64,000 nucleotides of DNA from an uncultured virus (IMG/VR IMGVR_UViG_3300044858_005455) (lineage: Duplodnaviria; Heunggongvirae; Uroviricota; Caudoviricetes), in IMG/VR virus record IMGVR_UViG_3300044858_005455. One strand, 5' to 3'. Of this stretch, positions 1-64,000 are shown one piece after another. Position 1 is the stretch's first letter. The number at the start of each line of letters is the position of its first letter. Below the pieces are notes generated by a model that had not been told where the DNA came from, did not search any database, and saw nothing but the letters and a program-made list of their open reading frames with translations. The translations under genes were made by a program, and so were the position numbers.

Positions 1-805
1 TTTGAAAATAAGATGGATTAATTCCCATTACTGCTTCATATTGTTCCTGAGTTATTGGATATTTACCAATCGCAAAATTATTGATTTCCTGACTTGCTGG
101 TATTTCTATCATTTCAATAATTAAGTCATTGCACTCTTGTTGATAGTCAGCAAAATTCTCTGGTAATTTGAATTTAGGTTGTTTTTTAACCGCTGGTTTA
201 GGTTCTAGTTTAGTTTCTGGTTTATTTTGTTTTTCTAGTTTATAGACACGGACACATAATTGAGTTACGGTTTCACTTAAATCCGTTAATTGCTCAAATA
301 ATTGTTCATCTTCTCTTTTTAGCTTTTGATACTCCTCTTGCAGTTGTTTAATGTACTTGTAGAGATGTGTTTTTTCTGAAACAATACCGGCACTCTTAAA
401 AGCCAATGATTTTATTGACTCTTTTAGTTGCTTATTTTTTTGTTCTAGTTCATCAACTAATTTACTTAGGGTAGAAACTACAGGTTCACTTAACAACATA
501 TCGACATTGTTGTCAGATTCCTGATTTTCTGGCGTGTACTTGCAATGATCTAAATAGTCCCATAATCCATAAGGAAAAAGAAACTCTCGATCTTCTTCAC
601 TAAAATTTTCTAGAGCGTCAAAAAGCTTTTGAGCGTCATAATCTGCAATGGGCACCCCTTGCCCTTTGATAGTAATATAATCACCGTTATCGGTGACGTA
701 CAATATACCGTAGGCTCCCTTGAAATAGTTTCGGTTAATTTGATCGAGATTGTCTTTGATACTCTTGATAACTGTATCTCTTTCGTAAAAATTAATGGAA
801 GTCAT
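1..805 (-). CDS. Coiled-coil protein with C-terminal FGE-sulfatase (SUMF1/formylglycine-generating enzyme-like) domain; runs off the left edge
   Basis: Hand translation from ATG at 805 (MTSINFYERD...) is open to the window edge. It ends ...IEMIEIPASQEINNFAIGKYPITQEQYEAVMGINPSYFQ, the typical start of cyanobacterial FGE-sulfatase domains. Missing from the ORF track because there is no stop in the window. Confidence 0.8.
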   Translation of the reverse strand, partial: MTSINFYERDTVIKSIKDNLDQINRNYFKGAYGILYVTDNGDYITIKGQGVPIADYDAQKLFDALENFSEEDREFLFPYGLWDYLDHCKYTPENQESDNNVDMLLSEPVVSTLSKLVDELEQKNKQLKESIKSLAFKSAGIVSEKTHLYKYIKQLQEEYQKLKREDEQLFEQLTDLSETVTQLCVRVYKLEKQNKPETKLEPKPAVKKQPKFKLPENFADYQQECNDLIIEMIEIPASQEINNFAIGKYPITQEQYEAVMGINPSYFQ

Positions 806-1236
806 GATTCGTTGCCTCTGTTTGTTTTGCTTATATTTCCGATATATCCGATTCTCCCAATAAAGTCAACCATCTGGGAAAATTATTCCCGTTTTGACTT
901 AATTGCTTGTTACCAAATGCTGTAAAAGTGATAGCCACCTTTTATAGCCTCTACACTGAAATGGGCGTTATTGTGTTTGTAAGCATCGTATATCTCTTTC
1001 GCCGTCGGCAACTCTAGAGACAAATCAACTAAAGCCATCACGCTGTAGAGTGTGTCGTGGATACCGTGAGTTAACCTCCCGCAGGAACCATAACTAGCTC
1101 TGAAACATAGATAGTGGTGTAATCTAGAACGTCAGTCATGTTATGGCCGTGTTTTGTGTGAATAACCTTTGCTATAAAACTAGCCACGCATAGTTTTAGT
1201 TAGATGCTTGCCTGCCTAGTGCCTGCTTAATCCTGT

Positions 1237-1725
1237 ATGTGTAAATTACAATCAACGATGTCTCTTATGAGCCTACCAATTACTCTAGTAATCCCGGATT
1301 TGGGTCAGACCAGTTTAATAATAACAGATACGCCCAGCGACCTCATTGCTGTAGATGGAGGTAATCTATCAGAGGCCGCTAGCGCTATCGCTATACGTAA
1401 CAAGATAGGTAGTCTTCAAGGAGAAGAGCGGCTAAGTGCATTAGTGCTTAAAGATGTTCCTCCTGGCCCGCCTGGCCCGCCTCTATTAATTAAAGGTAAT
1501 CTTAATTCTGTAGGCAATCTGCCTACTAATCCCGCTATAGGGCATGGTTATTTAATTCAAGGTATTCTTTACACTTGGTCAGGTATAGAATGGATTAATG
1601 GCGGACAACTACAGGGTCCTATTGGGCTATCCGCTTATAAAGTGGCTGTTGATAATGGATTCACCGGCACCGAACAAGATTGGCTTAATAGCCTAAAACC
1701 TCAATGGATAATTACAAACTGGTAA
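1237..1725 (+). CDS. Collagen-like tail fibre-associated protein
   Basis: PPGPPGPP and the motif GLSAYKVAVDNGFTGTEQDWLNSLK, common in phage collagen-like fibre proteins. Confidence 0.6.
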   Translation: MCKLQSTMSLMSLPITLVIPDLGQTSLIITDTPSDLIAVDGGNLSEAASAIAIRNKIGSLQGEERLSALVLKDVPPGPPGPPLLIKGNLNSVGNLPTNPAIGHGYLIQGILYTWSGIEWINGGQLQGPIGLSAYKVAVDNGFTGTEQDWLNSLKPQWIITNW

Positions 1726-1728
1726 AAC

Positions 1729-2307
1729 ATGACCACAACCTTTAAGCCTTCTAAATTAACTGCAGTCCCATCGCTACCCTGCGACCCTAATGCTGTTTTT
1801 TTTGTTGCTCCGACATCAAAGCCGAATTATATTGAAATATATGTCTCGAATAACGCTGGGACTGCCCTAAAAAGATTGCTGACAGATGCCGATATTCAGG
1901 CATTAATCGATGCTTCAATTTCTGGGTTAGCTGGCGAAATGCCAATCGTGGCTGATATAGCAGCAAGAAATGCCTTGTCTCTTACTAAGAATACTCAGGT
2001 TCTAGTCTTAAACGCAACCGGAGATTCCACTGTGGCAAGCGGCGCAGCCACTTATCTCTACCGCGTTTCTACAACTTCTTGGATTAAATTAAGCGAAGCT
2101 GAATCGCTTGATTTAATTTTACAATGGGCTAATATTCAAGGGAAGCCCACTAGCTCTCCTACTGCTATTGATACTGCCGTAGGTAATTCCCACGTGCACA
2201 ATGGCAACTTGACCCAACTTAATAAAATAGGAGAAAATGCTGATGGACTTTTTACCTATAATAATGCCTTGCCCAAAATTGGCTGGGAGGGAACAATTGC
2301 ATGGTAG
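1729..2307 (+). CDS. Putative tail fibre/structural protein
   Basis: 192-aa ORF in a tight operon; VADIAARNAL...VLVLNATGD..V.SGAATY and W.NIQGKP motifs seen in phage fibre proteins. Confidence 0.5.
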   Translation: MTTTFKPSKLTAVPSLPCDPNAVFFVAPTSKPNYIEIYVSNNAGTALKRLLTDADIQALIDASISGLAGEMPIVADIAARNALSLTKNTQVLVLNATGDSTVASGAATYLYRVSTTSWIKLSEAESLDLILQWANIQGKPTSSPTAIDTAVGNSHVHNGNLTQLNKIGENADGLFTYNNALPKIGWEGTIAW

Positions 2308-2816
2308 TTTTTCACCCTGAAAAAGTAATAGGAGGCTTACCTTCTACTCTAACTCCCAATGCCGTTTATTTTGTCAGGGTAGGGAGTGGAATCATGATTT
2401 ATGTCGCCGATGCTACGGGAAGCGCGGCTTACTCTATAAATCAGGAGGCTGGGGGAAGTGTTGAAGATTCTTGGCCAATTACTATTTTTGCACTTACTGC
2501 GAATGATCCGCGATTAGAGGGTACTAATTTTCCAAAAATACTAACTTTACCTCCTTTTCCCACAGGAGTAACAATTAATAAAATCTCTGGACTAATCAAC
2601 TCCCTGAGTAGTGGGAGTGCCGTAATTTCTATTCAAAATGGCACGAATACTATAACAGGACTCGATAGCTTGAATTGCACTACTACGGTATTGGCCGATC
2701 AGTTAGCTACCGCTAATAACATTCTTAGCGCGGGCGGAAGATTAAGAATTAGTTTTACTTCGATTACAGGATTAATTAATATCAGTTTTCGCATAGATTA
2801 CACGGAGAATCCCTAA
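2301..2816 (+). CDS. Putative tail fibre-associated protein
   Basis: Overlaps its neighbours; the N-terminus (LPSTLTPNAVYFV) resembles that of the preceding ORF (VPSLPCDPNAVFFV). Confidence 0.45.
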   Translation: MVVFHPEKVIGGLPSTLTPNAVYFVRVGSGIMIYVADATGSAAYSINQEAGGSVEDSWPITIFALTANDPRLEGTNFPKILTLPPFPTGVTINKISGLINSLSSGSAVISIQNGTNTITGLDSLNCTTTVLADQLATANNILSAGGRLRISFTSITGLINISFRIDYTENP

Positions 2817-3997
2817 TGCTTCCACTGAACATTGATCCGATGCCAATCCCTAATCAGGTAATAAATCTTATCTCCAATTTACCTCCGATTACTACATCTG
2901 TGGCAGGGGGTCAAATATCCCCTGGTGCGTGGGGAAGTTCGAGTTTTACAATTGGCACCAACCCCTTTGTCCTTACATCAATCACTCTTCGGTTTGCACA
3001 AATCACTGCAGCTACTCCACCTAACAATTTATTTGTCCGTCTCTATAACGACAACTCTGGGAATCCCGGCAGTGAAATAACCAGTTTTACCTTTACTAAC
3101 CCTGGTTCCATTACTACCACTACCGCCAATAATATTTTTACCCTTTCCACTCCGCAAACATTAGCCGCTAATACTACTTTCTGGTTAGTCGTTGGAAGTG
3201 GCAGTGGACAATATGTATGGGCTTTAACTAACTCTGTTAACGAAACAGGGGAGTCTGGCTGGTCGATTGGAAACAATAGTTCCCTTTTTAGTAGCAATCA
3301 AGGAGGAACGTGGACTTCTTATAATAATCTCTATTTTCAATTTAGCATTAACGGGCAAAGTTATTCTCTTGTTACTGGTGATCCTTATCTTCCCAATACC
3401 TCCCTACTTTTGCACGCAGACGGAGCTAATAATAGTACCAATATTATCGATAGTAGTTCCAATCCTAAATTAATTGCGAGGTCTGAAAATGTCTCAATTA
3501 GCACAGATCAAAGTCGATTTGGTGGGAGCAGTATTTTAATTAATAGCGGCGTGGTTTCCTCTAGTTCCAGCCTTGATTTTGCATTTGGTAGTGAGGATTT
3601 TACTATCGAAGGGTGGATATATTTACTGACAATACCTAGTTTTGGATTCCCTGATCTTTTTAGGACTACTGACGATCTTCTTTATATCAATTTTCGTCAG
3701 AGTGGTATTTTTGCTATCACGACAGCTAGTGCTATTATAGCTTCGTCTCCTTCACCTGTTCCGCTTAATCAGTGGAGTTATTTCGCGGTAACAAGGAGCG
3801 GTTCTGTTTTTAGGGTTTGGCTGGATGGAGTTGGCGGTACGCCTGCTACAGCTAATCTTACTTTTGCATCTACAGCTACTGCAATAAGATTTGGCAACGG
3901 AAATGTGCCGTTACACGCCTATATTGATGAATACCGCATCACCAAAGGCGTTGCCCGCGAAATTACTTTACCTACAGCCCCATTTCCTGATCTATGA
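2816..3997 (+). CDS. Putative receptor-binding protein: choice-of-anchor-R-like beta domain plus LamG/concanavalin A-like domain
   Basis: FTIGTNPFVLTSITLRF..LYNDNSGNPGS N-terminal block; GDPYLPNTSLLLHADG, DFTIEGWIY, W.YFAVTRSG and YIDEYRITKGVAR LamG motifs. Confidence 0.7.
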   Translation: MLPLNIDPMPIPNQVINLISNLPPITTSVAGGQISPGAWGSSSFTIGTNPFVLTSITLRFAQITAATPPNNLFVRLYNDNSGNPGSEITSFTFTNPGSITTTTANNIFTLSTPQTLAANTTFWLVVGSGSGQYVWALTNSVNETGESGWSIGNNSSLFSSNQGGTWTSYNNLYFQFSINGQSYSLVTGDPYLPNTSLLLHADGANNSTNIIDSSSNPKLIARSENVSISTDQSRFGGSSILINSGVVSSSSSLDFAFGSEDFTIEGWIYLLTIPSFGFPDLFRTTDDLLYINFRQSGIFAITTASAIIASSPSPVPLNQWSYFAVTRSGSVFRVWLDGVGGTPATANLTFASTATAIRFGNGNVPLHAYIDEYRITKGVAREITLPTAPFPDL

Positions 3998-4126
3998 TTC
4001 AAAATCTTTATTATCACGTCTTTGGAACTGCTAGAGAAAAAGCTTAGATGGAACTTAAGATAATCCCACTATTGCAGTTAAAACTGTTTTAGATTTGATA
4101 AAATACAGTAAAGCCAAGAGGTAATT

Positions 4127-4294
4127 ATGTCAGATCTAAAAGCTTATGTCGTTTCCTGTTCTGATGACAATATTCGAGTTGTTAACATGACCGAATTGGA
4201 GGCTAAAGACGCTAAAATTAAGGCTTTAGAAGATAAAGTGTATGAGTTAGAAACTCATATTAAATTATTAACTGACGAGCTTGATAAAGCATAA
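4127..4294 (+). CDS. Small coiled-coil protein (55 aa)
   Basis: GAGGT RBS then MSDLKAYVVSC...IKALEDKVYELETHIKLLTDELDKA; below the ORF-track cutoff. Confidence 0.55.
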   Translation: MSDLKAYVVSCSDDNIRVVNMTELEAKDAKIKALEDKVYELETHIKLLTDELDKA

Positions 4295-4352
4295 AGAAAA
4301 GCGTACACTGGATTAGAGGACTAGTGGTACATTGATATTAACGGCGATATAT

Positions 4353-4384
4353 TAATAGCACACAAATTAACTTGTGTGCTATTA
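4353..4384. promoter_or_regulatory. Palindromic operator-like site, copy 1
   Basis: TAATAGCACACAA-N6-TTGTGTGCTATTA, 13-bp arms, upstream of ORF 4431. Confidence 0.6.
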
Positions 4385-4430
4385 TAATTATTTGTGGATT
4401 ATTAATTGATTTAATCTTTGGAGATTATTT

Positions 4431-4673
4431 GTGCTCAGAGAAAAACTTGCAGAATATGCCCACGAGGCTTGGTCAAGGTGGATGCGCTATCTCTTTTCAA
4501 AATCCATAGTAAATAGTGATGGCTCTGTAACAATACCCGCATCACTGGTAAAGAGGTGGGCCAGACAGATGGATACTGATTACCACATGCTTCCAGACAG
4601 CGAGCAGCAGAGTGATATTATAGAAGCAGATAAAATGCTTGATATAATGAGTACTAATCATACAGCCGCATAG
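4431..4673 (+). CDS. Hypothetical phage protein
   Basis: GGAG RBS, GTG start, 80 aa (HEAWSRWM...Y..LP..EQQSD). Confidence 0.7.
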   Translation: MLREKLAEYAHEAWSRWMRYLFSKSIVNSDGSVTIPASLVKRWARQMDTDYHMLPDSEQQSDIIEADKMLDIMSTNHTAA

Positions 4674-4704
4674 GAAGATTATAAAGTAACTATTTGTTTA
4701 ATTA

Positions 4705-4732
4705 ATAGCACACAAGCCAATTTGTGTGCTAT
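4705..4732. promoter_or_regulatory. Palindromic operator-like site, copy 2
   Basis: ATAGCACACAA-N6-TTGTGTGCTAT; same arms as copy 1, 350 bp downstream, upstream of ORF 4779. Confidence 0.6.
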
Positions 4733-4778
4733 CAATAGTTGTATGTTATTATTAGAATAATTACTTTAGGATTCAAAT

Positions 4779-5714
4779 ATGCCAGCTGCACTACCAGATT
4801 TATCTACGGCCATACTTAAGGAGTACCCTAATTGCGCGGGCCCTATACTAGATCAATTAGTTCATTGGGTTGATGAATACGAACTCACCTGGGTACCTGA
4901 TAGAGACGGTAAAGATGCTTACTTCTTAATGCCTGAAATAGCGCAAAGGCTTAAGATGTCGGTTAGCAATGTCAGGAACTTATTTAACCCTATTGTACGC
5001 GCCTGGGTAGATAAACCTGGTTTACCTAAACCACGTCTGATTAAGTTAGATGCTGTAGCTATTAAACCATTCCAAAGAGCACTATATACTTATTACGATG
5101 TCAATTATTATAATAATCACCTATGGGTATGTAATTGGACAGCGGCTTATGGGCGTATAGCTCTCTATAATAATATTAGGCTGGGCCCCACTCTCTCTCG
5201 CAATGTAGAGGGAAGTAAGACAACACCTGCACCACGAGCTATATCTATACGTAACGTAGGCCCCGCCTATAACTCTGAGCTTGAGATACAGATAGATCTA
5301 ATATTATTAGCTAGTTATACTACTAACCCCTTCACTAGGGAGTTAACTGTAATTAACACATTAGAGAGTCGGGCCCGCACTCGTCGCTTTGACCTATGCC
5401 GTTCTAGTAATGGTAATACACAGGTCATAGAGATTAAGATTAACCCTATTGACGTAGAGGACGTAGTATCTACTATAGCTGATAAGGGTTATATAGAACT
5501 AGCCACTAACCACTTCGGCACGCCAGTTGAGTTTATATTTGTGGGGCCCAGCATTACTCCTCAAGCACAACGTCTATTGCACGAGCCTGTTTCATTTATG
5601 ACTGTACGACAGTTGCGCGATATGTTATTCCAAGAAGCGCTAGATAACACTCCTTCTGAAGGTCACTGGTATATACATAAGTGCAAGGAGATGCTGCCTC
5701 GCCTATGGAGCTGA
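4779..5714 (+). CDS. Protein with C-terminal PD-(D/E)XK restriction-endonuclease-like domain
   Basis: SELEIQ...RRFDL...QVIEIK pattern followed by FIFVGPSI. Confidence 0.55.
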   Translation: MPAALPDLSTAILKEYPNCAGPILDQLVHWVDEYELTWVPDRDGKDAYFLMPEIAQRLKMSVSNVRNLFNPIVRAWVDKPGLPKPRLIKLDAVAIKPFQRALYTYYDVNYYNNHLWVCNWTAAYGRIALYNNIRLGPTLSRNVEGSKTTPAPRAISIRNVGPAYNSELEIQIDLILLASYTTNPFTRELTVINTLESRARTRRFDLCRSSNGNTQVIEIKINPIDVEDVVSTIADKGYIELATNHFGTPVEFIFVGPSITPQAQRLLHEPVSFMTVRQLRDMLFQEALDNTPSEGHWYIHKCKEMLPRLWS

Positions 5715-5800
5715 TTAGCTATTGATATACCTCCCTGTTGTCAGAGAGGTAATTGATAATAGACGTAGTTCATTAGGGCTTACTGTATGTAGTTGAGAGT

Positions 5801-6097
5801 GAGGCGGGCCCCTCGTGATATAATCGACTGACAGACAAGCTTCTCCCATTGCCACTTTTACCCTCTCCCTCTACCCCTATGGCAAAAAAACTATTCTTGA
5901 TTGCGGTCGACCCTGAATCCGATTTTGGTAAATCTCTTAAGTGGTTTCTTGAGGAAAATCAACAGGCCGACAAGGCTTTGTGCGTTGATGTTGATTGTGA
6001 TATGAATTTTGTTGCGTCCAAGAGTCAATCAATCTCCTTGCTTCCTTCGATTAAGGGGGTCTTCCTGTAATGCGGAGGCGGGCCCCCTCGTGATATA
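5801..6097 (+). repeat. 22/23-bp direct repeats flanking a single small gene
   Basis: GAGGCGGGCCCC(C)TCGTGATATA at 5801-5822 and 6075-6097; the first copy continues as an extended -10 element TGATATAAT. Confidence 0.8.
5879..6070 (+). CDS. Hypothetical protein (63 aa)
   Basis: ATG at 5879 (MAKKLFLIAVDP...) lies downstream of the TGnTATAAT at 5816-5824. Confidence 0.5.
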   Translation: MAKKLFLIAVDPESDFGKSLKWFLEENQQADKALCVDVDCDMNFVASKSQSISLLPSIKGVFL

Positions 6098-6106
6098 CTA
6101 CACTGT

Positions 6107-6397
6107 TTACCGTAGTAGTTTATTTGTATATGCCGTTGGCACTATTAGTGCTGTGGAGTCATTGGTATATACTAACTTATGCAATCTGATTATAAACCCA
6201 TCCTCGTGTTCTGTATACTGTAGCTTCAGTGTGTCGAACAGGTATCTCATCAGCTGGACACTGCGGGCCTCATTATTAGGTCACGTTACCATATCAATCT
6301 CTACGCTGATGATGTGTTTTGTGAGGCACGCGTACCTATTAATGTTGATATGCTCGTCTGGCGATGGATATAAAACGTAAGAGGTTAATACTTTCAT
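6107..6397 (-). pseudogene. 96-codon ORF interrupted by an in-frame TGA
   Basis: AAGGAG RBS, ATG at 6397 (MKVLTSYVLY...), TGA at codon 39 (6281-6283); the frame stays open for 57 further codons to TAA at 6107. Confidence 0.5.
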
Positions 6398-6450
6398 AGC
6401 TCTCCTTAGTATTATGGTATCTCTAATGGGGGGGGGCCTATATTACTGAA

Positions 6451-6523
6451 TGCAGGATAGCGGAATTGAACCGCTCTAAGCCGTCTTATGAGGACGGTGC
6501 CTCCACCTATCGGCCAATCCTGC
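6451..6523 (-). tRNA. tRNA with CAT anticodon (elongator Met or Ile2), no encoded CCA
   Basis: Reverse complement folds as a 73-nt cloverleaf: acceptor GCAGGAT/ATCCTGC, anticodon arm CCGTC-CTCATAA-GACGG, T-arm GGTTCAATTCC. Confidence 0.9.
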
Positions 6524-6851
6524 TTGGGGTGCGGCTCTAACTGGGGGGCCGCGTTATATTTAGTATGCCGTTACTTACCCTTTCTTATCAATCTATCTGT
6601 ATTCTTGTCCCAGGCTGCTACATAGAAGTGATGTAACAACCTGTGAAGCAAAATTACAAGGAAGATTAATCCACCAATCTGCGAAAGCAATAAAATCATT
6701 ATCTTCCTCCTGAGTTTAATTCTCGATAAGGTTTACTGTATGCAGGATAGTGGAGTCGGTTACATCATTCCACCTATCCTTATTATGGCGCGGGCCTCCT
6801 TATTATGGCGCGGGCCTTGTGTTATACACTACAAGTATTAAGTCTACAGTG

Positions 6852-7031
6852 TTATAGGCTAGAGTGTAACTCAACAGTCATGACTAGTACCCATACGACT
6901 GCTATGGCGTATATTAACGCGACAAGGCCACACTTAGCGCGGCGTTCTTCTACTTTAAAAATTAGATACATTAGAAACAACATTACGAACACAGTAAAGA
7001 CTGCATTTAATGCTAATACTGTTATTGACAT
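6852..7031 (-). CDS. Small membrane protein, paralog 1 (59 aa)
   Basis: AAGGAG RBS; MSITVLALNAVFTVFVMLFLMYLIFKVEE...GLVALIYAIAVVWV; two hydrophobic helices. Confidence 0.65.
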   Translation of the reverse strand: MSITVLALNAVFTVFVMLFLMYLIFKVEERRAKCGLVALIYAIAVVWVLVMTVELHSSL

Positions 7032-7131
7032 GCCTGTATCTCCTTAATAATTAAGTGCGGATTTCCTATTACTCACTCTTGTCCCACGCTGCTATATAGA
7101 AACATATCCTTATTATGACGCGGGCCTTGTG

Positions 7132-7347
7132 TTATAGCCTGGATGTAGAATAGTGTAACACTCTACTACATGTATCGCTGGTGGGCCCTCCATCAGACAT
7201 GATTGATACCCATACCACTGCTATGGCGCATATTAACGCGACAAGGCCCCACTTATTAGCGGGGGGCTCTACCTTAGGAATTAGATACATCAGGAACACT
7301 ATGTATACGGTAAAGATTGCATTTAATGCTAATACTGTTTTTGACAT
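7132..7347 (-). CDS. Small membrane protein, paralog 2 (71 aa)
   Basis: Same upstream block (CACTTAATTATTAAGGAGAT) and N-terminus MSKTVLAL. Confidence 0.65.
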   Translation of the reverse strand: MSKTVLALNAIFTVYIVFLMYLIPKVEPPANKWGLVALICAIAVVWVSIMSDGGPTSDTCSRVLHYSTSRL

Positions 7348-7349
7348 GC

Positions 7350-7499
7350 CTATATCTCCTTAATAATTAAGTGGCTACTCTCTTCACTACATGTATCGCT
7401 GGCGGGCTCTCCAGCAGATATTATTGATATCATCATATACATTAGAATCACTACGAACACAGTAAGGGTCACATATAAAGCTAATACTGTTTTTGACAT
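7350..7499 (-). CDS. Small membrane protein, paralog 3 (49 aa, internally deleted)
   Basis: Same upstream block; MSKTVLALYVTLTVFVVILMYMMISIISAGEPASDTCS... Confidence 0.55.
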   Translation of the reverse strand: MSKTVLALYVTLTVFVVILMYMMISIISAGEPASDTCSEESSHLIIKEI

Positions 7500-7901
7500 G
7501 CCTATATCTCCTTAATAATTAAGTGGCTACTCACTCTTGTCTATCTCTCTGCCTAGGTTTCGCTCGCATTTGGTAGCTTAATGTTTGTTTAAATATAGAT
7601 AAATACGGCGATATTTGCCGTATTTTCAACGCTGTATTAAAAACCCCAATTTTTATTGTTTAAATTGTTACATATTCTAACTGTATGTTATGGGCATATT
7701 TATCTGAGGTGAGAGAAGCTGTGGAATATTTAATTGATAAGTATAGCTTATCGATATACAATACTGTACTCTATACTAAGTGACGCTAGTATAGACTACA
7801 ATCAATAGTTAATAGATTTGTCTCAGGGGGTAGAATGGCACTCTGATGGTCATTGATAGGTTATGCTTATATGACGTTGTGGGTTTTGCTCTAACGCTGT
7901 A

Positions 7902-7974
7902 TGCAGAATAGCGGAATCGAACCACTTTAAGCCGTCTTATGAGGACGGTGCCTATACCAATCGGCCAATTCTGC
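7902..7974 (-). tRNA. Second tRNA with CAT anticodon, paralog of 6451-6523
   Basis: GCAGAATTGGCCGATTGGTATAGGCACCGTCCTCATAAGACGGCTTAAAGTGGTTCGATTCCGCTATTCTGCA; compensatory acceptor-stem change relative to copy 1. Confidence 0.9.
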
Positions 7975-8474
7975 TTGTTGGGAGGCCGTAGCTATGGTCT
8001 CATAGTCTATTATTTAGCAGTATACCTGCTGTGCTCCTATGGGGGCCCCGCTCGTGCTAAGGCCACTACTACGGGTTAGGGGCCCGCGGGCTTATCGCCC
8101 CTCATGTTGAGTTATTACTTGTTTGAGGGCCATGGATAGTGCGGGCCCGCAGTCTAACTCTACACGGTAGCTTATCACGCTATTGGCCTTGATCTTATCG
8201 TTCTTGAACCAATCATAACTGCGTTAGGCTCGAACTCACCGTATGCTTATACACTGGTATCCACTACGTAGCTCAGCGCTACACTTCCACAGTGAAATCA
8301 GTCTGGCCCGCGCATAGCAGTTGTGCGCCTTCTACACGATAGTATAAGGCACTGTTACTGTAATCGGCCGGGCCCACAACTATGCGCTGTAAGTCCTACA
8401 CAGTAGAACAAGTCTGAGTTAATGTGGCGCGTCTTGATATTTACGTTGTTTATGCTCAGGTTAATCATTGACGT

Positions 8475-8693
8475 TTATTTACTTAGAAGCTCTATTAGAT
8501 AATCAATGGAACGGATATTATATTCCTTATTCGAGCCCTTGGCCCGCCAGCGGTTACGCGTCGGATAGTAGTAGTAGAAGCGGCCCTTAACGTTGATGAG
8601 TAGAGACCCATTACCAACAGAGGACCATTTAATGCCGTGTTTATCTAGACATTCCTTAGCGTAATCAAACTCAGGGAAGTTTTCATTATTCAT
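8475..8693 (-). CDS. Small basic/aromatic protein, paralog A (72 aa)
   Basis: Start reassigned to MNNENF (ATG 8693) by alignment with the paralog at 9201-9440; YYYYP.RNRWRAKGSNKEYN. Confidence 0.75.
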   Translation of the reverse strand: MNNENFPEFDYAKECLDKHGIKWSSVGNGSLLINVKGRFYYYYPTRNRWRAKGSNKEYNIRSIDYLIELLSK

Positions 8694-8721
8694 GGGCTCA
8701 TCCACTTTAATTGATAGGGTA

Positions 8722-8750
8722 TTGACAGGGCGGGGGCCCTGTGCTATAAT
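8722..8750 (+). promoter_or_regulatory. Consensus sigma70 promoter
   Basis: TTGACA-17 nt-TATAAT with an extended TG; no ORF downstream. Confidence 0.85.
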
Positions 8751-8756
8751 ATACGC

Positions 8757-9180
8757 ATGTGTATAACACATCTGCAGACGTAAGGCGAAGCTTTATACTG
8801 CGTACGCCGTGCCCCTAACTCACGAGAGCACGAAGGGAATGAGGCCAGGACTGCCTCACTACCACCTGGGTACCCGACACCCACCTGCCATCGATAAGGT
8901 GATGATGGCAGGTAAGTCAAACGGCATACCGATAGGTATGTGGCCCCACACGGGGCGGAGGGGATGACCCCTTGCAGGCGGGAGGGGGCAGCGCACGCAG
9001 GTAATGAGAGCCACGGAGCAGCGACTGACTGGGGGAGGGACTCCCGTAAGGGAGTTAGACCTATCCTCTCCTCAGGATGACATATAAACCGCCCTTGGCG
9101 ATTCCCCCAATCGGGTGAAGCTGTTTATTAGACGCTGTAACCAATAATTTATTGGGCCGCCCCCGATAACGCGGGGTCCA
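8757..9180 (+). ncRNA. Candidate large structured non-coding RNA (~380-420 nt)
   Basis: ORF-free, GC-rich, directly downstream of a perfect promoter; many local hairpins and nested long-range stems (see findings). Confidence 0.65.
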
Positions 9181-9200
9181 CCACAGGCTCACAACAGGGC

Positions 9201-9440
9201 CTATCCCTCCCCTTTATAGGGGCCTATCCCGGAGAGGAACTCTATTAGGTGGTCGATAGAGTGTGTATTATACTCCCTATTGCTTCCTCTGGCCCGCCAC
9301 CTCCCCCGGCGCAGGTAGTAGTAGTAGGAGCGCTCTCCCACTGTGATGCGGAGGCACTCATCGCTGATAGGCACCCAGGGTATGCTGTGTGCATCTAGTC
9401 GCGCCTTAGCGTAATTTATATCATTACTCTCATTATTCAT
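9201..9440 (-). CDS. Small basic/aromatic protein, paralog B (79 aa)
   Basis: MNNE...YAK..LD.H.I.W...YYYY..R.RWRA.GSN.EYN..SID.LIE.LS shared with 8475-8693. Confidence 0.75.
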   Translation of the reverse strand: MNNESNDINYAKARLDAHSIPWVPISDECLRITVGERSYYYYLRRGRWRARGSNREYNTHSIDHLIEFLSGIGPYKGEG

Positions 9441-9806
9441 CGGCTGTTCTATTATATTGGCACATGTATTCTATCATTTGGCCGTCTAGACTATCGTATG
9501 GCAGTATTGTGTCCATTATTCTAATTGGGGCCCGCGGATAGTCCCTGTTCTATATCTGCTCTGCCCCCCCACCCTTATGAGAGTGGTTATAAGGGGGCTG
9601 TTATATTGATAGTCCACGAGGGGGAAGGGGGCCGCCCTATAATCAGGCGGGCCCCCCTCTACCGCAGGGCCCACTGTGTTATAACATCGCGGGCCCTTAG
9701 TATATGACAGTAGCTGAGCTGAGCTACACCGGCCGCGTACCGTCATACCGCCCACGTCAGCTCAGCGCGGGCCTTATGTTAGTTGACTGTATCCTCAATG
9801 TTGGGG

Positions 9807-9835
9807 TTGACGTCACTGTAGCGGCGTGGTATAAT
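9807..9835 (+). promoter_or_regulatory. Near-consensus sigma70 promoter
   Basis: TTGACG-17 nt-TATAAT with extended TG, pointing at the inverted-repeat block and the HNH gene. Confidence 0.75.
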
Positions 9836-10037
9836 GGATGTATTGGATTATAGAGATGCGGCCGCTAGACTATTTAGGCCCATCTTGCTAGCATATCCAC
9901 AAAATTAGCCTTAATAATCACCCCCCTTCACAGAGATGCGGCCGGTGCCCAGATAGCACCACTTATGGCCATCGAGGGTAATGAAGAAGGTACTAAACCC
10001 TACTAGGGATTGAAATTAATGTATATATGCTAGTGCT

Positions 10038-10255
10038 CACTGAATATCTGGTCAGTGAACATGATCTAGACCTACTGAATATCTGGCCAGTAGGTTGAAC
10101 CTATCCCTAGATTGCGACCCCCCCCTCCATCGGAGGCCGGGGTCGCAATCTATAGGGTATTTTCATTTACTTATCCCTGGGGCCCCCCTCCCCCCTTCCC
10201 CGGCCTCCGATGGAGGGGGGATCGAGGAGGGGCCGCCCCCAGGGATAAGTAAATG
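10038..10255. repeat. Nested direct and inverted repeat complex
   Basis: Two ACTGAATATCTGGYCAGT hairpins; 14-bp IR 10108-10121/10139-10152; 19-bp IR 10164-10182/10237-10255; 23-bp IR 10120-10142/10198-10220. Confidence 0.85.
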
Positions 10256-10329
10256 CCGGGAGCCCATCTCGTGGAGGCTGCCCGGCAACACAATAGTAAA
10301 AAAAGTAAGGAATACCCCCAGTATAACAT

Positions 10330-11019
10330 ATGGAAACAAAATGTTCAAGTAGCGGATTCGAACCTCGTCCATCTTATTACGCTATGCATATTATGCTAGG
10401 TGGGGCCCGCCGTTATCTCGCGGCTGCCACTATTCGTACCAATGCCAGTGGCTACCAGTACGTTCTCGCTAAGGAGAATAAGCGGCTATTCGACTATCTC
10501 GAGCAGTGCCGCTTCTTCGCGTTCCACTGCACTAACGTCCGTAAGGAGTTGGTATATGTTCACCAGATAGTGCTCTACATTGATAGGCGGCCCGCCGCTG
10601 GTTGGAGACGAGAACGCCGCGGTGAGGTCTGCCGCGCGGGCCTCATGGAAGTACATCACCTCGATGGTGATCCCTCTAACAATGACTATAGTAATCTCTG
10701 GTACGTGAGCCCCATCGAGAATAAACTCCTGGCCCACGCTACTCAGAATCCTGAGGTTATCGCTGACCCCTCTCAGTGGGTGGTACACTACGGTACCGAT
10801 AGTGGTGATATACGCCCCCTCGCTCAGTTCACCTGCCTGCTTGAGCGCACACTACAGTGCACTATGACGCGATTGGGCCTCGATTGGGCTCAGGAGAGGG
10901 TGCAGCGCTGGTGGCGGGGCCTACCTACTGATGCAGCTCGTCATCTCATGGCCGGCCTTAGATCTACTATCGACCCCCTACTTGATATATTCAGGAGGGA
11001 GCAGGCCGCCTGCGCATGA
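10330..11019 (+). CDS. HNH endonuclease
   Basis: YVHQIV...EVHHLDGDPSNNDYSNLWYVSPIEN is a canonical HNH (HNH_3-type) motif. Confidence 0.85.
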   Translation: METKCSSSGFEPRPSYYAMHIMLGGARRYLAAATIRTNASGYQYVLAKENKRLFDYLEQCRFFAFHCTNVRKELVYVHQIVLYIDRRPAAGWRRERRGEVCRAGLMEVHHLDGDPSNNDYSNLWYVSPIENKLLAHATQNPEVIADPSQWVVHYGTDSGDIRPLAQFTCLLERTLQCTMTRLGLDWAQERVQRWWRGLPTDAARHLMAGLRSTIDPLLDIFRREQAACA

Positions 11020-11050
11020 CGCTGTGACGCTGTGACGCTGTTGCACGCAC

Positions 11051-11290
11051 CTATCTTGAAGCTGTCCTCTCAATTACGGCGGGCTCCTCTTCGAATAGGT
11101 CATCACATAGCCTCTGACAATCATAGATCACGTACTGACTGACGGCAAACGCGCTGTCTGCTACCATGATATACCCGCCCTCTCCATCTGGTCTGATTAT
11201 GCCGCTTCTCTCTAGCTCCTCTGCCTCCTCTATAGTGATGGGGGGCAGGTATCTACCGTCTGTGGCTCGTATTGTATATTTAGTTTGCAT
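11051..11290 (-). CDS. Hypothetical protein
   Basis: 79-aa ORF overlapping the upstream gene in the leftward operon. Confidence 0.6.
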   Translation of the reverse strand: MQTKYTIRATDGRYLPPITIEEAEELERSGIIRPDGEGGYIMVADSAFAVSQYVIYDCQRLCDDLFEEEPAVIERTASR

Positions 11291-11687
11291 ATGATTTGTT
11301 TAGTCTCGTACTGCTTGCCCGCGCGGCTCTCTCTCTAGCCGCACCTATTATCTTATTGTCTAGTTCTCTGTAAAACTCGTGGTCCCCTAGGGCCATGAAG
11401 TAGCCCATCGCTTCTATTAGCTCGGGCCTCTCTCGGAAGTATTCTACTCTTCCTCCTCCCTCTAGATACCTCGTCAGTAATATCGCTATCTGTATACCTT
11501 CATCATTAGCCTCTATCCATAGATTCTTGAACGCTGTTGTACATATATTAATATCGTGCCCCATCTCTCGGGCCTTCGTTAATGCGTATCTCTCTAGTAA
11601 GGCGTATCGCATTAGAATGGGGAGATGGGCAGGGCCATACTCCTCTAACCATTCTGCTATTACCTCTAGTGCTGTATTTAGTTTCAA
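11280..11687 (-). CDS. Hypothetical protein
   Basis: 135-aa helical ORF in the leftward operon. Confidence 0.6.
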   Translation of the reverse strand: MKLNTALEVIAEWLEEYGPAHLPILMRYALLERYALTKAREMGHDINICTTAFKNLWIEANDEGIQIAILLTRYLEGGGRVEYFRERPELIEAMGYFMALGDHEFYRELDNKIIGAARERAARASSTRLNKSYAN

Positions 11688-11775
11688 TGTATTACGCGCC
11701 CTCTGGTATGAGCGGGGTTGACCCGCTAGTAGCCGCGGGCCGTGTAATTTATAGCTAGGCTACTCTAGCTCTCTA

Positions 11776-12270
11776 TTAATACTGGTGAGTTACCTTACGG
11801 TTGAACCAACTGAGAACACCTGCTCCACTTGCTCCTTTAGTTCCTGCCTTCTTATTGAAGAGCATCTCTATCTCTCCCTCATTCACGAAGGTGTCATCAT
11901 TACTCCAGGCCTCATAATAAACGGAGTCAATGTCATCCTCCATGATTATGATATTACCCTCAGTGGGTTCTTTGGGTTTACATTCAATCACCATCGTGAT
12001 GAATGGACTATCATCCCCATACATCTTGTAGCCATCGGCTACGCTTTTGGTTATATAATTGCTATGCGGGAACACTAGGTTGACAGTTAGCCCAGTGGCC
12101 CGTTCGCTGACGTCGATAGAACGGCCGTCTTCTAACTTCAAGTAATAGTCCTGCGCTCCAACGCAAGTTCCAGTTAACACGGCGTTGCCGCTGCGGCTAG
12201 TCTTAAATGTAACTTGTTTGGTTTCATTCGAACGGGTTAATTTGATTCTTAGTTTCATTCTTGGTTTCAT
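11776..12270 (-). CDS. Hypothetical protein, tandem paralog 1 (possible OB-fold)
   Basis: Highly similar to 12378-12896 (GNAVLTGTCVGA, GLTVN.VF, SPFITMVIECK, DDTFVNEGEIEMLFNKKA). Confidence 0.75.
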   Translation of the reverse strand: MKPRMKLRIKLTRSNETKQVTFKTSRSGNAVLTGTCVGAQDYYLKLEDGRSIDVSERATGLTVNLVFPHSNYITKSVADGYKMYGDDSPFITMVIECKPKEPTEGNIIIMEDDIDSVYYEAWSNDDTFVNEGEIEMLFNKKAGTKGASGAGVLSWFNRKVTHQY

Positions 12271-12377
12271 GGCAGTCCTACTTAATTATTTGATGGGGTG
12301 GCCCTCTACCTGGTAGAGGGCCTCTTGCGACCATTCTTCCCCACGGCGGGCCGTGTAATTTATACTCTAGCTTTCTA

Positions 12378-12896
12378 TTAGAGTCTCTCTTGGAGAGTTA
12401 CCTTACGGTTGAACCAGTTGGGAGCACCTGAAGTAGGAGCACTTGCTTCACGCGCTGCTCCACTTGCTCCCTTAGTTTCTGCTTTCTTATTGAAGAGCAT
12501 CTCTATCTCTCCCTCATTCACGAAGGTATCGTCATCCATCGCCTCATAACTAACTGATATGATGTCTGCCATCATGATTATGATGTTACCTCCAGCCGTG
12601 GGCTTCTTGGTCTTACATTCAATCACCATCGTGATGAATGGGCTACCGTTTCCATATTCTTCATAGGCCGAGGCTATACTCTCGTTTACACTCTGAGCAT
12701 CGTGCGAAGAGAATACTACATTGACAGTTAGCCCGACGGCTAGATGACTAACGTCGACAGGACCACCTGCTAGCTTCAAATGATAGTCAGAGGCCCCCAC
12801 ACAGGTGCCGGTTAGCACCGCGTTGCCCTTTTCGGTGAAGGTAAAGGTGACCTGCTTGTTTGATGTTTTACGAGTTAATTTGATCTTGAGCTTCAT
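12378..12896 (-). CDS. Hypothetical protein, tandem paralog 2 (possible OB-fold)
   Basis: See the paralog; the downstream non-coding block is also duplicated (11735-11778 vs 12346-12380). Confidence 0.75.
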   Translation of the reverse strand: MKLKIKLTRKTSNKQVTFTFTEKGNAVLTGTCVGASDYHLKLAGGPVDVSHLAVGLTVNVVFSSHDAQSVNESIASAYEEYGNGSPFITMVIECKTKKPTAGGNIIIMMADIISVSYEAMDDDTFVNEGEIEMLFNKKAETKGASGAAREASAPTSGAPNWFNRKVTLQERL

Positions 12897-13109
12897 GTTA
12901 CACCTTGGTTGTTAATTGATAAGGCGGGGCTTGGTATCTCTTAGTGGTGCGGCCACTCTTCTATGCGGCGGGCTCCGTGGTACGGCCATACTTGACGGCC
13001 TGTCCCCCCTGCGGGGGCCTTCTTCATATGCGGGCGTACTTCGCACACGAGGACTACTAGCCCTCGATGGCGAGGTCTAATTGCCAAGCTATATAGATAA
13101 ATGAGGTAG

Positions 13110-13361
13110 TCAGACATTTCCTACCCCCCAGTAAGTCGAGTTACCTACTCGACTCTCTACACCATTAGGTGATAGTATGATACGCGCATTGCTCCGCTTG
13201 GAGCTCGATAGATAGAGCGCGCGGGCCAGGAATGCTACGATTACTAGTATTGCTACACTATGTGTGATGGCCAGCACGGCCACCATGAACATGAACAGTG
13301 ATAGATACGCTATGTGACGCGCATCTAATTCTATAGGCTCCATATAGCTCTCCCATGGCAT
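13110..13361 (-). CDS. Small membrane protein
   Basis: Long hydrophobic stretch IAYLSLFMFMVAVLAITHSVAILVIVAFL. Confidence 0.55.
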   Translation of the reverse strand: MPWESYMEPIELDARHIAYLSLFMFMVAVLAITHSVAILVIVAFLARALYLSSSKRSNARIILSPNGVESRVGNSTYWGVGNV

Positions 13362-13440
13362 ATGTAATTAATAGGTGGGTACACCCAGTGCCGCCGATTA
13401 GGCCGCAGTCGATGTCCCCCAGTGGGGGCCTAGTGGGGCA

Positions 13441-14484
13441 CTAGGAGCCCCATTGGCTTATGTAACTGATGACTATTAGTATGGGGAAGGGTAGCATCTT
13501 ATCTATCCCTGATAACTCCTCTACCATATACATCAGTCCTAGACATACGGCCCCCGGTAGGAATACAATACTAACGTGAGCCGATGCCATCAACACGACC
13601 AGCGCGGCCGCCGTTACAACTAGATTGATAAGGCGAGTGGGGCCGGCGTGTAACCAGCGTTGCCACATAGGGCTCCTTATCATCCAGATGGTCAGCCAAT
13701 AGGCTGATAAGAATAGGGGCGTCAGTAATACTACTGTGCCGACGAAGGCGGGCCAATTCAACTGGTTTACATCCGTTATGGCTAGATAGGAGCTCATGGC
13801 ATCTCGCCCGCTACTATTACCTAACATGACTAGTCCCAATGATATACCCCGCACAACAGCCTCGAGATAAGATTCAGTCTTACCATCGGGGGCGGCTGCG
13901 GCTACAGGTAACCCAATAGCCAGGAATGGTCCTAGCGACATAGCGATTCCCAGTGCATTGCTGGTCTCGCAGTCCTCAGTCTTACGTCTAGCGGGGCATA
14001 TTAGGCTGGCCATAACGTAGCCCCCCATACCCAGGACGGTAGTAGCGTGGGGCTGACTATGCAGGAACCATAGGAAGATAGCCGTGATAATGGCTAGACC
14101 TACCATCTCGACGCGGCCCCAGCACTGCACTAATATAAAGATGGCCATCATTAATGGCGTCATCCACATATGAGATACACGGAGGTATTGGTCCATAACT
14201 ATTATGCCTAGACTGGCTATTATGCCACCAATTAGGCTGGTGATGCGTATTAACAGCGAAGCCGATGCGTCATATCCGCTAGTGGCGGTAACTACCCTCA
14301 TACCAGTGAAGGCCGGGTTACTCATGCGGGCCTCACTGGTGATAGTGCCAATTACCACTATAGCTAATACGCCCATCGCGTTATCGCCGCTAATAAGCGG
14401 CATAAGGGCCATTAGCAGTATCTCAATACTCAGATATGGTATCAGAGATACTATGAGGGCCAGCGCTCCCAATACGATTGTCAT
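13441..14484 (-). CDS. Polytopic membrane protein (347 aa)
   Basis: Roughly ten hydrophobic helices by eye. Confidence 0.75.
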   Translation of the reverse strand: MTIVLGALALIVSLIPYLSIEILLMALMPLISGDNAMGVLAIVVIGTITSEARMSNPAFTGMRVVTATSGYDASASLLIRITSLIGGIIASLGIIVMDQYLRVSHMWMTPLMMAIFILVQCWGRVEMVGLAIITAIFLWFLHSQPHATTVLGMGGYVMASLICPARRKTEDCETSNALGIAMSLGPFLAIGLPVAAAAPDGKTESYLEAVVRGISLGLVMLGNSSGRDAMSSYLAITDVNQLNWPAFVGTVVLLTPLFLSAYWLTIWMIRSPMWQRWLHAGPTRLINLVVTAAALVVLMASAHVSIVFLPGAVCLGLMYMVEELSGIDKMLPFPILIVISYISQWGS

Positions 14485-14494
14485 GTGACTTACC

Positions 14495-14797
14495 CTAAGG
14501 TAATGTTTTAAAGGTAACGTTAATTAACGTGCCGTTACTAACGTTACCCGTTACTTCTATAAACCTACCGCTGCGTATTCTCCTAGCCAGGATAAGTACA
14601 CTGCACCTGCTAGTGCCCGCATCCTCGTATAGGAGGGCATAGGCATGATTGGGTAGGAGAGGGTTAGAGTATGTAGTGCTCTTAACCCAGGCCTTAGCCG
14701 TTACGAGGGAGCCATTATGGCGCCTTATATCGCATAGGCCCACTGGTATAGGTGGGGGCCTTCTCCCTAGTATAAGGGCGAGTAGTGTATCTAGCAC
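14495..14797 (-). CDS. Hypothetical protein
   Basis: 100-aa ORF in the operon, overlapping the upstream gene. Confidence 0.5.
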   Translation of the reverse strand: MLDTLLALILGRRPPPIPVGLCDIRRHNGSLVTAKAWVKSTTYSNPLLPNHAYALLYEDAGTSRCSVLILARRIRSGRFIEVTGNVSNGTLINVTFKTLP

Positions 14798-15359
14798 GTT
14801 TTATGGCCTCATTAAACTTGTCCTCGTTAACAAAGGTCATATTATGAACTATGGCCTCGTCCCATTCGATAATGGCGTATACGACACCGCCGTGCCGTAA
14901 CGCATAATCGATGGCCCGCACGTCGAGCGCATCTACTTTTAGGCTGAGGTTAGTTATAGCATAGTAACCAGAACCAGGCTCGGTCTCCCGTAAGGGCTCC
15001 TCTATTCTGAGGAAACGCTTTTTGAGCCTCGGGTTGGCTTCACTATCGTAGTCTATATAGCTACGACGATAGGTGCCCTTTAACTCACCATTCACCATTT
15101 TCCCTCGTATAGTTAACCACTCGCCTATCTCAGGCGGGGGCCCATTTACGGGCACATATACGTAACAGCCTCTCTTATTAGAGGCAAGCAAGGGATCGGT
15201 GGATGCGACCACCCGAACTCTATCTACTACCTTGTCATTATTAGCACTACATATGGAAGGCCTCGCCTTCGATAGGTTAGATGCTACATAAGCGAATGCA
15301 GCTACGCTAGCCAGTATTACTCCATAGAGTATTAAGGCACTTAAGGGTTTTCTTTTCAT
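14715..15359 (-). CDS. Secreted or membrane-anchored hypothetical protein
   Basis: MKRKP followed by a hydrophobic N-terminal segment. Confidence 0.65.
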   Translation of the reverse strand: MKRKPLSALILYGVILASVAAFAYVASNLSKARPSICSANNDKVVDRVRVVASTDPLLASNKRGCYVYVPVNGPPPEIGEWLTIRGKMVNGELKGTYRRSYIDYDSEANPRLKKRFLRIEEPLRETEPGSGYYAITNLSLKVDALDVRAIDYALRHGGVVYAIIEWDEAIVHNMTFVNEDKFNEAIKRARYTTRPYTREKAPTYTSGPMRYKAP

Positions 15360-15428
15360 AAATACGCTAACCGTTTTCGACTAAACGCATTGGTAATAAC
15401 TAAGGTTCCGATTAACAAAAGAAAGTTT

Positions 15429-15683
15429 TCATTTTGCTTTCCTAAAGGTAATATACCATCCGCAGCCCGCCGTTAATATTGCACCAATAACCGCACCGTA
15501 AACTCCCGCAATTGATCCCCCTAGGGCTGCACCTCCCACCGTTACCACCATCAGGCGATCAGCTTTATCCCAAAATCGAGGGGAATCAGCACCCTCGCGA
15601 TCAAAGGGAATCCCCTTGGTATGGCAATCATTTCTAAGGTGATGGCTGAATGATCGCTTCCGAAACTCTTTAAATGGCGTCAT
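15429..15683 (-). CDS. Small membrane protein with a glycine zipper
   Basis: GGAALGGSIAGVYGAVIGAIL. Confidence 0.65.
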   Translation of the reverse strand: MTPFKEFRKRSFSHHLRNDCHTKGIPFDREGADSPRFWDKADRLMVVTVGGAALGGSIAGVYGAVIGAILTAGCGWYITFRKAK

Positions 15684-15709
15684 GATCTCTACTTAATATT
15701 GAGACTAAT

Positions 15710-16090
15710 CTAGTATACTTGTAAAAACAGACAACCTAGAATTACGCCTGTCTTTTTATCCTGAACTAGCGCGCCGGGCGTAAGGCAATCTGTGCGACCT
15801 ATCTTAGTGGCCGCGGCGGCCACTAACTCTGGCACGATGTAATAAATCCCTTCTTGGTATTTAGGTAATCTCTCGATCTCCCCGTAAACAATGGACTTGA
15901 TGGCAATACCATCGATTTCCCCCGCAGGGAGGTTGACCATTGAAACTCGTGCGAGAATCCCCGACGGAGGGATCTCTCTCAGAATTTCAACAGTTTTAGC
16001 TTCAGCAAGAAACTGTCTTCTATTGTCCTGTTCGACACCTCGTCTAGAGACGAGGGTGATAGAGTGAGGGGTTGCGTTGATTAATGTCAT
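15710..16090 (-). CDS. Conserved hypothetical phage protein
   Basis: INATPHSI N-terminus, PPSG..ARV, LP....GIYYIV..LVA, R.D.L.PG motifs typical of a widespread phage family. Confidence 0.7.
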   Translation of the reverse strand: MTLINATPHSITLVSRRGVEQDNRRQFLAEAKTVEILREIPPSGILARVSMVNLPAGEIDGIAIKSIVYGEIERLPKYQEGIYYIVPELVAAAATKIGRTDCLTPGALVQDKKTGVILGCLFLQVY

Positions 16091-16170
16091 TTGTTCTTTC
16101 TGTAGTACGGTATATACGCCCCCCTACTAATAGAGGGGCTCAGCCGACCTCTGATAAGGTCGGCTGATTA

Positions 16171-16851
16171 CTATTCCATAGGATTGGCGCTTGCGGCAGG
16201 GGCCGCCCACTCCGTATTATTATTATTTGCTGCATCCGCTGCTGCACGAGCAGCTTGCAGTCGGGAAGTACGTTCCTCCTGCCGGCGCTTCTGCCGATTA
16301 TTACTCTGAGACCGCGCTGCTGAGAGCCAGTCATCCATCTCAGTCTTTGTCTTAAAGCCCAGGCTGCCGATAGCAGTCTGATTGACTTCCATGCCTAAGA
16401 AGGACTTAGTGTAGAAGACAATGCTATTTACTTCCTCACCGTTTGCGGTGAGTTCGGAGAAGCTGGGCTCCCCGACCTCAAAGAGAACGGATACTCCCGC
16501 TCCTACCATGTCTTCAGCGCCCCCAGTAATGGCCTCGAATTGGTCCGGTGTTACCCGGACTTCAACTGTGAGACCAGCTAACTGGTCGTCGCTGACTGGT
16601 TTACCCTGGTGCGTAACATTGTTACTCCGCGCGACTGTGCCGATTAGCCGGACGGTTCCGTCGGAGCACAGTTTGTTCCACATGCGATGTGGTGGGAACT
16701 TATTTGTAAATGCGATTGAGTATAGTAATTGCGCTTTGACTGATTCCTGTGGTTTAGGTTGTTCCGCTGCCTTAAACTCATCTATAGCTGAGCGGGTAGT
16801 GGTTTTGGCGGTGGTTTTTGCGGTGGTTCTGGCAGTGCGTGATGGTCTCAT
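16171..16851 (-). CDS. Hypothetical protein, distant relative of the 11776/12378 pair
   Basis: GTVRLIGTV...GKPVSDDQLAGLTVEVRV aligns with GNAVLTGTC...GRSIDVSERATGLTVNLVF. Confidence 0.7.
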   Translation of the reverse strand: MRPSRTARTTAKTTAKTTTRSAIDEFKAAEQPKPQESVKAQLLYSIAFTNKFPPHRMWNKLCSDGTVRLIGTVARSNNVTHQGKPVSDDQLAGLTVEVRVTPDQFEAITGGAEDMVGAGVSVLFEVGEPSFSELTANGEEVNSIVFYTKSFLGMEVNQTAIGSLGFKTKTEMDDWLSAARSQSNNRQKRRQEERTSRLQAARAAADAANNNNTEWAAPAASANPME

Positions 16852-16897
16852 AGCTAATAAGTTAATAGGTAATAGTGATTAATTAGAGGTTATGTCC

Positions 16898-17175
16898 CTC
16901 CATTGGGGAGTGGCATCGGCTACTTTCGCAGCTCGAGTACCATAGGCCCTCCGCTGGGGAGCAGCTCGAGTACCATAGGCCCTCCGCTGGGGAGTGGCTA
17001 GAGCAGCTAGTGCAGCTATGGTAGCTATCGCAACTAGTGCGACACAAGCCCCTCTGTTGAAGAGTGGCACTGGCTACTTTCGCAGCTCGAGTACCATAAG
17101 CTCCTCCGTTGGGGAGTGGCTAGTATAGCTATGGCAGCTATCGCGACAATAGCTCTTCTGAAAGGGAGTGGCTAA
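16898..17175. repeat. Degenerate repeat array
   Basis: 33-bp exact tandem 16928-16960/16961-16993; GGCTACTTTCGCAGCTCGAGTACCATA at 16918 and 17072; GAGTGGC five times. Confidence 0.8.
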
Positions 17176-17389
17176 TAAAACTAACGCAGCTCTTGCTGGG
17201 TGCTTAGGGAGTACCCAACAGATAGTTTATTGCCACCGCTAATAGAATTCGCCGTCACGAGCATAAGCCGCCGCTAGTAACATTCGCTGTCATGGGCAAT
17301 ACCAGATACTACCTATCATATGGAGTAAAGAGCTCCACTAAAAGAAAAAGGGGCCAGGTGGCCCCAGGGGTCATATGACCCCATTGTAA

Positions 17390-20300
17390 TTAGAAATCAG
17401 GATGATCTTCAGCTTCAGCGAGCTCTAGTTTGTAGTCGCCGAGGTCGAGATGTACAGCAGTTGCGATTTCCAACAACTGCTTGAGCTGGGGGTTCCTGAC
17501 ATAGTTAGAGAACTCACTTACCATATGGAACACACTAACGGGAACTATATCGTCAGCGCCATAACTGGCTGCGTCATCCTGGGTCATAGGAGCAACAGGA
17601 TCATAGCCCTGGCCAGTACGACGGAAGGCTCCGTATATGGCAGACGACATGATAAGGCTATCGCGAGCGAAGTTGCCCCGTTCGAGAGCGCCGTATGTAA
17701 GAGTACGAGCACGGGCATTTATAAGCTTGTAGATTACCGCGGGCTCCTTAGCTAGTTTAGCAGGCATAAGGTCAGCCATAACCCGAGCAGGAGGTACACC
17801 ACTTCCTTGGCGATCCGTATCCGCAAGCTTAGTGGAGTTGGCAGAGTAGTATAACCCGTCTTGTGATGACTTATACATAGGTACGCCAGCAGCCCAGGCG
17901 CGGGCTGCTTGCACTAAGGTTGCCATAAAGATCTTAGCCTCAGGGGTATAGCCCCCGAGACCCATGCTTTCATAGACGAAACGCCAAGCGATAACACACG
18001 CCTTAAGTGCGTCGGTATCGACGCCGCTAGCGCGGTACATACTATCCCATGTCTGAAAGGCAAGTGCAGAACAGATACCATAACCAACACCTACGGCTAC
18101 TTTGTAGTGCATATGCACCTCAGCAGCGTCGCTGACGTACTTATCGACAGCGATAGCAGTAGCTACGGCCTTATCCCACTTAGTAAGGGATTTCTTGTCC
18201 ATCTTATCTTCATAGCTCATGAAGGCGAAGAACGGCAGGTCATCTGCTTCGTAACAGTAGAAGTAGCCGCCCATGCCCATGAGACTAGCATTGATAGTGA
18301 GGGCACTTTCAGCGTTAATACCATACTTGTGAGCATTAATGCCGCCGCACTGGTCACCATCAGCATCGCCTTCGTTAACGGCGTGCCATAGGAGAGGGTT
18401 GACCGTATAGTGTGCGACGAAGGCATCAGTAGTAGAGAACTTGACGCGGCCGCATAGGATGAAACCCATAGGAGTACGTTGTATCCCAATAATCTGGTCC
18501 TCTTTGACGCCAAGCATACGCACCATAGGGCAATCGGGGTGCATGAGAATTACAGGCACGCCATCAGCACTATGAAGCAGCGGGCTATAGCTGGTCTTGA
18601 CCTTACCAACGACCACATCGCCGGCGCGGGCCATACTTTTCAGAATGCCCTTGGATTTAACTATGGTGTTACACCATGTGCGTAAACCACGGCTGACCTT
18701 AGCAGTCATGGAATAGATTTTACTATCCAAACCGCTCTGGTCTTCAATCCCTACATCAGTAACGTAGGCCAGCAGAGTTAGAAGGTCTAACATAATGCCA
18801 GTAGCGGAGGCGCCAGAGAAGGTACCGAATGCACTCAAGGCCTTACCATTGATATGAAGGGAGACTTCATTACCGTTATTCTGAGCAACGATATCCACTC
18901 CATTGGGGTAGACGGTGGCAAAACGGTCTAGCAGTTTGCGGTCACTGCCAGGGGCGCTATCAGAAACGTAGTTGTTAACTACACCGATAATGTCCCGTAG
19001 ATGGTCACGGCCCTCAGTAGTGCTGATGTTAATGTGAGCAGCACAGTCTTTAGATGTGATCATGTTAACTATGGATATGACGTTATCGTACTTAACCTCC
19101 TCCATGAGCGCTTCGCCCCAAGCGCGGTTCTGTAGAGCCACAATACCGATCTGCTCCATAGTCATCTTGGAGAATGCTACAGACTCACGAGGAGTGGCTA
19201 TCTCGATATCGTACGGCAGATAGCCGTATATAACCTCTACAGTTTCTTCGATACGGACAGTGGTATCGTTGATATCGATTACCTTGATGTCATCGTTAGT
19301 TACTACGGAGGAGATGGAATCCCACAGGTCGCGGGCCATATCAAAGGAGATGACCTCTTTAACACTGGCCCCAGTATCATCAGTAGCCAGTTTGGCTCGA
19401 GCCCACTCAGTAAAGGTATTAGTCTTAGTCATGAGATCAATGACTTCACCAGTGGCATCGATAGTGAGAAGCGCCCCCTCAGGAGTATAGGTGCAGCCCC
19501 CCTTCTCAATGGCGAACATCTCTATGAGTGCGGGCCATCCCTTAGTGGTCTCGTTATTTAGGATGATATTCCAGGGTTGAGATAATCCATTAACGTCATA
19601 GGGAAGAGTAGTAAGCTTCTTCCCTAGACCGCGGAGTTTGAGGACCTGGTCACGCCCTACCATCTCGGTCTCAAGTCGAATAGTGACGCTATCAGCGCGG
19701 CCCTCGACGCCATTACGCGTGACAGTCCCGCCTATTACACGGATGTCCTGCGCGAATGTCTCGTTCTTCACTATGCAGTACTTGCCCTGCATAATGCTGA
19801 TGATAGGGTTACCAGGAGCATAAACCTGCCCCTTTGCCTTCTCTATCTTGCCTTCGATTACTTCTATGAGTTTACTCGTGGCGTCATCTAGATCATCAGC
19901 CATAAGAGCGCGAACTGAGCTAGGAATACGGAGTACGTGAAACTCCTTAGTTATGGTTTTAGCTACGGTGTATTCGAACTCGAGGTCGCGGCGTATAGCA
20001 GCAACACCGCTGCCAAAGCCAAAGCGGCTATTGGTGAATGCAGTGCGTAGATAGAGGCCACCACCACAACTATAGCTATCATCACCTAAATCAACGCGAA
20101 GTAGGCTATCACGACGACCTACCACTTCAGCACGGGTGTATTTACCAGAGCTAGGTGGACGGTTGTATACCTTAGTGGGCTTGCTGAAATCATGGATGGA
20201 GTATATCTTACCATCCTTAAGTCCGAGGAACATGGCTTTGGCGGCCGGCCCTACAGCGATCCATTCCGCATTGTACTTATCAGGTGCTGCTATGACACCG

Positions 20301-22489
20301 GCTTTGAGCGACAATTCAAGATCGCTGGGAGCAAGATTAGTGTTCTCTACTTGCAGGAAGGGGAAGGCCTTATCCCAAGGCTTGAACACGATAGGACGAG
20401 TCGTACCGCGATTAATCTCAAACAGAGACTGACCTTCTTTAGGTTGAGCGCCGTAGTTGATCTTCTCACGCCACAGGTTAGTTACCTCATTGAGGATAGC
20501 ACGCGCACCAGTGGCGTTATGCGCTACCTTCATACAGAGCGCTACAAGGGCTACACGACCACTGTAGTCTTTGCCTCCTACTTTAACTAGTTCATTAGCG
20601 ATGCGACTCTGACGACCGTCATTGACAGTACTACTATTAAAGTTGAAAGTAGTGTTACGGTTATTACCCTTGATGACAACACAGGGGCCCTCAACACTAA
20701 CAATACGGTGTTGTTTAATACACAGGCAGCCTACGAGAGCAGCCAGGTCATCACCAGACCACGTGGCTAATTTAGTGAGGAAGTGCTCACTATACATGCT
20801 AACTAAGCATTCGGTCTTAGTAGTATAGGTATGCTTGTCGTCTTCATAGGGAATAGACTTAGTTACACCTAAGTTAATGACCTTAGGATTCATTTTAGAA
20901 TCCGTGGTGTAAACAACCCGATGGTCTAGAAGCGCAAGGAACTTCTTACACATACGGTTGTAACCAGATACGACATAGAGAATCGGACCTTCAGGCAGAA
21001 GGTCGAAGTTATTAGCTTCAAACAAACGGGTTAGCTCTTTACGAGCTGCTGTGATGCGCGCCTCCTGCTTAGGAGACACGACTCCACCGAGAGTACTAGG
21101 GTCAGGAATTAACATCTCGATAATGCTTTTCATGGCAGTGCTAGTGTTGGTGGTATTGGTAGAGGAGCTATCACTCTCTAACCCCTTAGTAGGGGCTCCT
21201 GTGTTAGAGAGCGGGTGGGTAGGAGTTATTGCTGCGGGCGCCGCACCAATAAGACCATCAATTGCTTGAATGGTTAATGCAACAGCATCATCGTTGTTGA
21301 CACTATTGTTAAAGACAAATTCCCAGTCTAATAACGTATTAGTGTCATCATATCCAACGTCTTCAGCATATTCGCCATAGGTTTTATAATCGAGTACGCT
21401 ATCATCGAGACCTACGACTTCACGACAAATTGCAAGATCTAAACTATCTACCACATCCATCCATGCATCATCAGGACCAGGTGCCCCGCTTTCTATAAAC
21501 GCGGTCATGAGGTAGTGAATACATAAGAGGCGGGCCACTAACGATGGGTCGTACATAAGCAGAGCTGCTTCGTATTCATCATTCTCATGCTCAGTACCTT
21601 CGTAGAACGATTTAGTGTCATGCCATTGAGCCGAGCCCGCGCCAATAGCGGCCTCAGACACCAGAGCTATATCTAGGTCTTCAGTAAGACCTAGAGCTTG
21701 GCAGTGGTGGACAAGCTCGTGAGTTATCGCGTATATATCTTCGAATGAAGATACAGTAACGACACTGTCACAATAAGACGCTATGTTCCCTTGTACGAAG
21801 GTGACACCACATAGTTTACCTACGACTATCATGCGGCAAGCCAGTACATCACTTGGTAATTCTGGTACTACAACGCTCATACAGCGTTTAACGCGTGCTG
21901 CCTTATTAGTAGCTTTAGCAGCTTTAGCTATCGCTAAAACGGCTTTAGCGTTTTTAGTTTTGTACTTCTTGCCCACACATGTGCGGCCGTTGCCACGATA
22001 GTTTAGGCGCCCTTGGTCGAGGGCAGCGATAATACTACCAGCAGCATTATTAACTACGGTAGCAACGGCTTTAGTGCCGGTGCCGGTGTTAGTAAGACGC
22101 GAGGGACGCGCAAATACTGCGCTGACAGCGCGCAGTATAGGTTTGGCCTTACGTTGTCGTAAGATAAGTTTGTCTACGACGTTACGGCCGCGTAACACGG
22201 GTTTGCGGGCGGCTGAGGCTGCGGCAGCTGCGGCACGACGTAGCGCACGTCGTACTGATTTTACAACGCAGGGGCGTTGGCTTTGAGGTAGAGAGCGGAT
22301 GGGGCGGCCGGCTGACGCTATACGACGAGAGCGACGGCGTACTACGCGATTAGCGCGACGGCTCGCTATCTGCTGAGCGCGGCGACCAGGGCCTACACGT
22401 CGTGCAGTAGTGCGAGCGGTTGCGATAACGGCGCTGATAGAGGCTACGAGAACATTGGATTGGAAGACGATAGAGTTGATGGTATTCAT
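17390..22489 (-). CDS. Putative single-chain two-barrel (double-psi beta-barrel) RNA polymerase with a basic N-terminus and a zincin-like motif
   Basis: IGIQRTP...YTVNPLLWHAVNEGDADGDQ matches beta' NRxP...IQLHPLVCAAYNADFDGDQ; KLRGLGKK...NIILN resembles beta GDKxxGRHGNKG...DIVLN; HELVH at aa ~257. Confidence 0.72.
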   Translation of the reverse strand: MNTINSIVFQSNVLVASISAVIATARTTARRVGPGRRAQQIASRRANRVVRRRSRRIASAGRPIRSLPQSQRPCVVKSVRRALRRAAAAAASAARKPVLRGRNVVDKLILRQRKAKPILRAVSAVFARPSRLTNTGTGTKAVATVVNNAAGSIIAALDQGRLNYRGNGRTCVGKKYKTKNAKAVLAIAKAAKATNKAARVKRCMSVVVPELPSDVLACRMIVVGKLCGVTFVQGNIASYCDSVVTVSSFEDIYAITHELVHHCQALGLTEDLDIALVSEAAIGAGSAQWHDTKSFYEGTEHENDEYEAALLMYDPSLVARLLCIHYLMTAFIESGAPGPDDAWMDVVDSLDLAICREVVGLDDSVLDYKTYGEYAEDVGYDDTNTLLDWEFVFNNSVNNDDAVALTIQAIDGLIGAAPAAITPTHPLSNTGAPTKGLESDSSSTNTTNTSTAMKSIIEMLIPDPSTLGGVVSPKQEARITAARKELTRLFEANNFDLLPEGPILYVVSGYNRMCKKFLALLDHRVVYTTDSKMNPKVINLGVTKSIPYEDDKHTYTTKTECLVSMYSEHFLTKLATWSGDDLAALVGCLCIKQHRIVSVEGPCVVIKGNNRNTTFNFNSSTVNDGRQSRIANELVKVGGKDYSGRVALVALCMKVAHNATGARAILNEVTNLWREKINYGAQPKEGQSLFEINRGTTRPIVFKPWDKAFPFLQVENTNLAPSDLELSLKAGVIAAPDKYNAEWIAVGPAAKAMFLGLKDGKIYSIHDFSKPTKVYNRPPSSGKYTRAEVVGRRDSLLRVDLGDDSYSCGGGLYLRTAFTNSRFGFGSGVAAIRRDLEFEYTVAKTITKEFHVLRIPSSVRALMADDLDDATSKLIEVIEGKIEKAKGQVYAPGNPIISIMQGKYCIVKNETFAQDIRVIGGTVTRNGVEGRADSVTIRLETEMVGRDQVLKLRGLGKKLTTLPYDVNGLSQPWNIILNNETTKGWPALIEMFAIEKGGCTYTPEGALLTIDATGEVIDLMTKTNTFTEWARAKLATDDTGASVKEVISFDMARDLWDSISSVVTNDDIKVIDINDTTVRIEETVEVIYGYLPYDIEIATPRESVAFSKMTMEQIGIVALQNRAWGEALMEEVKYDNVISIVNMITSKDCAAHINISTTEGRDHLRDIIGVVNNYVSDSAPGSDRKLLDRFATVYPNGVDIVAQNNGNEVSLHINGKALSAFGTFSGASATGIMLDLLTLLAYVTDVGIEDQSGLDSKIYSMTAKVSRGLRTWCNTIVKSKGILKSMARAGDVVVGKVKTSYSPLLHSADGVPVILMHPDCPMVRMLGVKEDQIIGIQRTPMGFILCGRVKFSTTDAFVAHYTVNPLLWHAVNEGDADGDQCGGINAHKYGINAESALTINASLMGMGGYFYCYEADDLPFFAFMSYEDKMDKKSLTKWDKAVATAIAVDKYVSDAAEVHMHYKVAVGVGYGICSALAFQTWDSMYRASGVDTDALKACVIAWRFVYESMGLGGYTPEAKIFMATLVQAARAWAAGVPMYKSSQDGLYYSANSTKLADTDRQGSGVPPARVMADLMPAKLAKEPAVIYKLINARARTLTYGALERGNFARDSLIMSSAIYGAFRRTGQGYDPVAPMTQDDAASYGADDIVPVSVFHMVSEFSNYVRNPQLKQLLEIATAVHLDLGDYKLELAEAEDHPDF

Positions 22490-22548
22490 GGTTAGTGGTA
22501 ATATATAGCCACTAAAGGAAAAAGGGGCCCAAGCAGGGCCCCTTTTTA

Positions 22549-23289
22549 TTAGTCAAGTAGATCGTTGATGTCGATGTCGACTGATAGGTCAGCCGGCACT
22601 TCCCATTCAGTAGTAGTATCATCAGATGATACTACTGACTCAGCAACAGTACCTGGCTTAGATACTATTGCTGCAGCATCTCGTGCAGCCTTAGCAGCCT
22701 CCCGTTTGCGTTTGCGGGCGGCCGCTTTACTATGTAACTGTTCTGCAGTTACCACGTTAGATTTTGCCGTTCCTTCAAACCCGTCCAGTATAGACGGGTC
22801 TATTTTGGGACGCACGACTTCTCGATGAAGTTGGATTTCTGCACCTTCAAGGTGAAAGTACTGGGTTATTGCGCCCTTGTATTCCGTTTCGCGTCCAACG
22901 CGGAGGTCTTCCGCGCTGAAGCTAACTTTTACACACCCCCACGAGCTGTCCCACCCGTCTTCAAAATCTGTAGATAACTCTACAGACATTATCACGTCAT
23001 CGCTGGCGTCTCCGGAGAGAAGCTCTACAAACTTGGCTGTAGATAAGCTACGGCCATCGGAGGTAGTGAGAGGTACCTCCCCGTTCTTAATGGATATCAG
23101 CCGGAATTCTAGCCAGTAGCTAGACCCATCCAGGCGGCGCTTGATAGCGCCATTGTGCACGTAAGCAAGAATGCCATGCTTAGTGATGGCAGTCTTGCTT
23201 ACGTTAAGTGTAAATACGTAGTTTTTCATGGTGGGTTGGTTAGAGGCTTGATTAGAGGCCTGGTTGTCGTTGTTGTTGTTGTTTCTCAT
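22549..23289 (-). CDS. Hypothetical protein with acidic C-terminal tail (possible ssDNA-binding protein)
   Basis: Start reassigned to MRNNNN (ATG 23289), 24 nt from the hairpin element; beta-rich core, basic helix, DIDINDLLD tail. Confidence 0.7.
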   Translation of the reverse strand: MRNNNNNDNQASNQASNQPTMKNYVFTLNVSKTAITKHGILAYVHNGAIKRRLDGSSYWLEFRLISIKNGEVPLTTSDGRSLSTAKFVELLSGDASDDVIMSVELSTDFEDGWDSSWGCVKVSFSAEDLRVGRETEYKGAITQYFHLEGAEIQLHREVVRPKIDPSILDGFEGTAKSNVVTAEQLHSKAAARKRKREAAKAARDAAAIVSKPGTVAESVVSSDDTTTEWEVPADLSVDIDINDLLD

Positions 23290-23456
23290 TGTGTATACTT
23301 GGGTGTATAGGACTACTAAAAGAAAAGGGGCCAATTGCTGGCGTACTTAACGAACTCAGGTGCTGAACTTCATTCCTCTTCTTTTTAAGGCGCTATCATT
23401 TAGAGACGAGGGGCCCGCCTCTATCTTGAATAAGAAGTAGAGACGGGCCCATAGCA

Positions 23457-23575
23457 TTACCCTATTAGAGTAATAATCTCCAAATCACCATCTGGTGCAA
23501 CATACCAGCGATGACCATTGAGGTCTAGATGACATGCCGGCCCATTTACAGACCGACGCTGAATTTACCTCCTAG
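23457..23575 (-). pseudogene. 5'-truncated copy of the 49-aa gene at 24399-24548
   Basis: IQRRSVNGPACHLDLNGHRWYVAPDGDLEIITLIG* fused directly to the RBS; the ATG, first codons and hairpin element are missing. Confidence 0.7.
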
Positions 23576-23588
23576 AATAAATGTTCAA

Positions 23589-24335
23589 TTATTCAGGTAA
23601 ATCTACAGCGGGAGCCCACCCCGCTTCTAACATCGACACGTAATCGATGTCGGGATGGTAGTCCCGTCCAACATAAACTCCTTTACCCCGCTGGTAGCGG
23701 CAGAGGGGTAAGGGTACGTACTTGAAAGGCCGTATAAAGGCATAGTTACCCTCATTCCAGGTAGCCACCTCCCAGTAAGTAGCCCACTCAGGAATTACCT
23801 CCGCTGTGGGTATCTTTACTTCCCACACGGTCGTGAAGGTGCGGCCAGGATTGAGCTTGACCAGCTGCTCTTCACAGACAGTTAGCTGTCCTTCATTGTA
23901 AAATACCTCTATACCTATCTTCTTAGCCATAGAAGATAAGATACCCGCTAGACGAGAGGGGCAGGGTAACTTTAGGTCATAGTGGTTGGAATTGAAGTCC
24001 CACGTGTCACGACACTCCACCTTGATGGTGTCTGGACCTACTGCCAGAATGCGGTAGTTGAAGTTACCGATGGCCCCGGCTAAAGAAGACCACCAGTCGT
24101 CGTAGTCCCCGGAAGCAGTGAGAGAGGTGCGGCGGCTCATTTCTTCGTCCTTAAGACGAGCCTTGAGGTTTATTATCACCGCATCGCGTGTCTCAGCGAT
24201 GTCGGCTTGAGATAGAGTCGGGGGCTGGGAACCTCCCATGAAGTAGTGTGAGATAAACGCCCACGTCGTTGGGTGGACGTAGACGCCCGCTGCCTGTAGT
24301 GCGGCGTAGATTGATGCTGCTAGGATTTTGTACAT
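23589..24335 (-). CDS. Hypothetical protein
   Basis: AGGAGG RBS, 248 aa, hairpin element upstream. Confidence 0.8.
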   Translation of the reverse strand: MYKILAASIYAALQAAGVYVHPTTWAFISHYFMGGSQPPTLSQADIAETRDAVIINLKARLKDEEMSRRTSLTASGDYDDWWSSLAGAIGNFNYRILAVGPDTIKVECRDTWDFNSNHYDLKLPCPSRLAGILSSMAKKIGIEVFYNEGQLTVCEEQLVKLNPGRTFTTVWEVKIPTAEVIPEWATYWEVATWNEGNYAFIRPFKYVPLPLCRYQRGKGVYVGRDYHPDIDYVSMLEAGWAPAVDLPE

Positions 24336-24398
24336 GTGTCCTCCTGGGACTGATAAATCACCAGAAGGAAAAAGGGAAGCATATAGCTCCCCATAGTG

Positions 24399-24548
24399 TT
24401 AGTCTATTAGAGTGATGACCTCGAAGTCACCATCTGGTAGAACATACCAGCGGTGACCATCCAGGTCTAGATGACATGCTGGCCCATCTACGGACCGGAG
24501 TTGAATCGTTTGATGATTTAATTGAAGATAAGTGTGATAAGGGGACAT
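24399..24548 (-). CDS. Small protein (49 aa)
   Basis: AGGAGG RBS and hairpin element; MSPYHTYLQLNHQTIQLRSVDGPACHLDLDGHRWYVLPDGDFEVITLID. Confidence 0.75.
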   Translation of the reverse strand: MSPYHTYLQLNHQTIQLRSVDGPACHLDLDGHRWYVLPDGDFEVITLID

Positions 24549-24757
24549 GGATTTACCTCCTAGAGTAAATATTCACTAGAAAGAAAAGGGGAGTGGGCCC
24601 TCCTGAGTATTAATTGATTACATAGATGCACTTAGCGTCTATGTAATCGAGTGAGTGGAACCACAGCCGTGACTCCACTCAGGTAGCGTAGGCATCCCAT
24701 TTACTCTGAGGAGTATTCGATTAATAGACTCCTCAGTAACTAGGACTTTATACCCTA

Positions 24758-25273
24758 TTACTTTAACCAGCTTAGATCTAGCTGGTAGTGAAAGAGCTTG
24801 TCACTCTTCTCTATTGTCTCAAACATCTCATAGAGGCACTCCTCGAGATGATCTCGGTCCACCCGGCTAGTCAGGCCGAGCCCCTCCCAGGTAGGCTGAG
24901 GGGGTTTAATCTCCACCAAGCAGGTCTTGGCGATGCCAACAACCAGACGAAGACTATCGGTACTATAAAGCTGGCCCAGCTTCTTATATACCGCCTCGGC
25001 ATCGGTAGTAAGCTGAAGAGCCCATAATTCCCCAGTATACTGGCGGACTATTACGTCCACCTTGTATACCCGGTCTAGGACTCCCCAATCATCAGTGGGG
25101 ACGAGACGACGAAGGACACCGCCTCGGGAGTTGAGCTCTAGATGCTTATTCGCGAGCTCATGGGCGGCGTTATACAAGTAACCCTCCCCCCATACCTCAC
25201 GGGGCTTGGGACATTTAAAACCTAATTCTTCAATCACACGCAACACTACTTTCTCCATTTGTAGACCATTCAT
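24758..25273 (-). CDS. Possible PD-(D/E)XK-fold nuclease
   Basis: E in the N-terminal helix, LDRVYKVDVIV...WALQLT pattern; RBS and hairpin element upstream. Confidence 0.5.
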   Translation of the reverse strand: MNGLQMEKVVLRVIEELGFKCPKPREVWGEGYLYNAAHELANKHLELNSRGGVLRRLVPTDDWGVLDRVYKVDVIVRQYTGELWALQLTTDAEAVYKKLGQLYSTDSLRLVVGIAKTCLVEIKPPQPTWEGLGLTSRVDRDHLEECLYEMFETIEKSDKLFHYQLDLSWLK

Positions 25274-25336
25274 GATGTACTCCTAGGATTATAAACTACT
25301 AGAAGGAAAAAGGGGCCTGCCCAGGCCCCTTAACTA

Positions 25337-25471
25337 CTACTCTTTGTCTACCTTACATAGTGAAGTAGGTAGAGGCCCATAACAGGCCTCATGGTATACT
25401 CCACCAATGATGGCACCGCATGTGCCAAGAATTACCGCAATAGCTGCTATGTAAGATAATGTGTATTTCAT
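25337..25471 (-). CDS. 44-aa membrane peptide, paralog 1
   Basis: AGGAGG RBS; MKYTLSYIAAIAVILGTCGAIIGGVYHEACYGPLPTSLCKVDKE. Confidence 0.75.
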   Translation of the reverse strand: MKYTLSYIAAIAVILGTCGAIIGGVYHEACYGPLPTSLCKVDKE

Positions 25472-25533
25472 AATCCCTCCTAGGGTTATAGATCACTAGA
25501 AGGAAAAAGGGGCCTGGGCAGGCCCCTTAACTA

Positions 25534-25668
25534 CTACTCTTTGTCTACCTCGCACGCCGTCACGGGGTAGTTACTGTGACAAATGCCTACGTATACTCCA
25601 CCAATGATGGCAGAGCATGTTAGTAAAACGGCACTGACAGCAATAACAATTGATAGTTTAGTATTCAT
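25534..25668 (-). CDS. 44-aa membrane peptide, paralog 2
   Basis: AGGAGG RBS; MNTKLSIVIAVSAVLLTCSAIIGGVYVGICHSNYPVTACEVDKE. Confidence 0.75.
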   Translation of the reverse strand: MNTKLSIVIAVSAVLLTCSAIIGGVYVGICHSNYPVTACEVDKE

Positions 25669-25749
25669 AATACCCTCCTTGGGTATAAAGATCACTAAAA
25701 GAAAAGGGGCTACGAGGCCCCTTTTCTTTTATTTCATGTCCAGATACTC

Positions 25750-25887
25750 CTAACGTACAGATGGTATGTTTTGACCGTCTCCACGGCTAGGTAATTGATT
25801 AGTTATTACCGGATTAGTTATTACCGTTATGAAGATGACGAGAATTATAACTATGGATACTACTAATGTTAATGCTAATGATTTCAT
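25750..25887 (-). CDS. 45-aa membrane peptide
   Basis: GGAGG RBS and hairpin element; MKSLALTLVVSIVIILVIFITVITNPVITNQLPSRGDGQNIPSVR. Confidence 0.7.
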   Translation of the reverse strand: MKSLALTLVVSIVIILVIFITVITNPVITNQLPSRGDGQNIPSVR

Positions 25888-25947
25888 AATCCCTCCCGGG
25901 TTAATAGTTCAATGAAAGAAAAAGGGGCACTGTGCCCCTTCTATCAA

Positions 25948-26271
25948 CTACTTAACAAGGATGTAGTTGATGTCGAACTGGAGTATATCCTCCTCCGTCC
26001 ATCGTTCTCCTTCTGCCAACCGCCGAGGGCTGACAAATAAACATACAATATACTCGGCCCCTGGGGGCACCTGTACCCGATTCACGGGTACGGTTACTCC
26101 GAGACGGGCGGAGAGTAGCTCCGCCGTAGAGAGGTGCCCTATAGCACTTGTCCAGTCAGTAATGGAGAGGAGAGCGCGGGCCTCTTCCTCTGAAATACAA
26201 GTGCTGGTTATAACCCCACCTGGTGTGGTGGGGTACAAAGAATTGGGAAAAGAGTTCAAAACGTAAAGCAT
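25948..26271 (-). CDS. acrIII-1: DUF1874 (STIV B116/YddF) family protein = AcrIII-1-like cA4 ring nuclease anti-CRISPR
   Basis: Start at ATG 26271 after AAGGAGG; MLYVLNSF...SAIGHLSTAELLSARLGVTVPVNRVQV...RRLAEG has the family's YxLNxF, SAIGH, NR and RLxEG motifs; His at position 46. Confidence 0.85.
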   Translation of the reverse strand: MLYVLNSFPNSLYPTTPGGVITSTCISEEEARALLSITDWTSAIGHLSTAELLSARLGVTVPVNRVQVPPGAEYIVCLFVSPRRLAEGERWTEEDILQFDINYILVK

Positions 26272-26452
26272 AATCTCCTCCTTAGAGATAAGGTTCACTA
26301 CGAGGAAAAAGGGACCCGAGGCCCCTCCTTATCTACTCTACTTATTTAGCTCCGCTCACTCACGGTGGAGCTTCGCTATTTTCTGCCTTATCTGTTCCAT
26401 CTCGCGGCGTAAAGCCACGAGATTAATAACAGGAGCGGGGCAGCGTTGTTAA

Positions 26453-28423
26453 TCAGTTATGACTGATCACATAGACGCGCTTAGCATCCGTATACCCTTT
26501 GTAGTCTTGTGGTAGAAGAGACCCTCCTACTTTAAGTGCCTCGCCCCATGCGGCGAGGGCACCATAGAGATCCCCGTTTGCTCCGAGGAGCACCCGGTTG
26601 ACGAAGGCACTATAGAGATCCCCGCTTTCTCCGATGATCACCCCTTTGATGAACCACATCTTAAGAATCTTCTGGGCTATCTCTTCGTAGAGAAGAATAA
26701 CCGTGGGCTCTCGTTGCTCTAGCCCAAGTGCTTCGCAATTGTCGAAGCACAAATCCCCGGACTTGTTAATCCAGGTCCAGGACTGGGCTATTATGGTTCC
26801 TATATCATCTTCAAATACGAGGAATCCAGAATTGGGCTTTTCTTGCCCATACCAAGCGCAGGCTTCCCCATCTCCGTCTGGGTGCTGACAACAGTTGGTA
26901 TATTCACCGAGGAAGAGCCCTCGCGTATCCTCCCGGGGGAGGAAGTACGCCCGTATTCCATCCCGGGTTGCACTAATCCCCGGGAGGAAGTTGGGTTGTT
27001 GTAGGGAACGTATAAAACGCCCCTCGTAGTACTCGAAATCCCGGGTAGATACGCCCCAATTGGCGCACTCAAGAGCAAACTCTTGGTGCTTAATATTTGT
27101 GTACTTACGTACTTTACATGCCGTCACTAGTTGACGGAATGGCAGAGAGCGCTCCTCTGTATTTAATTTGTGCCAGACTCGGCATATTAAGCCAAGTTCA
27201 GAAACTGAGGTAGAGCGCTGGCGTAGGCGCTCTCCCTGTGCGAATAGAAACTCGCTCAATCCCTGCCCGCCGAAGGGTAGCCAGTAAGTGGCGTCATGCT
27301 CGCTGTAGCCGAGCTTGGCCATCTTGCTGAGCCACTCTTCAGAGCGGCTTCCGAAAGTGGTTACCAATGGGATTATGTACTCTAGAGGATTCTCACGTAG
27401 CAATAGCTTATTAGCTGCTGTTACCTTCAAGGTAGGTATATGCCCGCCCTCCCCAAATATAGTTTCTTCGTTTTCTTTAAAGGCCTTGAGCAGAGGGCGC
27501 TCAATAGCACAACTAAGTTCCCCGTACAATTTACGGAGGGCTAGGCGCTTGTGCCCATTAAGCCACAGGTACTGAGCTATGGCCGTGCGCCCCGAGTGGC
27601 ACACCTCATTAAAGCGCTGCCAGAACGCACTAACGCGTTCGGTACGGGAACGGCGGCGCGCCCGATCCCATTGTTTCCCCTCCTCTTTCCAGATGACCCC
27701 AGCAAGGGCTCGGAGGTCTGGGCGGGACTTGTACAGAGTTCCCAGCCGTACAGCCAGAGACTTAGGAATCTCTGTATTGTACTTCCACACGCTCGCAGCT
27801 GGAATTAGATCCCAGACGTTACCAATGCGGGTGGGAACAGGCATACGAACTAGTACACGCTTAACCCAAATGGGTAAGCGGTTATAGTTCGGGGTGCATG
27901 CTACTGCCAATACCGTACTGTGGTCTGGTTGGTAACCAGAGTTCCATACCCGCCCAGGGGCGCGGACACCCTCCCATAGAGGGAGGAAACGCTTGACCTC
28001 CCACCAGTGTTTAACACCTAGATCTACTAGGCGTTCAGCTAACTGAGGAGTTCTTAGCTCCTCGAACCAAATTCCCTCTTTCTCGTAGGGGAGTTTAATA
28101 CCTTCGTTTAAATGAAGGTATCGGATAAGGCGGAGGCGCACTTTATTTGCCTCCTTTGCCTCCTCCAAGGTTATTTCTCGGGTCATCACCCGAGAGATAA
28201 TCCAGCGCTGGGAGCTAGATAGACTATTCCACTCCTCCCATTCACTCCAGGGAGTGAATGGATTGAGTTCCAGCCACTCCCGGAACTCAAGTAAAACGTT
28301 ATAAAGAGAGAAGTAGTAGGGAGCGGGGTCAGCTCCCAACTCAGCTCCCAACTCCCACTCAAAGGAGTAGGCAAGCTGAATACGGCCCGCTTTGGTTTTG
28401 GCAGATTTGATAAACTTAGACAT
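26453..28423 (-). CDS. Large early protein with a C-terminal PcfJ-like domain
   Basis: LGEYTNCCQH...AC.WYG...GFLVFE...IIAQSWTW...FDNCE; first gene of the leftward array. Confidence 0.6.
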   Translation of the reverse strand: MSKFIKSAKTKAGRIQLAYSFEWELGAELGADPAPYYFSLYNVLLEFREWLELNPFTPWSEWEEWNSLSSSQRWIISRVMTREITLEEAKEANKVRLRLIRYLHLNEGIKLPYEKEGIWFEELRTPQLAERLVDLGVKHWWEVKRFLPLWEGVRAPGRVWNSGYQPDHSTVLAVACTPNYNRLPIWVKRVLVRMPVPTRIGNVWDLIPAASVWKYNTEIPKSLAVRLGTLYKSRPDLRALAGVIWKEEGKQWDRARRRSRTERVSAFWQRFNEVCHSGRTAIAQYLWLNGHKRLALRKLYGELSCAIERPLLKAFKENEETIFGEGGHIPTLKVTAANKLLLRENPLEYIIPLVTTFGSRSEEWLSKMAKLGYSEHDATYWLPFGGQGLSEFLFAQGERLRQRSTSVSELGLICRVWHKLNTEERSLPFRQLVTACKVRKYTNIKHQEFALECANWGVSTRDFEYYEGRFIRSLQQPNFLPGISATRDGIRAYFLPREDTRGLFLGEYTNCCQHPDGDGEACAWYGQEKPNSGFLVFEDDIGTIIAQSWTWINKSGDLCFDNCEALGLEQREPTVILLYEEIAQKILKMWFIKGVIIGESGDLYSAFVNRVLLGANGDLYGALAAWGEALKVGGSLLPQDYKGYTDAKRVYVISHN

Positions 28424-28574
28424 AGAATTGTCCTCCTGGGACTAAAATTCACCAGAAGGAAAAAGGGGCCCGCAGGCCCTATTATTAGTGCTATACCATC
28501 GCCTACTTGAAGCAGGTGATATCAATACCCAAGAGGATCGAACATCCCTATATTAGTTGGAATGGATAGCCTCT

Positions 28575-28750
28575 GGGTGGGGGAGGAGGTATACCCTATA
28601 ATACACCAAAATACCGCCAGCAAATATCAAGAATCTAAGAGCTCTAGGCCTATAATACACCAAAATACCGCCAACAGGAGGGTGGGGGAGGGGGTATACC
28701 CTATAATACACCAAAATACCGCTAGCAAATATTGAGAATCTAGGAGCTCA
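28575..28750. repeat. Iteron-like direct repeats at the strand-divergence point
   Basis: CCTATAATACACCAAAATACCGC at 28595, 28649 and 28700, within a ~105-bp higher-order duplication. Confidence 0.85.
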
Positions 28751-28804
28751 ATAATAAGGCGGAGAGGTGTGGTAGTATGGAGCAGCTATATAGGAGGTAA
28801 TGGT

Positions 28805-29431
28805 ATGTTAAAGGACATCAAGGAAGCGGTTAGGATAGAGAAGTTGAGTGAGATACAGGTAAAAGAATTACAGAAGAGGCTAGGGATACAGCAGACAGGA
28901 ATAATGGGGCCAATGACGAGGAAAGCCTGGGAGGATTGGAAGAGGAGTAAGGGTATGGGAGAACCGGGGTTAATAGGGGCGAGTTCTATAGGTCTATTAC
29001 TAGAAGAGATAGACTGGGCGGATATGACGAGTAAGGTAAGCAAGTACTTTACTGTGGGAGAGGTAACGAAGCGGCAGGCGGCGCGCATACCAACGAGTAA
29101 GGTCATCCAGGACAATATAGTGAGACTAGCTAAGGAGTTAGATAAGATAAGGGAGGAGTGGGGTAAGCCCATTATAGTAACGAGTTGGTATAGGCCCCTC
29201 GCAATTAACAGGGCAGTAGGAGGAGTGGATAATAGTCAGCATATAGAGGGGCTAGCGGTAGACGTAGCGCCCATAGACCCCACCGAGCTAATTGAGTTCG
29301 AGAGGTGGTTAGACGAGCATTGGTACGGGCCGCTGGGGTGGGGGGCCCAGAGTGGGAGGGGCTTCACGCACCTAGGGTTAACGAGGGGGTGGAGAGCAGG
29401 AGGAAAGAAGGGGCCTCGCTGGAGATACTAA
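28805..29431 (+). CDS. Peptidase M15A (Zn D-Ala-D-Ala peptidase fold) with a peptidoglycan-binding-like N-terminus
   Basis: TSWYRP..INRAVGG..NSQHIEGLAVD...FTHL; start at 28805 after AGGAGG. Confidence 0.85.
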   Translation: MLKDIKEAVRIEKLSEIQVKELQKRLGIQQTGIMGPMTRKAWEDWKRSKGMGEPGLIGASSIGLLLEEIDWADMTSKVSKYFTVGEVTKRQAARIPTSKVIQDNIVRLAKELDKIREEWGKPIIVTSWYRPLAINRAVGGVDNSQHIEGLAVDVAPIDPTELIEFERWLDEHWYGPLGWGAQSGRGFTHLGLTRGWRAGGKKGPRWRY

Positions 29432-29488
29432 TGCCTACCCCTCCCCATACAAGACAAGGAGCATTAACATACTAATACAAATAGAAGT

Positions 29489-30244
29489 ATGCTAAGAAAC
29501 ATTGATAGAGCAATGCGGCTGCAAGAGTTAGATAGTCAGCAGGTGCGGGAGCTACAACAGGAGCTAGGTGGTTTAGTGGTAGATGGAGTAATGGGGCCGA
29601 GGACAGAGGCTAGGTGGAAGGAGTGGAAGAAGGCAAATAATCAAGCGGAGCCCGACCTAATAGGACCAGGCTCTGTGCGTCTATTACTATCAGCTGAGGA
29701 AGTAATGACGAGAGGAGAATACGATCTAGCGTTAGCCCCAGCCTCTAAGAGAGATAGGGATCGATACTACAGGCCCCTAATGGCAGCGATGGAGGAGTGT
29801 AATATAAAGGGGCCCGCGCGTATGGCGATGTTCTTAGCTCAGCTGATGCACGAGTCAGGGAACCTACGCTACGATGAGGAGATATGGGGGCCCACACCAA
29901 TACAGAGGGGATACGAGGGCAGGAGAGACCTCGGTAATATAAAGGTAGGAGATGGACGAAGATTCAGGGGTAGAAGTTTACTTCAGTTAACGGGCCGGGC
30001 CAATTACCAAAACATGGGGAATATGCTAGGGCTACCGCTAGTAGATAATCCAGAACTAGCAAAGGAGCCCTTCAACTCAGCACGCATAGCAGCGCACTAC
30101 TGGAGAACACGGGGGCTAAATGAAATAGCAGACAAGAATGATATAAACGCATTCAAGCAGGTAACGCGACGTATCAATGGCGGGCTGATAGGGTTATCAG
30201 ATAGACTAGAGCACTGGAAGAGAATACAGGCGGTGCTGACATGA
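29489..30244 (+). CDS. Glycoside hydrolase family 19 endolysin with PG-binding N-terminus
   Basis: AMFLAQLMHESGNL.Y.EE, DLGN...GDG.RFRGR..LQLTGRANY, VTRRINGG. Confidence 0.9.
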   Translation: MLRNIDRAMRLQELDSQQVRELQQELGGLVVDGVMGPRTEARWKEWKKANNQAEPDLIGPGSVRLLLSAEEVMTRGEYDLALAPASKRDRDRYYRPLMAAMEECNIKGPARMAMFLAQLMHESGNLRYDEEIWGPTPIQRGYEGRRDLGNIKVGDGRRFRGRSLLQLTGRANYQNMGNMLGLPLVDNPELAKEPFNSARIAAHYWRTRGLNEIADKNDINAFKQVTRRINGGLIGLSDRLEHWKRIQAVLT

Positions 30245-30651
30245 TAATGGGGAGGTTCCGTATATATCCGAGTAGAGACAATTGTATGTTAGAGGAAGAT
30301 AGTCACTACTACGAGGCCCGCATTCACGACACTGTGGAATCTCTTCTATTATGGGGGCACCAGAAGAGAGGGGGACATACAGTAGACTATAAGGCCATAG
30401 TAATACCAGACTATAATGTAGATAAGAACGGTCGTATACCTAGTAGAGTGGGATGGGTAGGGTTATGTCTCCCCTACCTAGATGCCGGTATAATAGCGCA
30501 CGAGGCTCTACACATAGCCACATCATATCTGAGACTGAAGGGTCTACTTGAACTAGGAGAGGATATAGATGATGGTGAAGAGACACTAGCGTATACGCTA
30601 GGTACGGTAATGAGCCAGATAGGGGAGTATATATACAAGAGATACAGATAG
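30241..30651 (+). CDS. Small zincin-like (HExxH) protein
   Basis: IIAHEALHIA...EETLAY. Confidence 0.65.
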   Translation: MIMGRFRIYPSRDNCMLEEDSHYYEARIHDTVESLLLWGHQKRGGHTVDYKAIVIPDYNVDKNGRIPSRVGWVGLCLPYLDAGIIAHEALHIATSYLRLKGLLELGEDIDDGEETLAYTLGTVMSQIGEYIYKRYR

Positions 30652-30770
30652 TATTGACAGAGGCGGCCCCGCAAATTTATTACTGAAAATTACTCTTTGC
30701 CATAGAAGCAGTAAGCACCAGATTGATTGAGGGCGCAACACTTAACCTTCTCAAAGTCAATCAATACTAA

Positions 30771-31484
30771 TCAGCCTTGAGTTAAATCTGGCATAGCTGA
30801 TTTAAGCTTATTGAATACCTGTATCTTATGAGCCACGCCGTGTACCGGTATGACTATGTTCTTACCTGTATTACCATTACATTTAAGGCACGCGCTACAC
30901 TGAGTCTCGTTAACTGAATAGAGACAGGCCTGCTCTCCCCTAATAGGTAGCTCACCATCTATAGCAACCCGATAGGTAGCCCAGCCCATAGAGTGGGCCA
31001 GCTTTAAATCCTCATATGACTCTACACTAGCATGGAGGTAGTTGCGCCACTCAGGATCACAATCACGCCATCGATGAGTATAACCAGTCCATCCCGGTGC
31101 CTTATTAATCAGAGGTAGCCAGGCAGAGAGGGGCACCATAGCTGGATCGCCATAGGCTCCCAGACGCAGGGGGAATGGTAGCGTAGTGTTCTTCCAGGTA
31201 TCGAGATCACCACGTTCCCACATACGCCAAATGTTATTAGAGGCCCGCGGATCCACATAACACACCCGTTTCCGCAGAGGACAATCGCCGCATATACTAC
31301 TATCAGCACCAGACTGTATATTAGATATAGGCGAGCCCTCCTGACGCAGAATATATGTCTGTATCATAAAGCCTGTCTTACGGTTCATACTGGGGCGCTG
31401 GAATCCACTAGCGAGAACTACTATAGGTTGACTGTCCCAGAGAGAAAGGCCACTCCATATTACGAGGGTACTACTTTTATACAT
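30771..31484 (-). CDS. Cys-rich conserved phage protein (possibly radical-SAM-related)
   Basis: NRKTG.MIQTYIL, ICGDCPLR..CYV, RLGAYGDP, GYTH.W, ASVE, C..C..C. Confidence 0.6.
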   Translation of the reverse strand: MYKSSTLVIWSGLSLWDSQPIVVLASGFQRPSMNRKTGFMIQTYILRQEGSPISNIQSGADSSICGDCPLRKRVCYVDPRASNNIWRMWERGDLDTWKNTTLPFPLRLGAYGDPAMVPLSAWLPLINKAPGWTGYTHRWRDCDPEWRNYLHASVESYEDLKLAHSMGWATYRVAIDGELPIRGEQACLYSVNETQCSACLKCNGNTGKNIVIPVHGVAHKIQVFNKLKSAMPDLTQG

Positions 31485-31511
31485 AGAATATAGTCTAGAA
31501 TGGATTGAAGT

Positions 31512-31877
31512 ATGGTATTATCATTGAAAAATATGCACACACAACTCGAAGATTGTGCTAGTCAACTACTAGTAGCAGCAGTAATCAAGAGAGATGAGGA
31601 AGCCACTGAGGCTATTCTAGATGTCATCGCCCTATTATTCACCGAGGCCGAGCAGATAGAATTAGCAGTTCATATGGCTTACAATAGCCTAGATGAAGAT
31701 GGATGTGAGTGGCTTCAGGAGCAGATAGAGTTGCTAGACTGCCCCTCAGCCGAGGTTAATCGGGAGGATTTGATGCAAGCACTAGAAGACGAGGGTATCT
31801 TTGTAACAGAGCAGGCCCTAGAACACACGTACGGTGAGTCGGAGCATGATGGTGAAACTAATACGATTCTTAAGTAG
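31512..31877 (+). CDS. Acidic hypothetical protein
   Basis: 121-aa ORF. Confidence 0.65.
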   Translation: MVLSLKNMHTQLEDCASQLLVAAVIKRDEEATEAILDVIALLFTEAEQIELAVHMAYNSLDEDGCEWLQEQIELLDCPSAEVNREDLMQALEDEGIFVTEQALEHTYGESEHDGETNTILK

Positions 31878-32127
31878 TTTACTAGCTCTAGTACGCCTAC
31901 TGAGTCGAGCACAACTTACATGGGCCGGCCCGTATCTCACAGTAGACTACGAGGGAGTGATAATCCGTGTAGGTCAGGGGGAGTTGAGTATAGATACCAG
32001 TAATCATATGATGATTAATTGCAATCACAAGGAGGATAGTAGACCAGATGTTTCCAGCGTGCAGGATAGGAGATATGGTGAGAAGCATATGCCCCAGGAT
32101 ACCCGACGGGCCTTTCTACACAGGTAG
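31834..32127 (+). CDS. Hypothetical protein
   Basis: Overlapping operonic ORF; start probably ATG 31846/31849. Confidence 0.5.
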   Translation: MSRSMMVKLIRFLSSLLALVRLLSRAQLTWAGPYLTVDYEGVIIRVGQGELSIDTSNHMMINCNHKEDSRPDVSSVQDRRYGEKHMPQDTRRAFLHR

Positions 32128-32305
32128 TCCTGATACCATGATTAACGGTAGACCCGCCATACGAATAGGAGACATGTCAGTGCCGGGCCCTGCTATCACT
32201 GGCAGCCCACGCACATTTATTAATGGCATACCAGCTGTGAGTATTATAGATCAGGTCTTCTGTGGCGTTATAATAGCAGGTAGTGAGGACACCTTCATAG
32301 ACTAA
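32048..32305 (+). CDS. PAAR-repeat tail spike tip protein
   Basis: PACRIGD, TGSP.T.INGRPAIRIGD, TGSP.TFINGIPA, GS..TFI. Confidence 0.9.
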   Translation: MFPACRIGDMVRSICPRIPDGPFYTGSPDTMINGRPAIRIGDMSVPGPAITGSPRTFINGIPAVSIIDQVFCGVIIAGSEDTFID

Positions 32306-32381
32306 TTCCTAGTAGCCTTTTTTCTACCTAAACGTCCCCAAAAAGCGATACTCAACTTTATTTAGGTTAAATATTGCACTA

Positions 32382-33326
32382 ATGCTTACATTTAATAGAG
32401 ATCCACAACCTGCTACCATAAGCTCACCCCCCACTACTACTAATGCCGTCATACAGCAGTTCAATAGTGAATTAGAGGAGGAATGGGTAGTAGGAGAGCA
32501 GCAGGTTACCACACAGGGGGCCCGCGTGTATAGTCGACGATATCACGAGATACGCTTCAACGAAACAGATCTCGTACGATTAGATATGGTCAGCCTAGGT
32601 CAATATTCTCGTGTGTATGAGGCAGATCATTACTATAGACTCATACGCCCCTTCTACGAGGACGTGTACTCTGGCTCAGTGTCTAATCCCTATAATATGG
32701 GCCCGCCCAGTGATAGTGATTTCCTGCAGTGGCAGAAGCGTATTAATACGTATAGGCAGGAGAAGCACTATAGACCTAAGTGTGTGGATACGCTAGTATG
32801 GCGGCGTCCCGCTGATTGGCCATCGCTAGGAGAGGGCCTTGATGCAGGCGGTAATCCCATTGAGGTACCCACTCAAGAGCAGGGTACCTTTCCTACTACA
32901 CCCTACGTATTACCTCTAGTCAATGCAGGTAAGAGAGTGGCCGCCCGTGTAGTCGTAGATCCCCCCGTATCTCATACGGTAGAGATACTGCAGACTTCTG
33001 ATGGGCCAGCCCAGATAGTCAGTGGTATATTCTTATTGCACTGGCCTATTATACGTATTAAACTACTAGAGTTATTACTAGAGGCTCCCTGTACCGTAAC
33101 CGTGGAGTTCTGGGGAGAGTACCTATTCTCTCGCTTCAGTCCCGAGATAAATCACTCAGGAGAGAGCGATATACTACAGCACCCCGTAGGCTCTAGTCTA
33201 GAGACCAGATTATTACCCCCCAATAGGAGCAATATGCCGCAGAACTTCTGGAATAACGGTGGGGATACAGCCCCATTAGTAGATAATTACTGGGCTCGCC
33301 AGGGGGATGGATCATGGACAAGCTAA
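32382..33326 (+). CDS. Hypothetical (probable structural) protein
   Basis: 314-aa ORF. Confidence 0.7.
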   Translation: MLTFNRDPQPATISSPPTTTNAVIQQFNSELEEEWVVGEQQVTTQGARVYSRRYHEIRFNETDLVRLDMVSLGQYSRVYEADHYYRLIRPFYEDVYSGSVSNPYNMGPPSDSDFLQWQKRINTYRQEKHYRPKCVDTLVWRRPADWPSLGEGLDAGGNPIEVPTQEQGTFPTTPYVLPLVNAGKRVAARVVVDPPVSHTVEILQTSDGPAQIVSGIFLLHWPIIRIKLLELLLEAPCTVTVEFWGEYLFSRFSPEINHSGESDILQHPVGSSLETRLLPPNRSNMPQNFWNNGGDTAPLVDNYWARQGDGSWTS

Positions 33327-33562
33327 TACTATTAGATAAGCTAGCGCCACTAGATAGGGTGAAGTTAGAGGAGTTGGAGCCAGAGGACATGCGCCAGCTC
33401 CTACATTTATATTACTTAGATACACCGGCTGATATAGATATCCTTAGGATTAGAATAAGTAAGAGATTACTACGCGGAGTTAATCGTACCTATCTTAAGC
33501 ACCTTAAGCTACTATACGTTTACTTAGGTCACTATCTTAAGAAATCAGGAGTTATACATTGA
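33314..33562 (+). CDS. Hypothetical protein
   Basis: 82-aa overlapping ORF. Confidence 0.6.
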   Translation: MDKLILLDKLAPLDRVKLEELEPEDMRQLLHLYYLDTPADIDILRIRISKRLLRGVNRTYLKHLKLLYVYLGHYLKKSGVIH

Positions 33563-33813
33563 CTTATATATCAATTACATTCTCACAGCATCAGTCTCTT
33601 GATTGGTCACATACAATAGGAGAGGATGCCTTTGGCTGGCTACAGACAGCGGGGGAAGACAATATTATAGTAGAGAAGTTGGAACCATACGAGGCAGTAC
33701 TAGCCATAGAAGATGATATAGGCGATAATATAGGATATATATGCACCATGCTAATGGAGCACGGCATATTAGAATTTAATGTTCACGTAAGTCCTACTCA
33801 ATTAGCATGGTAA
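33559..33813 (+). CDS. Hypothetical protein
   Basis: 84-aa ORF with 4-nt overlap. Confidence 0.55.
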   Translation: MTYISITFSQHQSLDWSHTIGEDAFGWLQTAGEDNIIVEKLEPYEAVLAIEDDIGDNIGYICTMLMEHGILEFNVHVSPTQLAW

Positions 33814-34082
33814 CACTCTCAGACTACAGACTCACATACGAGATAACATCACTACCGACTATAATATTCGCTGGGATGACCGCGGCGGATGAGCCATTTC
33901 ACTTCACTCGCTTTGAGGTGCCCCCCATTAATGGTCCCATCGAGTGCCGCTTTTCACTATTCGATAAGTCAGGTAATTTGATAGAGTTATCTAATCAATA
34001 TGTGCACAGTACTACGCTAGTGGCTACCTGCAATATAGTGCCACTGCGTATGATAGAGAAGCTAGTTAAACCAGATCTATAG
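33807..34082 (+). CDS. Hypothetical protein
   Basis: 91-aa overlapping ORF. Confidence 0.55.
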   Translation: MVTLSDYRLTYEITSLPTIIFAGMTAADEPFHFTRFEVPPINGPIECRFSLFDKSGNLIELSNQYVHSTTLVATCNIVPLRMIEKLVKPDL

Positions 34083-37000
34083 AGTAACTCTCGCTCTCAT
34101 CTCGATAAGCCATACTATTGGGACGGTCCACTGTTAGGTCGCTCATGTAGAGGGCGTCATAAGTGTCGTATTCATCACCATTGAATATAGTTTGTACGAA
34201 GAACTCAACAGGGGAGCCCGTGTCATCCACGACCTCGGTTTCAGCATTATCCTCTCGTTCCATGCGAGCTCGATTCATACCTTCTTGAGCAGCGCGTATA
34301 CCGGCGCTAACAGCATCTAGAGCCGCGGGGGCTACACTACGCTGCATGCTGACCTCTAACCCACGGTGGAGTAACTTATTTACGAAGCCTGCTGATACGA
34401 GACTCAATGCCCCCGTGATGACGTTGCTAGCTACATTACGCAGGCCCGCGAATGGATCAGAGTCTATTGTAGGAGCCTTACCGAGTGTCTTCTCTATGAA
34501 TGGGTTGATGATATAGCGGCCTGCGAGTTGAGCTGTTGCGCCAAAGGCTATTTCCTGTGCTAGTAGCATACCGACACCAATTGTATAGTCTTCGTGTAGT
34601 TGACCTGCTAGGCGGCCCTTGAATCCCATACTCATCAGAGTACCTGCGGCGAAACGTCCCATCTGGTTACCTGCTGGGGCGCTTACGTAGGCCATAGCGC
34701 CTAGCATATTACCCATAGTCTGCTGCATTGCCTCGGGGCGGGCTCCGCCACTACTAATCATATCTCCTGCCAGTGCCATTAGGGGGAATAGAAGTACATC
34801 CATTAGATTACCGGCAGTATTGTTAAGAATAGGTAGATCATCTGCTACGCGCAAGAGGGGGCGGTCTGGTCGCGGGCGAGGGTCCAGTGGATCCACATCA
34901 GGAGGTGAGCCGGCTAGTAGGTAGTCGCGCCGACGAGCTGCTAACTCCTTAGCCCTATCTGGAGCGACACCCATATCCTGTAGCAGTTTTATATAACGCA
35001 TATCGACGTCACGGCTCTCATAATCTCGTAGCTCCTCTACTAGTCTATCAGCTGTATCTACCTGCTGACCTAGTGCTGTAGCGCGAACATAAGTAACCAA
35101 TCGACTAGTGGCCGCCTCATCTGTGAGAATTGTCTTCTGAATAAACTCTATTATCTCCTTATCAGCTGGGCTAGGGGTACCGCTATTGAGTAACACACTA
35201 AAGATATCTGCTATTTCATAGCGCTTACCATCAGCGTGAGTGAAGGTATCCATAAGAGACTCGAGGGCCCGTGTTACCTGCTCAGGCTCGTTTATCTTCC
35301 CGGCCGATACAGCCTGTAACAGTGATCTAACTAGCGGACTAGCTCCTGAGCCAGTAGGGTCACCAGCGGCAGTAATCAGATCCTGACCGAGTACATCCTC
35401 TAGCTGCCCTCCGTATAGTGTGGAGCGGGTACTATCATTAATAGCGAAGCGCAGTAGTTTACTGCCATCAGTATTGGCCCAGAGTGATGCGCTCTCCCTA
35501 CTACGTAGGAAGTTCATAGCTAATATACGCTTAGTATCCGTACCCATGTCCTGGAAGCGCTTATCTCCTATTACATCACGAGTGAAGTTCTGGAACTCTT
35601 CTACTTCTATCTCCATCTCGGTGAGGCCATTAGTGATGCCGCCTGCTATGAGAGCATCTATCTGAGCGGCCCGCGCGGGCTCACTATTTATGTAGGTCTC
35701 TACACTCTCTGCTAGGCCTCTACCAGAGCTAATGGGGTTTCCTGCCTTATCGGTTGGCATAGCCCGCTCGAAGGCGAATACAGCCGTCATACCTACTAGG
35801 TCCTGTCGTAGTTGATAGCTGGCTATGAGAGCGCGGCTATGAGTACCTATCTCATCTCCTCGCAATACACTTAATCGACGAGATAAATCTAACTGCTCAG
35901 TCTCTCCAATGGATAGCTTAGTCAGTAGATCATTAATCTTAGAGTCCTGGGCATCATTAGTAGCTGATGCCAGTAATTCTTTATGGGCCCCTATATACGC
36001 ATCTAATTTAAATAGAGGAGTTATAGACGGTAGTAGTCTATTCATATCATCCACTACACGCTGGCGCTCCACATCATCGACAGCATCTACAAAGCGCTTA
36101 TGGTACTGTGATAAGTTCTCTAGGAACTCAGCACCCCCCATCTTAGGCTTAATAGCATCCCGCAGCATTTGTTGTATCTCTTGCAGGAATGTGCCTACCT
36201 CGCCTACCTCTGTTCTACTCTGGCGGGCCAGTCTCTGTATATCCGCTATCTTACTATCGGCCTCTAGGTTAGCATCACTCGCGCTCATGCCACTTGCCAT
36301 ACCCTGATCGATTAGTATACGACGTATGTCATCCTGTAGGGCCGAGCTATTCTCTAGTGCATGAGACACAGCCATGATGGGGGAGCGCTCGTATAGCATA
36401 CCCACGGTAGTGTTATACGTCTTACCGAGGATTACACTACCTGCCTGACCCAGTACCTTCTGCATCATGTCGAATTGGCCGCCGCTCATTACACTACCAT
36501 CAGCGCGCTTCATGTACTTACTGAGATTATCGCGGGCATTAACGGCAGTTAGTCTATGTAGGAAGTCATATGCTTTCTCTTCCTGATCGTTACCTGTAGC
36601 GCTCAGGATATCATGTAGACTAGCCCGCACGAATGGTCCCGTATCAGGATTATTAACGAGATCGGTTAGTATGTTCTGGTCTGTAGAGGTAGATAATCTA
36701 TTAACTATATCAACTGCACTATCAGTTCTACTCTGCTGTATTAATTCTAATAGGGACTCATGGGCTGGCTGTATACGTGCGTATACGTCCTCCATCATAC
36801 CGAAGAGACCACGGGCCTGTTCTACTAGTACCAGGGCATGCTCTATACCTCGCTGTTCCAGCATACCCTTATCTAATTTCATATAGCCCGCTACCCAGCT
36901 ATACACTGAGTCGGTATACTCATTCCAATTAGCGTTAGTGGTTACCTGCTGTATAGTATCCAGTAGAGCACTGGCGCGCGTTTCTAAATCACTAGCTTGC

Positions 37001-40000
37001 TTCTCTAGAATGGTACGCTTAGTGGGATCAGCGGCCTGAGATGCCATCTCCCGCCGCTCCTTGGCGCGTTCCAGTATATCATCACGCTGCAACTTCATCT
37101 GAGAGTAATTGAAGAATATAGCGCTGAAGGTATCCCCATCGAAGTCCCCTAGGTTACTAGTTATAAAGCTGATGGGATTAAGTAGAGTCAACGACTTATT
37201 ACGAGTATCATCAAAAAAGTTAAAGCCACTGCCAGTCAGGTCTCGGTATATGCTATTGATACTATTGAGTGTATCTAACGCGAACACCAGCTTATCGAGA
37301 TGGGTGTTACCAGGGGGCGGGCTACGTTGAATCCAGGCTCTCGTTAACTCCAGCTCAGTGAAGAACATACTCATATCAGCCTGCAGAGTACTATTCATTA
37401 TGAATAATGAATCGCGCACCACACGATTAGCCTTTACAGAGGGCTCGATAACAGAACCATCTGGGAGTGTAACAACTGTAGCTAGTTCTGTTATATAGGC
37501 AGCCTTTGCATCATTTACCAGCTTCCTATACTGAGTTATGAGAGCTACGCCTCTATTATGTAAATCAGTGCCCCGCGGGCTCTTACCTTCTAAATACGTA
37601 TCTACAGCAGAGGTCACGGCATTAATAGTTCTCTCTAGACTATCTAGTCTAGTAGAGAATGTATTCAGCATCTCAGCACCATCCTTACCACGCGTATCGC
37701 TGAAGAAGGATAGGTCTATGGGATTCTTACGTGCACGACCCTGTAGTAGATCCAGGTTATCAAATCTATTACCTAATGCATTAGTATCAATGTAGATCCG
37801 CATATTATCAGGTATAATAGAGCGGGACGGGCCCTGACTACCTATCATGAGCCCAGAGATAATAATAGGTAAGTGACCCAGATCTCTATACTTATGAGTC
37901 TCAGCTCCAGGCAGAGATTCCAGTATTGTGCCCATCTCGACTTCACCTAGAGTAGATACTAGAGAATCCCCGCTACCGCTGAATTTCATGCTACTGAATC
38001 TATCCATCTCGACCTTAATTTCTGTCTCTAGTTGAGCGTATTCAGATGCCTGTAAACCAGGAGCCAGTTTTTCTATACCGGCTATCCTACTCTGGAAGTT
38101 CTTACTTTTATCTACTATTGTCTCTAGCCCATACATACCCGCTATACTGAGGCCTTCAGTTATAGCGTGTATCTGCTGTTGTATTAATCTGCGACCAATT
38201 TTCTTACTACCTGACTGGCTAATAACAGACAGGTTATCCTTAAGATAGTCCCCTAATCTACTAAGTATCTCCTCTCGTGTCTGACTACCTCGCGTACCGA
38301 AGCGCTCCATAGTGGCCTCTGCTAGTACGGCGCCGCGCACAGGTACATACCAGCTAGCGGCCCCCACACCGGTAGTACCTGTTACGCCTATCTTATTACC
38401 AGTGATAGGCTGCAGATATGCGCTCGCCAGGTCATTATAAACGCGGGCCTCATAGGTGCTATTGAGTTCCTGGAACCTAGTCAACTCCTGTATCTGGAAG
38501 TCACTGAGGCCTTCTAGTTCAATAGTAGTCCTCGAACTAGACTCAATGGCTACCTTCTCGAAGATATCGCGTACTGTACTACCGGGGGCCAGCATAACCC
38601 ATTTATCTACCGTAGCAGCAGCTATCTCATTCTCGTGGCTACCGAACTGAATACCTGCTATTCTCACATCTTCAGGACTCAGGATAAATCCCCTCTCCTT
38701 AATAGCTGTATTGAATACAACGTTATTCCCCTCTATACGGAAGGAGGGAAACTCATAAGCTATACGACGAAGACCCTTCTGGCCCATTGACTGCACGGTA
38801 GCTTCAGTGGCCTCTACACCCAGTACCTTATCCCCTGCTAGACGCCAGCGGGATGCATGGGCATATATATCATTCTTCAGGACACGAAGTGAATGGCGCA
38901 CTACATTACGTAGAGTATCTCTATCAGTACCCGCAGGTTGCCCCATCCATGTAGCTATCTCATCAAGTATAGTATGAGTAACATTAGTAGTATCGGGGCC
39001 CGACCCTCTAGTATATGACACCATGTCAGTATCACTGGCACTCTCGAGTAGAGACAATGCAGTGTGGAACTGCCTGTATCGTTCGCGTAGATTAGTTATA
39101 TCGCTTAGTGGGGCCCGCGCATCATTATACACTCCTAGTAATATCTCTCCTAGCGTAGAGTTAGCGTGAAAGTCTAGACTAGCCAGGTCATACATAGGAA
39201 TATCATCCACCACTATCTTATTGGGGTCTGCCCCTATGGCCATCTTCATGACGCCAAGTATAGCCTTACGCATACTATCGACACTACCATCACGCTTGAA
39301 TTTATCCACGTTAGCCATGAAGGGACTAGATACTATATGCTGCATTTCTAGTTGCGCAGTGTCCTTACTACTCAATGGCACCTTAGAGCTACTACCCATC
39401 ACGGCATTATATAGCACTACATAGCGAGAGTAATTACTCAATCTATCGAGCATAACGGCCACGTTCTCCTGGCCTACGCTTATCTCATCTGCCTGCGTAA
39501 CACCTGCTATAGCGCTCATAGCCGCATACGCATGACGAGATATACTATCGCTACCAGTCACTGGTGTAGTCTTGAGCTCTAGGGTATTATTAAGTGACAT
39601 GAGCTGCATCATAATCTCTAGGTTACCGGCTATAGCAGCACGCTCAAAGCCTCGACCCATAGCTCCAGTATCTACATAACCCCTGCGCGCTGCATCTGCT
39701 GCATCTACTATCAGAGCTACCTTATTAGATAACGCCCCGCTACTAGTTCCACTACGCAGAGCTGTCATTATCTCTGATATATCAATGGCCCCTAGAACAG
39801 GACTCTGTAGTCTATTAATAGCACCATCGCTCCCGCGTACTAGCTTCTTACCTATTTCGAGATGAGGGGGTCCATCTCCTAGCTTATCACTCTGCATAAG
39901 TTCCAGCATAGTAGACATATAGAGGTCACGATAGTAATTACCGAGCCGCCCCTGCGCTGCCAACTGTGCTATTTCTATATAGACACTATCTATATTGATA

Positions 40001-43000
40001 TTGCTATTATTACTAAAGAGACGCGAATCAGTTATGGAGAGGAGAGCGGCCGCTATCTGCTGATCATTCCGTTCTAGTACCCCCCGACGAAATAGCTCCC
40101 CGCCATTATAGGTAAGTAGGGTGGCCCCGTGATTGAATGCATAGCTCTTCAGGTTAGTAGGGCTGATTATATACTGGATGTCCTCTATCTCGAGGGCACT
40201 ATGGTAGCCCCCCTGCTGTATAGTGGGGAACACCTCACTACGCATAATATCTTCGCTCAGGAACACAGGGACTATTTTAGCTAGACCGCGCTCCGCCTCT
40301 ACTCTTCGAGAGCCACCTTCAAGTAGAGTGCGTAGGAATTGTATCTGCACCTGCACTTCATTAGTAGCATCGCTACCAGTCAGCCTACTAACCTGTAATA
40401 ACTGCTCAATAGCATACTCGCCGCGTATACCGGCTGCGGCACTAGTAGCCATAGAGGCCCCCATATTAGGATTACGAGATGTACTCTCTATCTGGTCTAG
40501 GAATACGCGCATTTCACTACGACTAGTGATAGCCTGCTTACGGCGCCCCTCTTTATCTAGTAGATAGTAGCGCTGTTCTCTCTCATCGAATACAATACGG
40601 TCATCGCTACTCACTAGTACATTATCGAATGTCCAGTCTCGTCCTAGTAAACTAGCCTTACTACTCTTAGTGGCTTGATCTAGGAAGCCACGTCTTACCC
40701 TATGCAGTGGGTTAGCATACGCGTAGTCACTATAGGCCCCCTCCAGCGCCATAATCATAACAGTAGGACGAGCCTGTCCAGAGCCTATCAATCCCCGCTC
40801 TCTACTAGCGAAGAGCTGAGATTGCACTATAGTAGCGCGGAATAGCTCGGCCAGTACGCTATCATCCTCAGTGGGTATATCCTCACTATCGATACCCAGG
40901 CGGTCGGCCAATTCATACCGTATAGCCTCTAACTCTACAGCCGCCTCTCTACTCATAAAGCGCGATATTCTACCACTGAATATAGCACCATAGCGATAGC
41001 TATCATCTACAATACTACTATCTAGTCCACGTGCCTCTAACCCCGCGCGCAGGTCGGCTAGGTATGCGTCTTGATACGTGCTGCCCTGCAGTACATCTAC
41101 ATCGCTACCACCGTAACGGGCCTGATACCTAACGGGAGTCAACTCAGGTATGCCCCTACCGGTATCAGTGGGACTAACTAACTCCAGCACCTGTGTGTAA
41201 CCCTCGCTTATATCCATGAGGGGGCGCATACCAATCACGTTCTTGAGACGCTGAGGCACCTGATCTGGCTTATTGGGATCAAAGAAGAACCGGAGTAGGT
41301 TATCGCCACGGGCATCAAACTCTGCTTCTAGCAGGGAGCGGTCTATACCCAAGTGACTCACTGCCTTCATGTATTCGCTCAGCTCATCTCGCCGTATGAT
41401 ATCCCCCACACCAGCGCTGCGTATGATGGATAGGTCAAAGACCTCACTAGCAATGGCACGGCGAGATAGAGGTAGCACATTATTATAGGCAGTAAAGAAC
41501 TGGCTCTCATCAGTAGTCGTAGAGCTCACGTTACCTTCAGCAACTCGTACAAAGAGGAAGTCATCGCCTACACCGAGGTCAGATACCGGACCTATAGGTA
41601 ATGGGCTAGCAGTATAAGCAAAGGCACTCAGGTTACTAAAGGTAGTCTCATTAGCCTTAATACGACGTAGCGCAGCATTAACTATAGATATACCGGCGGG
41701 CTGCCTACCCTGACCAAAGCCATAGGCCAGTAAACGATTACTTGCTTGTGTAGAGCCATAATTACGAGCCTGCGTAGGAGTGAGAAACGCAGCGAATGCG
41801 CTATTATGTATCTCCTTTAACCTCTCGCGCGCATCAGTCTTATAACGACTATCATTCTGAGATTCGATAAACTTGAATAATACATCAGCGAACATGGGAC
41901 CCTGATCCATAATCTCATATAGCTTATTAGCGGCAAGATTAAGGGCCCCTCTGCGGTGTGCCTCTAGGTCTGTTATGGACTGGCCTCTCTCATCTATAGA
42001 CCGCGCATAGGTAAGAAATATGTTAGATAGTTCCTCGAAGGCCACTCTACGACGACTATCAGTACGAGATATACTCGCTAGGTCTCGTATACGATCTAGA
42101 TCGGGGTCACTAGAGTAGAACAAAGAGGTCAGGTTACTGAGGCCTTGCTGTACTCTACTAGTACCCTCGTCCGTAGTTAGGTCAAGACCACTCACGCCCA
42201 ATAGCTTCTCGAAGAAGTTCATGGCACTCTGATACTGAGCGCCGGGGTCACGCTGTACAGCCTGAGCGGCGCGTATATTATCAGGACTATAGTACCTCTG
42301 GTACTCCATAAGTGGGGCCCGCACTAAACGAGTAGTCTCACTTTCTAACGCAATAGAGCTCATGAGACCAACTACTACATCCAGAGGATTAAGGCGTAGG
42401 CGTCTACGAGGATCCAGACCCACACCAAGACCATCACGTTCTATAGCCAGCTCCATACGCATTGTGCCAGTATTGAACAGCTCAGCTGACTCTATCTGAC
42501 GGCCCCCGCTTATATCTATGAAGGCGGCGGGCCCTTGTCCACTAGCGTTCCTATAGGCACCCCACTTATATATACGCTGAGTAGGTAAGCCCTTATTGAG
42601 CGTTAGAGTAGCGCCCTCTAGATTAAGACCATCGTAGTCTCGTTGTACGCTTATGACCTCAGAGCCGACAGCCGCGTTAACTCTTTCTATTTCGCTGATT
42701 AGGTCCAGTATGGCTCCTCTATCTACTCTATTACCATACATAGACCTACGGTCCCGTCCACTATAATGAGTCTCACCTATTCGTTGTATTCCCAGGGAGC
42801 TCTGTAATTTATAGAAGGCCCGCGCGTATTCTCTATTCTCCTCATCACGCTCCTCATTAGAGAGACTGAGAGGGCTTGTCCCACCCACCCTATCGTAAAT
42901 TATATTGATCTCCTGGTTAACGAGTTGACGGCTCAGGGGATCATTACTATCTGCCAGAGAATTAAGACCATAGTTACTGGATCCCTGGCTACCACCCAGT

Positions 43001-44793
43001 ATATCGAAGGCCTGGCGATTGTTTATATTCTGCATGCCCAGCCCGGCCCCTTGATTTATGGCGTCATCCTCGTAGGTCGCCAGGTATGCCTTAACGTGGC
43101 TGCGTGGTACTGCGGTCGGCTCTATATTACCGCTAGCTATAGCTAATAGCTGTCGGGCCATACGCTGACGGCCTTCGAGATCTCCATTATAGAAGCCATA
43201 CGTGCTCAGCACGTTAGCCATATCACTAACATCAGTACCCCGGTTCTCCTTAATCCAGCGGGCAACGTCATAATTAGATTGAGATAACTCAGCAGCTAGT
43301 TTCTGGTTGCTCAGTAGTAGGCGGCTCATAGGGTCCTGCACATCCTCTCGATAGGTATGTACATCTACTCCTATACGAGCGCGGCCCTCTATAACCAGAT
43401 CTAATACATTAGCCTGGAGCTTAGAGTATTCCTGCTCTCTGGCTTGCATGTATGCCTGGTAACCCGATAGTGTTCTCTCGTACTCGGGATTCTCTCCCAT
43501 CTCTCCCTTAAGCTGACTTGCCATCAGGGCCTTATCGTGTTTAAGTAGGAACACTTGATTGAGTACCATATAGAGGCGGCCCGTCTTACCGTCGATAGTA
43601 GGCCTATTAATGAGCTCATCTACATGACGGCGTAGAGCAGTATTAACATCACCAGCACCACCTATATTATCCTGCCCCGTGAATAGAACTCTATCGCCAC
43701 CATCTAATCTATCCATAACATCACGGGCCTGTAGGTATAACTTATCGGCTCGCGTTATAGTGTCAGGCAGTATATCCCTATCGGCATCCTGTATTTGACT
43801 ATAGGTCAGGTTAGTGCGTATAGTCCGCGTGAACTCTACATTAGAACCGGCCTGTTCTAGCGATTGTCCTAGTGGCCGCGTCACGTTCATTGTACCTATG
43901 AGAGCGGCCCTATCACTAACGAAGAACTTAGGGTGATTACGTCTATCAGCCCATTGGATATCTATATCTACAGCACTCCCGAAGCGGTCCCGTAGATAGG
44001 ACAGCCGCCTATAAAACATAATGTTGGGGCCCAGAATATCATAATTCTTACGAGAGTCCCCATCAGTCTCAGATGGAGCAGCCATACGAACTACCACACG
44101 GCCACCCTGACCACTACCAGCCATTCTCTCTACAGCTTCACTCACCATATCTATAGCACGCTCATTCTGAAACTGATAGATGTCTATACGCAGTTCTCTC
44201 TCTGCTGTATCTACTAGCGCGGCAATAGGTAGTAAGCCGGGCCGTACATTATAACCATCATCAGATAGTAGATCCAACATGCTAGAACGATTCTCTAGTA
44301 GTAGACGGCGTTCATCGTCTATGCCCTCCAGGTTAGACTGCATAGTGAGTTGATCTCGCTGGGCCATCCAATTAAGCATATCATCAGTCTGGGTACGGGC
44401 AGGAGTAGCTGTACCCCCCATACCTGCCATGTATTCGAAGTACTCCTGACGAGCGGGGCCCTCCATACTATCCCACAGACTCGAGATAGCAGCCCGACTA
44501 CTACTAGTATCAACTACCCTATCATAGAAAGCATCAGCTAGCACCATCTCCATAGAGGCGTCGGTACCAGGCGGTATAAAGTTAGGGTCCATTAATACTT
44601 CTAGAGGATTATAGCCCTGTAGTAATCTACTGCGCGTACCCTCAGGGATACGGTAGAGGGCATCCCAACGAGCACTGTCATTAAATCGATTACTAGAGAA
44701 TAGTGAGCTATTGATATCCATCAGTAGAGTACAGAACCTATTAAATAGAGCTATAGCTGAAAAACTGCCTACTTTAGCGGGCAGTGGCCTCAT
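34066..44793 (-). CDS. Giant 3575-aa protein: N-terminal phospholipase D-family (HKD) domain plus putative two-barrel RNA polymerase (candidate virion RNAP)
   Basis: HPKFFVSD..ALIGTMN (aa ~287) and HVKAY...GSSN (aa ~566); WIQRSPP...LLNPISFITSNLGDFDGDT (aa ~2550); start may be the later MDINSS. Confidence 0.75.
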   Translation of the reverse strand: MRPLPAKVGSFSAIALFNRFCTLLMDINSSLFSSNRFNDSARWDALYRIPEGTRSRLLQGYNPLEVLMDPNFIPPGTDASMEMVLADAFYDRVVDTSSSRAAISSLWDSMEGPARQEYFEYMAGMGGTATPARTQTDDMLNWMAQRDQLTMQSNLEGIDDERRLLLENRSSMLDLLSDDGYNVRPGLLPIAALVDTAERELRIDIYQFQNERAIDMVSEAVERMAGSGQGGRVVVRMAAPSETDGDSRKNYDILGPNIMFYRRLSYLRDRFGSAVDIDIQWADRRNHPKFFVSDRAALIGTMNVTRPLGQSLEQAGSNVEFTRTIRTNLTYSQIQDADRDILPDTITRADKLYLQARDVMDRLDGGDRVLFTGQDNIGGAGDVNTALRRHVDELINRPTIDGKTGRLYMVLNQVFLLKHDKALMASQLKGEMGENPEYERTLSGYQAYMQAREQEYSKLQANVLDLVIEGRARIGVDVHTYREDVQDPMSRLLLSNQKLAAELSQSNYDVARWIKENRGTDVSDMANVLSTYGFYNGDLEGRQRMARQLLAIASGNIEPTAVPRSHVKAYLATYEDDAINQGAGLGMQNINNRQAFDILGGSQGSSNYGLNSLADSNDPLSRQLVNQEINIIYDRVGGTSPLSLSNEERDEENREYARAFYKLQSSLGIQRIGETHYSGRDRRSMYGNRVDRGAILDLISEIERVNAAVGSEVISVQRDYDGLNLEGATLTLNKGLPTQRIYKWGAYRNASGQGPAAFIDISGGRQIESAELFNTGTMRMELAIERDGLGVGLDPRRRLRLNPLDVVVGLMSSIALESETTRLVRAPLMEYQRYYSPDNIRAAQAVQRDPGAQYQSAMNFFEKLLGVSGLDLTTDEGTSRVQQGLSNLTSLFYSSDPDLDRIRDLASISRTDSRRRVAFEELSNIFLTYARSIDERGQSITDLEAHRRGALNLAANKLYEIMDQGPMFADVLFKFIESQNDSRYKTDARERLKEIHNSAFAAFLTPTQARNYGSTQASNRLLAYGFGQGRQPAGISIVNAALRRIKANETTFSNLSAFAYTASPLPIGPVSDLGVGDDFLFVRVAEGNVSSTTTDESQFFTAYNNVLPLSRRAIASEVFDLSIIRSAGVGDIIRRDELSEYMKAVSHLGIDRSLLEAEFDARGDNLLRFFFDPNKPDQVPQRLKNVIGMRPLMDISEGYTQVLELVSPTDTGRGIPELTPVRYQARYGGSDVDVLQGSTYQDAYLADLRAGLEARGLDSSIVDDSYRYGAIFSGRISRFMSREAAVELEAIRYELADRLGIDSEDIPTEDDSVLAELFRATIVQSQLFASRERGLIGSGQARPTVMIMALEGAYSDYAYANPLHRVRRGFLDQATKSSKASLLGRDWTFDNVLVSSDDRIVFDEREQRYYLLDKEGRRKQAITSRSEMRVFLDQIESTSRNPNMGASMATSAAAGIRGEYAIEQLLQVSRLTGSDATNEVQVQIQFLRTLLEGGSRRVEAERGLAKIVPVFLSEDIMRSEVFPTIQQGGYHSALEIEDIQYIISPTNLKSYAFNHGATLLTYNGGELFRRGVLERNDQQIAAALLSITDSRLFSNNSNINIDSVYIEIAQLAAQGRLGNYYRDLYMSTMLELMQSDKLGDGPPHLEIGKKLVRGSDGAINRLQSPVLGAIDISEIMTALRSGTSSGALSNKVALIVDAADAARRGYVDTGAMGRGFERAAIAGNLEIMMQLMSLNNTLELKTTPVTGSDSISRHAYAAMSAIAGVTQADEISVGQENVAVMLDRLSNYSRYVVLYNAVMGSSSKVPLSSKDTAQLEMQHIVSSPFMANVDKFKRDGSVDSMRKAILGVMKMAIGADPNKIVVDDIPMYDLASLDFHANSTLGEILLGVYNDARAPLSDITNLRERYRQFHTALSLLESASDTDMVSYTRGSGPDTTNVTHTILDEIATWMGQPAGTDRDTLRNVVRHSLRVLKNDIYAHASRWRLAGDKVLGVEATEATVQSMGQKGLRRIAYEFPSFRIEGNNVVFNTAIKERGFILSPEDVRIAGIQFGSHENEIAAATVDKWVMLAPGSTVRDIFEKVAIESSSRTTIELEGLSDFQIQELTRFQELNSTYEARVYNDLASAYLQPITGNKIGVTGTTGVGAASWYVPVRGAVLAEATMERFGTRGSQTREEILSRLGDYLKDNLSVISQSGSKKIGRRLIQQQIHAITEGLSIAGMYGLETIVDKSKNFQSRIAGIEKLAPGLQASEYAQLETEIKVEMDRFSSMKFSGSGDSLVSTLGEVEMGTILESLPGAETHKYRDLGHLPIIISGLMIGSQGPSRSIIPDNMRIYIDTNALGNRFDNLDLLQGRARKNPIDLSFFSDTRGKDGAEMLNTFSTRLDSLERTINAVTSAVDTYLEGKSPRGTDLHNRGVALITQYRKLVNDAKAAYITELATVVTLPDGSVIEPSVKANRVVRDSLFIMNSTLQADMSMFFTELELTRAWIQRSPPPGNTHLDKLVFALDTLNSINSIYRDLTGSGFNFFDDTRNKSLTLLNPISFITSNLGDFDGDTFSAIFFNYSQMKLQRDDILERAKERREMASQAADPTKRTILEKQASDLETRASALLDTIQQVTTNANWNEYTDSVYSWVAGYMKLDKGMLEQRGIEHALVLVEQARGLFGMMEDVYARIQPAHESLLELIQQSRTDSAVDIVNRLSTSTDQNILTDLVNNPDTGPFVRASLHDILSATGNDQEEKAYDFLHRLTAVNARDNLSKYMKRADGSVMSGGQFDMMQKVLGQAGSVILGKTYNTTVGMLYERSPIMAVSHALENSSALQDDIRRILIDQGMASGMSASDANLEADSKIADIQRLARQSRTEVGEVGTFLQEIQQMLRDAIKPKMGGAEFLENLSQYHKRFVDAVDDVERQRVVDDMNRLLPSITPLFKLDAYIGAHKELLASATNDAQDSKINDLLTKLSIGETEQLDLSRRLSVLRGDEIGTHSRALIASYQLRQDLVGMTAVFAFERAMPTDKAGNPISSGRGLAESVETYINSEPARAAQIDALIAGGITNGLTEMEIEVEEFQNFTRDVIGDKRFQDMGTDTKRILAMNFLRSRESASLWANTDGSKLLRFAINDSTRSTLYGGQLEDVLGQDLITAAGDPTGSGASPLVRSLLQAVSAGKINEPEQVTRALESLMDTFTHADGKRYEIADIFSVLLNSGTPSPADKEIIEFIQKTILTDEAATSRLVTYVRATALGQQVDTADRLVEELRDYESRDVDMRYIKLLQDMGVAPDRAKELAARRRDYLLAGSPPDVDPLDPRPRPDRPLLRVADDLPILNNTAGNLMDVLLFPLMALAGDMISSGGARPEAMQQTMGNMLGAMAYVSAPAGNQMGRFAAGTLMSMGFKGRLAGQLHEDYTIGVGMLLAQEIAFGATAQLAGRYIINPFIEKTLGKAPTIDSDPFAGLRNVASNVITGALSLVSAGFVNKLLHRGLEVSMQRSVAPAALDAVSAGIRAAQEGMNRARMEREDNAETEVVDDTGSPVEFFVQTIFNGDEYDTYDALYMSDLTVDRPNSMAYRDESESYSIDLV

Positions 44794-44849
44794 AGGATTA
44801 TATCAATCAGCTTATCTGATATCTTATAGCACATACATGGAGAGACGTT

Positions 44850-45212
44850 ATGCACACTATCAAGTTACCGAAGGGCCAATTCGAGGTTAGCTTCAAGCCG
44901 CCCCTGGTTCGTGAGCGCCGCGAGATGATCAAGAATTATAATAAGGAGTGCGGCCTATTACCTGAAGAAGTACTAGCTATCCGTTGTATTGTTAACATCA
45001 ATGGCCGGGTCCTAGATAGCGATGCCTACGACTACGAACCCGATGGTATCACCGACGACTGGTGTGTCGAGGACCAACAATACTTCATGGAGGTATTCAG
45101 TACCCTATATCTCATTGACGATAAAGGGCGCGAGAAGGCCCAAGCGGAGGCAAAAAAGCTTATGGGTGTTTCCACGCGAGCTACGACTACAAAATCGAAG
45201 CAAGCCATCTAA
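44850..45212 (+). CDS. Probable tail assembly chaperone (gpG-like) with a -1 frameshift site
   Basis: GGAG RBS; 120 aa; in-phase A_AAA_AAG at 45152-45158 near the C-terminus. Confidence 0.7.
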   Translation: MHTIKLPKGQFEVSFKPPLVRERREMIKNYNKECGLLPEEVLAIRCIVNINGRVLDSDAYDYEPDGITDDWCVEDQQYFMEVFSTLYLIDDKGREKAQAEAKKLMGVSTRATTTKSKQAI

Positions 45213-45643
45213 ACATTCATCTAACGTACTTCCACCTAATAAACACTGAGTTATTCTGTAAGAATGCCGCGCTCCAGCGTATAGCCGATCCTCTGCTACA
45301 AATTGCTGGTAGTATATTCCCTAGTGCTAGGTTTATAGTATCGCCACCACCTGACCCCTATCTACCTGTTATTAAACATAACTATGTAGTTCAGGTGGCG
45401 CAGAACTATACCAAGTACTATCAACTAGAGAAGTGGGTTATAATAGCTAGCGTCACTGGTATAGGATTGCAGGAGTTTATTCAGCAAGACGAATATATGC
45501 AGGAGGCCGCTTATCAAGCGGCGTCTAACTATATTCAGAATCAGAATAAGAAACAAAAGCAATCCCTAGAAGAAATGACTAAATCTTTAGAGAATATGAA
45601 CTCTAACCCATTATCTGATATTAAGAGACCCTCATTCTGGTGA
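45158..45643 (+). CDS. -1 frame extension (gpGT-like); includes track ORF 45395-45643
   Basis: The -1 frame is stop-free from the slippery site to 45643 (161 sense codons). Confidence 0.7.
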   Translation, partial: AYGCFHASYDYKIEASHLNIHLTYFHLINTELFCKNAALQRIADPLLQIAGSIFPSARFIVSPPPDPYLPVIKHNYVVQVAQNYTKYYQLEKWVIIASVTGIGLQEFIQQDEYMQEAAYQAASNYIQNQNKKQKQSLEEMTKSLENMNSNPLSDIKRPSFW

Positions 45644-46980
45644 ATATGGAAGTACGTAACGCCCCCACGCCAGCAATACGCCGGCGCACTATCTACGCTA
45701 TGGAGCACCTAGGCCTAGCCACTAGTTATCTATCTGAGGATGGTGGCTATAAACGAGCAGGCAAGCCTACCTACCAGCAGCTGAGTGCCTGGGATGAAGC
45801 AGCGCAGGCGGAGCCTATCATAGCGCAGGGCCTCGACTCTATAGCACTGAGCGTGCTTAATAAGGTCGGGCCCTATCAACACGGGGATAAGCGCATTAAG
45901 AAGTTCATAGATGACCAACTACGCAATAGAGCCAAGACATGGATATCTCACTGCGTGAAGTCTATTATGACGTATGGCTTCAGCCTAAGCGAGCAGATAT
46001 ACGCCCACGGCACGCGTGATAATATGCCGGCTACAGTATTAGATGACATAGTTAATTATCACCCACTACAGGTCATGCTCATCACTAACGACAATGGCCG
46101 TATAGTAGATGGTGATACAGTAACAGCTAGTCAATACAAGTCGGGCTACTGGGTGCCCCTGCCTCCCTATAAGATAGGAGACCCCCCTAAGAGAGTAGAC
46201 GTGGTAGGTAGTCATGTACGGCTCCCTAGTCACAAACGGCTATTCATTAACTACAACACTAAGGGTAATAATCCCTGGGGTACCAGTTGCCTTACTAGCG
46301 TGCTAGACTACTCTATATTTAAGCGGGCCTTTCGAGATATGATGCTCATAGCTCTAGACCGCTATGGTACCCCCCTCATATACGTAATAGTGCCGCCCGG
46401 TAATACAGGCGTAGTAGAGGAGGCTCCTGATGGTACAGAGATAACCACTACTATAGCGGAGCAGGCAGAGGACGCACTCCGGCGTCTGAGCACCGACTCT
46501 GGTTTAGTATTAACACAGCTCAGTAAGGAGCAGCCGGTACAGGTGGGGGCCCTAACTACAGGTAATAACTTCAGCGACTCATTTGAAAGAGCCATATCAC
46601 TCTGCGATAGCAATATGCTAATGGGTATGGGTATTCCTAACTTACTGGTGCAAAATAGAGAGACTACCTTTGGTACAGGCCGGGCCAGCGAGATTCAACT
46701 AGAGCTCTTCGACGGTAAGATCAACAGTATATTCGATACAGTGATACACGCCTTCACTGAACAGGTCATAGGCAACCTAATCAGGTTGAACTTCGACCCC
46801 GCAATATACCCACTGGCCAGCAACACGGGCTATATAACTCGTTTACCAGGGAGGGCCACTGATCTAGCAGCACTGATAGAAGCCATTAAGCAGATGCACG
46901 ACATGGGCTTCCTAGTAGATGGAGATAAGGATCACATACGTTCCATTACTGGATTACCCGATGCCATTAGTTCTATTTAG
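45640..46980 (+). CDS. Portal protein (Mu gp29/DUF935-like)
   Basis: YGFSLSEQIY, NPWGTS.L, ALDRYGTP, FTEQVI..LI.LNF; position before the protease and capsid genes. Confidence 0.8.
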   Translation: MNMEVRNAPTPAIRRRTIYAMEHLGLATSYLSEDGGYKRAGKPTYQQLSAWDEAAQAEPIIAQGLDSIALSVLNKVGPYQHGDKRIKKFIDDQLRNRAKTWISHCVKSIMTYGFSLSEQIYAHGTRDNMPATVLDDIVNYHPLQVMLITNDNGRIVDGDTVTASQYKSGYWVPLPPYKIGDPPKRVDVVGSHVRLPSHKRLFINYNTKGNNPWGTSCLTSVLDYSIFKRAFRDMMLIALDRYGTPLIYVIVPPGNTGVVEEAPDGTEITTTIAEQAEDALRRLSTDSGLVLTQLSKEQPVQVGALTTGNNFSDSFERAISLCDSNMLMGMGIPNLLVQNRETTFGTGRASEIQLELFDGKINSIFDTVIHAFTEQVIGNLIRLNFDPAIYPLASNTGYITRLPGRATDLAALIEAIKQMHDMGFLVDGDKDHIRSITGLPDAISSI

Positions 46981-47371
46981 GCTTTACACGATGACGTAGA
47001 TCGTTCTGCCGCGCTCGGTATGTTAGGTGCCAGTCCCGCAGTATGAGATGCTTACAGTAACCCCGCTGAGGGCAACTACAGTCTGTGCCATGTATTTGAT
47101 ATATATCACCACGAGGTGACTCTACTATCTCACCTCCCTCAATTGCAGTATAAGTGTAGCCCTCAGTTAGCATACGGCCGGCCAGGTAATTATAGTATGT
47201 AGACTCAAGCGTACCTTGTAGTAGGGAAGCTATACTTATCTTATACGGCTTAGTACTCAACCCCTCATCGAGGTTAAAGACCAGACAGGTATCTTCAATA
47301 GTCGCGTTACGAATACGGCGAACGAGAAGTCGCTCTAGAGCTTCTAAAGCCAATATTCTTTCTAATTGCAT
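46973..47371 (-). CDS. SWIM zinc-finger protein
   Basis: Y.I.GTDCSCPQRGYCKHL; start reassigned to MQLERI (ATG 47371), since the longer track ORF is antisense to the protease repeats. Confidence 0.7.
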   Translation of the reverse strand: MQLERILALEALERLLVRRIRNATIEDTCLVFNLDEGLSTKPYKISIASLLQGTLESTYYNYLAGRMLTEGYTYTAIEGGEIVESPRGDIYQIHGTDCSCPQRGYCKHLILRDWHLTYRARQNDLRHRVKPK

Positions 47372-47408
47372 ATTTCCTACCTTTAGTGATGTTAGTTGAT
47401 ACAGGCTA

Positions 47409-48854
47409 ATGAAGCCACCAGCAATTATGCTTATGCCCGAAACTATTGATGCCTCTATTGTAGAGGATAATTTAAGTATAGATAACCCTACCTTCGAGAT
47501 ATCAGAGACCCCGCCTAGCGCAACCGAAGCCCCATTGGTTGAGACTACGCTTAGCGCAACCGAAGCCCCATTGGTTGAGACTACACCTAGCGCAACCGAA
47601 GCCCCATTGGTTGAGACTACGCTTATCGAGGTTGAAGCGGTCAAAGAGTGCACTGATGACTTCTGTCCAGTCAACGTAGAGCATAACGGGCCCAGACTAT
47701 TCAGCTCAGCTGCTGTAGGAGACGCCAGTATAGAGCTATTAAAGGGTAAACTAAGAGTACCGCAGGCCAAGATAGGCACCTGGAAACACAACACCTACGG
47801 TGAGGTAACCTTCACCATGGAGAAATTCACAGAGGCCATCACTAACTTCGAAAATGATGTACTAGGCTTTGAGCCATACCTTACATTCGGCCACCCTATT
47901 GAGAGCTCCGACGTTAATAGCTACGATGAATTTATAGAGACTGCAGAAGCACTTGATGGCCAGCGTAAGCGTGGGGACCTCGAGCAATTACGCATTGAGG
48001 GCGACATGCTGGTGGGATACTACACACCTAAGTCAGAAGCCTATGATGCAGTTAGCAGGGGAGAGTACGAATACAGCTCAGGCGAATTCCTGACTAATTT
48101 CACTGATAAGAATACAGGAGTTAATCGAGGAACTGTGTTAGTTAGAACTGCATTAACTAATGCTCCATTCATTCCTCATAGAGAGAAGGTAGTAGCACTT
48201 AGCCAGAGCCCACAAACAATAGCCGGAGCAGTGTTTAAATTAAGCGCAGTTATACCCGAACAAACAATTTCTAATCAAACAACTATGTCGGATGAGATTA
48301 TTATGGAAACTCCCGAGACCGAGATCGATACTGTCCCGGCAACGGAGCCCTCACTAGCAGTGGCTAAAGATGCCCTTGAGAGTATGCGCCTTAATTTAGA
48401 GGCGGTATACGAAGAGAAGCTAGCAGCTATGACTAAGGCTCAGTCTGATGTAATAGCTACCCTCACTAAACAGTTAGAGGCTATCGAGGAAAAGCTATCG
48501 ATGACCCAATCTGTAGCTCAGGCCTATTCTACTGAGGTGAGTGTTAGAGAGAAGGCCAACCGTACTAAGCGCTTACAAAGCAGAGGTGTACCCCCTGCGT
48601 TAATTGAGCGTTTCAGTTTATTAGCCGATGCACTCCACGGTGGTTCTCGTGTTATCAAGCTCTCTACAGAAGCTGGCGGCGAGCGTGATGTAACCGATGA
48701 ATTAGAAGAGCTATTAAATATTGCTGTTAACAGTAAGCCCGTAGTAGTGCAACAGTATGGCCAGAGCGCAGCCACCCGCCCATCTGGTCTAGAAGCCCAG
48801 CTCCGCGAGCTAGCCCAGAAGAACTGGGATTCAGCTAAGAAATCCAAGGTCTAG
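47409..48854 (+). CDS. Prohead protease/scaffold protein
   Basis: GTWKH..YG.V.FT, YEYSSGEF, ALTNAPF (Mu I-like protease motifs), C-terminal coiled-coil scaffold. Confidence 0.8.
   Translation: MKPPAIMLMPETIDASIVEDNLSIDNPTFEISETPPSATEAPLVETTLSATEAPLVETTPSATEAPLVETTLIEVEAVKECTDDFCPVNVEHNGPRLFSSAAVGDASIELLKGKLRVPQAKIGTWKHNTYGEVTFTMEKFTEAITNFENDVLGFEPYLTFGHPIESSDVNSYDEFIETAEALDGQRKRGDLEQLRIEGDMLVGYYTPKSEAYDAVSRGEYEYSSGEFLTNFTDKNTGVNRGTVLVRTALTNAPFIPHREKVVALSQSPQTIAGAVFKLSAVIPEQTISNQTTMSDEIIMETPETEIDTVPATEPSLAVAKDALESMRLNLEAVYEEKLAAMTKAQSDVIATLTKQLEAIEEKLSMTQSVAQAYSTEVSVREKANRTKRLQSRGVPPALIERFSLLADALHGGSRVIKLSTEAGGERDVTDELEELLNIAVNSKPVVVQQYGQSAATRPSGLEAQLRELAQKNWDSAKKSKV
47516..47623 (+). repeat. 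3 x 36-bp coding tandem repeat (SATEAPLVETTx)
   Basis: TAGCGCAACCGAAGCCCCATTGGTTGAGACTAC at 47516, 47552 and 47588. Confidence 0.9.
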
Positions 48855-48880
48855 TCCTAATTTACTAACTTCCCACTAAT

Positions 48881-50194
48881 ATGGCAGATACTCCGAGCCC
48901 CAACTTTCAAGCGCTTATCAGCAGCCCCTACTTAGTAGACAACACTACGTTCCCTCGGGAGCCTGTATACACTGAGTTAGCCCGCTCTATTCTCGCTAAG
49001 TTACCTGCGACCCCTCTCAGCACTGTATTCCCCGATGAGACTATTGCTGAGCGCATTGTCATTGCTGAACACGTCATCGAAGGCGTCGATACTATTTTCC
49101 CTGTGGTTGAATGGGGTGCACCTGACCTATTCGTTGATGACGATGGCTATACAGTGTATCGCCAATCCTACCAACCCCTTCCTATCCGTCAATCGATGTA
49201 CATGAGTTATGCCCAACTCAATAACACTGTGAGAGAGGGTACTACTAATGAACGCGCTACTGCTGCTGAACAGATTGAGAAAAAACTTACCCGTCAAATG
49301 CAGAAGCATCAATTAACCTGGAACGTGTTCCAGGCTGCTATGATGCTCGGCGGCATCAATTACACTGATCCTCGTTCTGGAGTTCGTGTTAAGGCCCCTG
49401 CGTACATCCCCGCGCGTAACTTCTTTAACTTCAACACTACCCAAGGTTGCCGTGGCCGTAATGAGGCCCGTTTATTCCGTAACCTCGTTGATTTAAACGC
49501 AGGCGGTACTCCCAGTTCAGGCATTCCTATCACTGATCCTCAGTTTGCTCTCTCCAACTTTGCACGTCGACTAAACCGTTGGTTTAAGGATACCAATAAA
49601 TCGGATATCACCGATATGTATATGGGTCCCGAGATGCGTGACGTTATTCTCATGTCTGAAGAAGCTCGTCTCGCACAAGGCGGTATTATCCCTAGGCTCG
49701 GCGCAGTGTTTGGAGACAGCACAATTGAGTCCAGCGGCAGTGGTGGGTCCTTTGGCCCCCTCCCTCCTGGTGGATTAGGAACTGGCATGGGCCTAGTATT
49801 AGGTACCCGCGGCGAGATCCTCTCTATTGCGGGAATCAACGTTCACGTAGTAGATACTATCTACAAGGACCCAGTTGATGGCGTTGAGAAGCGCGTATGG
49901 CCTAAGAACAAAATTGTAGCTGTCAGCTTCCGCGATAGCAATGGTAACGTAGAAGCACCGGGTAGAACTCAGTATTGCTCTAGTGAAAACAGCATTGATA
50001 GCCCCGGCTTATGGACTCGTACTGTTACTGATGTTCCTCCTCCGGCAGCCCCTGGTATCGCGGTTCAGATGGGTAATGCGGGTCTTCCCTACTTCAAGTT
50101 CCCCTATCGCGTCTGCCATGTAACTCCCTGTACCGTACAGCAAATCAATGAGCGTCTAGGTATCCAAGGAGACCTATTCTTCCCTGGTTTATAA
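48881..50194 (+). CDS. Major capsid protein
   Basis: 437 aa, directly after the protease/scaffold; distinct highly-expressed codon usage. Confidence 0.8.
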   Translation: MADTPSPNFQALISSPYLVDNTTFPREPVYTELARSILAKLPATPLSTVFPDETIAERIVIAEHVIEGVDTIFPVVEWGAPDLFVDDDGYTVYRQSYQPLPIRQSMYMSYAQLNNTVREGTTNERATAAEQIEKKLTRQMQKHQLTWNVFQAAMMLGGINYTDPRSGVRVKAPAYIPARNFFNFNTTQGCRGRNEARLFRNLVDLNAGGTPSSGIPITDPQFALSNFARRLNRWFKDTNKSDITDMYMGPEMRDVILMSEEARLAQGGIIPRLGAVFGDSTIESSGSGGSFGPLPPGGLGTGMGLVLGTRGEILSIAGINVHVVDTIYKDPVDGVEKRVWPKNKIVAVSFRDSNGNVEAPGRTQYCSSENSIDSPGLWTRTVTDVPPPAAPGIAVQMGNAGLPYFKFPYRVCHVTPCTVQQINERLGIQGDLFFPGL

Positions 50195-50222
50195 TTCCTC
50201 ACCCCCCACATATCTTTAAACT

Positions 50223-51329
50223 ATGTCTATCCACAACGTTTGGCAGGCCCTCCCTGGAGCGCGTAAGCCGATCTACGATACGCTGTATGTGTTGGGTGGG
50301 GTAACTACCGCCCCCACCGCAGCTGTACAGGCCTCTCCTAACGAGGACACGATTAACTTCACTGGTGGAACCATCGAGTTCGATGGTATCCCCATCTCTC
50401 TCAATGGCTTATCTCTTGATTTCGGCGCTCTTGGTTCTCTTGTAGCACAGGGACAGCGCTTTGTAATTAGCGCAGTACCCAGTTACTTAGAGCCGGCTGA
50501 TAAAACTGCTGCTGTTGCCGCTGGTGTTAATTACTTCGTTAACTATGATGCTAACCTTGAGGCCTACGCTGATGTATTCATCAGTCCCACTGTCGAGGCT
50601 GCTGTAGCCGCTCTTGGTGGTATCGATAATGTGCGTAATCGCGTATTCAAGGGATCGGCTAGCGCAGCTGATATTGTAGCCTTCAACAATTACGAAGAAG
50701 AGCGCGCTAAGAGTACTAGCCGCCCCTATGCTCCTTATCCTCTCGTCCCTTCTGGCGTGCGCCTAGTTCTCAGGGAAGTAATTCCCCAGACCAATGCAGC
50801 ATCCCAGAATCTCTTAGAGAACATCACCTCTACTGCATTTCTCGAGTTGAGTGCTCAGGTACCTGAGTTCCCTGCAGTCCGTAAGGTATTTACTAAGGCC
50901 GACGCTGTAGCCCGCTACAACACTGCTGGTAAATCCTTCTTAATTAAGCCCGGCACTGCGTTCCATTACGCTAACGTTGGCAATGCTAACGCTGGTACTG
51001 CGAGCACCGCTGTTGCTGACATCAATAACATCAACGCTGTGTCTGGTACTCACGTTTCTGTGTTTGAGTATTACATGCCCAGCACTACTGCGTCTGCTCA
51101 GACTGGTAGCGAATCAGCTATCCAGCGCGTATTAACTCGTTCTGACTCTACATTACTAGGTCGCATCAATCCTATCTACTTAGCGAATGAGGCTCCTATG
51201 CGTAAGGTCGGAAAACCAGGCGACTCTCGCCTGACTAAATGGGCTGATCCCACTGACCTAGTTGAAGTAACTGTAGGCCCATCTAATGCTCTCACTATCT
51301 CCCGCACTATCTACAGAAGCTTAATCTAA
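50223..51329 (+). CDS. Second major head/decoration protein
   Basis: 368 aa, same codon bias, followed by a strong terminator. Confidence 0.65.
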   Translation: MSIHNVWQALPGARKPIYDTLYVLGGVTTAPTAAVQASPNEDTINFTGGTIEFDGIPISLNGLSLDFGALGSLVAQGQRFVISAVPSYLEPADKTAAVAAGVNYFVNYDANLEAYADVFISPTVEAAVAALGGIDNVRNRVFKGSASAADIVAFNNYEEERAKSTSRPYAPYPLVPSGVRLVLREVIPQTNAASQNLLENITSTAFLELSAQVPEFPAVRKVFTKADAVARYNTAGKSFLIKPGTAFHYANVGNANAGTASTAVADINNINAVSGTHVSVFEYYMPSTTASAQTGSESAIQRVLTRSDSTLLGRINPIYLANEAPMRKVGKPGDSRLTKWADPTDLVEVTVGPSNALTISRTIYRSLI

Positions 51330-51342
51330 TAGTGTGATGCCT

Positions 51343-51378
51343 ATATAAAACGCTAGGATTTCTCCTAGCGTTTTATAT
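51343..51378. terminator. Intrinsic terminator (possibly bidirectional)
   Basis: ATATAAAACGCTAGGA-TTTC-TCCTAGCGTTTTATAT perfect 16-bp stem. Confidence 0.85.
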
Positions 51379-51444
51379 TATATAGACCCACACTCTTTAG
51401 AGCGTCTTTATGTGTTAGATTGTTGATATCCATTTTCTAAATAT

Positions 51445-52077
51445 ATGACTACATTAGTACTGACCATCCTAAGTCCCTTTGATTATGAGTTCGGGGGCAA
51501 AAGCCGCGCTTACTTCACAGGAGATAGACCTCACTTCGACCTCAATGATGCACAAGCAAAAGAGGAGCTCAAGTTTCTAGTTAGCCCGCAGTCTATTCAT
51601 CTAGATTACTTCTATCTCGATGAGTATCAACAGGGCTATAAGGAATTAATGGATGAAGTAAACCGCGAGGGCGCTAACTACGATTACATTGAAGGCGCGG
51701 TTACCCACGGCGTCTCTACTCAAGAAGAGAGCGTTATCAGTTACGAAGTACATGATATCCCGGTAGGTTTACCAGGAGAGCCTCTAGTACCTATTGAAGA
51801 GAAGGCCCCTGAGTTAGGAGAGTCCGGTATGCCTCCCGTAGAGCCTGAGATCTACGATGAGGATGATGACGAGGCTACGGTCTTCCTGACAGCAGATGGA
51901 AAGGAGATTGAGGTTAGCACCGTTAATAGTCCTAATCTCATTGATGCTGTTAATTTAGATAGACGAGCCCAGTTAGAAAAACTGACATCTAACGAAATCA
52001 AGGATATAGCTGTAGAAAAGGGTATTCGTTTCATCGGTAAGGCGCGTACTATTGATGCTCTAATGAACCTTGAGTAA
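51445..52077 (+). CDS. Acidic protein with C-terminal HeH/Rho-N-like motif
   Basis: LEKLTSNEIKDIAVEKGI....K...IDAL. Confidence 0.6.
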   Translation: MTTLVLTILSPFDYEFGGKSRAYFTGDRPHFDLNDAQAKEELKFLVSPQSIHLDYFYLDEYQQGYKELMDEVNREGANYDYIEGAVTHGVSTQEESVISYEVHDIPVGLPGEPLVPIEEKAPELGESGMPPVEPEIYDEDDDEATVFLTADGKEIEVSTVNSPNLIDAVNLDRRAQLEKLTSNEIKDIAVEKGIRFIGKARTIDALMNLE

Positions 52078-52089
52078 CCGGAGGTTACA

Positions 52090-53967
52090 TTGAACAGTTT
52101 CGGCCAGAGTGGTCCCATCCGCACCTATATAGAGACTAACCGCGAGGCATTCCTCGATATGGTAGTCTCTCACAGTGTTCTATTATCAGCCTATAGACGA
52201 CGGCAGGATGAGGTAGTGGCTGTAGCTCTGCAACAGGCCTATCCACGCATGGGCTTGATACTGAGCGCAGCCCGCGCTCTGGATAACACGTATCTATTCG
52301 GCGATACGTATCCCATAGTATTCCAGCGAGTAGTCGAGATACTCAGCGATTCTAGCGGCCCATTCCAAGAGGGTCTACTGGCCATAGCAGCTACTCTCAC
52401 TGCTAGTCGTCTAATAGCCTCCATTCCTATTGATGCTAATGTTAAGAATATAACACTAGCGGAGAATCTAGAGAAGGCGGCTATAACCGATCTAGAGCGT
52501 ATCATAACTCTCTATAAGGATGGTTTAGTATCAGGAGACGGGGCACGAGAGCTAGATGCCAATAAGGAGCGTACTCTCTACTTTGCACTTAACCTCGACC
52601 TAGACTCACTATCCTATAGTGACTTCACATCTATCAACCTAGATACGAGCCGGCCCAACTCACCAGTACGTCAATTAGAGACACTGCATATAGATAGCGA
52701 TAACTATAGCTATGTATATCTCTACTTATCTAATAAAACGGGCCCCACCGATGGATACGTAGTAAGTAACTCTAGTGCGGTAGAGGTCATAGTGCCTATG
52801 GTAGATGGCTATACTATTCACGACGTCATATCTAGTGTCACTATGGTGATTAATAATGCTACGCTAGGCGCACTAGACTGCACCAACCTATTGGTGGGCC
52901 CTAATAGTAAGAGGCCCCGCTCTATGCAACTGGACATAGATAGTAAGAGTTATTTCCCGAATGAATTACCTAAGCGCACGAAGGCCTCTGTATGGTTCGA
53001 GACGGTAGGCATGAGTCTGGGAGTACGGCGTCACGATGCCACTATTGGTAAAGAGCTGGTGATAATGTCGGCCCATACTATAGCGCTTAGCGCTATATTA
53101 CCAAGTTATCTAGGTGAGTGGACCACAGGCTCTGCATACGCTATTGGTAATGTAGTCAGATATAATGGCCTATTCTACCGAGCGCTAGTAGCAGGTCTAA
53201 ATCCAGCTCCTCCCAGTGCACAGTGGGAAGTTGTTACTATAACACCTGCCATGGCTATAACAGCCCGTACCTCTAGTGAGTATTACATCCCAGGGCTACT
53301 CCATAGTACGGAACCCGACTTTAGTTCTATGGGGGAATGGGGGAGTCGTTCTCTTATACTCGAGGTCAAGGAGGGCAATTATAAGGCTATGGAGCCCACA
53401 CCGACTACCGATTATGAGCTCAATACGTTTTACTTCAGAACTACGGGCCCCTTAGAAGGGACCGTACGACTTCGTATTAGTAGTAGTCAGCCTACGGAAG
53501 AGAGTTATACATTCTTAGATACGGACGATACATTACTCATAGAGGTAAATGGTTTAACACCTATGGCACTAGTAGAGACTCTACTACAGGCTACATACTC
53601 TATAAGCCCTTACACTGGGGTACTAGGCGCTATACATATTGATAGAGATGGCGTGCCGGGCATAACCTTCACGTCTTTCAGAGAGTCAGCTCTTGAGATA
53701 AGAGAGATAATCGATCTATTAGCAGGAGATGATGGCTTCCCTAGCAAACTCGAGGTAGGAGTAGGGGATGAGGTAGCCAATAGATCAGCCTATACAACGA
53801 ACCCCCGCTCTCTAATCATAATGGCTAAGAAGCAAGATAACTTGAATGAGATTAGGGCCACCATACTAGACCCTAATAAGAAGGGCGGTAAGGTAGTTAG
53901 AGTAACTACAGGAGATATGAGCCCGCGCCTCCAGGATGTATTTGACCGTCTCAGGAGACTAAAATGA
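52090..53967 (+). CDS. Virion structural protein (possible head-tail adaptor) with a CBM5/12-like insert
   Basis: WTTGSAYAIGNVVRYNGLFYRA...P..AQW; synteny. Confidence 0.55.
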   Translation: MNSFGQSGPIRTYIETNREAFLDMVVSHSVLLSAYRRRQDEVVAVALQQAYPRMGLILSAARALDNTYLFGDTYPIVFQRVVEILSDSSGPFQEGLLAIAATLTASRLIASIPIDANVKNITLAENLEKAAITDLERIITLYKDGLVSGDGARELDANKERTLYFALNLDLDSLSYSDFTSINLDTSRPNSPVRQLETLHIDSDNYSYVYLYLSNKTGPTDGYVVSNSSAVEVIVPMVDGYTIHDVISSVTMVINNATLGALDCTNLLVGPNSKRPRSMQLDIDSKSYFPNELPKRTKASVWFETVGMSLGVRRHDATIGKELVIMSAHTIALSAILPSYLGEWTTGSAYAIGNVVRYNGLFYRALVAGLNPAPPSAQWEVVTITPAMAITARTSSEYYIPGLLHSTEPDFSSMGEWGSRSLILEVKEGNYKAMEPTPTTDYELNTFYFRTTGPLEGTVRLRISSSQPTEESYTFLDTDDTLLIEVNGLTPMALVETLLQATYSISPYTGVLGAIHIDRDGVPGITFTSFRESALEIREIIDLLAGDDGFPSKLEVGVGDEVANRSAYTTNPRSLIIMAKKQDNLNEIRATILDPNKKGGKVVRVTTGDMSPRLQDVFDRLRRLK

Positions 53968-54662
53968 CAGATCTCAGGATAGAGAACTCACTATACGACA
54001 TCAGCCGCCGTCTATTCACATATTTATCTAATCACCCTCTACTCTACTACCCACTAGTAAAGCACCCTGTCACTGGAGACGTAGTGAATATAGAGTACTG
54101 GAGACAGGCAGCGGGACTAGCTACACAGCCGGGCCTCGTTTGTTCTATATTCCCTAATAACGAAGCGGAGACTAGCACACCCCATAGCTCTATGGGTTAT
54201 GAGGTTAGTAGTGTATATAAGCCGCATACTATGGGAGGAATGGGGGGCTACGAACAGGCCTGCTTTAACTTCATAATACGGTTCTCTATGCAAGAGGTTA
54301 GCTTCGATGACCTCGATATAGAAGAGTGTCCTATACTTATAACTGATAATTTAGAGCCACGCCTGCAAGAACCCATAGTATCTACTGCTAGGCTGGCCAT
54401 TAGTCCTCCACTAGCTATTATCAGTAACTACATGGAGCTAACGCGCCTTGCATTATACGATAATGAACACAGCGTAGCGCTACCAGGCGATAATATACAG
54501 GTACTGAGTAGTAATTACTCAACTAGTAAGTGGGAGGACAATGGTAACGTCTACTTTCATCAGGGTAGTCTATTAATAGCTCTAGACAGCTACGTCAGCA
54601 AGGGATGGCGGGATAGATTAAGACAACCCCTAGAGAGATTTATTATACTAGATCCTACTTGA
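53964..54662 (+). CDS. Putative neck/tail terminator protein
   Basis: Position immediately before the sheath gene. Confidence 0.45.
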   Translation: MTDLRIENSLYDISRRLFTYLSNHPLLYYPLVKHPVTGDVVNIEYWRQAAGLATQPGLVCSIFPNNEAETSTPHSSMGYEVSSVYKPHTMGGMGGYEQACFNFIIRFSMQEVSFDDLDIEECPILITDNLEPRLQEPIVSTARLAISPPLAIISNYMELTRLALYDNEHSVALPGDNIQVLSSNYSTSKWEDNGNVYFHQGSLLIALDSYVSKGWRDRLRQPLERFIILDPT

Positions 54663-54713
54663 GTCTATCTAATAACTGGTAAGACTACTAAGTCCCTACG
54701 GATATATAGATAA

Positions 54714-57038
54714 ATGGCTCGCGCCCCCTTTATAGAATTTCAAGATACTAATGTAGGTTTAGCCTTGCCGCGGCCGAACGTATTGAATCGGATCGCCATC
54801 ATAGATCGATTTAATCGGGGGCCGGCTAACCTCCTGACCTACATTGGTAACTTCTCGGACTTTGCGTATCGCTATGGCTCCGACACTAGTCCAGGTTCAT
54901 TACAGTACCAGGCTGTATATGATCAATTCACTAATCCAGATGATGCTAACATTGCCCTAGTACGAGTTACTGGTCGGGGCCGCCCTGCCTCTGCATCCCT
55001 CACATTCTCTGGTGTAGCGGGAGTTAATAACACTCTCAATATCCATACCAATTTCGTGGGAGAGGTCATTGCTCGCGAGGATGCAGCCGCTGATATAGTG
55101 TGGCCTATGCTCACTAATACTGCCGTAGCGCCTGTAGTCAATAGTAAAGAAACGGTAACCGCAGAGGGCCCGTATACTGGTTCTACCAGTGGCCGATATT
55201 TCCTTCGTGTTGATGATGTTAATACTGGTGTAGCTACTATTAAATGGCAATTTGTACCACTAGGTCAGAATCCACTTAACTGGGCGGCTGTCACTACGGA
55301 TATTGATGTTAATATCACTGCTGGTGTAGGTAGTTCTAGTAACATTCTCATCCCACTAACTAGTAATAACATCAGAGTTCGTTTCGGCACTGTAGCCGGT
55401 GCAGCCCTCAATATAGTAGAGGGTAATAGCTGGAGTATTAGAGTTAACAAGTATGTAGTCTCTGTGCCCATCTCTAGCGGCGACCTACCTAACCAGATTG
55501 TCACTAGCCTGATCAGTGCCTCTGCAGGTGTGGAGCCCTTTGGTGAGATTACTCGTAATGTTCAGGACAACGGAGTAGTCATTCAATTAGAGCCCGCTCT
55601 CACTGGTTCTATCAGCAATCGCTTCTCGTTCTACGTAACGACAGACGATAACACTGCTAATAGAGGCTTTACCACTAGTCCTGCATTAGTCACTACTATT
55701 CCGAATCCCGCTACTCACTTCACTTCATTCCAGGGCGGATTGGATGGTCCTCGTAGTGCATTCCGTGATTTCTATACCTTCAATGGTACCCCTCTCCTGC
55801 GCCTCCAAGCAGTCAGTGAGGGTAACTGGGGTAATCAAGTTACGGTTAGTATCTATCCTGTGAGTAATAGCGAGTTTCGCCTTACTGTACAAGACTTAAA
55901 TGGTAGTGCCTTCAACCCGCCTCTCGCTGATGAAGTTTACACTGTTAAACTAGAGGATACAAACGAATCAGGTGAATTAAACGCACTCCTCGATTCGAAG
56001 TTTATCCGAGGCTTCTTCTTACCTAAGTCCATCGACCCGATTAATTACGACGCCACTTTAGTACGTCAGTCACCGCTGAGACTAGCCCCGCTTGACGAGA
56101 GTGAGACTGATGTTGAGAACCCTACCCACGTGGACTTTTATGGTCCTAATGTGTTGATGGATGTAACACTAGAGAATGGATACGATGGGCCTCCTGTAAC
56201 TAATGATGACTATGTTAGCATCATCCGTACTCTAGAGAATCAACCTGTGCATATTCTCCTAGTGGGCACTACTAACGTAGGTGTTCAGCAGGCTCTTATT
56301 ACTGAAGCCGAACGTGCTAGTGATAGTGATGGCCTTCGTATCGCAGTATTAGCTGCTCCTCCGCGCACTACCCCTTCTCTGGCCGCTAGTGTTACACGTG
56401 GATTCAACTCCACCCGTGCGGTTATGGTAGCAGGCTGGTTTACGTACGCTGGCCAACCTAATAGTAGTCGCTATGGCGTGCCTGGTGCTGCTGTTTACGC
56501 AGGTAAATTAGCCGCTATTGACTTCTTTGTCAGTCCTGCAGCGCGGTCTATTGTCGGGCCCCTCTTTAACATCATAGAGTCTGATACAGATAACTATGCC
56601 AGCCGCAGCAATCAGGACATCTATTCAGCTGCGCGGTTAGAGGTACTGAGTCTAGATACAGTTGACCGTACATATCGCTTTGCTAGTGGTGTTACACTAT
56701 CTACTGATCCTGCGTGGGAGCGTATATATTTACGCCGGGCTCACGACGTTGTTAGGCAGGGGGCGCACGCTATCCTACGGAATTATGTCGCTATGCCTAA
56801 TAGTCGTTTAGTCCGTAATCAGATAGCCGCTGCTCTTAATGCTTTTATGGGCGAGCTTAAGCGGAATGGCAGCATTGTTAGCTTCCGACCCGCCATCATT
56901 GATAGCAGCAATAATAGCACAGCGTCTTACTTTAGCCGCGAACTATACGTTAGTTTACAATTCCAGCCCCTTTATAGCGCGGATTATATCTACGTGACGA
57001 TTAGCCGCGACACAGAAACCAGTCCCTTAGGCGAGTAA
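54714..57038 (+). CDS. g91: Contractile tail sheath protein
   Basis: FNRGPAN, A.SEGNWGN.VTV, SPA, W..IYLRR, RN.I...LN.FM..L...G.I, FQP..SADYIYV; 774 aa as I recall for the Ma-LMM01 sheath. Confidence 0.9.
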   Translation: MARAPFIEFQDTNVGLALPRPNVLNRIAIIDRFNRGPANLLTYIGNFSDFAYRYGSDTSPGSLQYQAVYDQFTNPDDANIALVRVTGRGRPASASLTFSGVAGVNNTLNIHTNFVGEVIAREDAAADIVWPMLTNTAVAPVVNSKETVTAEGPYTGSTSGRYFLRVDDVNTGVATIKWQFVPLGQNPLNWAAVTTDIDVNITAGVGSSSNILIPLTSNNIRVRFGTVAGAALNIVEGNSWSIRVNKYVVSVPISSGDLPNQIVTSLISASAGVEPFGEITRNVQDNGVVIQLEPALTGSISNRFSFYVTTDDNTANRGFTTSPALVTTIPNPATHFTSFQGGLDGPRSAFRDFYTFNGTPLLRLQAVSEGNWGNQVTVSIYPVSNSEFRLTVQDLNGSAFNPPLADEVYTVKLEDTNESGELNALLDSKFIRGFFLPKSIDPINYDATLVRQSPLRLAPLDESETDVENPTHVDFYGPNVLMDVTLENGYDGPPVTNDDYVSIIRTLENQPVHILLVGTTNVGVQQALITEAERASDSDGLRIAVLAAPPRTTPSLAASVTRGFNSTRAVMVAGWFTYAGQPNSSRYGVPGAAVYAGKLAAIDFFVSPAARSIVGPLFNIIESDTDNYASRSNQDIYSAARLEVLSLDTVDRTYRFASGVTLSTDPAWERIYLRRAHDVVRQGAHAILRNYVAMPNSRLVRNQIAAALNAFMGELKRNGSIVSFRPAIIDSSNNSTASYFSRELYVSLQFQPLYSADYIYVTISRDTETSPLGE

Positions 57039-57042
57039 TATA

Positions 57043-57768
57043 ATGTCATCTAAAGATGCTCTTTTCCTCACTCCTGCTGTCAATAACTTTGGTCTCGATC
57101 CCTTTAGTGGGTTTGATTTCGAGGTCTGGGTTAATGACACTAGTAGCGGACAGGTTGCCTGGTTCGGTAAGTTCCAGTCCCTGACGCTCAGTATTAGAAA
57201 TTCGACTGAGACCTATTTAGAATTAGGCCAACGCGTACCTGTCTATCTAGACGGGGAATTTAACATCGCGTGGGTACTAGAACAAGGTCTAGTTGATGGT
57301 GAATTTATGGGCCGCACGTTCGGCACTAATGAAATTGGTCGTGATCAAGTACTAGGTCGGAGCCCCCGGTTCCAGATTACCTTCGATGCTAATGCGTCTG
57401 AGTTAGTAACTAATGGTGGTCTTACCAATAACCTAACTCGTAGTGGAGCAGATAGCCGTAGATTAGGATCCCTCGACTTCTGGAATATCGCTTCTAATGG
57501 CGATAATCAGAGCGGCATAGAGTTCCCCACTAATAATGCTGCTAGTCGTAATCGTAGGGCGAAGTTCAGATATGAAATAACTAGATGCAAGGTAGATAAT
57601 TACAGCGTCGGCTTCATGCCTGGTCGTCGCGTACCTGCACAACGTTGGGAGGGTGTAGCTGAAGGTATTCGGTATATTCCTGAATCTGTTCAGCAGTTCA
57701 AGGCTCAAACTCGTCCTATATCTGTGGGAAGCTCTTCTTCATCGTTTGGGAATAGTATTACACAATAA
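57043..57768 (+). CDS. Tail tube protein
   Basis: Follows the sheath; DPFSGFDFEV..G.FQSLT, Y.ELG, LEQG, W.G.AEG. Confidence 0.8.
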   Translation: MSSKDALFLTPAVNNFGLDPFSGFDFEVWVNDTSSGQVAWFGKFQSLTLSIRNSTETYLELGQRVPVYLDGEFNIAWVLEQGLVDGEFMGRTFGTNEIGRDQVLGRSPRFQITFDANASELVTNGGLTNNLTRSGADSRRLGSLDFWNIASNGDNQSGIEFPTNNAASRNRRAKFRYEITRCKVDNYSVGFMPGRRVPAQRWEGVAEGIRYIPESVQQFKAQTRPISVGSSSSSFGNSITQ

Positions 57769-57790
57769 TCCCACATTCTCTCCGCTTATG

Positions 57791-57820
57791 GGGCTCAGGA
57801 TTTCCTGAGTTCCTTTTTTA
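57791..57820 (+). terminator. Intrinsic terminator
   Basis: GGGCTCAGGA-TT-TCCTGAGTTC followed by a T run. Confidence 0.75.
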
Positions 57821-57826
57821 TTAATT

Positions 57827-59698
57827 ATGCCTTCTAAGACACCTGCTGCAGTAATAACGCTGGCCACAGCTGTTAGTGATATACAACCTATATTATTTGG
57901 CACTCAGATATGCGCTACTGATATAAACAAGAGTCGCTGGACTGTACGCGCCGTAGATGTTATAATCAACGCCGATAACTGGAATATAAATAGAGCTCGC
58001 GTAACGCTAACCGTACCAGATGCACCAGGATTACTACCAGCGTTACCTGATGTTAGTAAGTACAGAGACGGACGCTACCCTTACCTCAGCGAGGAGGATG
58101 AGATACGAATTTACATGGGGATGGTAGGGTCAGATAAGCAGGTACTGGATATCAGTAATCTATCTGATATACCATTTCCTATACCAGATACAGATATGAA
58201 ACCGAAGGAGGGCGCTACTCTATTCCCTGTATTCTGGGGCTTCATCGAGAAGGTAGAGGTAACGGCCGATGCTAATACAGGTGTGCAGGTAGTGCTATCG
58301 TGTCAAGATCGTATGAGGCTACTACACAACACACGTGTTCTATCTAACCCAGATACCTTATTCAGTGCTCCCACACCGGAACAGAAGGGCGATAGAGCAC
58401 TCATACTGCGTAAGATACTGAACTTTGCAGTAGGTTACTCCCCTATTGAAACAGAGAGCGGCCCGCCGGTAGCCAGCTGCTGGAAGGAGTTCAAGGAGGG
58501 TATGACTGTACGCGGCTACGACATAGGAGCAGATGGTAAGATAGAATACTTATTCGCTAATAAATTAATAGCCGGAGATGCGAGTAATCCTGAGGTTAAG
58601 ATCATACAAGACATGAATAAGCTTGTGCCAGGCCAAGAGCTAGTAGATGCGCCGCGTTGGACACGGGCTGCTATGTTCACGCCTATGAGCCCAGGAGGTA
58701 ATCCCCGCACTCATATATGGTTACAGCGCCCGCCTATCGAGCAAGGGCAGAACCGCGGGGTATTCAACTTCATTAATGAGAGCCCCGCTGATATAATACA
58801 AGCAGCGTTTCTACTCAAGGAGGAGCGCGTAGTAGATGCCTCATTCAGCCATATCAATGGTGATTTTATAATAGCGCCTAATAGCGGTGATACTAGTGGC
58901 TTCCAAGATCCCAATAGGCTGTATAGGACCTATTTCTTCCGCAGCTTACCAGCGGGTCTTAACCTATGTCCTGATGAGAGACAGCGCATACTCTCCATGC
59001 GGGTAGTAAGTAGTAGTATAGCCACAACTAACCGCTTTATAGTGACTGATGATGGAGGTAATGGCGCATCTGATTCATTCAATGATGCCATTGAGGTTAC
59101 ATTACAGGCCACGCCCTATAAGTACGCTGATAGAAAACCTCCTATTGCATGTAGAGCCACTGTCATTGAGGATAAGAACCTAAGCGCCTATACTGACGCA
59201 GGCATCAGTAAAGAGACAGGGGCTTTATTAGTTGGTTTAGGTATGGCCCGCCGTACCAGTAGAGATATTAGCACGATACAAATCACGATAGTAGGGGACC
59301 CCACCTGGTATCCGAATGAGATGTTTCAGGTGTATAATACATTGATACACGATAGGCAGATTATATCAGCATACGATTCTATAGCAGAGGAGAGTACCAT
59401 GCACGCTACTAAGAAGAAGTTGAGTGAACTATCAGCGAGCGTGCGAGAACACACAGCAAGTAGTCCCGCGGCGCGGGCCATACCCTTTCCTGATGGCAGT
59501 GAGATACTAACACGGTACGTGGGTGCCCACGTCAATACCACTGATGATATCTATGCTGATCCTAATAGTGGCCGCATAGCCAGCAATGTAGATACTGATC
59601 TAGCTAATGCGGTACTACCGAAGTACAAGGTACGCTCGATTCGTCATAAGCTAACACACAGAGATTACACTACTACTATTCAAGGAAGCGCTGATTAA
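57827..59698 (+). CDS. Baseplate hub-like protein
   Basis: VFWGFIEKV, LSCQDRMRLL, ITIVGDP, YKVRSIRHKL...YTTTI. Confidence 0.65.
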   Translation: MPSKTPAAVITLATAVSDIQPILFGTQICATDINKSRWTVRAVDVIINADNWNINRARVTLTVPDAPGLLPALPDVSKYRDGRYPYLSEEDEIRIYMGMVGSDKQVLDISNLSDIPFPIPDTDMKPKEGATLFPVFWGFIEKVEVTADANTGVQVVLSCQDRMRLLHNTRVLSNPDTLFSAPTPEQKGDRALILRKILNFAVGYSPIETESGPPVASCWKEFKEGMTVRGYDIGADGKIEYLFANKLIAGDASNPEVKIIQDMNKLVPGQELVDAPRWTRAAMFTPMSPGGNPRTHIWLQRPPIEQGQNRGVFNFINESPADIIQAAFLLKEERVVDASFSHINGDFIIAPNSGDTSGFQDPNRLYRTYFFRSLPAGLNLCPDERQRILSMRVVSSSIATTNRFIVTDDGGNGASDSFNDAIEVTLQATPYKYADRKPPIACRATVIEDKNLSAYTDAGISKETGALLVGLGMARRTSRDISTIQITIVGDPTWYPNEMFQVYNTLIHDRQIISAYDSIAEESTMHATKKKLSELSASVREHTASSPAARAIPFPDGSEILTRYVGAHVNTTDDIYADPNSGRIASNVDTDLANAVLPKYKVRSIRHKLTHRDYTTTIQGSAD

Positions 59699-61263
59699 TG
59701 TTTGCTAATAACAATGGTGGCCTATACTCTGAACCCCATTCCTATAAGTACAGTAAGAGCCAGTGGGGCATACAGCGCGGTATAGTCCATAATATCAGTA
59801 GGGAGGGCCGCCTAGGTAATTTCTGCTCGGTGCGCCTAATGAAGGGTATGATCCTGGATAACGTTAGGATGAGCGGCCCCTTTGGTCATAATGGGCTAGG
59901 CGTATACAACCCACTCGAGATAGGGCAGCCAGTCATAGTGGGCTTCAATGATGGGAAGATGGAGGATGCCTTCATCCTAGGCGGATATACCTCAGAGGGT
60001 AACTACGATAAACTATACGTAGATGGTGATTTACAGGAGCCTAATCAGCGCGGCCCCGAGGGTCAGACATTCAATCAACCGCTAGGGCATCCTAATCGCA
60101 TAGCACAGCCTAATGCCTTCTTCCACGTAACAGGTATCAATTCACTGGATACGGCATATGATAGTCCTGATTATGGCTCACTAGCAGAGGCCTATGATAG
60201 ACAGCCCCGCCCCGGCGTTATAGAGATACGCAATGACGCAGGCACCCGTTCTCTCTATACAAGCGGAGAGAATATACTATTCAGTGATAGTAACATCTAC
60301 TTGGTAGCTAACGGCGACCGCCGCAGCAGTGTCAATCATCTTCTGCAGCTATCAGCACGACACTGCGCCCGGGCGGATGGGCTAGAGAGAATGCAGGGTA
60401 TTAGGCCTACATCGGCTACCACGGAGTCACTGCCTAGCGGCATAACACCTATGGTAACGGGGCAGGAGGAGAGGCCTGTATCTAGGACTACTGCTATAGC
60501 GGTTTCCTATCGTATACAAGAGGAGAGGCGGTTATGTCAGGCCTACCTAGAGGCCAGCCGCCAGAATCTACAACGACAGGCTGAGGGCATAGCGCGCGTT
60601 GAGGATAGAGCACAAGACATACCTACACAGAGGGGGCCTGAGGTATCTGATACATATAATGAAAGCCGTAGGAATGATAAGGACTGGCAGAGTGCTATTA
60701 ATAAGGAGCCTACTCGCTGGTTCATAACAGCCGGCCACCGCGATGGTAAATCAGGTACTAATGGAGCTGCTGGCACACCTCTACCCCAGGCCCCAGGTCA
60801 GTCGGCGGAGAGTTGGATGAATGAACAGGTCCTTAAGATAATGGAGAGACTAGCTCCCTCTTATGGTCTCCAACTATCTATATTCTTACCACCAATAGGT
60901 ACCTCCTGGCAATCAGTGTTAGATAGAGCCGTGCAGGAGAAGGCTAATGGCGCGGGTGTTCTAGAGATACACTTCGACGCAGGTGCGGCAGGAGACTATA
61001 GGGGTGCCACTGGCGTCATACCTAGCCGTAAGGAAATACTACCATACGAGGATAGACTAGCTCAAACATTCGGCGCCTTCACCAGAAATCACCGCAACGG
61101 CTTATACGGGCCCAATAGGGGGGTACCACTAGTTGAGGTAGGAGTATTAAATGCGCAAGTAGAGGCTTTAATGAGAGGAAATGATACAGCAGCACAAAAT
61201 GCCTATTTCGAAGGGAAGGCTCGTGCTGTTTTACAATCCCTGAAGGGAGGAACACCAAGATAA
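59698..61263 (+). CDS. Baseplate spike (gp5/gpV-like OB fold) fused to an Amidase_3 domain
   Basis: PLEIGQPVIVGF.DG....AFILG; ITAGH...E...LEIHFD...LVEVG Zn-amidase motifs. Confidence 0.8.
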   Translation: MFANNNGGLYSEPHSYKYSKSQWGIQRGIVHNISREGRLGNFCSVRLMKGMILDNVRMSGPFGHNGLGVYNPLEIGQPVIVGFNDGKMEDAFILGGYTSEGNYDKLYVDGDLQEPNQRGPEGQTFNQPLGHPNRIAQPNAFFHVTGINSLDTAYDSPDYGSLAEAYDRQPRPGVIEIRNDAGTRSLYTSGENILFSDSNIYLVANGDRRSSVNHLLQLSARHCARADGLERMQGIRPTSATTESLPSGITPMVTGQEERPVSRTTAIAVSYRIQEERRLCQAYLEASRQNLQRQAEGIARVEDRAQDIPTQRGPEVSDTYNESRRNDKDWQSAINKEPTRWFITAGHRDGKSGTNGAAGTPLPQAPGQSAESWMNEQVLKIMERLAPSYGLQLSIFLPPIGTSWQSVLDRAVQEKANGAGVLEIHFDAGAAGDYRGATGVIPSRKEILPYEDRLAQTFGAFTRNHRNGLYGPNRGVPLVEVGVLNAQVEALMRGNDTAAQNAYFEGKARAVLQSLKGGTPR

Positions 61264-62456
61264 TGTGGAATAGAGAGAATCTACAACCTCTACTAAATAG
61301 GCCTGAGTTTAGGGCCCTCCTGGATGTAATCAGTGATGGACAATTTGAGGGGGCCGACTACAATACACTATACGGTGGATCTAAATTCAGTAGTTACGAG
61401 GACCACCCCCGCAAGAGATTCCCAATAGGAGGTGGGACGAACTACACCACGGCTGCAGGTAGATACCAAATTTTAGATGTGACATGGGATGGTATTAATA
61501 GAGAGACTGGGGGAATGCTATCTGACTTCAGCCCTCTGAACCAGGATCTAGCCATATTATATTTAATACTCGATGAGACTGGGACTACGGTAGAGGAGGT
61601 CATGAGTGGTAACATACTAAGTTACTATAACAAGCTACGGAAACAATGGACTAGTCTACCGGGGGCCTCAGAGGCACGAGGTGGAGAAAATACGTTAGAT
61701 ACTTTATATAAACAGTATCTAGCCTATAGGCGAGGACAGGGCCCGGCGCCATCTACTTTGAGTGGTGGTGGGGGTAATGCCCCCACTATACCAGGCGATA
61801 GTGCTTATTCTACTGAACAGTTGGCGCAGGCACTAGCACAGGGTATAGATGGATTTGTTAATGCTATATTCAATCGTATAGGAGAGTTCAAGTGGCCCTA
61901 TAACCAACGTGATGCTATTACCCATACAGGTTCTGTACCTCAGGTTAATAGAGCTATGACTAATAATACTCTATCCTATGGAGCAGGAGCCCCCGGCTTT
62001 CAGTTCAATGAGGTAAGCGCATTGGCAGGTCAGGTAATACCTGGTAGGCCAGGCTCTGGGGGTGGCATAATACCCTCTAAGGGATCTCTGACTAGTGGGT
62101 TTGGCTGGCGTTGGGGTAGGATGCACAACGGTATAGATATAGCGGCTCCAATAGGCACACCTATATTAGCCACTATGGCAGGCAAGGTGATATCAGTCGG
62201 ATTCGAGAATAATGGATTTGGTAATATAATTAAACTAGAACACGTAGGGGGTAATCAGAGTTGGTACGCACATATGAGCAAGTTTGCTGTTAAATTGGCA
62301 GACATAGTACAGCAGGGACAAGTAATAGGTGAGGTAGGCAGTACTGGTCGTAGCACTGGCCCTCATCTTCACTTTGAGTGGAGAGTAAGATCTGGTATAG
62401 GTGGGGGTCTGAATGCGGTAGATCCGCGCCTTAGTGTATTAAAGGGATTAATATAG
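61263..62456 (+). CDS. Lambda-type lysozyme plus M23 peptidase fusion
   Basis: RALLDVI...EG..YN.LYGG..F.SY.DHP, TAAGRYQIL..TW, DFSP.NQD, W.SLPG; HNGIDIA, YAHM, STGPHLHFE. Confidence 0.9.
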   Translation: MWNRENLQPLLNRPEFRALLDVISDGQFEGADYNTLYGGSKFSSYEDHPRKRFPIGGGTNYTTAAGRYQILDVTWDGINRETGGMLSDFSPLNQDLAILYLILDETGTTVEEVMSGNILSYYNKLRKQWTSLPGASEARGGENTLDTLYKQYLAYRRGQGPAPSTLSGGGGNAPTIPGDSAYSTEQLAQALAQGIDGFVNAIFNRIGEFKWPYNQRDAITHTGSVPQVNRAMTNNTLSYGAGAPGFQFNEVSALAGQVIPGRPGSGGGIIPSKGSLTSGFGWRWGRMHNGIDIAAPIGTPILATMAGKVISVGFENNGFGNIIKLEHVGGNQSWYAHMSKFAVKLADIVQQGQVIGEVGSTGRSTGPHLHFEWRVRSGIGGGLNAVDPRLSVLKGLI

Positions 62457-62460
62457 GCTT

Positions 62461-62973
62461 ATGAGAACTATTAGTAAAGATGGGGATGAACTAGAGAGAG
62501 CTATAGCCCGCGCGGGCGGTATTAGCACTCACGTAAATCAATTCAGGCTCCTAACACAATATACGTACGATGCAGATACTCGTGATGCGCGCGCGGGCTA
62601 CGCACTAACAGTAATACTACCCAGGCCTTATTGGTTAGATGCTGTATGGCTACTGAGTGGTATAGAGTTAGTTAGTAGCCCCCGTCGTATGATGCCGGGC
62701 CAGGTACTAGCGTTGAATGCAGCTACTATAGGTGTAAGACTGCCGCAGACCATACAGATGCGAGCTGATAGTAGAGAGAGGCCCAACGTAAACGCCGAGG
62801 GTCTCGAGGTGTTAATAAGAAAGCGAATGCCTTATACACCACTAATTAACAACTTTATGATGCTAGCTAACTCGGCTAATAAACCGCTAGTGGCAGCTCA
62901 ACTAGCGCGCTGGTTCGGCTACTCGGAGGAGTCAGTGCAAAGCATAGTAGGAGCAGTATATCGTGCTAATTAA
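62461..62973 (+). CDS. Hypothetical protein
   Basis: 170-aa ORF in the tail operon. Confidence 0.65.
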   Translation: MRTISKDGDELERAIARAGGISTHVNQFRLLTQYTYDADTRDARAGYALTVILPRPYWLDAVWLLSGIELVSSPRRMMPGQVLALNAATIGVRLPQTIQMRADSRERPNVNAEGLEVLIRKRMPYTPLINNFMMLANSANKPLVAAQLARWFGYSEESVQSIVGAVYRAN

Positions 62974-64000
62974 CCTAGAGGCCATACCTCAATTACTCGG
63001 GGCTAATACAGATGCTGTAACACGCATAGATGAAGCGGCTATTAATAATTTATCTATTATGATAGCGGGCTCTCACGAAAGACTAGCCAGTATCATGCGT
63101 AACGTACCACTCCCTCGTACCCGCCCTACGTGGAGAGATATAGCGCGCTCTCTAGAGGAACAACTCATACTGTTACTATCACTACCTACATCGAGTAATC
63201 TGGACTACACGGTCATTACGCAGCACGCAGATAGATACAGGCGTATAGCGGAGAGGCCTAATTGGCTACCACCCAATGACTATAGTGAGACACTACTACT
63301 AACTGATAGGCGAGTATGGGGGACCTCTGCTAGTAGTATAGGCTATTACCTACTACTGGGGGGCTATAGAATGCACTATGCCAGCCCCTGTCGTCTAGTC
63401 TATGAGGCCACTCGTACTCTATGGAGCATGCAGCCCAACTGGAAGGAGTATTACGCATCGCTAGGAGCAGAGGAACCACTAGATAGCCACCGCTTCTTCA
63501 AGGCATTTCTATCCCAACCTACTGGCATAACTCGCGTAGCTGGCTTCCTGAACGCCATACAGAATATGGAGGCTCCCTATCTAGAGCGTTACTGGGTAGT
63601 GCCAGGCGGGCCGGATCTACTATGGGATCTATGGCACGGACAGATAGACCCAGCGTTATTTAATCTCTATGAGGACCTAAGCCAGGATCCACCAGATGAG
63701 TTACGAGAGTGGTTGATACCTACAGAGCCCGGCCTACTACGGCAGGTAAGCAGCAGTATCATAACCTCATTACCATATCCAGGAGGCCTCAATACGCACC
63801 TGGTGGCCATGGCGGCACACATGACCAACCTGGCCTACATACATGCTTATAATTCTCCTCGACCCGATGTAGAGATATACGTTCTCGCTGATGATGCAGA
63901 GAGAACACGCCTAGGACGGGTGCGTAATCTACTATATACCGCCTCGCAGTATTTGCGGCGGTCTACGCTAGATCACTGGATAATAATGGGTAATAACCTA
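62963..64000 (+). CDS. Hypothetical protein running off the right edge
   Basis: AGGAG RBS, GTG at 62963 (MLINLEAIPQLLG...). I found no stop in the part translated by hand, and its absence from the track fits a missing stop. Confidence 0.65.
   Translation, partial: MLINLEAIPQLLGANTDAVTRIDEAAINNLSIMIAGSHERLASIMRNVPLPRTRPTWRDIARSLEEQLILLLSLPTSSNLDYTVITQHADRYRRIAERPNWLPPNDYSETLLLTDRRVWGTSASSIGYYLLLGGYRMHYASPCRLVYEATRTLWSMQPNWKEYYASLGAEEPLDSHRFFKAFLSQPTGITRVAGFLNAIQNMEAPYLERYWVVPGGPDLLWDLWHGQIDPALFNLYEDLSQDPPDELREWLIPTEPGLLRQVSSSIITSLPYPGGLNTHLVAMAAHMTNLAYIHAYNSPRPDVEIYVLADDAERTRLGRVRNLLYTASQYLRRSTLDHWIIMGNNL

Follow-up and report, generated by a model that had tools for sequence, protein, structure and literature searches.

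Phages and prophages encode large, ornate RNAs such as GOLLD and ROOL, which form families in Rfam, and they sometimes carry copies of the abundant structured RNAs of bacteria, namely 6S RNA, RNase P RNA and tmRNA. Microcystis, a bloom-forming cyanobacterium whose toxic blooms are shaped by its phages, has defence systems in unusually large number. Two other kinds of phage element are tied to CRISPR. Racrs and solitary repeat units, as described in the available portion of PMC10651486, are phage-encoded and non-coding, and lie directly behind a strong promoter and away from cas genes; the Racrs are highly expressed and are short mimics of CRISPR repeats. Virus mini-CRISPR arrays take part in conflicts between viruses, according to the part of PMC6858448 at hand.

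Here we describe a phage RNA, RNA1, encoded behind the promoter P1 in a 64,000-nucleotide stretch of DNA (the window; Table 1). RNA1 is very probably a real, transcribed RNA gene of ~370-440 nt. It resembles the Racrs and solitary repeat units in all the features of placement listed above. Moreover, it sits where sister phages have host repeats, and a partial solitary repeat lies 0.8 kb downstream of it, behind the promoter P2. RNA1 can also be likened to the Racrs in expression, though the RNA contigs that cover it give no reliable levels. It differs from them in its length of 370-440 nt, in being unlike the host repeat, and in having no match to CRISPR-DR. As RNA1 is unlike the repeat, any anti-CRISPR mechanism would differ from that of the Racrs. 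The mini-array alleles of Ma-LMM01, MaMV-CH01 and MaMV-DL01 are arrays of the inter-virus kind: they consist of host repeats, have no cas genes, and carry spacers against close relatives at the same locus.

RNA1 resembles GOLLD and ROOL in being a large, GC-rich, multi-hairpin phage RNA without an assigned function and near tRNA genes. However, it is smaller, occurs in part of one phage genus only, matches no model and has no covariation support. With 6S RNA, RNase P RNA and tmRNA it shares a similar size range, a strong constitutive promoter and high conservation, but it has no Rfam or ARAGORN match, and a model of its first domain found nothing in two sets of cyanobacterial genomes (see below). 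We have filed RNA1 under no family because the repeat similarity of the Racrs fails and no GOLLD or ROOL model matches. Thus, RNA1 fits no known family; the RNA is new and has a narrow distribution, although its locus is of a known kind.

Table 1. Features of the RNA1 locus in window coordinates. Identities were computed segment by segment, with the window as reference against 10 carriers.
Feature	Position	Strand	Description	Identity
Paralogue A, small basic protein, 72 aa	8475..8693	-	phrog_27453, E 6e-46; divergent from P1	94-99.5%
Promoter P1	8722..8750	+	TTGACA-17-TATAAT, sigma70 12/12, TG-extended -10; 17-bp spacer holds a palindrome	
Protospacer of the MaMV-CH01/DL01 spacer	8726..8764	-	38/39 in the window; GTT precedes on that strand	
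Predicted transcript start, 5' hairpin, CTGCAG joint	8757..8777	+	hairpin in the predicted fold	
RNA1 core	8772..9115	+	two predicted domains closed by a long-range helix	98.5-99.4%, all 10 carriers
Variable tail	9116..9197	+	AU hairpin 9140-9154, GC hairpin about 9154-9183	82-99%
Paralogue B, 79 aa	9201..9440	-	55% identical to paralogue A; phrog_27453, E 4e-28; convergent with RNA1	74-99.6%
Spacer DNA behind paralogue B				73-93%
P2 block				78-83%
Promoter P2	9807..9835	+	11/12, TG-extended	
Protospacer, reverse complement of the first Ma-LMM01 spacer	9931..9966	+	35/36, 97.2%	
Solitary 3' part of host repeat	9994..10016	+	hairpin and handle; behind P2; exact 12-mer 10004-10015	
HNH endonuclease gene	10330..11019	+	Ma-LMM01 gp051 homologue; PF13392 E 2.4e-6, above cut-off; phrog_28475	94.6-97.2%

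A preliminary description of this DNA, made from the letters alone, had seen no tmRNA, RNase P or group I motifs behind P1 and had suggested a possibly new class of RNA. Our searches agree on both points. At the gathering level Rfam (4227 models) left RNA1 unmatched, the only match in the window being a tRNA at 7902-7974, and at E <= 10 the region 8600-9350 gave one chance match of 27 nt (10 bits against a gathering level of 108). The Rfam 15 families covered include GOLLD, ROOL, HEARO, 6S, RNase P, tmRNA, group I and II introns, and CRISPR-DR. ARAGORN found no tRNA or tmRNA in RNA1; it listed only two tRNA-Met genes, at 6451-6523 and 7902-7974. The HEARO model, which would identify an omega RNA of IscB, was unmatched. 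The nearest HNH protein (229 aa) has an HNH_3 match only and is encoded 1.1 kb away behind another promoter, and its gene also occurs in phages that do not have RNA1. No second variable copy was found in the window, in G001 or in the isolate genomes, and the template of a diversity-generating retroelement was rejected as a candidate. A literature search, which left most subscription journals outside its range, found no description of RNA1.

RNA1 appears to be confined to some phages of one genus. BLAST of 8700-9250 against the phage collection returned Fukuivirus records only and placed the window itself in Fukuivirus, among the phages of Microcystis to which Ma-LMM01 and MaMV-DC belong. Matches at 94-95% identity across 87-90% of the query came from MaMV-DC (two records) and MaMV-DH01. 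Ma-LMM01 (two records), MaMV-CH01, MaMV-CH02, MaMV-DL01 and MaMV-DL02 gave a 57-base match only, which is the promoter and the first bases after it. Besides the isolates MaMV-DC and MaMV-DH01, 10 IMG/VR contigs found by pattern scans carry RNA1, as do six of 10 metagenome loci fetched via the small flanking protein, which are partly the same contigs as the IMG/VR set. In all we obtained 11 unique RNA1 sequences, the window included. The fetch via the small protein returned the same phages together with L060, a metagenome relative, and two remote loci. None of these last three has RNA1; L060 has paralogue B and P2, and paralogue A and P1 are absent from it. Thus, RNA1 is an accessory gene, which some Fukuiviruses have and sister phages lack. 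Over the whole window, the nearest virus record had 22% of the sampled words in common.

Outside these phages we found no RNA1. The plasmid collection had no match, and BLAST of five Microcystis genomes gave chance-level matches only (best E 0.27 per genome); the best of them, 19/20 nt at 9092-9111 with E about 0.27, lies inside and antisense to argJ. We also searched 151 genomes from the host's order and 151 from its phylum with a covariance model of the first domain only (R1; 185 nt, 8808-8992); none of them was hit, while the positive controls scored 240.7 bits (the window) and 238.4 bits (G001). A 20-mer from the core is absent from 185,579 species genomes. Exact-pattern scans of IMG/VR gave copies 95-99% identical only, with no diverged homologue among them, and neither the window nor G001 holds a second copy. 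Two loci from an 18-mer leader scan (L069 and L070) were rejected as chance matches inside unrelated phage genes.

The core of RNA1 is the most conserved segment of the locus, even in lineages where neighbouring alleles are ~25% different, and identity falls sharply at 9115/9116 (Table 1). Judged from these alignments, near-invariance of the core fits strong purifying selection on almost every position. Alternatively, the near-identity could come from a recent spread by recombination. We disfavour a recent sweep because it would be expected to carry the flanks along.

The sister phages define the place that RNA1 occupies. The segment 8757..8777 is the last one common to phages with a mini-array. 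Homology to Ma-LMM01 ends at 8777, and there three copies of a 36-nt unit follow, which has exact copies in Microcystis genome arrays of up to 107 repeats. In MaMV-CH01 and MaMV-DL01, P1 is followed by a repeat, a 39-nt spacer and a repeat, and then directly by P2. Because P1 is followed by a repeat in all three phages, RNA1 stands in place of the array as early as the opening base of its first repeat. The window, unlike these phages, has no two-repeat array. The replaced block spans about 8778-9803, and paralogue B comes within it. The full 36-nt host repeat, tested in its Ma-LMM01 type only, was not found in the window at up to 3 mismatches, and its 12-nt 3' motif occurs there only at 10004-10015 and 18742-18753, outside RNA1. 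As RNA1 is unlike the host repeat, its link to CRISPR is one of position alone.

The spacers of these arrays point at the same locus in related phages. The MaMV-CH01/DL01 spacer has a 39/39 match in the P1 region of both MaMV-DH01 and Ma-LMM01, and the GTT beside its protospacer in the window agrees with the GTH PAM that the accessible part of PMC10212523 reports for M. aeruginosa's type I-D system. The P1 of MaMV-CH01 itself has, beside the PAM, several mismatches to the phage's own spacer. All other Fukuivirus records match the first Ma-LMM01 spacer at 34-35 of 36 positions. Thus, the locus is a fast-changing hot spot of RNA-based conflict, with RNA1 as one alternative cargo. Pfam scans of 33 window proteins (30 ORFs to 46980 and three neighbours of RNA1) found no Cas family. 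We rejected the idea that P1 was copied from the CRISPR leader of a host, the five host genomes giving weak matches only, at the start of an unrelated host gene. We found no literature on the mini-arrays of Ma-LMM01 or MaMV phages in a search that left out most subscription journals, and no mention of an array in the available portion of the Ma-LMM01 transcriptome paper (PMC5780444).

We propose a model in which 8757 to about 9200 is a stand-alone non-coding RNA gene whose product acts through its fold in a CRISPR-centred conflict. This is the reading that we prefer, but we hold it tentatively, at somewhat less than an even chance. The first part of the model addresses how RNA1 is made. Host RNA polymerase with the primary sigma factor would start at about 8757 from a promoter of maximal strength, and the transcript would form a short 5' hairpin followed by a compact, GC-rich, two-domain fold.

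The second part addresses how RNA1 acts. What we infer is which strand is used, that RNA1 works in trans as a decoy, and what it targets. RNA1 may act in trans via its fold, without base pairing, by binding a protein that it then titrates or causes to mis-assemble. We place the action in trans because RNA1 is accessory and sister phages have a mini-array behind the same promoter. We favour a fold that acts on a protein partner because no complementarity to a target is seen and nearly every base is constrained. Against the five Microcystis genomes and the phage collection, RNA1 showed no complementarity beyond chance or its own kind, and a guide or antisense role is therefore least likely.

The final part of the model addresses the target. 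Because of where RNA1 sits, its partner would belong to a CRISPR or immune conflict, fought either with Microcystis or among rival phages. As targets we would consider Cas proteins, Cas complexes and other defences that sense nucleic acids most likely. A function in defence or competition seems plausible to us, though not quite probable, and it is unlikely that RNA1 is a Cas-directed decoy specifically. In an anti-defence role, RNA1 would be produced in large amounts as soon as the DNA enters and would also disable Cas complexes armed by the mini-array of a rival phage, and RNA1 and mini-CRISPR arrays would be swapped as alternative weapons at one hot spot. RNA1 might then be the first large RNA anti-defence factor other than a CRISPR-repeat mimic, one that puts a Cas complex or immune sensor of the host out of action through sequestration or structural mimicry; we regard this as doubtful.

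Evidence that RNA1 is transcribed comes from public RNA data and from its promoter. P1, the perfect sigma70 promoter that the preliminary description had named, is where it was said to be and also has a TG before the -10. It is the only 12/12 site among eight promoter-like sites in 7500-11000 (shuffles gave 5.2), and it is also present in Ma-LMM01, MaMV-CH01 and MaMV-DL01. Between 63 and 100% of the stretch's sampled words were present in 13 RNA-labelled runs from six studies. Four of the runs, from four studies (X1, X8, X9 and X17), were placed on 7400-11400 as assembled contigs, which carry no strand, no ends and no reliable levels. Contigs covered RNA1 in all four. X1 gave a single contig of 1091 nt that starts at 8767 and bridges to 9830, X8 gave one contig over 8824-9314, and contigs of X9 and X17 start at 8773 and 8790. 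No loose ends were found at the X1 and X9 starts. These two starts, six bases apart and 17-23 bases behind the -10, hint weakly that a transcript starts from P1. The bins in 8472-8739 had zero contig cover in all four runs, though such holes cannot rank genes. Likewise, the contig that starts at 8767 had a depth of 439, compared with about 49 over the HNH gene and 2.5-11 at other places in the phage, in a measure that cannot rank genes either.

Where the transcript ends is less clear. The RNA contigs of X1 and X8 continue past 9200, which reflects either read-through from P1 or overlap with the convergent mRNA of paralogue B. Read-through fits because no terminator-like site was found on the + strand in 7500-11000. 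For the same reason, and because contigs pass 9200, a discrete species of 430 nt is putative. Thus, the ~430-nt stretch first described is phage DNA behind a consensus promoter and is present in RNA libraries, and its 3' limit at 9200, which RNA contigs pass, is tentative.

These results bear on a rival explanation in cis, which we consider unlikely. A long transcript from P1, with RNA1 as its structured 5' part, could be antisense to paralogue B or serve as an attenuating leader; as a leader, it would attenuate the downstream non-coding block, which ends at the HNH gene, and the HNH gene itself. The bridging contigs and the lack of a + strand terminator-like site are what such a transcript would give. 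In Ma-LMM01, the HNH gene gp051 follows P1 at a distance of only about 330 bp, and it was among the most expressed genes of the infection (log2 FPKM 13.2 at 3 h), while gp049 and gp050, annotated over the mini-array, reached about 9 at 3 h (PMC5780444, from the portion available). However, a leader or an antisense RNA would need no 344 nt at 98.5-99.4% identity while the gene under its presumed control drops to 74%, and conservation ends at 9115, ahead of paralogue B. P2 is able to drive the downstream block alone. Because the contigs merge both strands, convergent transcripts of paralogue B can explain their continuity.

Two domains are predicted for the core: about 8808-8992 would form a multi-junction of six hairpins, and about 9014-9128 would form the second domain. 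Its GC content is 0.599, compared with 0.473 for the window (top 0.13% of 344-nt windows), and on the + strand A exceeds T (84 vs 54) and G also exceeds C. The fold of 8757-9200 has an energy of -179.8 kcal/mol (z -3.96), and that of 8772-9140, the core with part of the tail, has a z of -4.76; in neither case was any of 100 shuffles as stable. The stretch thus came through the folding-energy check proposed for it at the outset. As the reverse strand folds equally well (z -3.93), folding energy cannot tell the strand. The hairpins listed in the preliminary description can be read in the sequence and are present in the minimum-energy fold. Of its nested long-range pairs, 8773-8781 with 9132-9139 and 8798-8807 with 8991-9000 are in the fold, but 8782-8797 with 9083-9096 is absent. 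The multi-domain architecture that it inferred is likewise what the fold predicts. None of 130 predicted pairs has a compensatory double change among the 11 unique sequences. Because the core has only 11 variable sites, this test is powerless, and the structure stays a prediction.

Five changes in the core fall at predicted paired sites. Three of these (8909, 9026 and 9112) turn G-C into G-U on the + strand and would be A-C mismatches if read on the other strand; the remaining two (8781 and 8887) break pairs. In the tail, which also has indels in the alignment, the loop of the GC hairpin is inverted between phages. The tail may be a 3' end, or a terminator common to RNA1 and the convergent gene.

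The form of the stems raises a second rival explanation. RNA1 could be a DNA element, either a recently spread cluster of palindromes or the remnant of a mobile cassette behind P1, the transcript of which has no function. Folding is strand-symmetric, and most of the stems are perfect Watson-Crick palindromes. Exact inversions between phages affect three loops, namely that of the tail hairpin, the one in the P1 spacer (MaMV-DC), and one in L004 where GTAA reads TTAC. Such exact inversions are a mark of template switching at the DNA level and, together with the palindromes, they keep this explanation alive. No predicted pair covaries, the distribution is patchy within one phage genus, and the region is mosaic with an HNH endonuclease next door, all of which a DNA element would accommodate. 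However, the sharp drop at 9115/9116, where paralogue B alleles differ by 25%, speaks against recent spread, and the GC content and purine excess of the transcribed strand fit an RNA. As no further copies were found, whether elsewhere in the window, in G001, in the five host genomes, in plasmids or, for the 20-mer, in the species genomes, there is no sign of mobility. We therefore judge a DNA element to be rather improbable.

A third explanation is that RNA1 is catalytic or self-assembling, that is, a new ribozyme, a multimeric RNA particle of the kind that some other large phage RNAs build, or a replication primer or R-loop RNA. Near-invariance over 344 nt is more typical of dense tertiary or catalytic constraint than of simple helices, the predicted multi-junction is compact, and G exceeds C on the transcript strand. 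But RNA1 matched no known ribozyme family in Rfam, and it cannot be an essential origin because sister phages do without it. Moreover, the locus lies at convergent rather than divergent transcription. This explanation seems to us very unlikely.

The preliminary description had also stated that no ORF follows P1. ORFs of 42-58 aa do exist, but none behaves as a gene across eight aligned homologues. That RNA1 encodes a small protein is hardly credible, and we rejected it: in the 42-aa ATG frame 8839-8967 all changes are non-synonymous and L007 has a stop, a single inserted base throws frame 8940-9080 out of register in L006 and L007, neither of the minus frames 8757-8920 and 9061-9192 stays open, and minus frame 8859-9014, intact in 8/8, has three non-synonymous and no synonymous changes.

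The model of a stand-alone RNA in CRISPR-centred conflict is practical to test in isolates. MaMV-DC and MaMV-DH01 have RNA1, and Ma-LMM01, MaMV-CH01, MaMV-CH02, MaMV-DL01 and MaMV-DL02 are without it. According to the accessible portion of PMC11855584, M. aeruginosa FACHB-524 is a host of every one of the MaMV strains, and one type III-B system of this host has already been expressed in E. coli. An invariant phage RNA that is exchangeable with mini-CRISPR arrays suggests RNA counter-defence beyond repeat mimics. RNA1 is also a compact new target for work on RNA structure, and its transcript is one that metatranscriptome studies of blooms could otherwise overlook.

Finally, the small proteins beside RNA1 form a narrow family: the search returned 12 representatives only at E <= 0.001, with no informative Pfam domain, and paralogue A itself belongs to no Pfam family. 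The AlphaFold model of paralogue A (pLDDT 88.6) consists of a helix, five strands and a helix. No PDB structure matched its fold at E <= 0.001; the best of the weak matches, at E 0.1-0.2, were to domains that bind nucleic acids in a splicing endonuclease and in RNase H3. Paralogue A adjoins P1 whatever the cargo.

The repeat clusters behind promoter P1 in Ma-LMM01, MaMV-CH01 and MaMV-DL01, sister phages that lack the candidate structured RNA (RNA1), are phage-borne mini-arrays without cas genes. The existing Ma-LMM01 annotation of this stretch consists only of a '56 bp repeat unit' and small hypothetical ORFs. Spacers of these sister-phage arrays have two near-perfect targets in the window, which are listed in the table with the other features.

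Coordinates of arrays, spacer targets, inverted loops and protein-coding features
Feature	Location	Strand	Detail
CRISPR repeats behind P1, Ma-LMM01	L002 4058-4235		three copies, exact Microcystis repeat
CRISPR repeats behind P1, MaMV-CH01 and MaMV-DL01	L041 3057-3169, L042 3057-3169		two copies, exact Microcystis repeat
Near-perfect spacer target	window 8726-8764	-	38/39, GTT flank
Near-perfect spacer target	window 9931-9966	+	35/36
Inverted hairpin loop	P1 spacer in MaMV-DC		
Inverted hairpin loop	window 9046-9049 in L004		
Inverted hairpin loop, tail hairpin	window ~9163-9172		
Small basic proteins, two paralogues (phrog_27453)	window 8475-8693 and 9201-9440	both -	
Giant ORF	window 34066-44793	-	3575 aa
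Giant ORF	window 17390-22489	-	1699 aa
PF08960 (STIV B116-like) match	window 25948-26298	-	116 aa, E 1.9e-12

In alignments A1 and A2, three hairpins keep the same stem in different phages, but the loop in one phage is the exact reverse complement of the loop in another. Such loop inversion with constant stems is the hallmark of DNA-level, hairpin-mediated inversion. In MaMV-DC, inversion of the loop in the P1 spacer removes 10 of the 39 matches to the mini-array spacer, and this inversion may represent an escape.

A related metagenome contig (L060, 1-4046) has paralogue B of the small proteins beside RNA1 as well as P2, a second strong promoter, and is without paralogue A, P1 and RNA1. At the position of RNA1 it carries AT-rich DNA that ends in a degenerate inverted CRISPR-repeat-like unit. 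A better copy of this unit lies just downstream of RNA1 in MaMV-DC and MaMV-DH01; it has been lost from the window.

The two phrog_27453 paralogues share a conserved YYYY..RWRAKG motif and have a confident structure model of a helix, five strands and a helix. Their family comprises only 12 representatives at E <= 0.001; in one homologue, P0006, the tyrosine run is doubled. Because paralogue A invariably adjoins P1 in divergent orientation, a role as a regulator or as a partner of an RNA is possible for it.

A 20-nt stretch of RNA1 (window 9092-9111) is complementary to argJ mRNA, with 19 matches and one G-U pair, in all five Microcystis genomes searched. As E is ~0.27 per genome, this complementarity is probably due to chance.

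P2 drives a second ORF-free block (window 9807-10329; folding z -9.09). Part of a host CRISPR repeat lies within it at 9994-10016, and inverted repeats that are both long and perfect occupy 10108-10255. Parts of the block are covered by RNA-library contigs. The gene at 10330-11019 and the next gene are homologues of Ma-LMM01 gp051, an HNH endonuclease gene, and gp052. In the gp001-gp073 portion of PMC5780444 Table S3, gp051 and gp052 are the sole genes clearly above 0 at 0 h (~6 log2 FPKM) and the highest at 3 h (~13.2 log2 FPKM).

Neither giant ORF had a Pfam match at E <= 0.001. The 116-aa protein also matches the PDB chains AFV3-109 and viral 'protein 114'. Its family, PF08960, is that of the viral ring nuclease AcrIII-1, and therefore the phage may, in addition, use a protein against type III CRISPR signalling.

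Follow-up and report, generated by a model that had tools for sequence, protein, structure and literature searches.

Coliphage N4 packages in its head a virion RNA polymerase of ~3,500 aa (gp50) that is ejected with the DNA, and whose polymerase domain has a T7-like right-hand fold rather than a two-barrel one. In Thermus phage P23-45, the virion RNA polymerase gp96, fused to the tape measure and of proven activity, is described as giant (5,002 aa), recognised by its DFDGD motif only, devoid in the remainder of detectable similarity to known RNA polymerases (RNAPs), and joined to virion functions other than polymerisation, membrane segments among them; its polymerase lies N-terminally on a siphovirus tape measure (PMC10770324). 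The gp66 of phi14:2, a crAss-like phage, is described as a single-chain, virion-packaged enzyme of 2,180 aa located among structural genes, with a DxDxD barrel and most of its chain in novel folds; its motif is DFDID, its nearest structural relative QDE-1, and its barrels stand ~140 residues apart (10.1101/2020.03.07.982082). The giant cyanophage protein described here may be likened to gp96 in its size, its recognition by DFDGD only and its putative fusion to other virion functions, and to gp66 as a candidate single-chain virion polymerase with a DxDxD barrel and much of its chain in novel folds, encoded near structural genes. It differs from gp96 in that its candidate polymerase occupies the second half of the chain, behind a PLD head, in a portal-adjacent gene of a myovirus.

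The giant gene and its family

The window, by which we mean the whole stretch of 64,000 nucleotides analysed, contains on its minus strand an open reading frame (ORF) of 3,575 aa at 34066..44793 (translation table 11), confirming the frame given in an earlier note on this DNA, whose motifs were likewise each found at their nucleotide positions. The true start may be Met25 (nt 44721). In length the protein almost equals N4 gp50, a likeness by analogy only. It is the orthologue of gp080 of the Microcystis myophage Ma-LMM01 (95% nucleotide identity), which is annotated 'hypothetical protein', and it is matched over its full length by phrog_31006, labelled as of unknown function. The family comprises collinear giant phage proteins of 3,000-5,400 aa: at E <= 1e-3 there are 41 cluster representatives among 1.84 billion, nearly all within this size range. 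Twelve full-length relatives with 21-96% identity were aligned with the giant protein, and H287, K289, N303, H566, K568, N607, R2490 and D2550-D2554 are invariant in all 12. This giant multidomain protein is a hallmark of the Ma-LMM01-type cyanophages.

Between the giant and portal genes lies a 120-aa gene (44850..45212, plus strand) that tblastn recovers at 13 of 14 distant loci, and the portal gene itself (45640..46980, plus strand; phrog_113) adjoins the giant gene in 13 of 14. A conserved 91-aa gene on the plus strand (33807..34082), with matches at 7 of the 14 distant loci, and the giant gene on the opposite strand overlap at their 3' ends. Also on the plus strand are the major head protein gene (48881..50194) and the sheath gene (54714..57038), the latter first in a succession of sheath, 241-aa, 623-aa and baseplate genes at 54714-61263. 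The giant gene does adjoin these morphogenesis genes, as had been claimed, but runs divergently from them. It does not have the placement of a tail tape measure gene, lying on the opposite strand beside the portal gene and not between the tail tube and baseplate genes.

Cysteine is absent from 45 of 47 relatives over 1,900 aa. The window's protein has a single one, at residue 21 and before Met25, where ~27 would be expected at the rate of the window's 17 other ORFs. Cellular beta-prime has zinc sites built from cysteines, for which a protein free of this residue has no room.

The PLD-type N-terminal domain

The N-terminal region (aa ~180-630; 42904..44256, minus strand) is predicted to be a phosphodiesterase domain of the PLD superfamily that has two lobes and retains both His-Lys-Asn sets, a conclusion supported at the level of sequence. 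The first HKD motif, H287-x-K289-x4-D294 followed by G300-T-M-N303 (43885..43935), begins as HPKFFVSD at aa 287 (nt 43935) and has its partner GTMN at aa 300. In the second, H566-x-K568 with G-S-S-N607 (42973..43098), HVK stands at aa 566 (nt 43098) and GSSN at aa 604; in this motif the Asp is replaced, and the spacer from HxK to GSSN is ~30 residues long. None of the six residues of the two sets varies across the 13 diverse N-terminal pieces compared (the window's own and 12 from distant loci). On the giant protein Pfam PLDc_2 matches aa 192-306 below threshold (E 5e-4, 20.4 bits against a cut-off of 27), as does PLDc (16 bits against 21.9); the signal is clearer among the 13 relatives' pieces: 10 have PLDc_2 at E <= 1 (best 1.2e-7), 6 have PLDc, and a precomputed PF13091 assignment exists for one relative. 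The PLD domain proposed earlier from the motifs is supported. The PLD part is already named in the automatic UniProt entry for the Ma-LMM01 protein, 'PLD phosphodiesterase domain-containing protein'.

The HxK...GSxN catalytic motifs are shared with nuclease-type PLD proteins (NucT, DpdK) and with two-HKD enzymes, among them the nicking-joining enzyme of poxviruses and the PLD3/4 exonucleases. Among 13 relatives the best match, weak in each case, is to DpdK in 5 (best 1.7e-4) and to NucT in 2, and all matches fall far under the family cut-offs; PDB profile matches cover the motif only (30ie_B, E 0.09; PLD4, E 0.2). Unlike these proteins, the giant protein lacks the Asp of the second motif and has the long spacer noted above.

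A beta-prime-type barrel around DFDGD

Some 1,800 residues past the PLD domain, in the same polypeptide, begins a stretch whose modelled fold supports, with moderate confidence, a double-psi barrel of the beta-prime/Rpb1 type carrying DFDGD. Structural alignments and conservation delimit its first half as aa 2133-2160 (38314..38397, minus strand; strands aa 2135-2146 and 2154-2156), in which G2139 is kept in 95%. A helical insert of ~325 residues follows (aa 2161-2484; 37342..38313, minus strand) and ends in a four-helix bundle (aa ~2355-2484); in the model it sits where cellular beta-prime barrels likewise have an insert. The second half (aa 2485-2564; 37102..37341, minus strand), placed by conservation, model and structural alignments, comprises R2490-S-P-P-P-G2495, within which QRSPP begins at aa 2489, and a catalytic-type loop with DFDGD at aa 2550-2554 (37132..37146), aligned to NADFDGD of Escherichia coli beta-prime. 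Conservation over 61 sequences is 95-98% for R2490, P2493 and G2495. D[FYWL]DGD occurs in 59 of 60 aligned family members, the sole miss being a 605-aa fragment that lacks the region, and D-x-D-G-D, whose fourth position is Gly, does not vary down to ~20% identity; among 12 distant loci the motif is exactly DFDGD in 11 and DYDGD in one (L017). The PLD motifs and DFDGD are paired in all 12 full-length relatives of the alignment, bearing out the earlier placement of the two domains in one polypeptide.

The fold rests on an AlphaFold2 model of aa 1441-2640 built from a 29-row alignment (mean pLDDT 67.9), in which the barrel strands reach pLDDT values of only 52-77. In an all-against-all VIA search of this model over 48,161 chains, 6 of the 50 matches listed are largest subunits of multisubunit RNAPs, and all six end at model residues 1122-1124, 8-10 residues past DFDGD (1110-1114). 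Realignment of Foldseek's top chains (930 aligned) gave bacterial beta-prime in 11 of the 50 matches listed, many of them copies of one protein; six superpose with an rmsd of 2.0-2.4 Å over 90-94 residues at 14-16% identity, pairing model 693-695..1123-1124 with chain 419-421..548-549. Over the largest RNAP subunits listed, identity to the barrel is 14-19%. Residues 331-480 of E. coli beta-prime correspond without gaps to 406-555 of 5uh5_D and 5tw1_D, so that D460-D464 are residues 535-539 of these chains. The structural alignments start at model residues 693-695 (aa 2133-2135), at the equivalent of E. coli K345 in GKRVDYSG, and end 10 residues past the last Asp on both sides. A control model (aa 2430-3100), built without the first barrel half, gave no RNAP among 50 matches listed in a wide search and, on a second look, one among the matches listed, on a generic coiled coil. 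With both models Foldseek found no PDB chain at E <= 0.001, and no beta/Rpb2 chain, gp66, QDE-1 or P23-45 enzyme is among the structural matches listed. The earlier note had made the fold of the DFDGD region one of its tests, and the region does model as a double-psi barrel, at moderate model confidence.

The sequence methods used tie the giant protein to no RNAP. Pfam RNAP families gave no match on the whole protein (E <= 1), on 12 overlapping pieces of it (E <= 10) or on 12 relatives (E <= 10); PF00623 has no match in the nearest virus record while matching 14 of 14 control genomes, and RNAPs are absent from the PDB phmmer and profile search results for the giant protein. With hhalign against E. 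coli beta-prime the DFDGD loop alone aligns (E 0.07 for the whole, 2.9e-4 when restricted to 150 residues), and against phi14:2 gp66 nothing was found. In a tblastn search of aa 2441-3040 against 50,697 phage records only 10 cyanophage records match, with no similarity to P23-45 gp96. The barrel resembles that of beta-prime/Rpb1 in its DFDGD with Gly at position four and in its modelled superposition with the motif in register, whereas the protein differs from the cellular subunits in matching none of the Rpb1 or Rpb2 domains of Pfam and in having an insert of this length, one chain instead of separate subunits, and a beta counterpart that is only a candidate.

That candidate is a conserved block at 40114..40317 (minus strand) comprising R1497, L1504, K1506, K1549, S1550, H1555 and G1556, of which R1497, K1506, K1549 and H1555 are invariant in relatives; it includes RRVEAERGLAK (aa 1496-1506; nt ~40280-40308). 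The stretch (aa 1496-1560) had been called beta-like, and it is conserved, but no test linked it to a beta subunit: its profile retrieved no RNAP from the PDB, hhalign comparisons with the beta subunit of E. coli had E values of 0.29 and 0.42, and the AlphaFold2 model is poor there (pLDDT 44-64). The candidate lies ~580 residues ahead of the first half of the DFDGD barrel, as it would in a beta-then-beta-prime order; this spacing, the DFDGD motif and the beta-prime/Rpb1 chains nearest among the matches listed set the protein apart from gp66.

The most conserved block of the family (36142..36498, minus strand), recognised by conservation and predicted helices, contains G2766, G2782, A2784, G2785, L2789, G2790, K2791, Y2793, N2794, Q2875, R2878, D2879 and K2882 and two long helices (aa 2771-2815 and 2838-2880). 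The matches listed for these helices are generic helical hairpins only, and their identity as bridge helix and trigger loop is a guess. Toward the C-terminus, aa 3290-3480 (34354..34926, minus strand) stand out by composition and hydropathy as a Leu/Ala/Gly-rich hydrophobic region, with 37.7% L+A+G against 26.2% in aa 1-3100. This end, noted earlier as hydrophobic and Gly/Ala-rich, is only moderately hydrophobic, a single 19-residue window (aa 3328-3351) reaching a Kyte-Doolittle value of at least 1.4. Of 10 relatives checked, all 10 have hydrophobic segments within their last 120-400 residues.

Proposed role and alternatives

We consider it roughly an even chance (about 0.5) that the PLD domain, beta-prime-type barrel and hydrophobic end together make up a divergent, head-packaged and ejected two-barrel RNA polymerase. 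The barrel would form the catalytic centre of a nucleotide polymerase that is single-chain, two-barrel and very divergent; a DNA-dependent RNA polymerase is the likeliest kind, and the conserved basic block at aa 1497-1556 would provide the second barrel. In Ma-LMM01, gp080 has log2 FPKM values of 0, 0, 7.3 and 8.5 at 0, 1, 3 and 6 h and falls into cluster B5 like the portal gene gp083 (Table S3, PMC5780444); going by these data for the orthologue, the giant gene is expressed with middle/late genes and not early. The protein would be produced alongside the portal and other B5-class ('middle') genes, and a few copies would be packaged in the head. We infer delivery with the virion from the adjacency to portal and capsid genes, the lack of transcripts at 1 h, the cysteine-free family and the hydrophobic C-terminus, and both gp96 (PMC10770324) and gp66 (10.1101/2020.03.07.982082) are reported precedents. 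The protein may pass unfolded via the tail into the cell, which fits the family-wide absence of cysteine; there the hydrophobic end and PLD domain might work at the envelope or on the ends of nucleic acids, and the polymerase on incoming phage DNA ahead of any phage protein synthesis. Presence in the virion, ejection, membrane breaching and DNA nicking are all conjectural, and the PLD-RNAP reading of the earlier note is as a whole partly supported. Literature searches yielded no description of a PLD-RNAP fusion, in agreement with that note.

The same barrel evidence would apply equally to a two-barrel RNA polymerase that never enters the virion; made mid-infection, it would transcribe the phage's late genes, or some of the middle ones, in the cell, in the manner of phiKZ-type non-virion polymerases or P23-45 gp64. 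We regard this as unlikely. The gp080 transcripts at 3 h do precede the late-gene peak at 6 h, and four late promoters are reported to have a motif somewhat unlike the others, but the authors still read these as SigA-like (PMC5780444); a non-virion enzyme would also fail to account for so long a protein (3,575 aa), for its PLD head and hydrophobic tail, for its lack of cysteine and for the fixed adjacency to the portal gene.

Nor do we think it probable that there is no polymerase at all, the protein being an ejected or structural megaprotein with PLD as its sole enzyme and DFDGD on a small barrel, metal-binding or of other role, in a mostly helical scaffold. The missing sequence-level RNAP signal and Foldseek result, the candidate status of second barrel and bridge helix, and BFVD neighbours that are tape-measure and 'minor tail' helical proteins with weak E-values are in keeping with such a protein, as are the sigma-70-like promoters reported for early, middle and late genes alike (PMC5780444). 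The barrel, however, specifically matches beta-prime/Rpb1 of four kinds of RNAP and not other double-psi barrels, its Asp motif in register at the identities given for the matches listed; D-x-D-G-D persists across the most distant relatives, and further invariant basic residues lie in a region that may form a second barrel.

That the protein is a two-barrel polymerase of some different function (primase-like, RdRP, DNA polymerase or a DNA-pulling motor working by short abortive synthesis) seems very unlikely, since although the superfamily is reported to include RdRPs and PolD (PMC7824862) and the sigma-70-like promoters in all classes leave scant need for a phage transcriptase (PMC5780444), the nearest structural matches listed are DNA-dependent multisubunit RNAP subunits and not QDE-1 or PolD.

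Returning to the ejected polymerase, we raise, as a possibility that falls short of probable, that Ma-LMM01-type cyanophages and many uncultured relatives carry an unrecognised lineage of giant, cysteine-free, head-packaged RNA polymerases. The core of these enzymes, beta fused ahead of beta-prime, would stand nearer to the multisubunit enzymes of cells than to members of the QDE-1/crAss/YonO clade; it would be joined in one chain to a PLD phosphodiesterase and to a tail active on membranes, and the phage would inject the whole to start its programme. Such an injected polymerase, if real, would contradict published accounts in which these bloom-controlling phages rely entirely on the host SigA-RNAP. 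Those accounts speak against the ejected polymerase and for transcription by the host: besides the sigma-70-like promoters, host transcription is reported to be unchanged during Ma-LMM01 infection (PMC5780444), and the MaMV-DH01 paper describes its genome as without an RNAP. Units upstream of the early operon resemble sigma-70 promoters.

A family-wide fusion of a PLD domain with a DFDGD region

The window shares ∼95% DNA identity with the Fukuivirus Microcystis myophages (Ma-LMM01, MaMV-DC, MaMV-DH01, and others; nine records), and Ma-LMM01 and its relatives serve as model lytic phages of toxic Microcystis blooms. A minus-strand ORF at 34066-44793 encodes a giant protein of 3,575 aa, the counterpart of Ma-LMM01 gp080 (“hypothetical protein”), whose sole PHROGs match is phrog_31006 (function unassigned), covered end to end. 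The motifs from which an earlier note had proposed a fusion of a PLD-type enzyme with an RNA polymerase are all present where the note placed them, namely HPKFFVSD (aa 287) with GTMN (aa 300), HVK (aa 566) with GSSN (aa 604), QRSPP (aa 2489), and DFDGD (aa 2550-2554). The single cysteine precedes Met25 and a GATATAAT -10-like element lies directly before the annotated ATG at 44793 (44721-44810, minus strand); because of these two features the true start may be the ATG at 44721, giving a product of 3,551 aa free of cysteine.

A word-indexed search with the region around DFDGD recovered 11 relatives of 3,511-4,787 aa (24-93% identity), and HMMER against 1.84 billion cluster representatives recovered 41 at E ≤ 1e-3, 39 of them at E ≤ 1e-10 and nearly all 3,000-5,400 aa long. 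Family members are collinear over their whole length. All 12 full-length sequences keep H287, K289, N303, H566, K568, N607, R2490, and D2550-D2554, with further invariant blocks at aa 1175-1190, 1352-1362, 1497-1556, 2782-2805, and 2875-2882, and 59 of 60 aligned sequences contain D[FYWL]DGD; the one without it is a 605-aa fragment that does not include the region. The joining of a PLD domain and a DFDGD region in one protein is real and common to the whole family. Two of the strongly conserved motifs, K-x2-Q-x2-Q-R-x-K-N-x2-G-x-R-P (41221-41271, minus strand; aa 1175-1191) and G-x3-D-x4-N-P (40708-40740, minus strand; aa 1352-1362), come after the PLD domain and before the candidate second barrel discussed below.

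Relatives of aa 2441-3040 occur in 10 of 50,697 phage records, all annotated as “hypothetical” and comprising the nine Fukuivirus records and Microcoleus phage My-WqHQDG. IMG/VR holds 19 loci with relatives, 13 of them distant (21-28% identity), and a metagenome scan added at least five more. Among prokaryotes, sampled as one genome per species (185,579 species), a single MAG contig matched; from this distribution the giant gene belongs to free phages and not to bacterial chromosomes.

For the N-terminal PLD domain (aa ∼180-630), a 500-aa piece of the giant protein matches the Pfam families PLDc_2 (aa 192-306, E 5e-4, 20.4 bits against a cut-off of 27) and PLDc (E 0.013). Among 13 diverse N-terminal pieces, PLDc_2 is matched in 10 at E ≤ 1 (best 1.2e-7) and PLDc in six. 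In BFVD, the Ma-LMM01 orthologue carries UniProt's automatic name “PLD phosphodiesterase domain-containing protein”. Since both histidines, both lysines, and both asparagines are invariant, we take the domain to be real and probably active. Its nearest matches are weak and lean towards nuclease-type members: a PDB profile search with the domain family returned the HKD motif alone of a poxvirus nicking-joining enzyme (E 0.09) and of the PLD4 exonuclease (E 0.2), and NCBIfam gave weak matches to DpdK in 5 of the 13 pieces (best 1.7e-4) and to the nuclease NucT in two.

A predicted beta-prime-type barrel

Conventional sequence searches with the DFDGD region returned no polymerase. Pfam gave no RNA polymerase family on the whole giant protein, on 12 pieces of it, or on 12 relatives, and a PDB sequence search with the whole protein gave no match. 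PDB profile searches found only coiled-coil proteins with aa 2430-3100, on the helical stretch past DFDGD, and nothing meaningful with aa 1100-1900; ESM Atlas gave no usable match to aa 2331-2900. Sequence methods likewise fail for other divergent two-barrel polymerases, according to the P23-45 paper (PMC10770324). When the family was aligned to Escherichia coli beta-prime with hhalign, GDFDGD paired with NADFDGD over 9-14 columns only, not significantly in the unrestricted comparison and at E 2.9e-4 for the DFDGD loop in the restricted one. Restricted hhalign also aligned the first barrel half to GKRVDYSGRSVIT, pairing the family's G-x-K-x4-G-x-T-x-T with the GKRVDYSG stretch of beta-prime, at a nonsignificant E of 0.08. 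No significant alignment was obtained with E. coli beta or with phi14:2 gp66. The stretch GRARKNPIDLS (aa ∼2353), likened by eye to a beta-prime motif, was dropped because it is not conserved across the family.

A first model of aa 2430-3100 (pLDDT 67) placed the DFDGD part at pLDDT < 50 ahead of long helices because its boundary halves the barrel, and it serves as a control lacking the first barrel half: it had no specific structural match, and none of 50 rows in a wide search was an RNA polymerase. In a second model (AlphaFold2, aa 1441-2640, 29-row alignment, pLDDT 67.9), strands at aa 2135-2146 and 2154-2156 assemble with others at 2485-2490, 2503-2507, 2536-2538, and 2555-2560, forming a predicted barrel (aa 2133-2160 and 2485-2564) interrupted by ∼325 helical residues (aa 2161-2484). 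Foldseek returned nothing from PDB at E ≤ 0.001 for either model, and from BFVD only the Ma-LMM01 orthologue itself and weak helical tail proteins. Re-alignment of Foldseek's top chains (930 aligned) placed 11 bacterial beta-prime chains, mostly copies of two proteins, among the 50 matches listed; the gp66, QDE-1, and P23-45 enzymes were absent from these matches. Six of the 11 superpose at 2.0-2.4 Å over 90-94 residues with 14-16% identity, spanning model residues 693-695 (693 being aa 2133) to 1123-1124 and chain residues 419-421 to 548-549. The double-psi barrel that the earlier note expected here is therefore recovered with moderate confidence, the barrel strands themselves having a model confidence of 52-77.

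The superposition also brings the two motifs into register, provided that the residue numbers in the entries are positions in the sequence. Residues 331-480 of E. coli beta-prime align ungapped to residues 406-555 of 5uh5_D and 5tw1_D, so that D460-D464 correspond to 535-539 there. The structural alignments start at the equivalent of K345 in GKRVDYSG and stop ten residues past the last aspartate on both sides. The insert of the giant protein is placed like that of the cellular and jumbo-phage beta-prime barrels, which have an insert at the corresponding place (PMC7824862). We consider it likely that the DFDGD barrel is a true beta-prime-type polymerase barrel.

The natural candidate for a second barrel supplying basic residues is the conserved aa 1497-1556 block (R1497, K1506, K1549, H1555). 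It lies ∼580 residues ahead of the first beta-prime-type barrel half, as in the beta-then-beta-prime order. The stretch called beta-like in the earlier note stands as a conserved block, and no link to beta was found by profile search or by hhalign, where the restricted comparison with the E. coli beta barrel gave E 0.42. The second model is poor over aa 1497-1556, and a predicted complex of aa 1460-1640 with aa 2120-2640 gave no verdict on docking (score 0.00), with the fold of the partner uncertain. The family's best-conserved block, aa 2766-2884, falls on two long helices at the place expected of the bridge helix and trigger loop; structure searches with these helices returned generic hairpins only.

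Transcription, delivery, and gene neighborhood

Any early role for the giant protein has to be weighed against transcription by the host enzyme, since host sigma-70 transcription throughout infection is reported for Ma-LMM01-type phages in PMC5780444, and the MaMV-DH01 paper describes a genome without an RNA polymerase. Repeat units of ∼33-42 bp with TAGCCA-N17-TATGGT/TATAAC-like elements lie immediately upstream of the early operon (gp063-gp054 orthologues) at 16860-17120, and at 3640-3930 in L001, another locus carrying a relative. These elements count against an injected transcriptase and are silent on independence from the host RNA polymerase. Tandem Repeats Finder reports two exact 33-bp copies at 16928-16994, looser copies are visible by eye nearby, and in Ma-LMM01 the unit is 42 bp long and present in 6.7 copies. 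N4-style hairpin promoters were rejected for these repeats, which show no folding advantage over shuffled sequences (z -0.23 and +1.09).

If the giant protein acts early it must come in with the particle, because in Ma-LMM01 there is no RNA from gp080 at 0 or 1 h, and its level then reaches log2 FPKM 7.3 and 8.5 at 3 and 6 h; gp080 falls in cluster B5 with the portal gene gp083, far below the head protein at 14.1 (Table S3, PMC5780444). Of 47 relatives that exceed 1,900 aa, 45 lack cysteine altogether. The giant protein and the Ma-LMM01-type representative each have one, at residue 21, against ∼27 expected at this length from the average of 0.74% across 17 further ORFs of the window. Selection against cysteine would be expected for a chain that had to cross the tail and the oxidizing periplasm unfolded. 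Its absence over 2,000-5,400 residues could be used as a marker for other translocated phage megaproteins.

The giant gene points away from a block of genes for a 120-aa product (44850-45212, plus strand), an 82-aa product, the portal, a 481-aa product, the major head protein, and a 368-aa product. At 14 distant loci (L008 and L023 are probably one virus, and the 10-kb flank limit may explain some absences), it is accompanied by the portal in 13 (none in L018), the 120-aa gene in 13, the head protein in 10, and the plus-strand 91-aa (33807-34082) and 314-aa (32382-33326) genes in seven each. The 120-, 91-, and 314-aa products have no Pfam family. A tape-measure role for the giant protein was rejected on gene position.

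The known kind to which we assign the giant protein is that of giant phage proteins concealing a two-barrel polymerase. To the full reading, an active and virion-delivered RNA polymerase, we give a probability of about one half. If it is true, a cryptic polymerase would alter the explanation of the three-phase program and of the mild effect on host transcription, and polymerase evolution would gain another single-chain member, highly divergent and with a barrel like that of beta-prime, the first of these to be fused to a PLD enzyme. The earlier note knew of no described fusion of this kind, and our full-text literature search likewise found none among the papers listed, nor any paper linking Ma-LMM01-type phages to a two-barrel polymerase; earlier papers may list the family. 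Microcystis and LMM01 are unmentioned in the accessible parts of the P23-45 paper and its supplements (PMC10770324), PMC2919709, and PMC7824862.

Other features of the window

A 1,699-aa ORF at 17390-22489 (minus strand), the gp064 orthologue, contains 26 cysteines and matches no Pfam family and only phrog_30979 (function unassigned). As a rule of thumb, tape measures span ∼1.5 Å per residue. At that rate the product would correspond to a tape measure of ∼255 nm, for which it is a candidate only, compared with the 260-nm tail reported for MaMV-DH01. A 656-aa ORF at 26453-28423 (minus strand), with no PHROG or Pfam match, may be a strain-specific insertion, as no ORF of such size precedes the endolysin genes in the annotation of Ma-LMM01. 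A 229-aa ORF at 10330-11019 (plus strand) matches the HNH_3 endonuclease family (E 2.4e-6, above the cut-off). It lies on the opposite strand to the minus-strand ORFs whose block ends at the early operon, at the low-coordinate limit of that block. The G+C content is 0.39-0.42 in 1-8000 versus 0.45-0.52 in 8001-64000.
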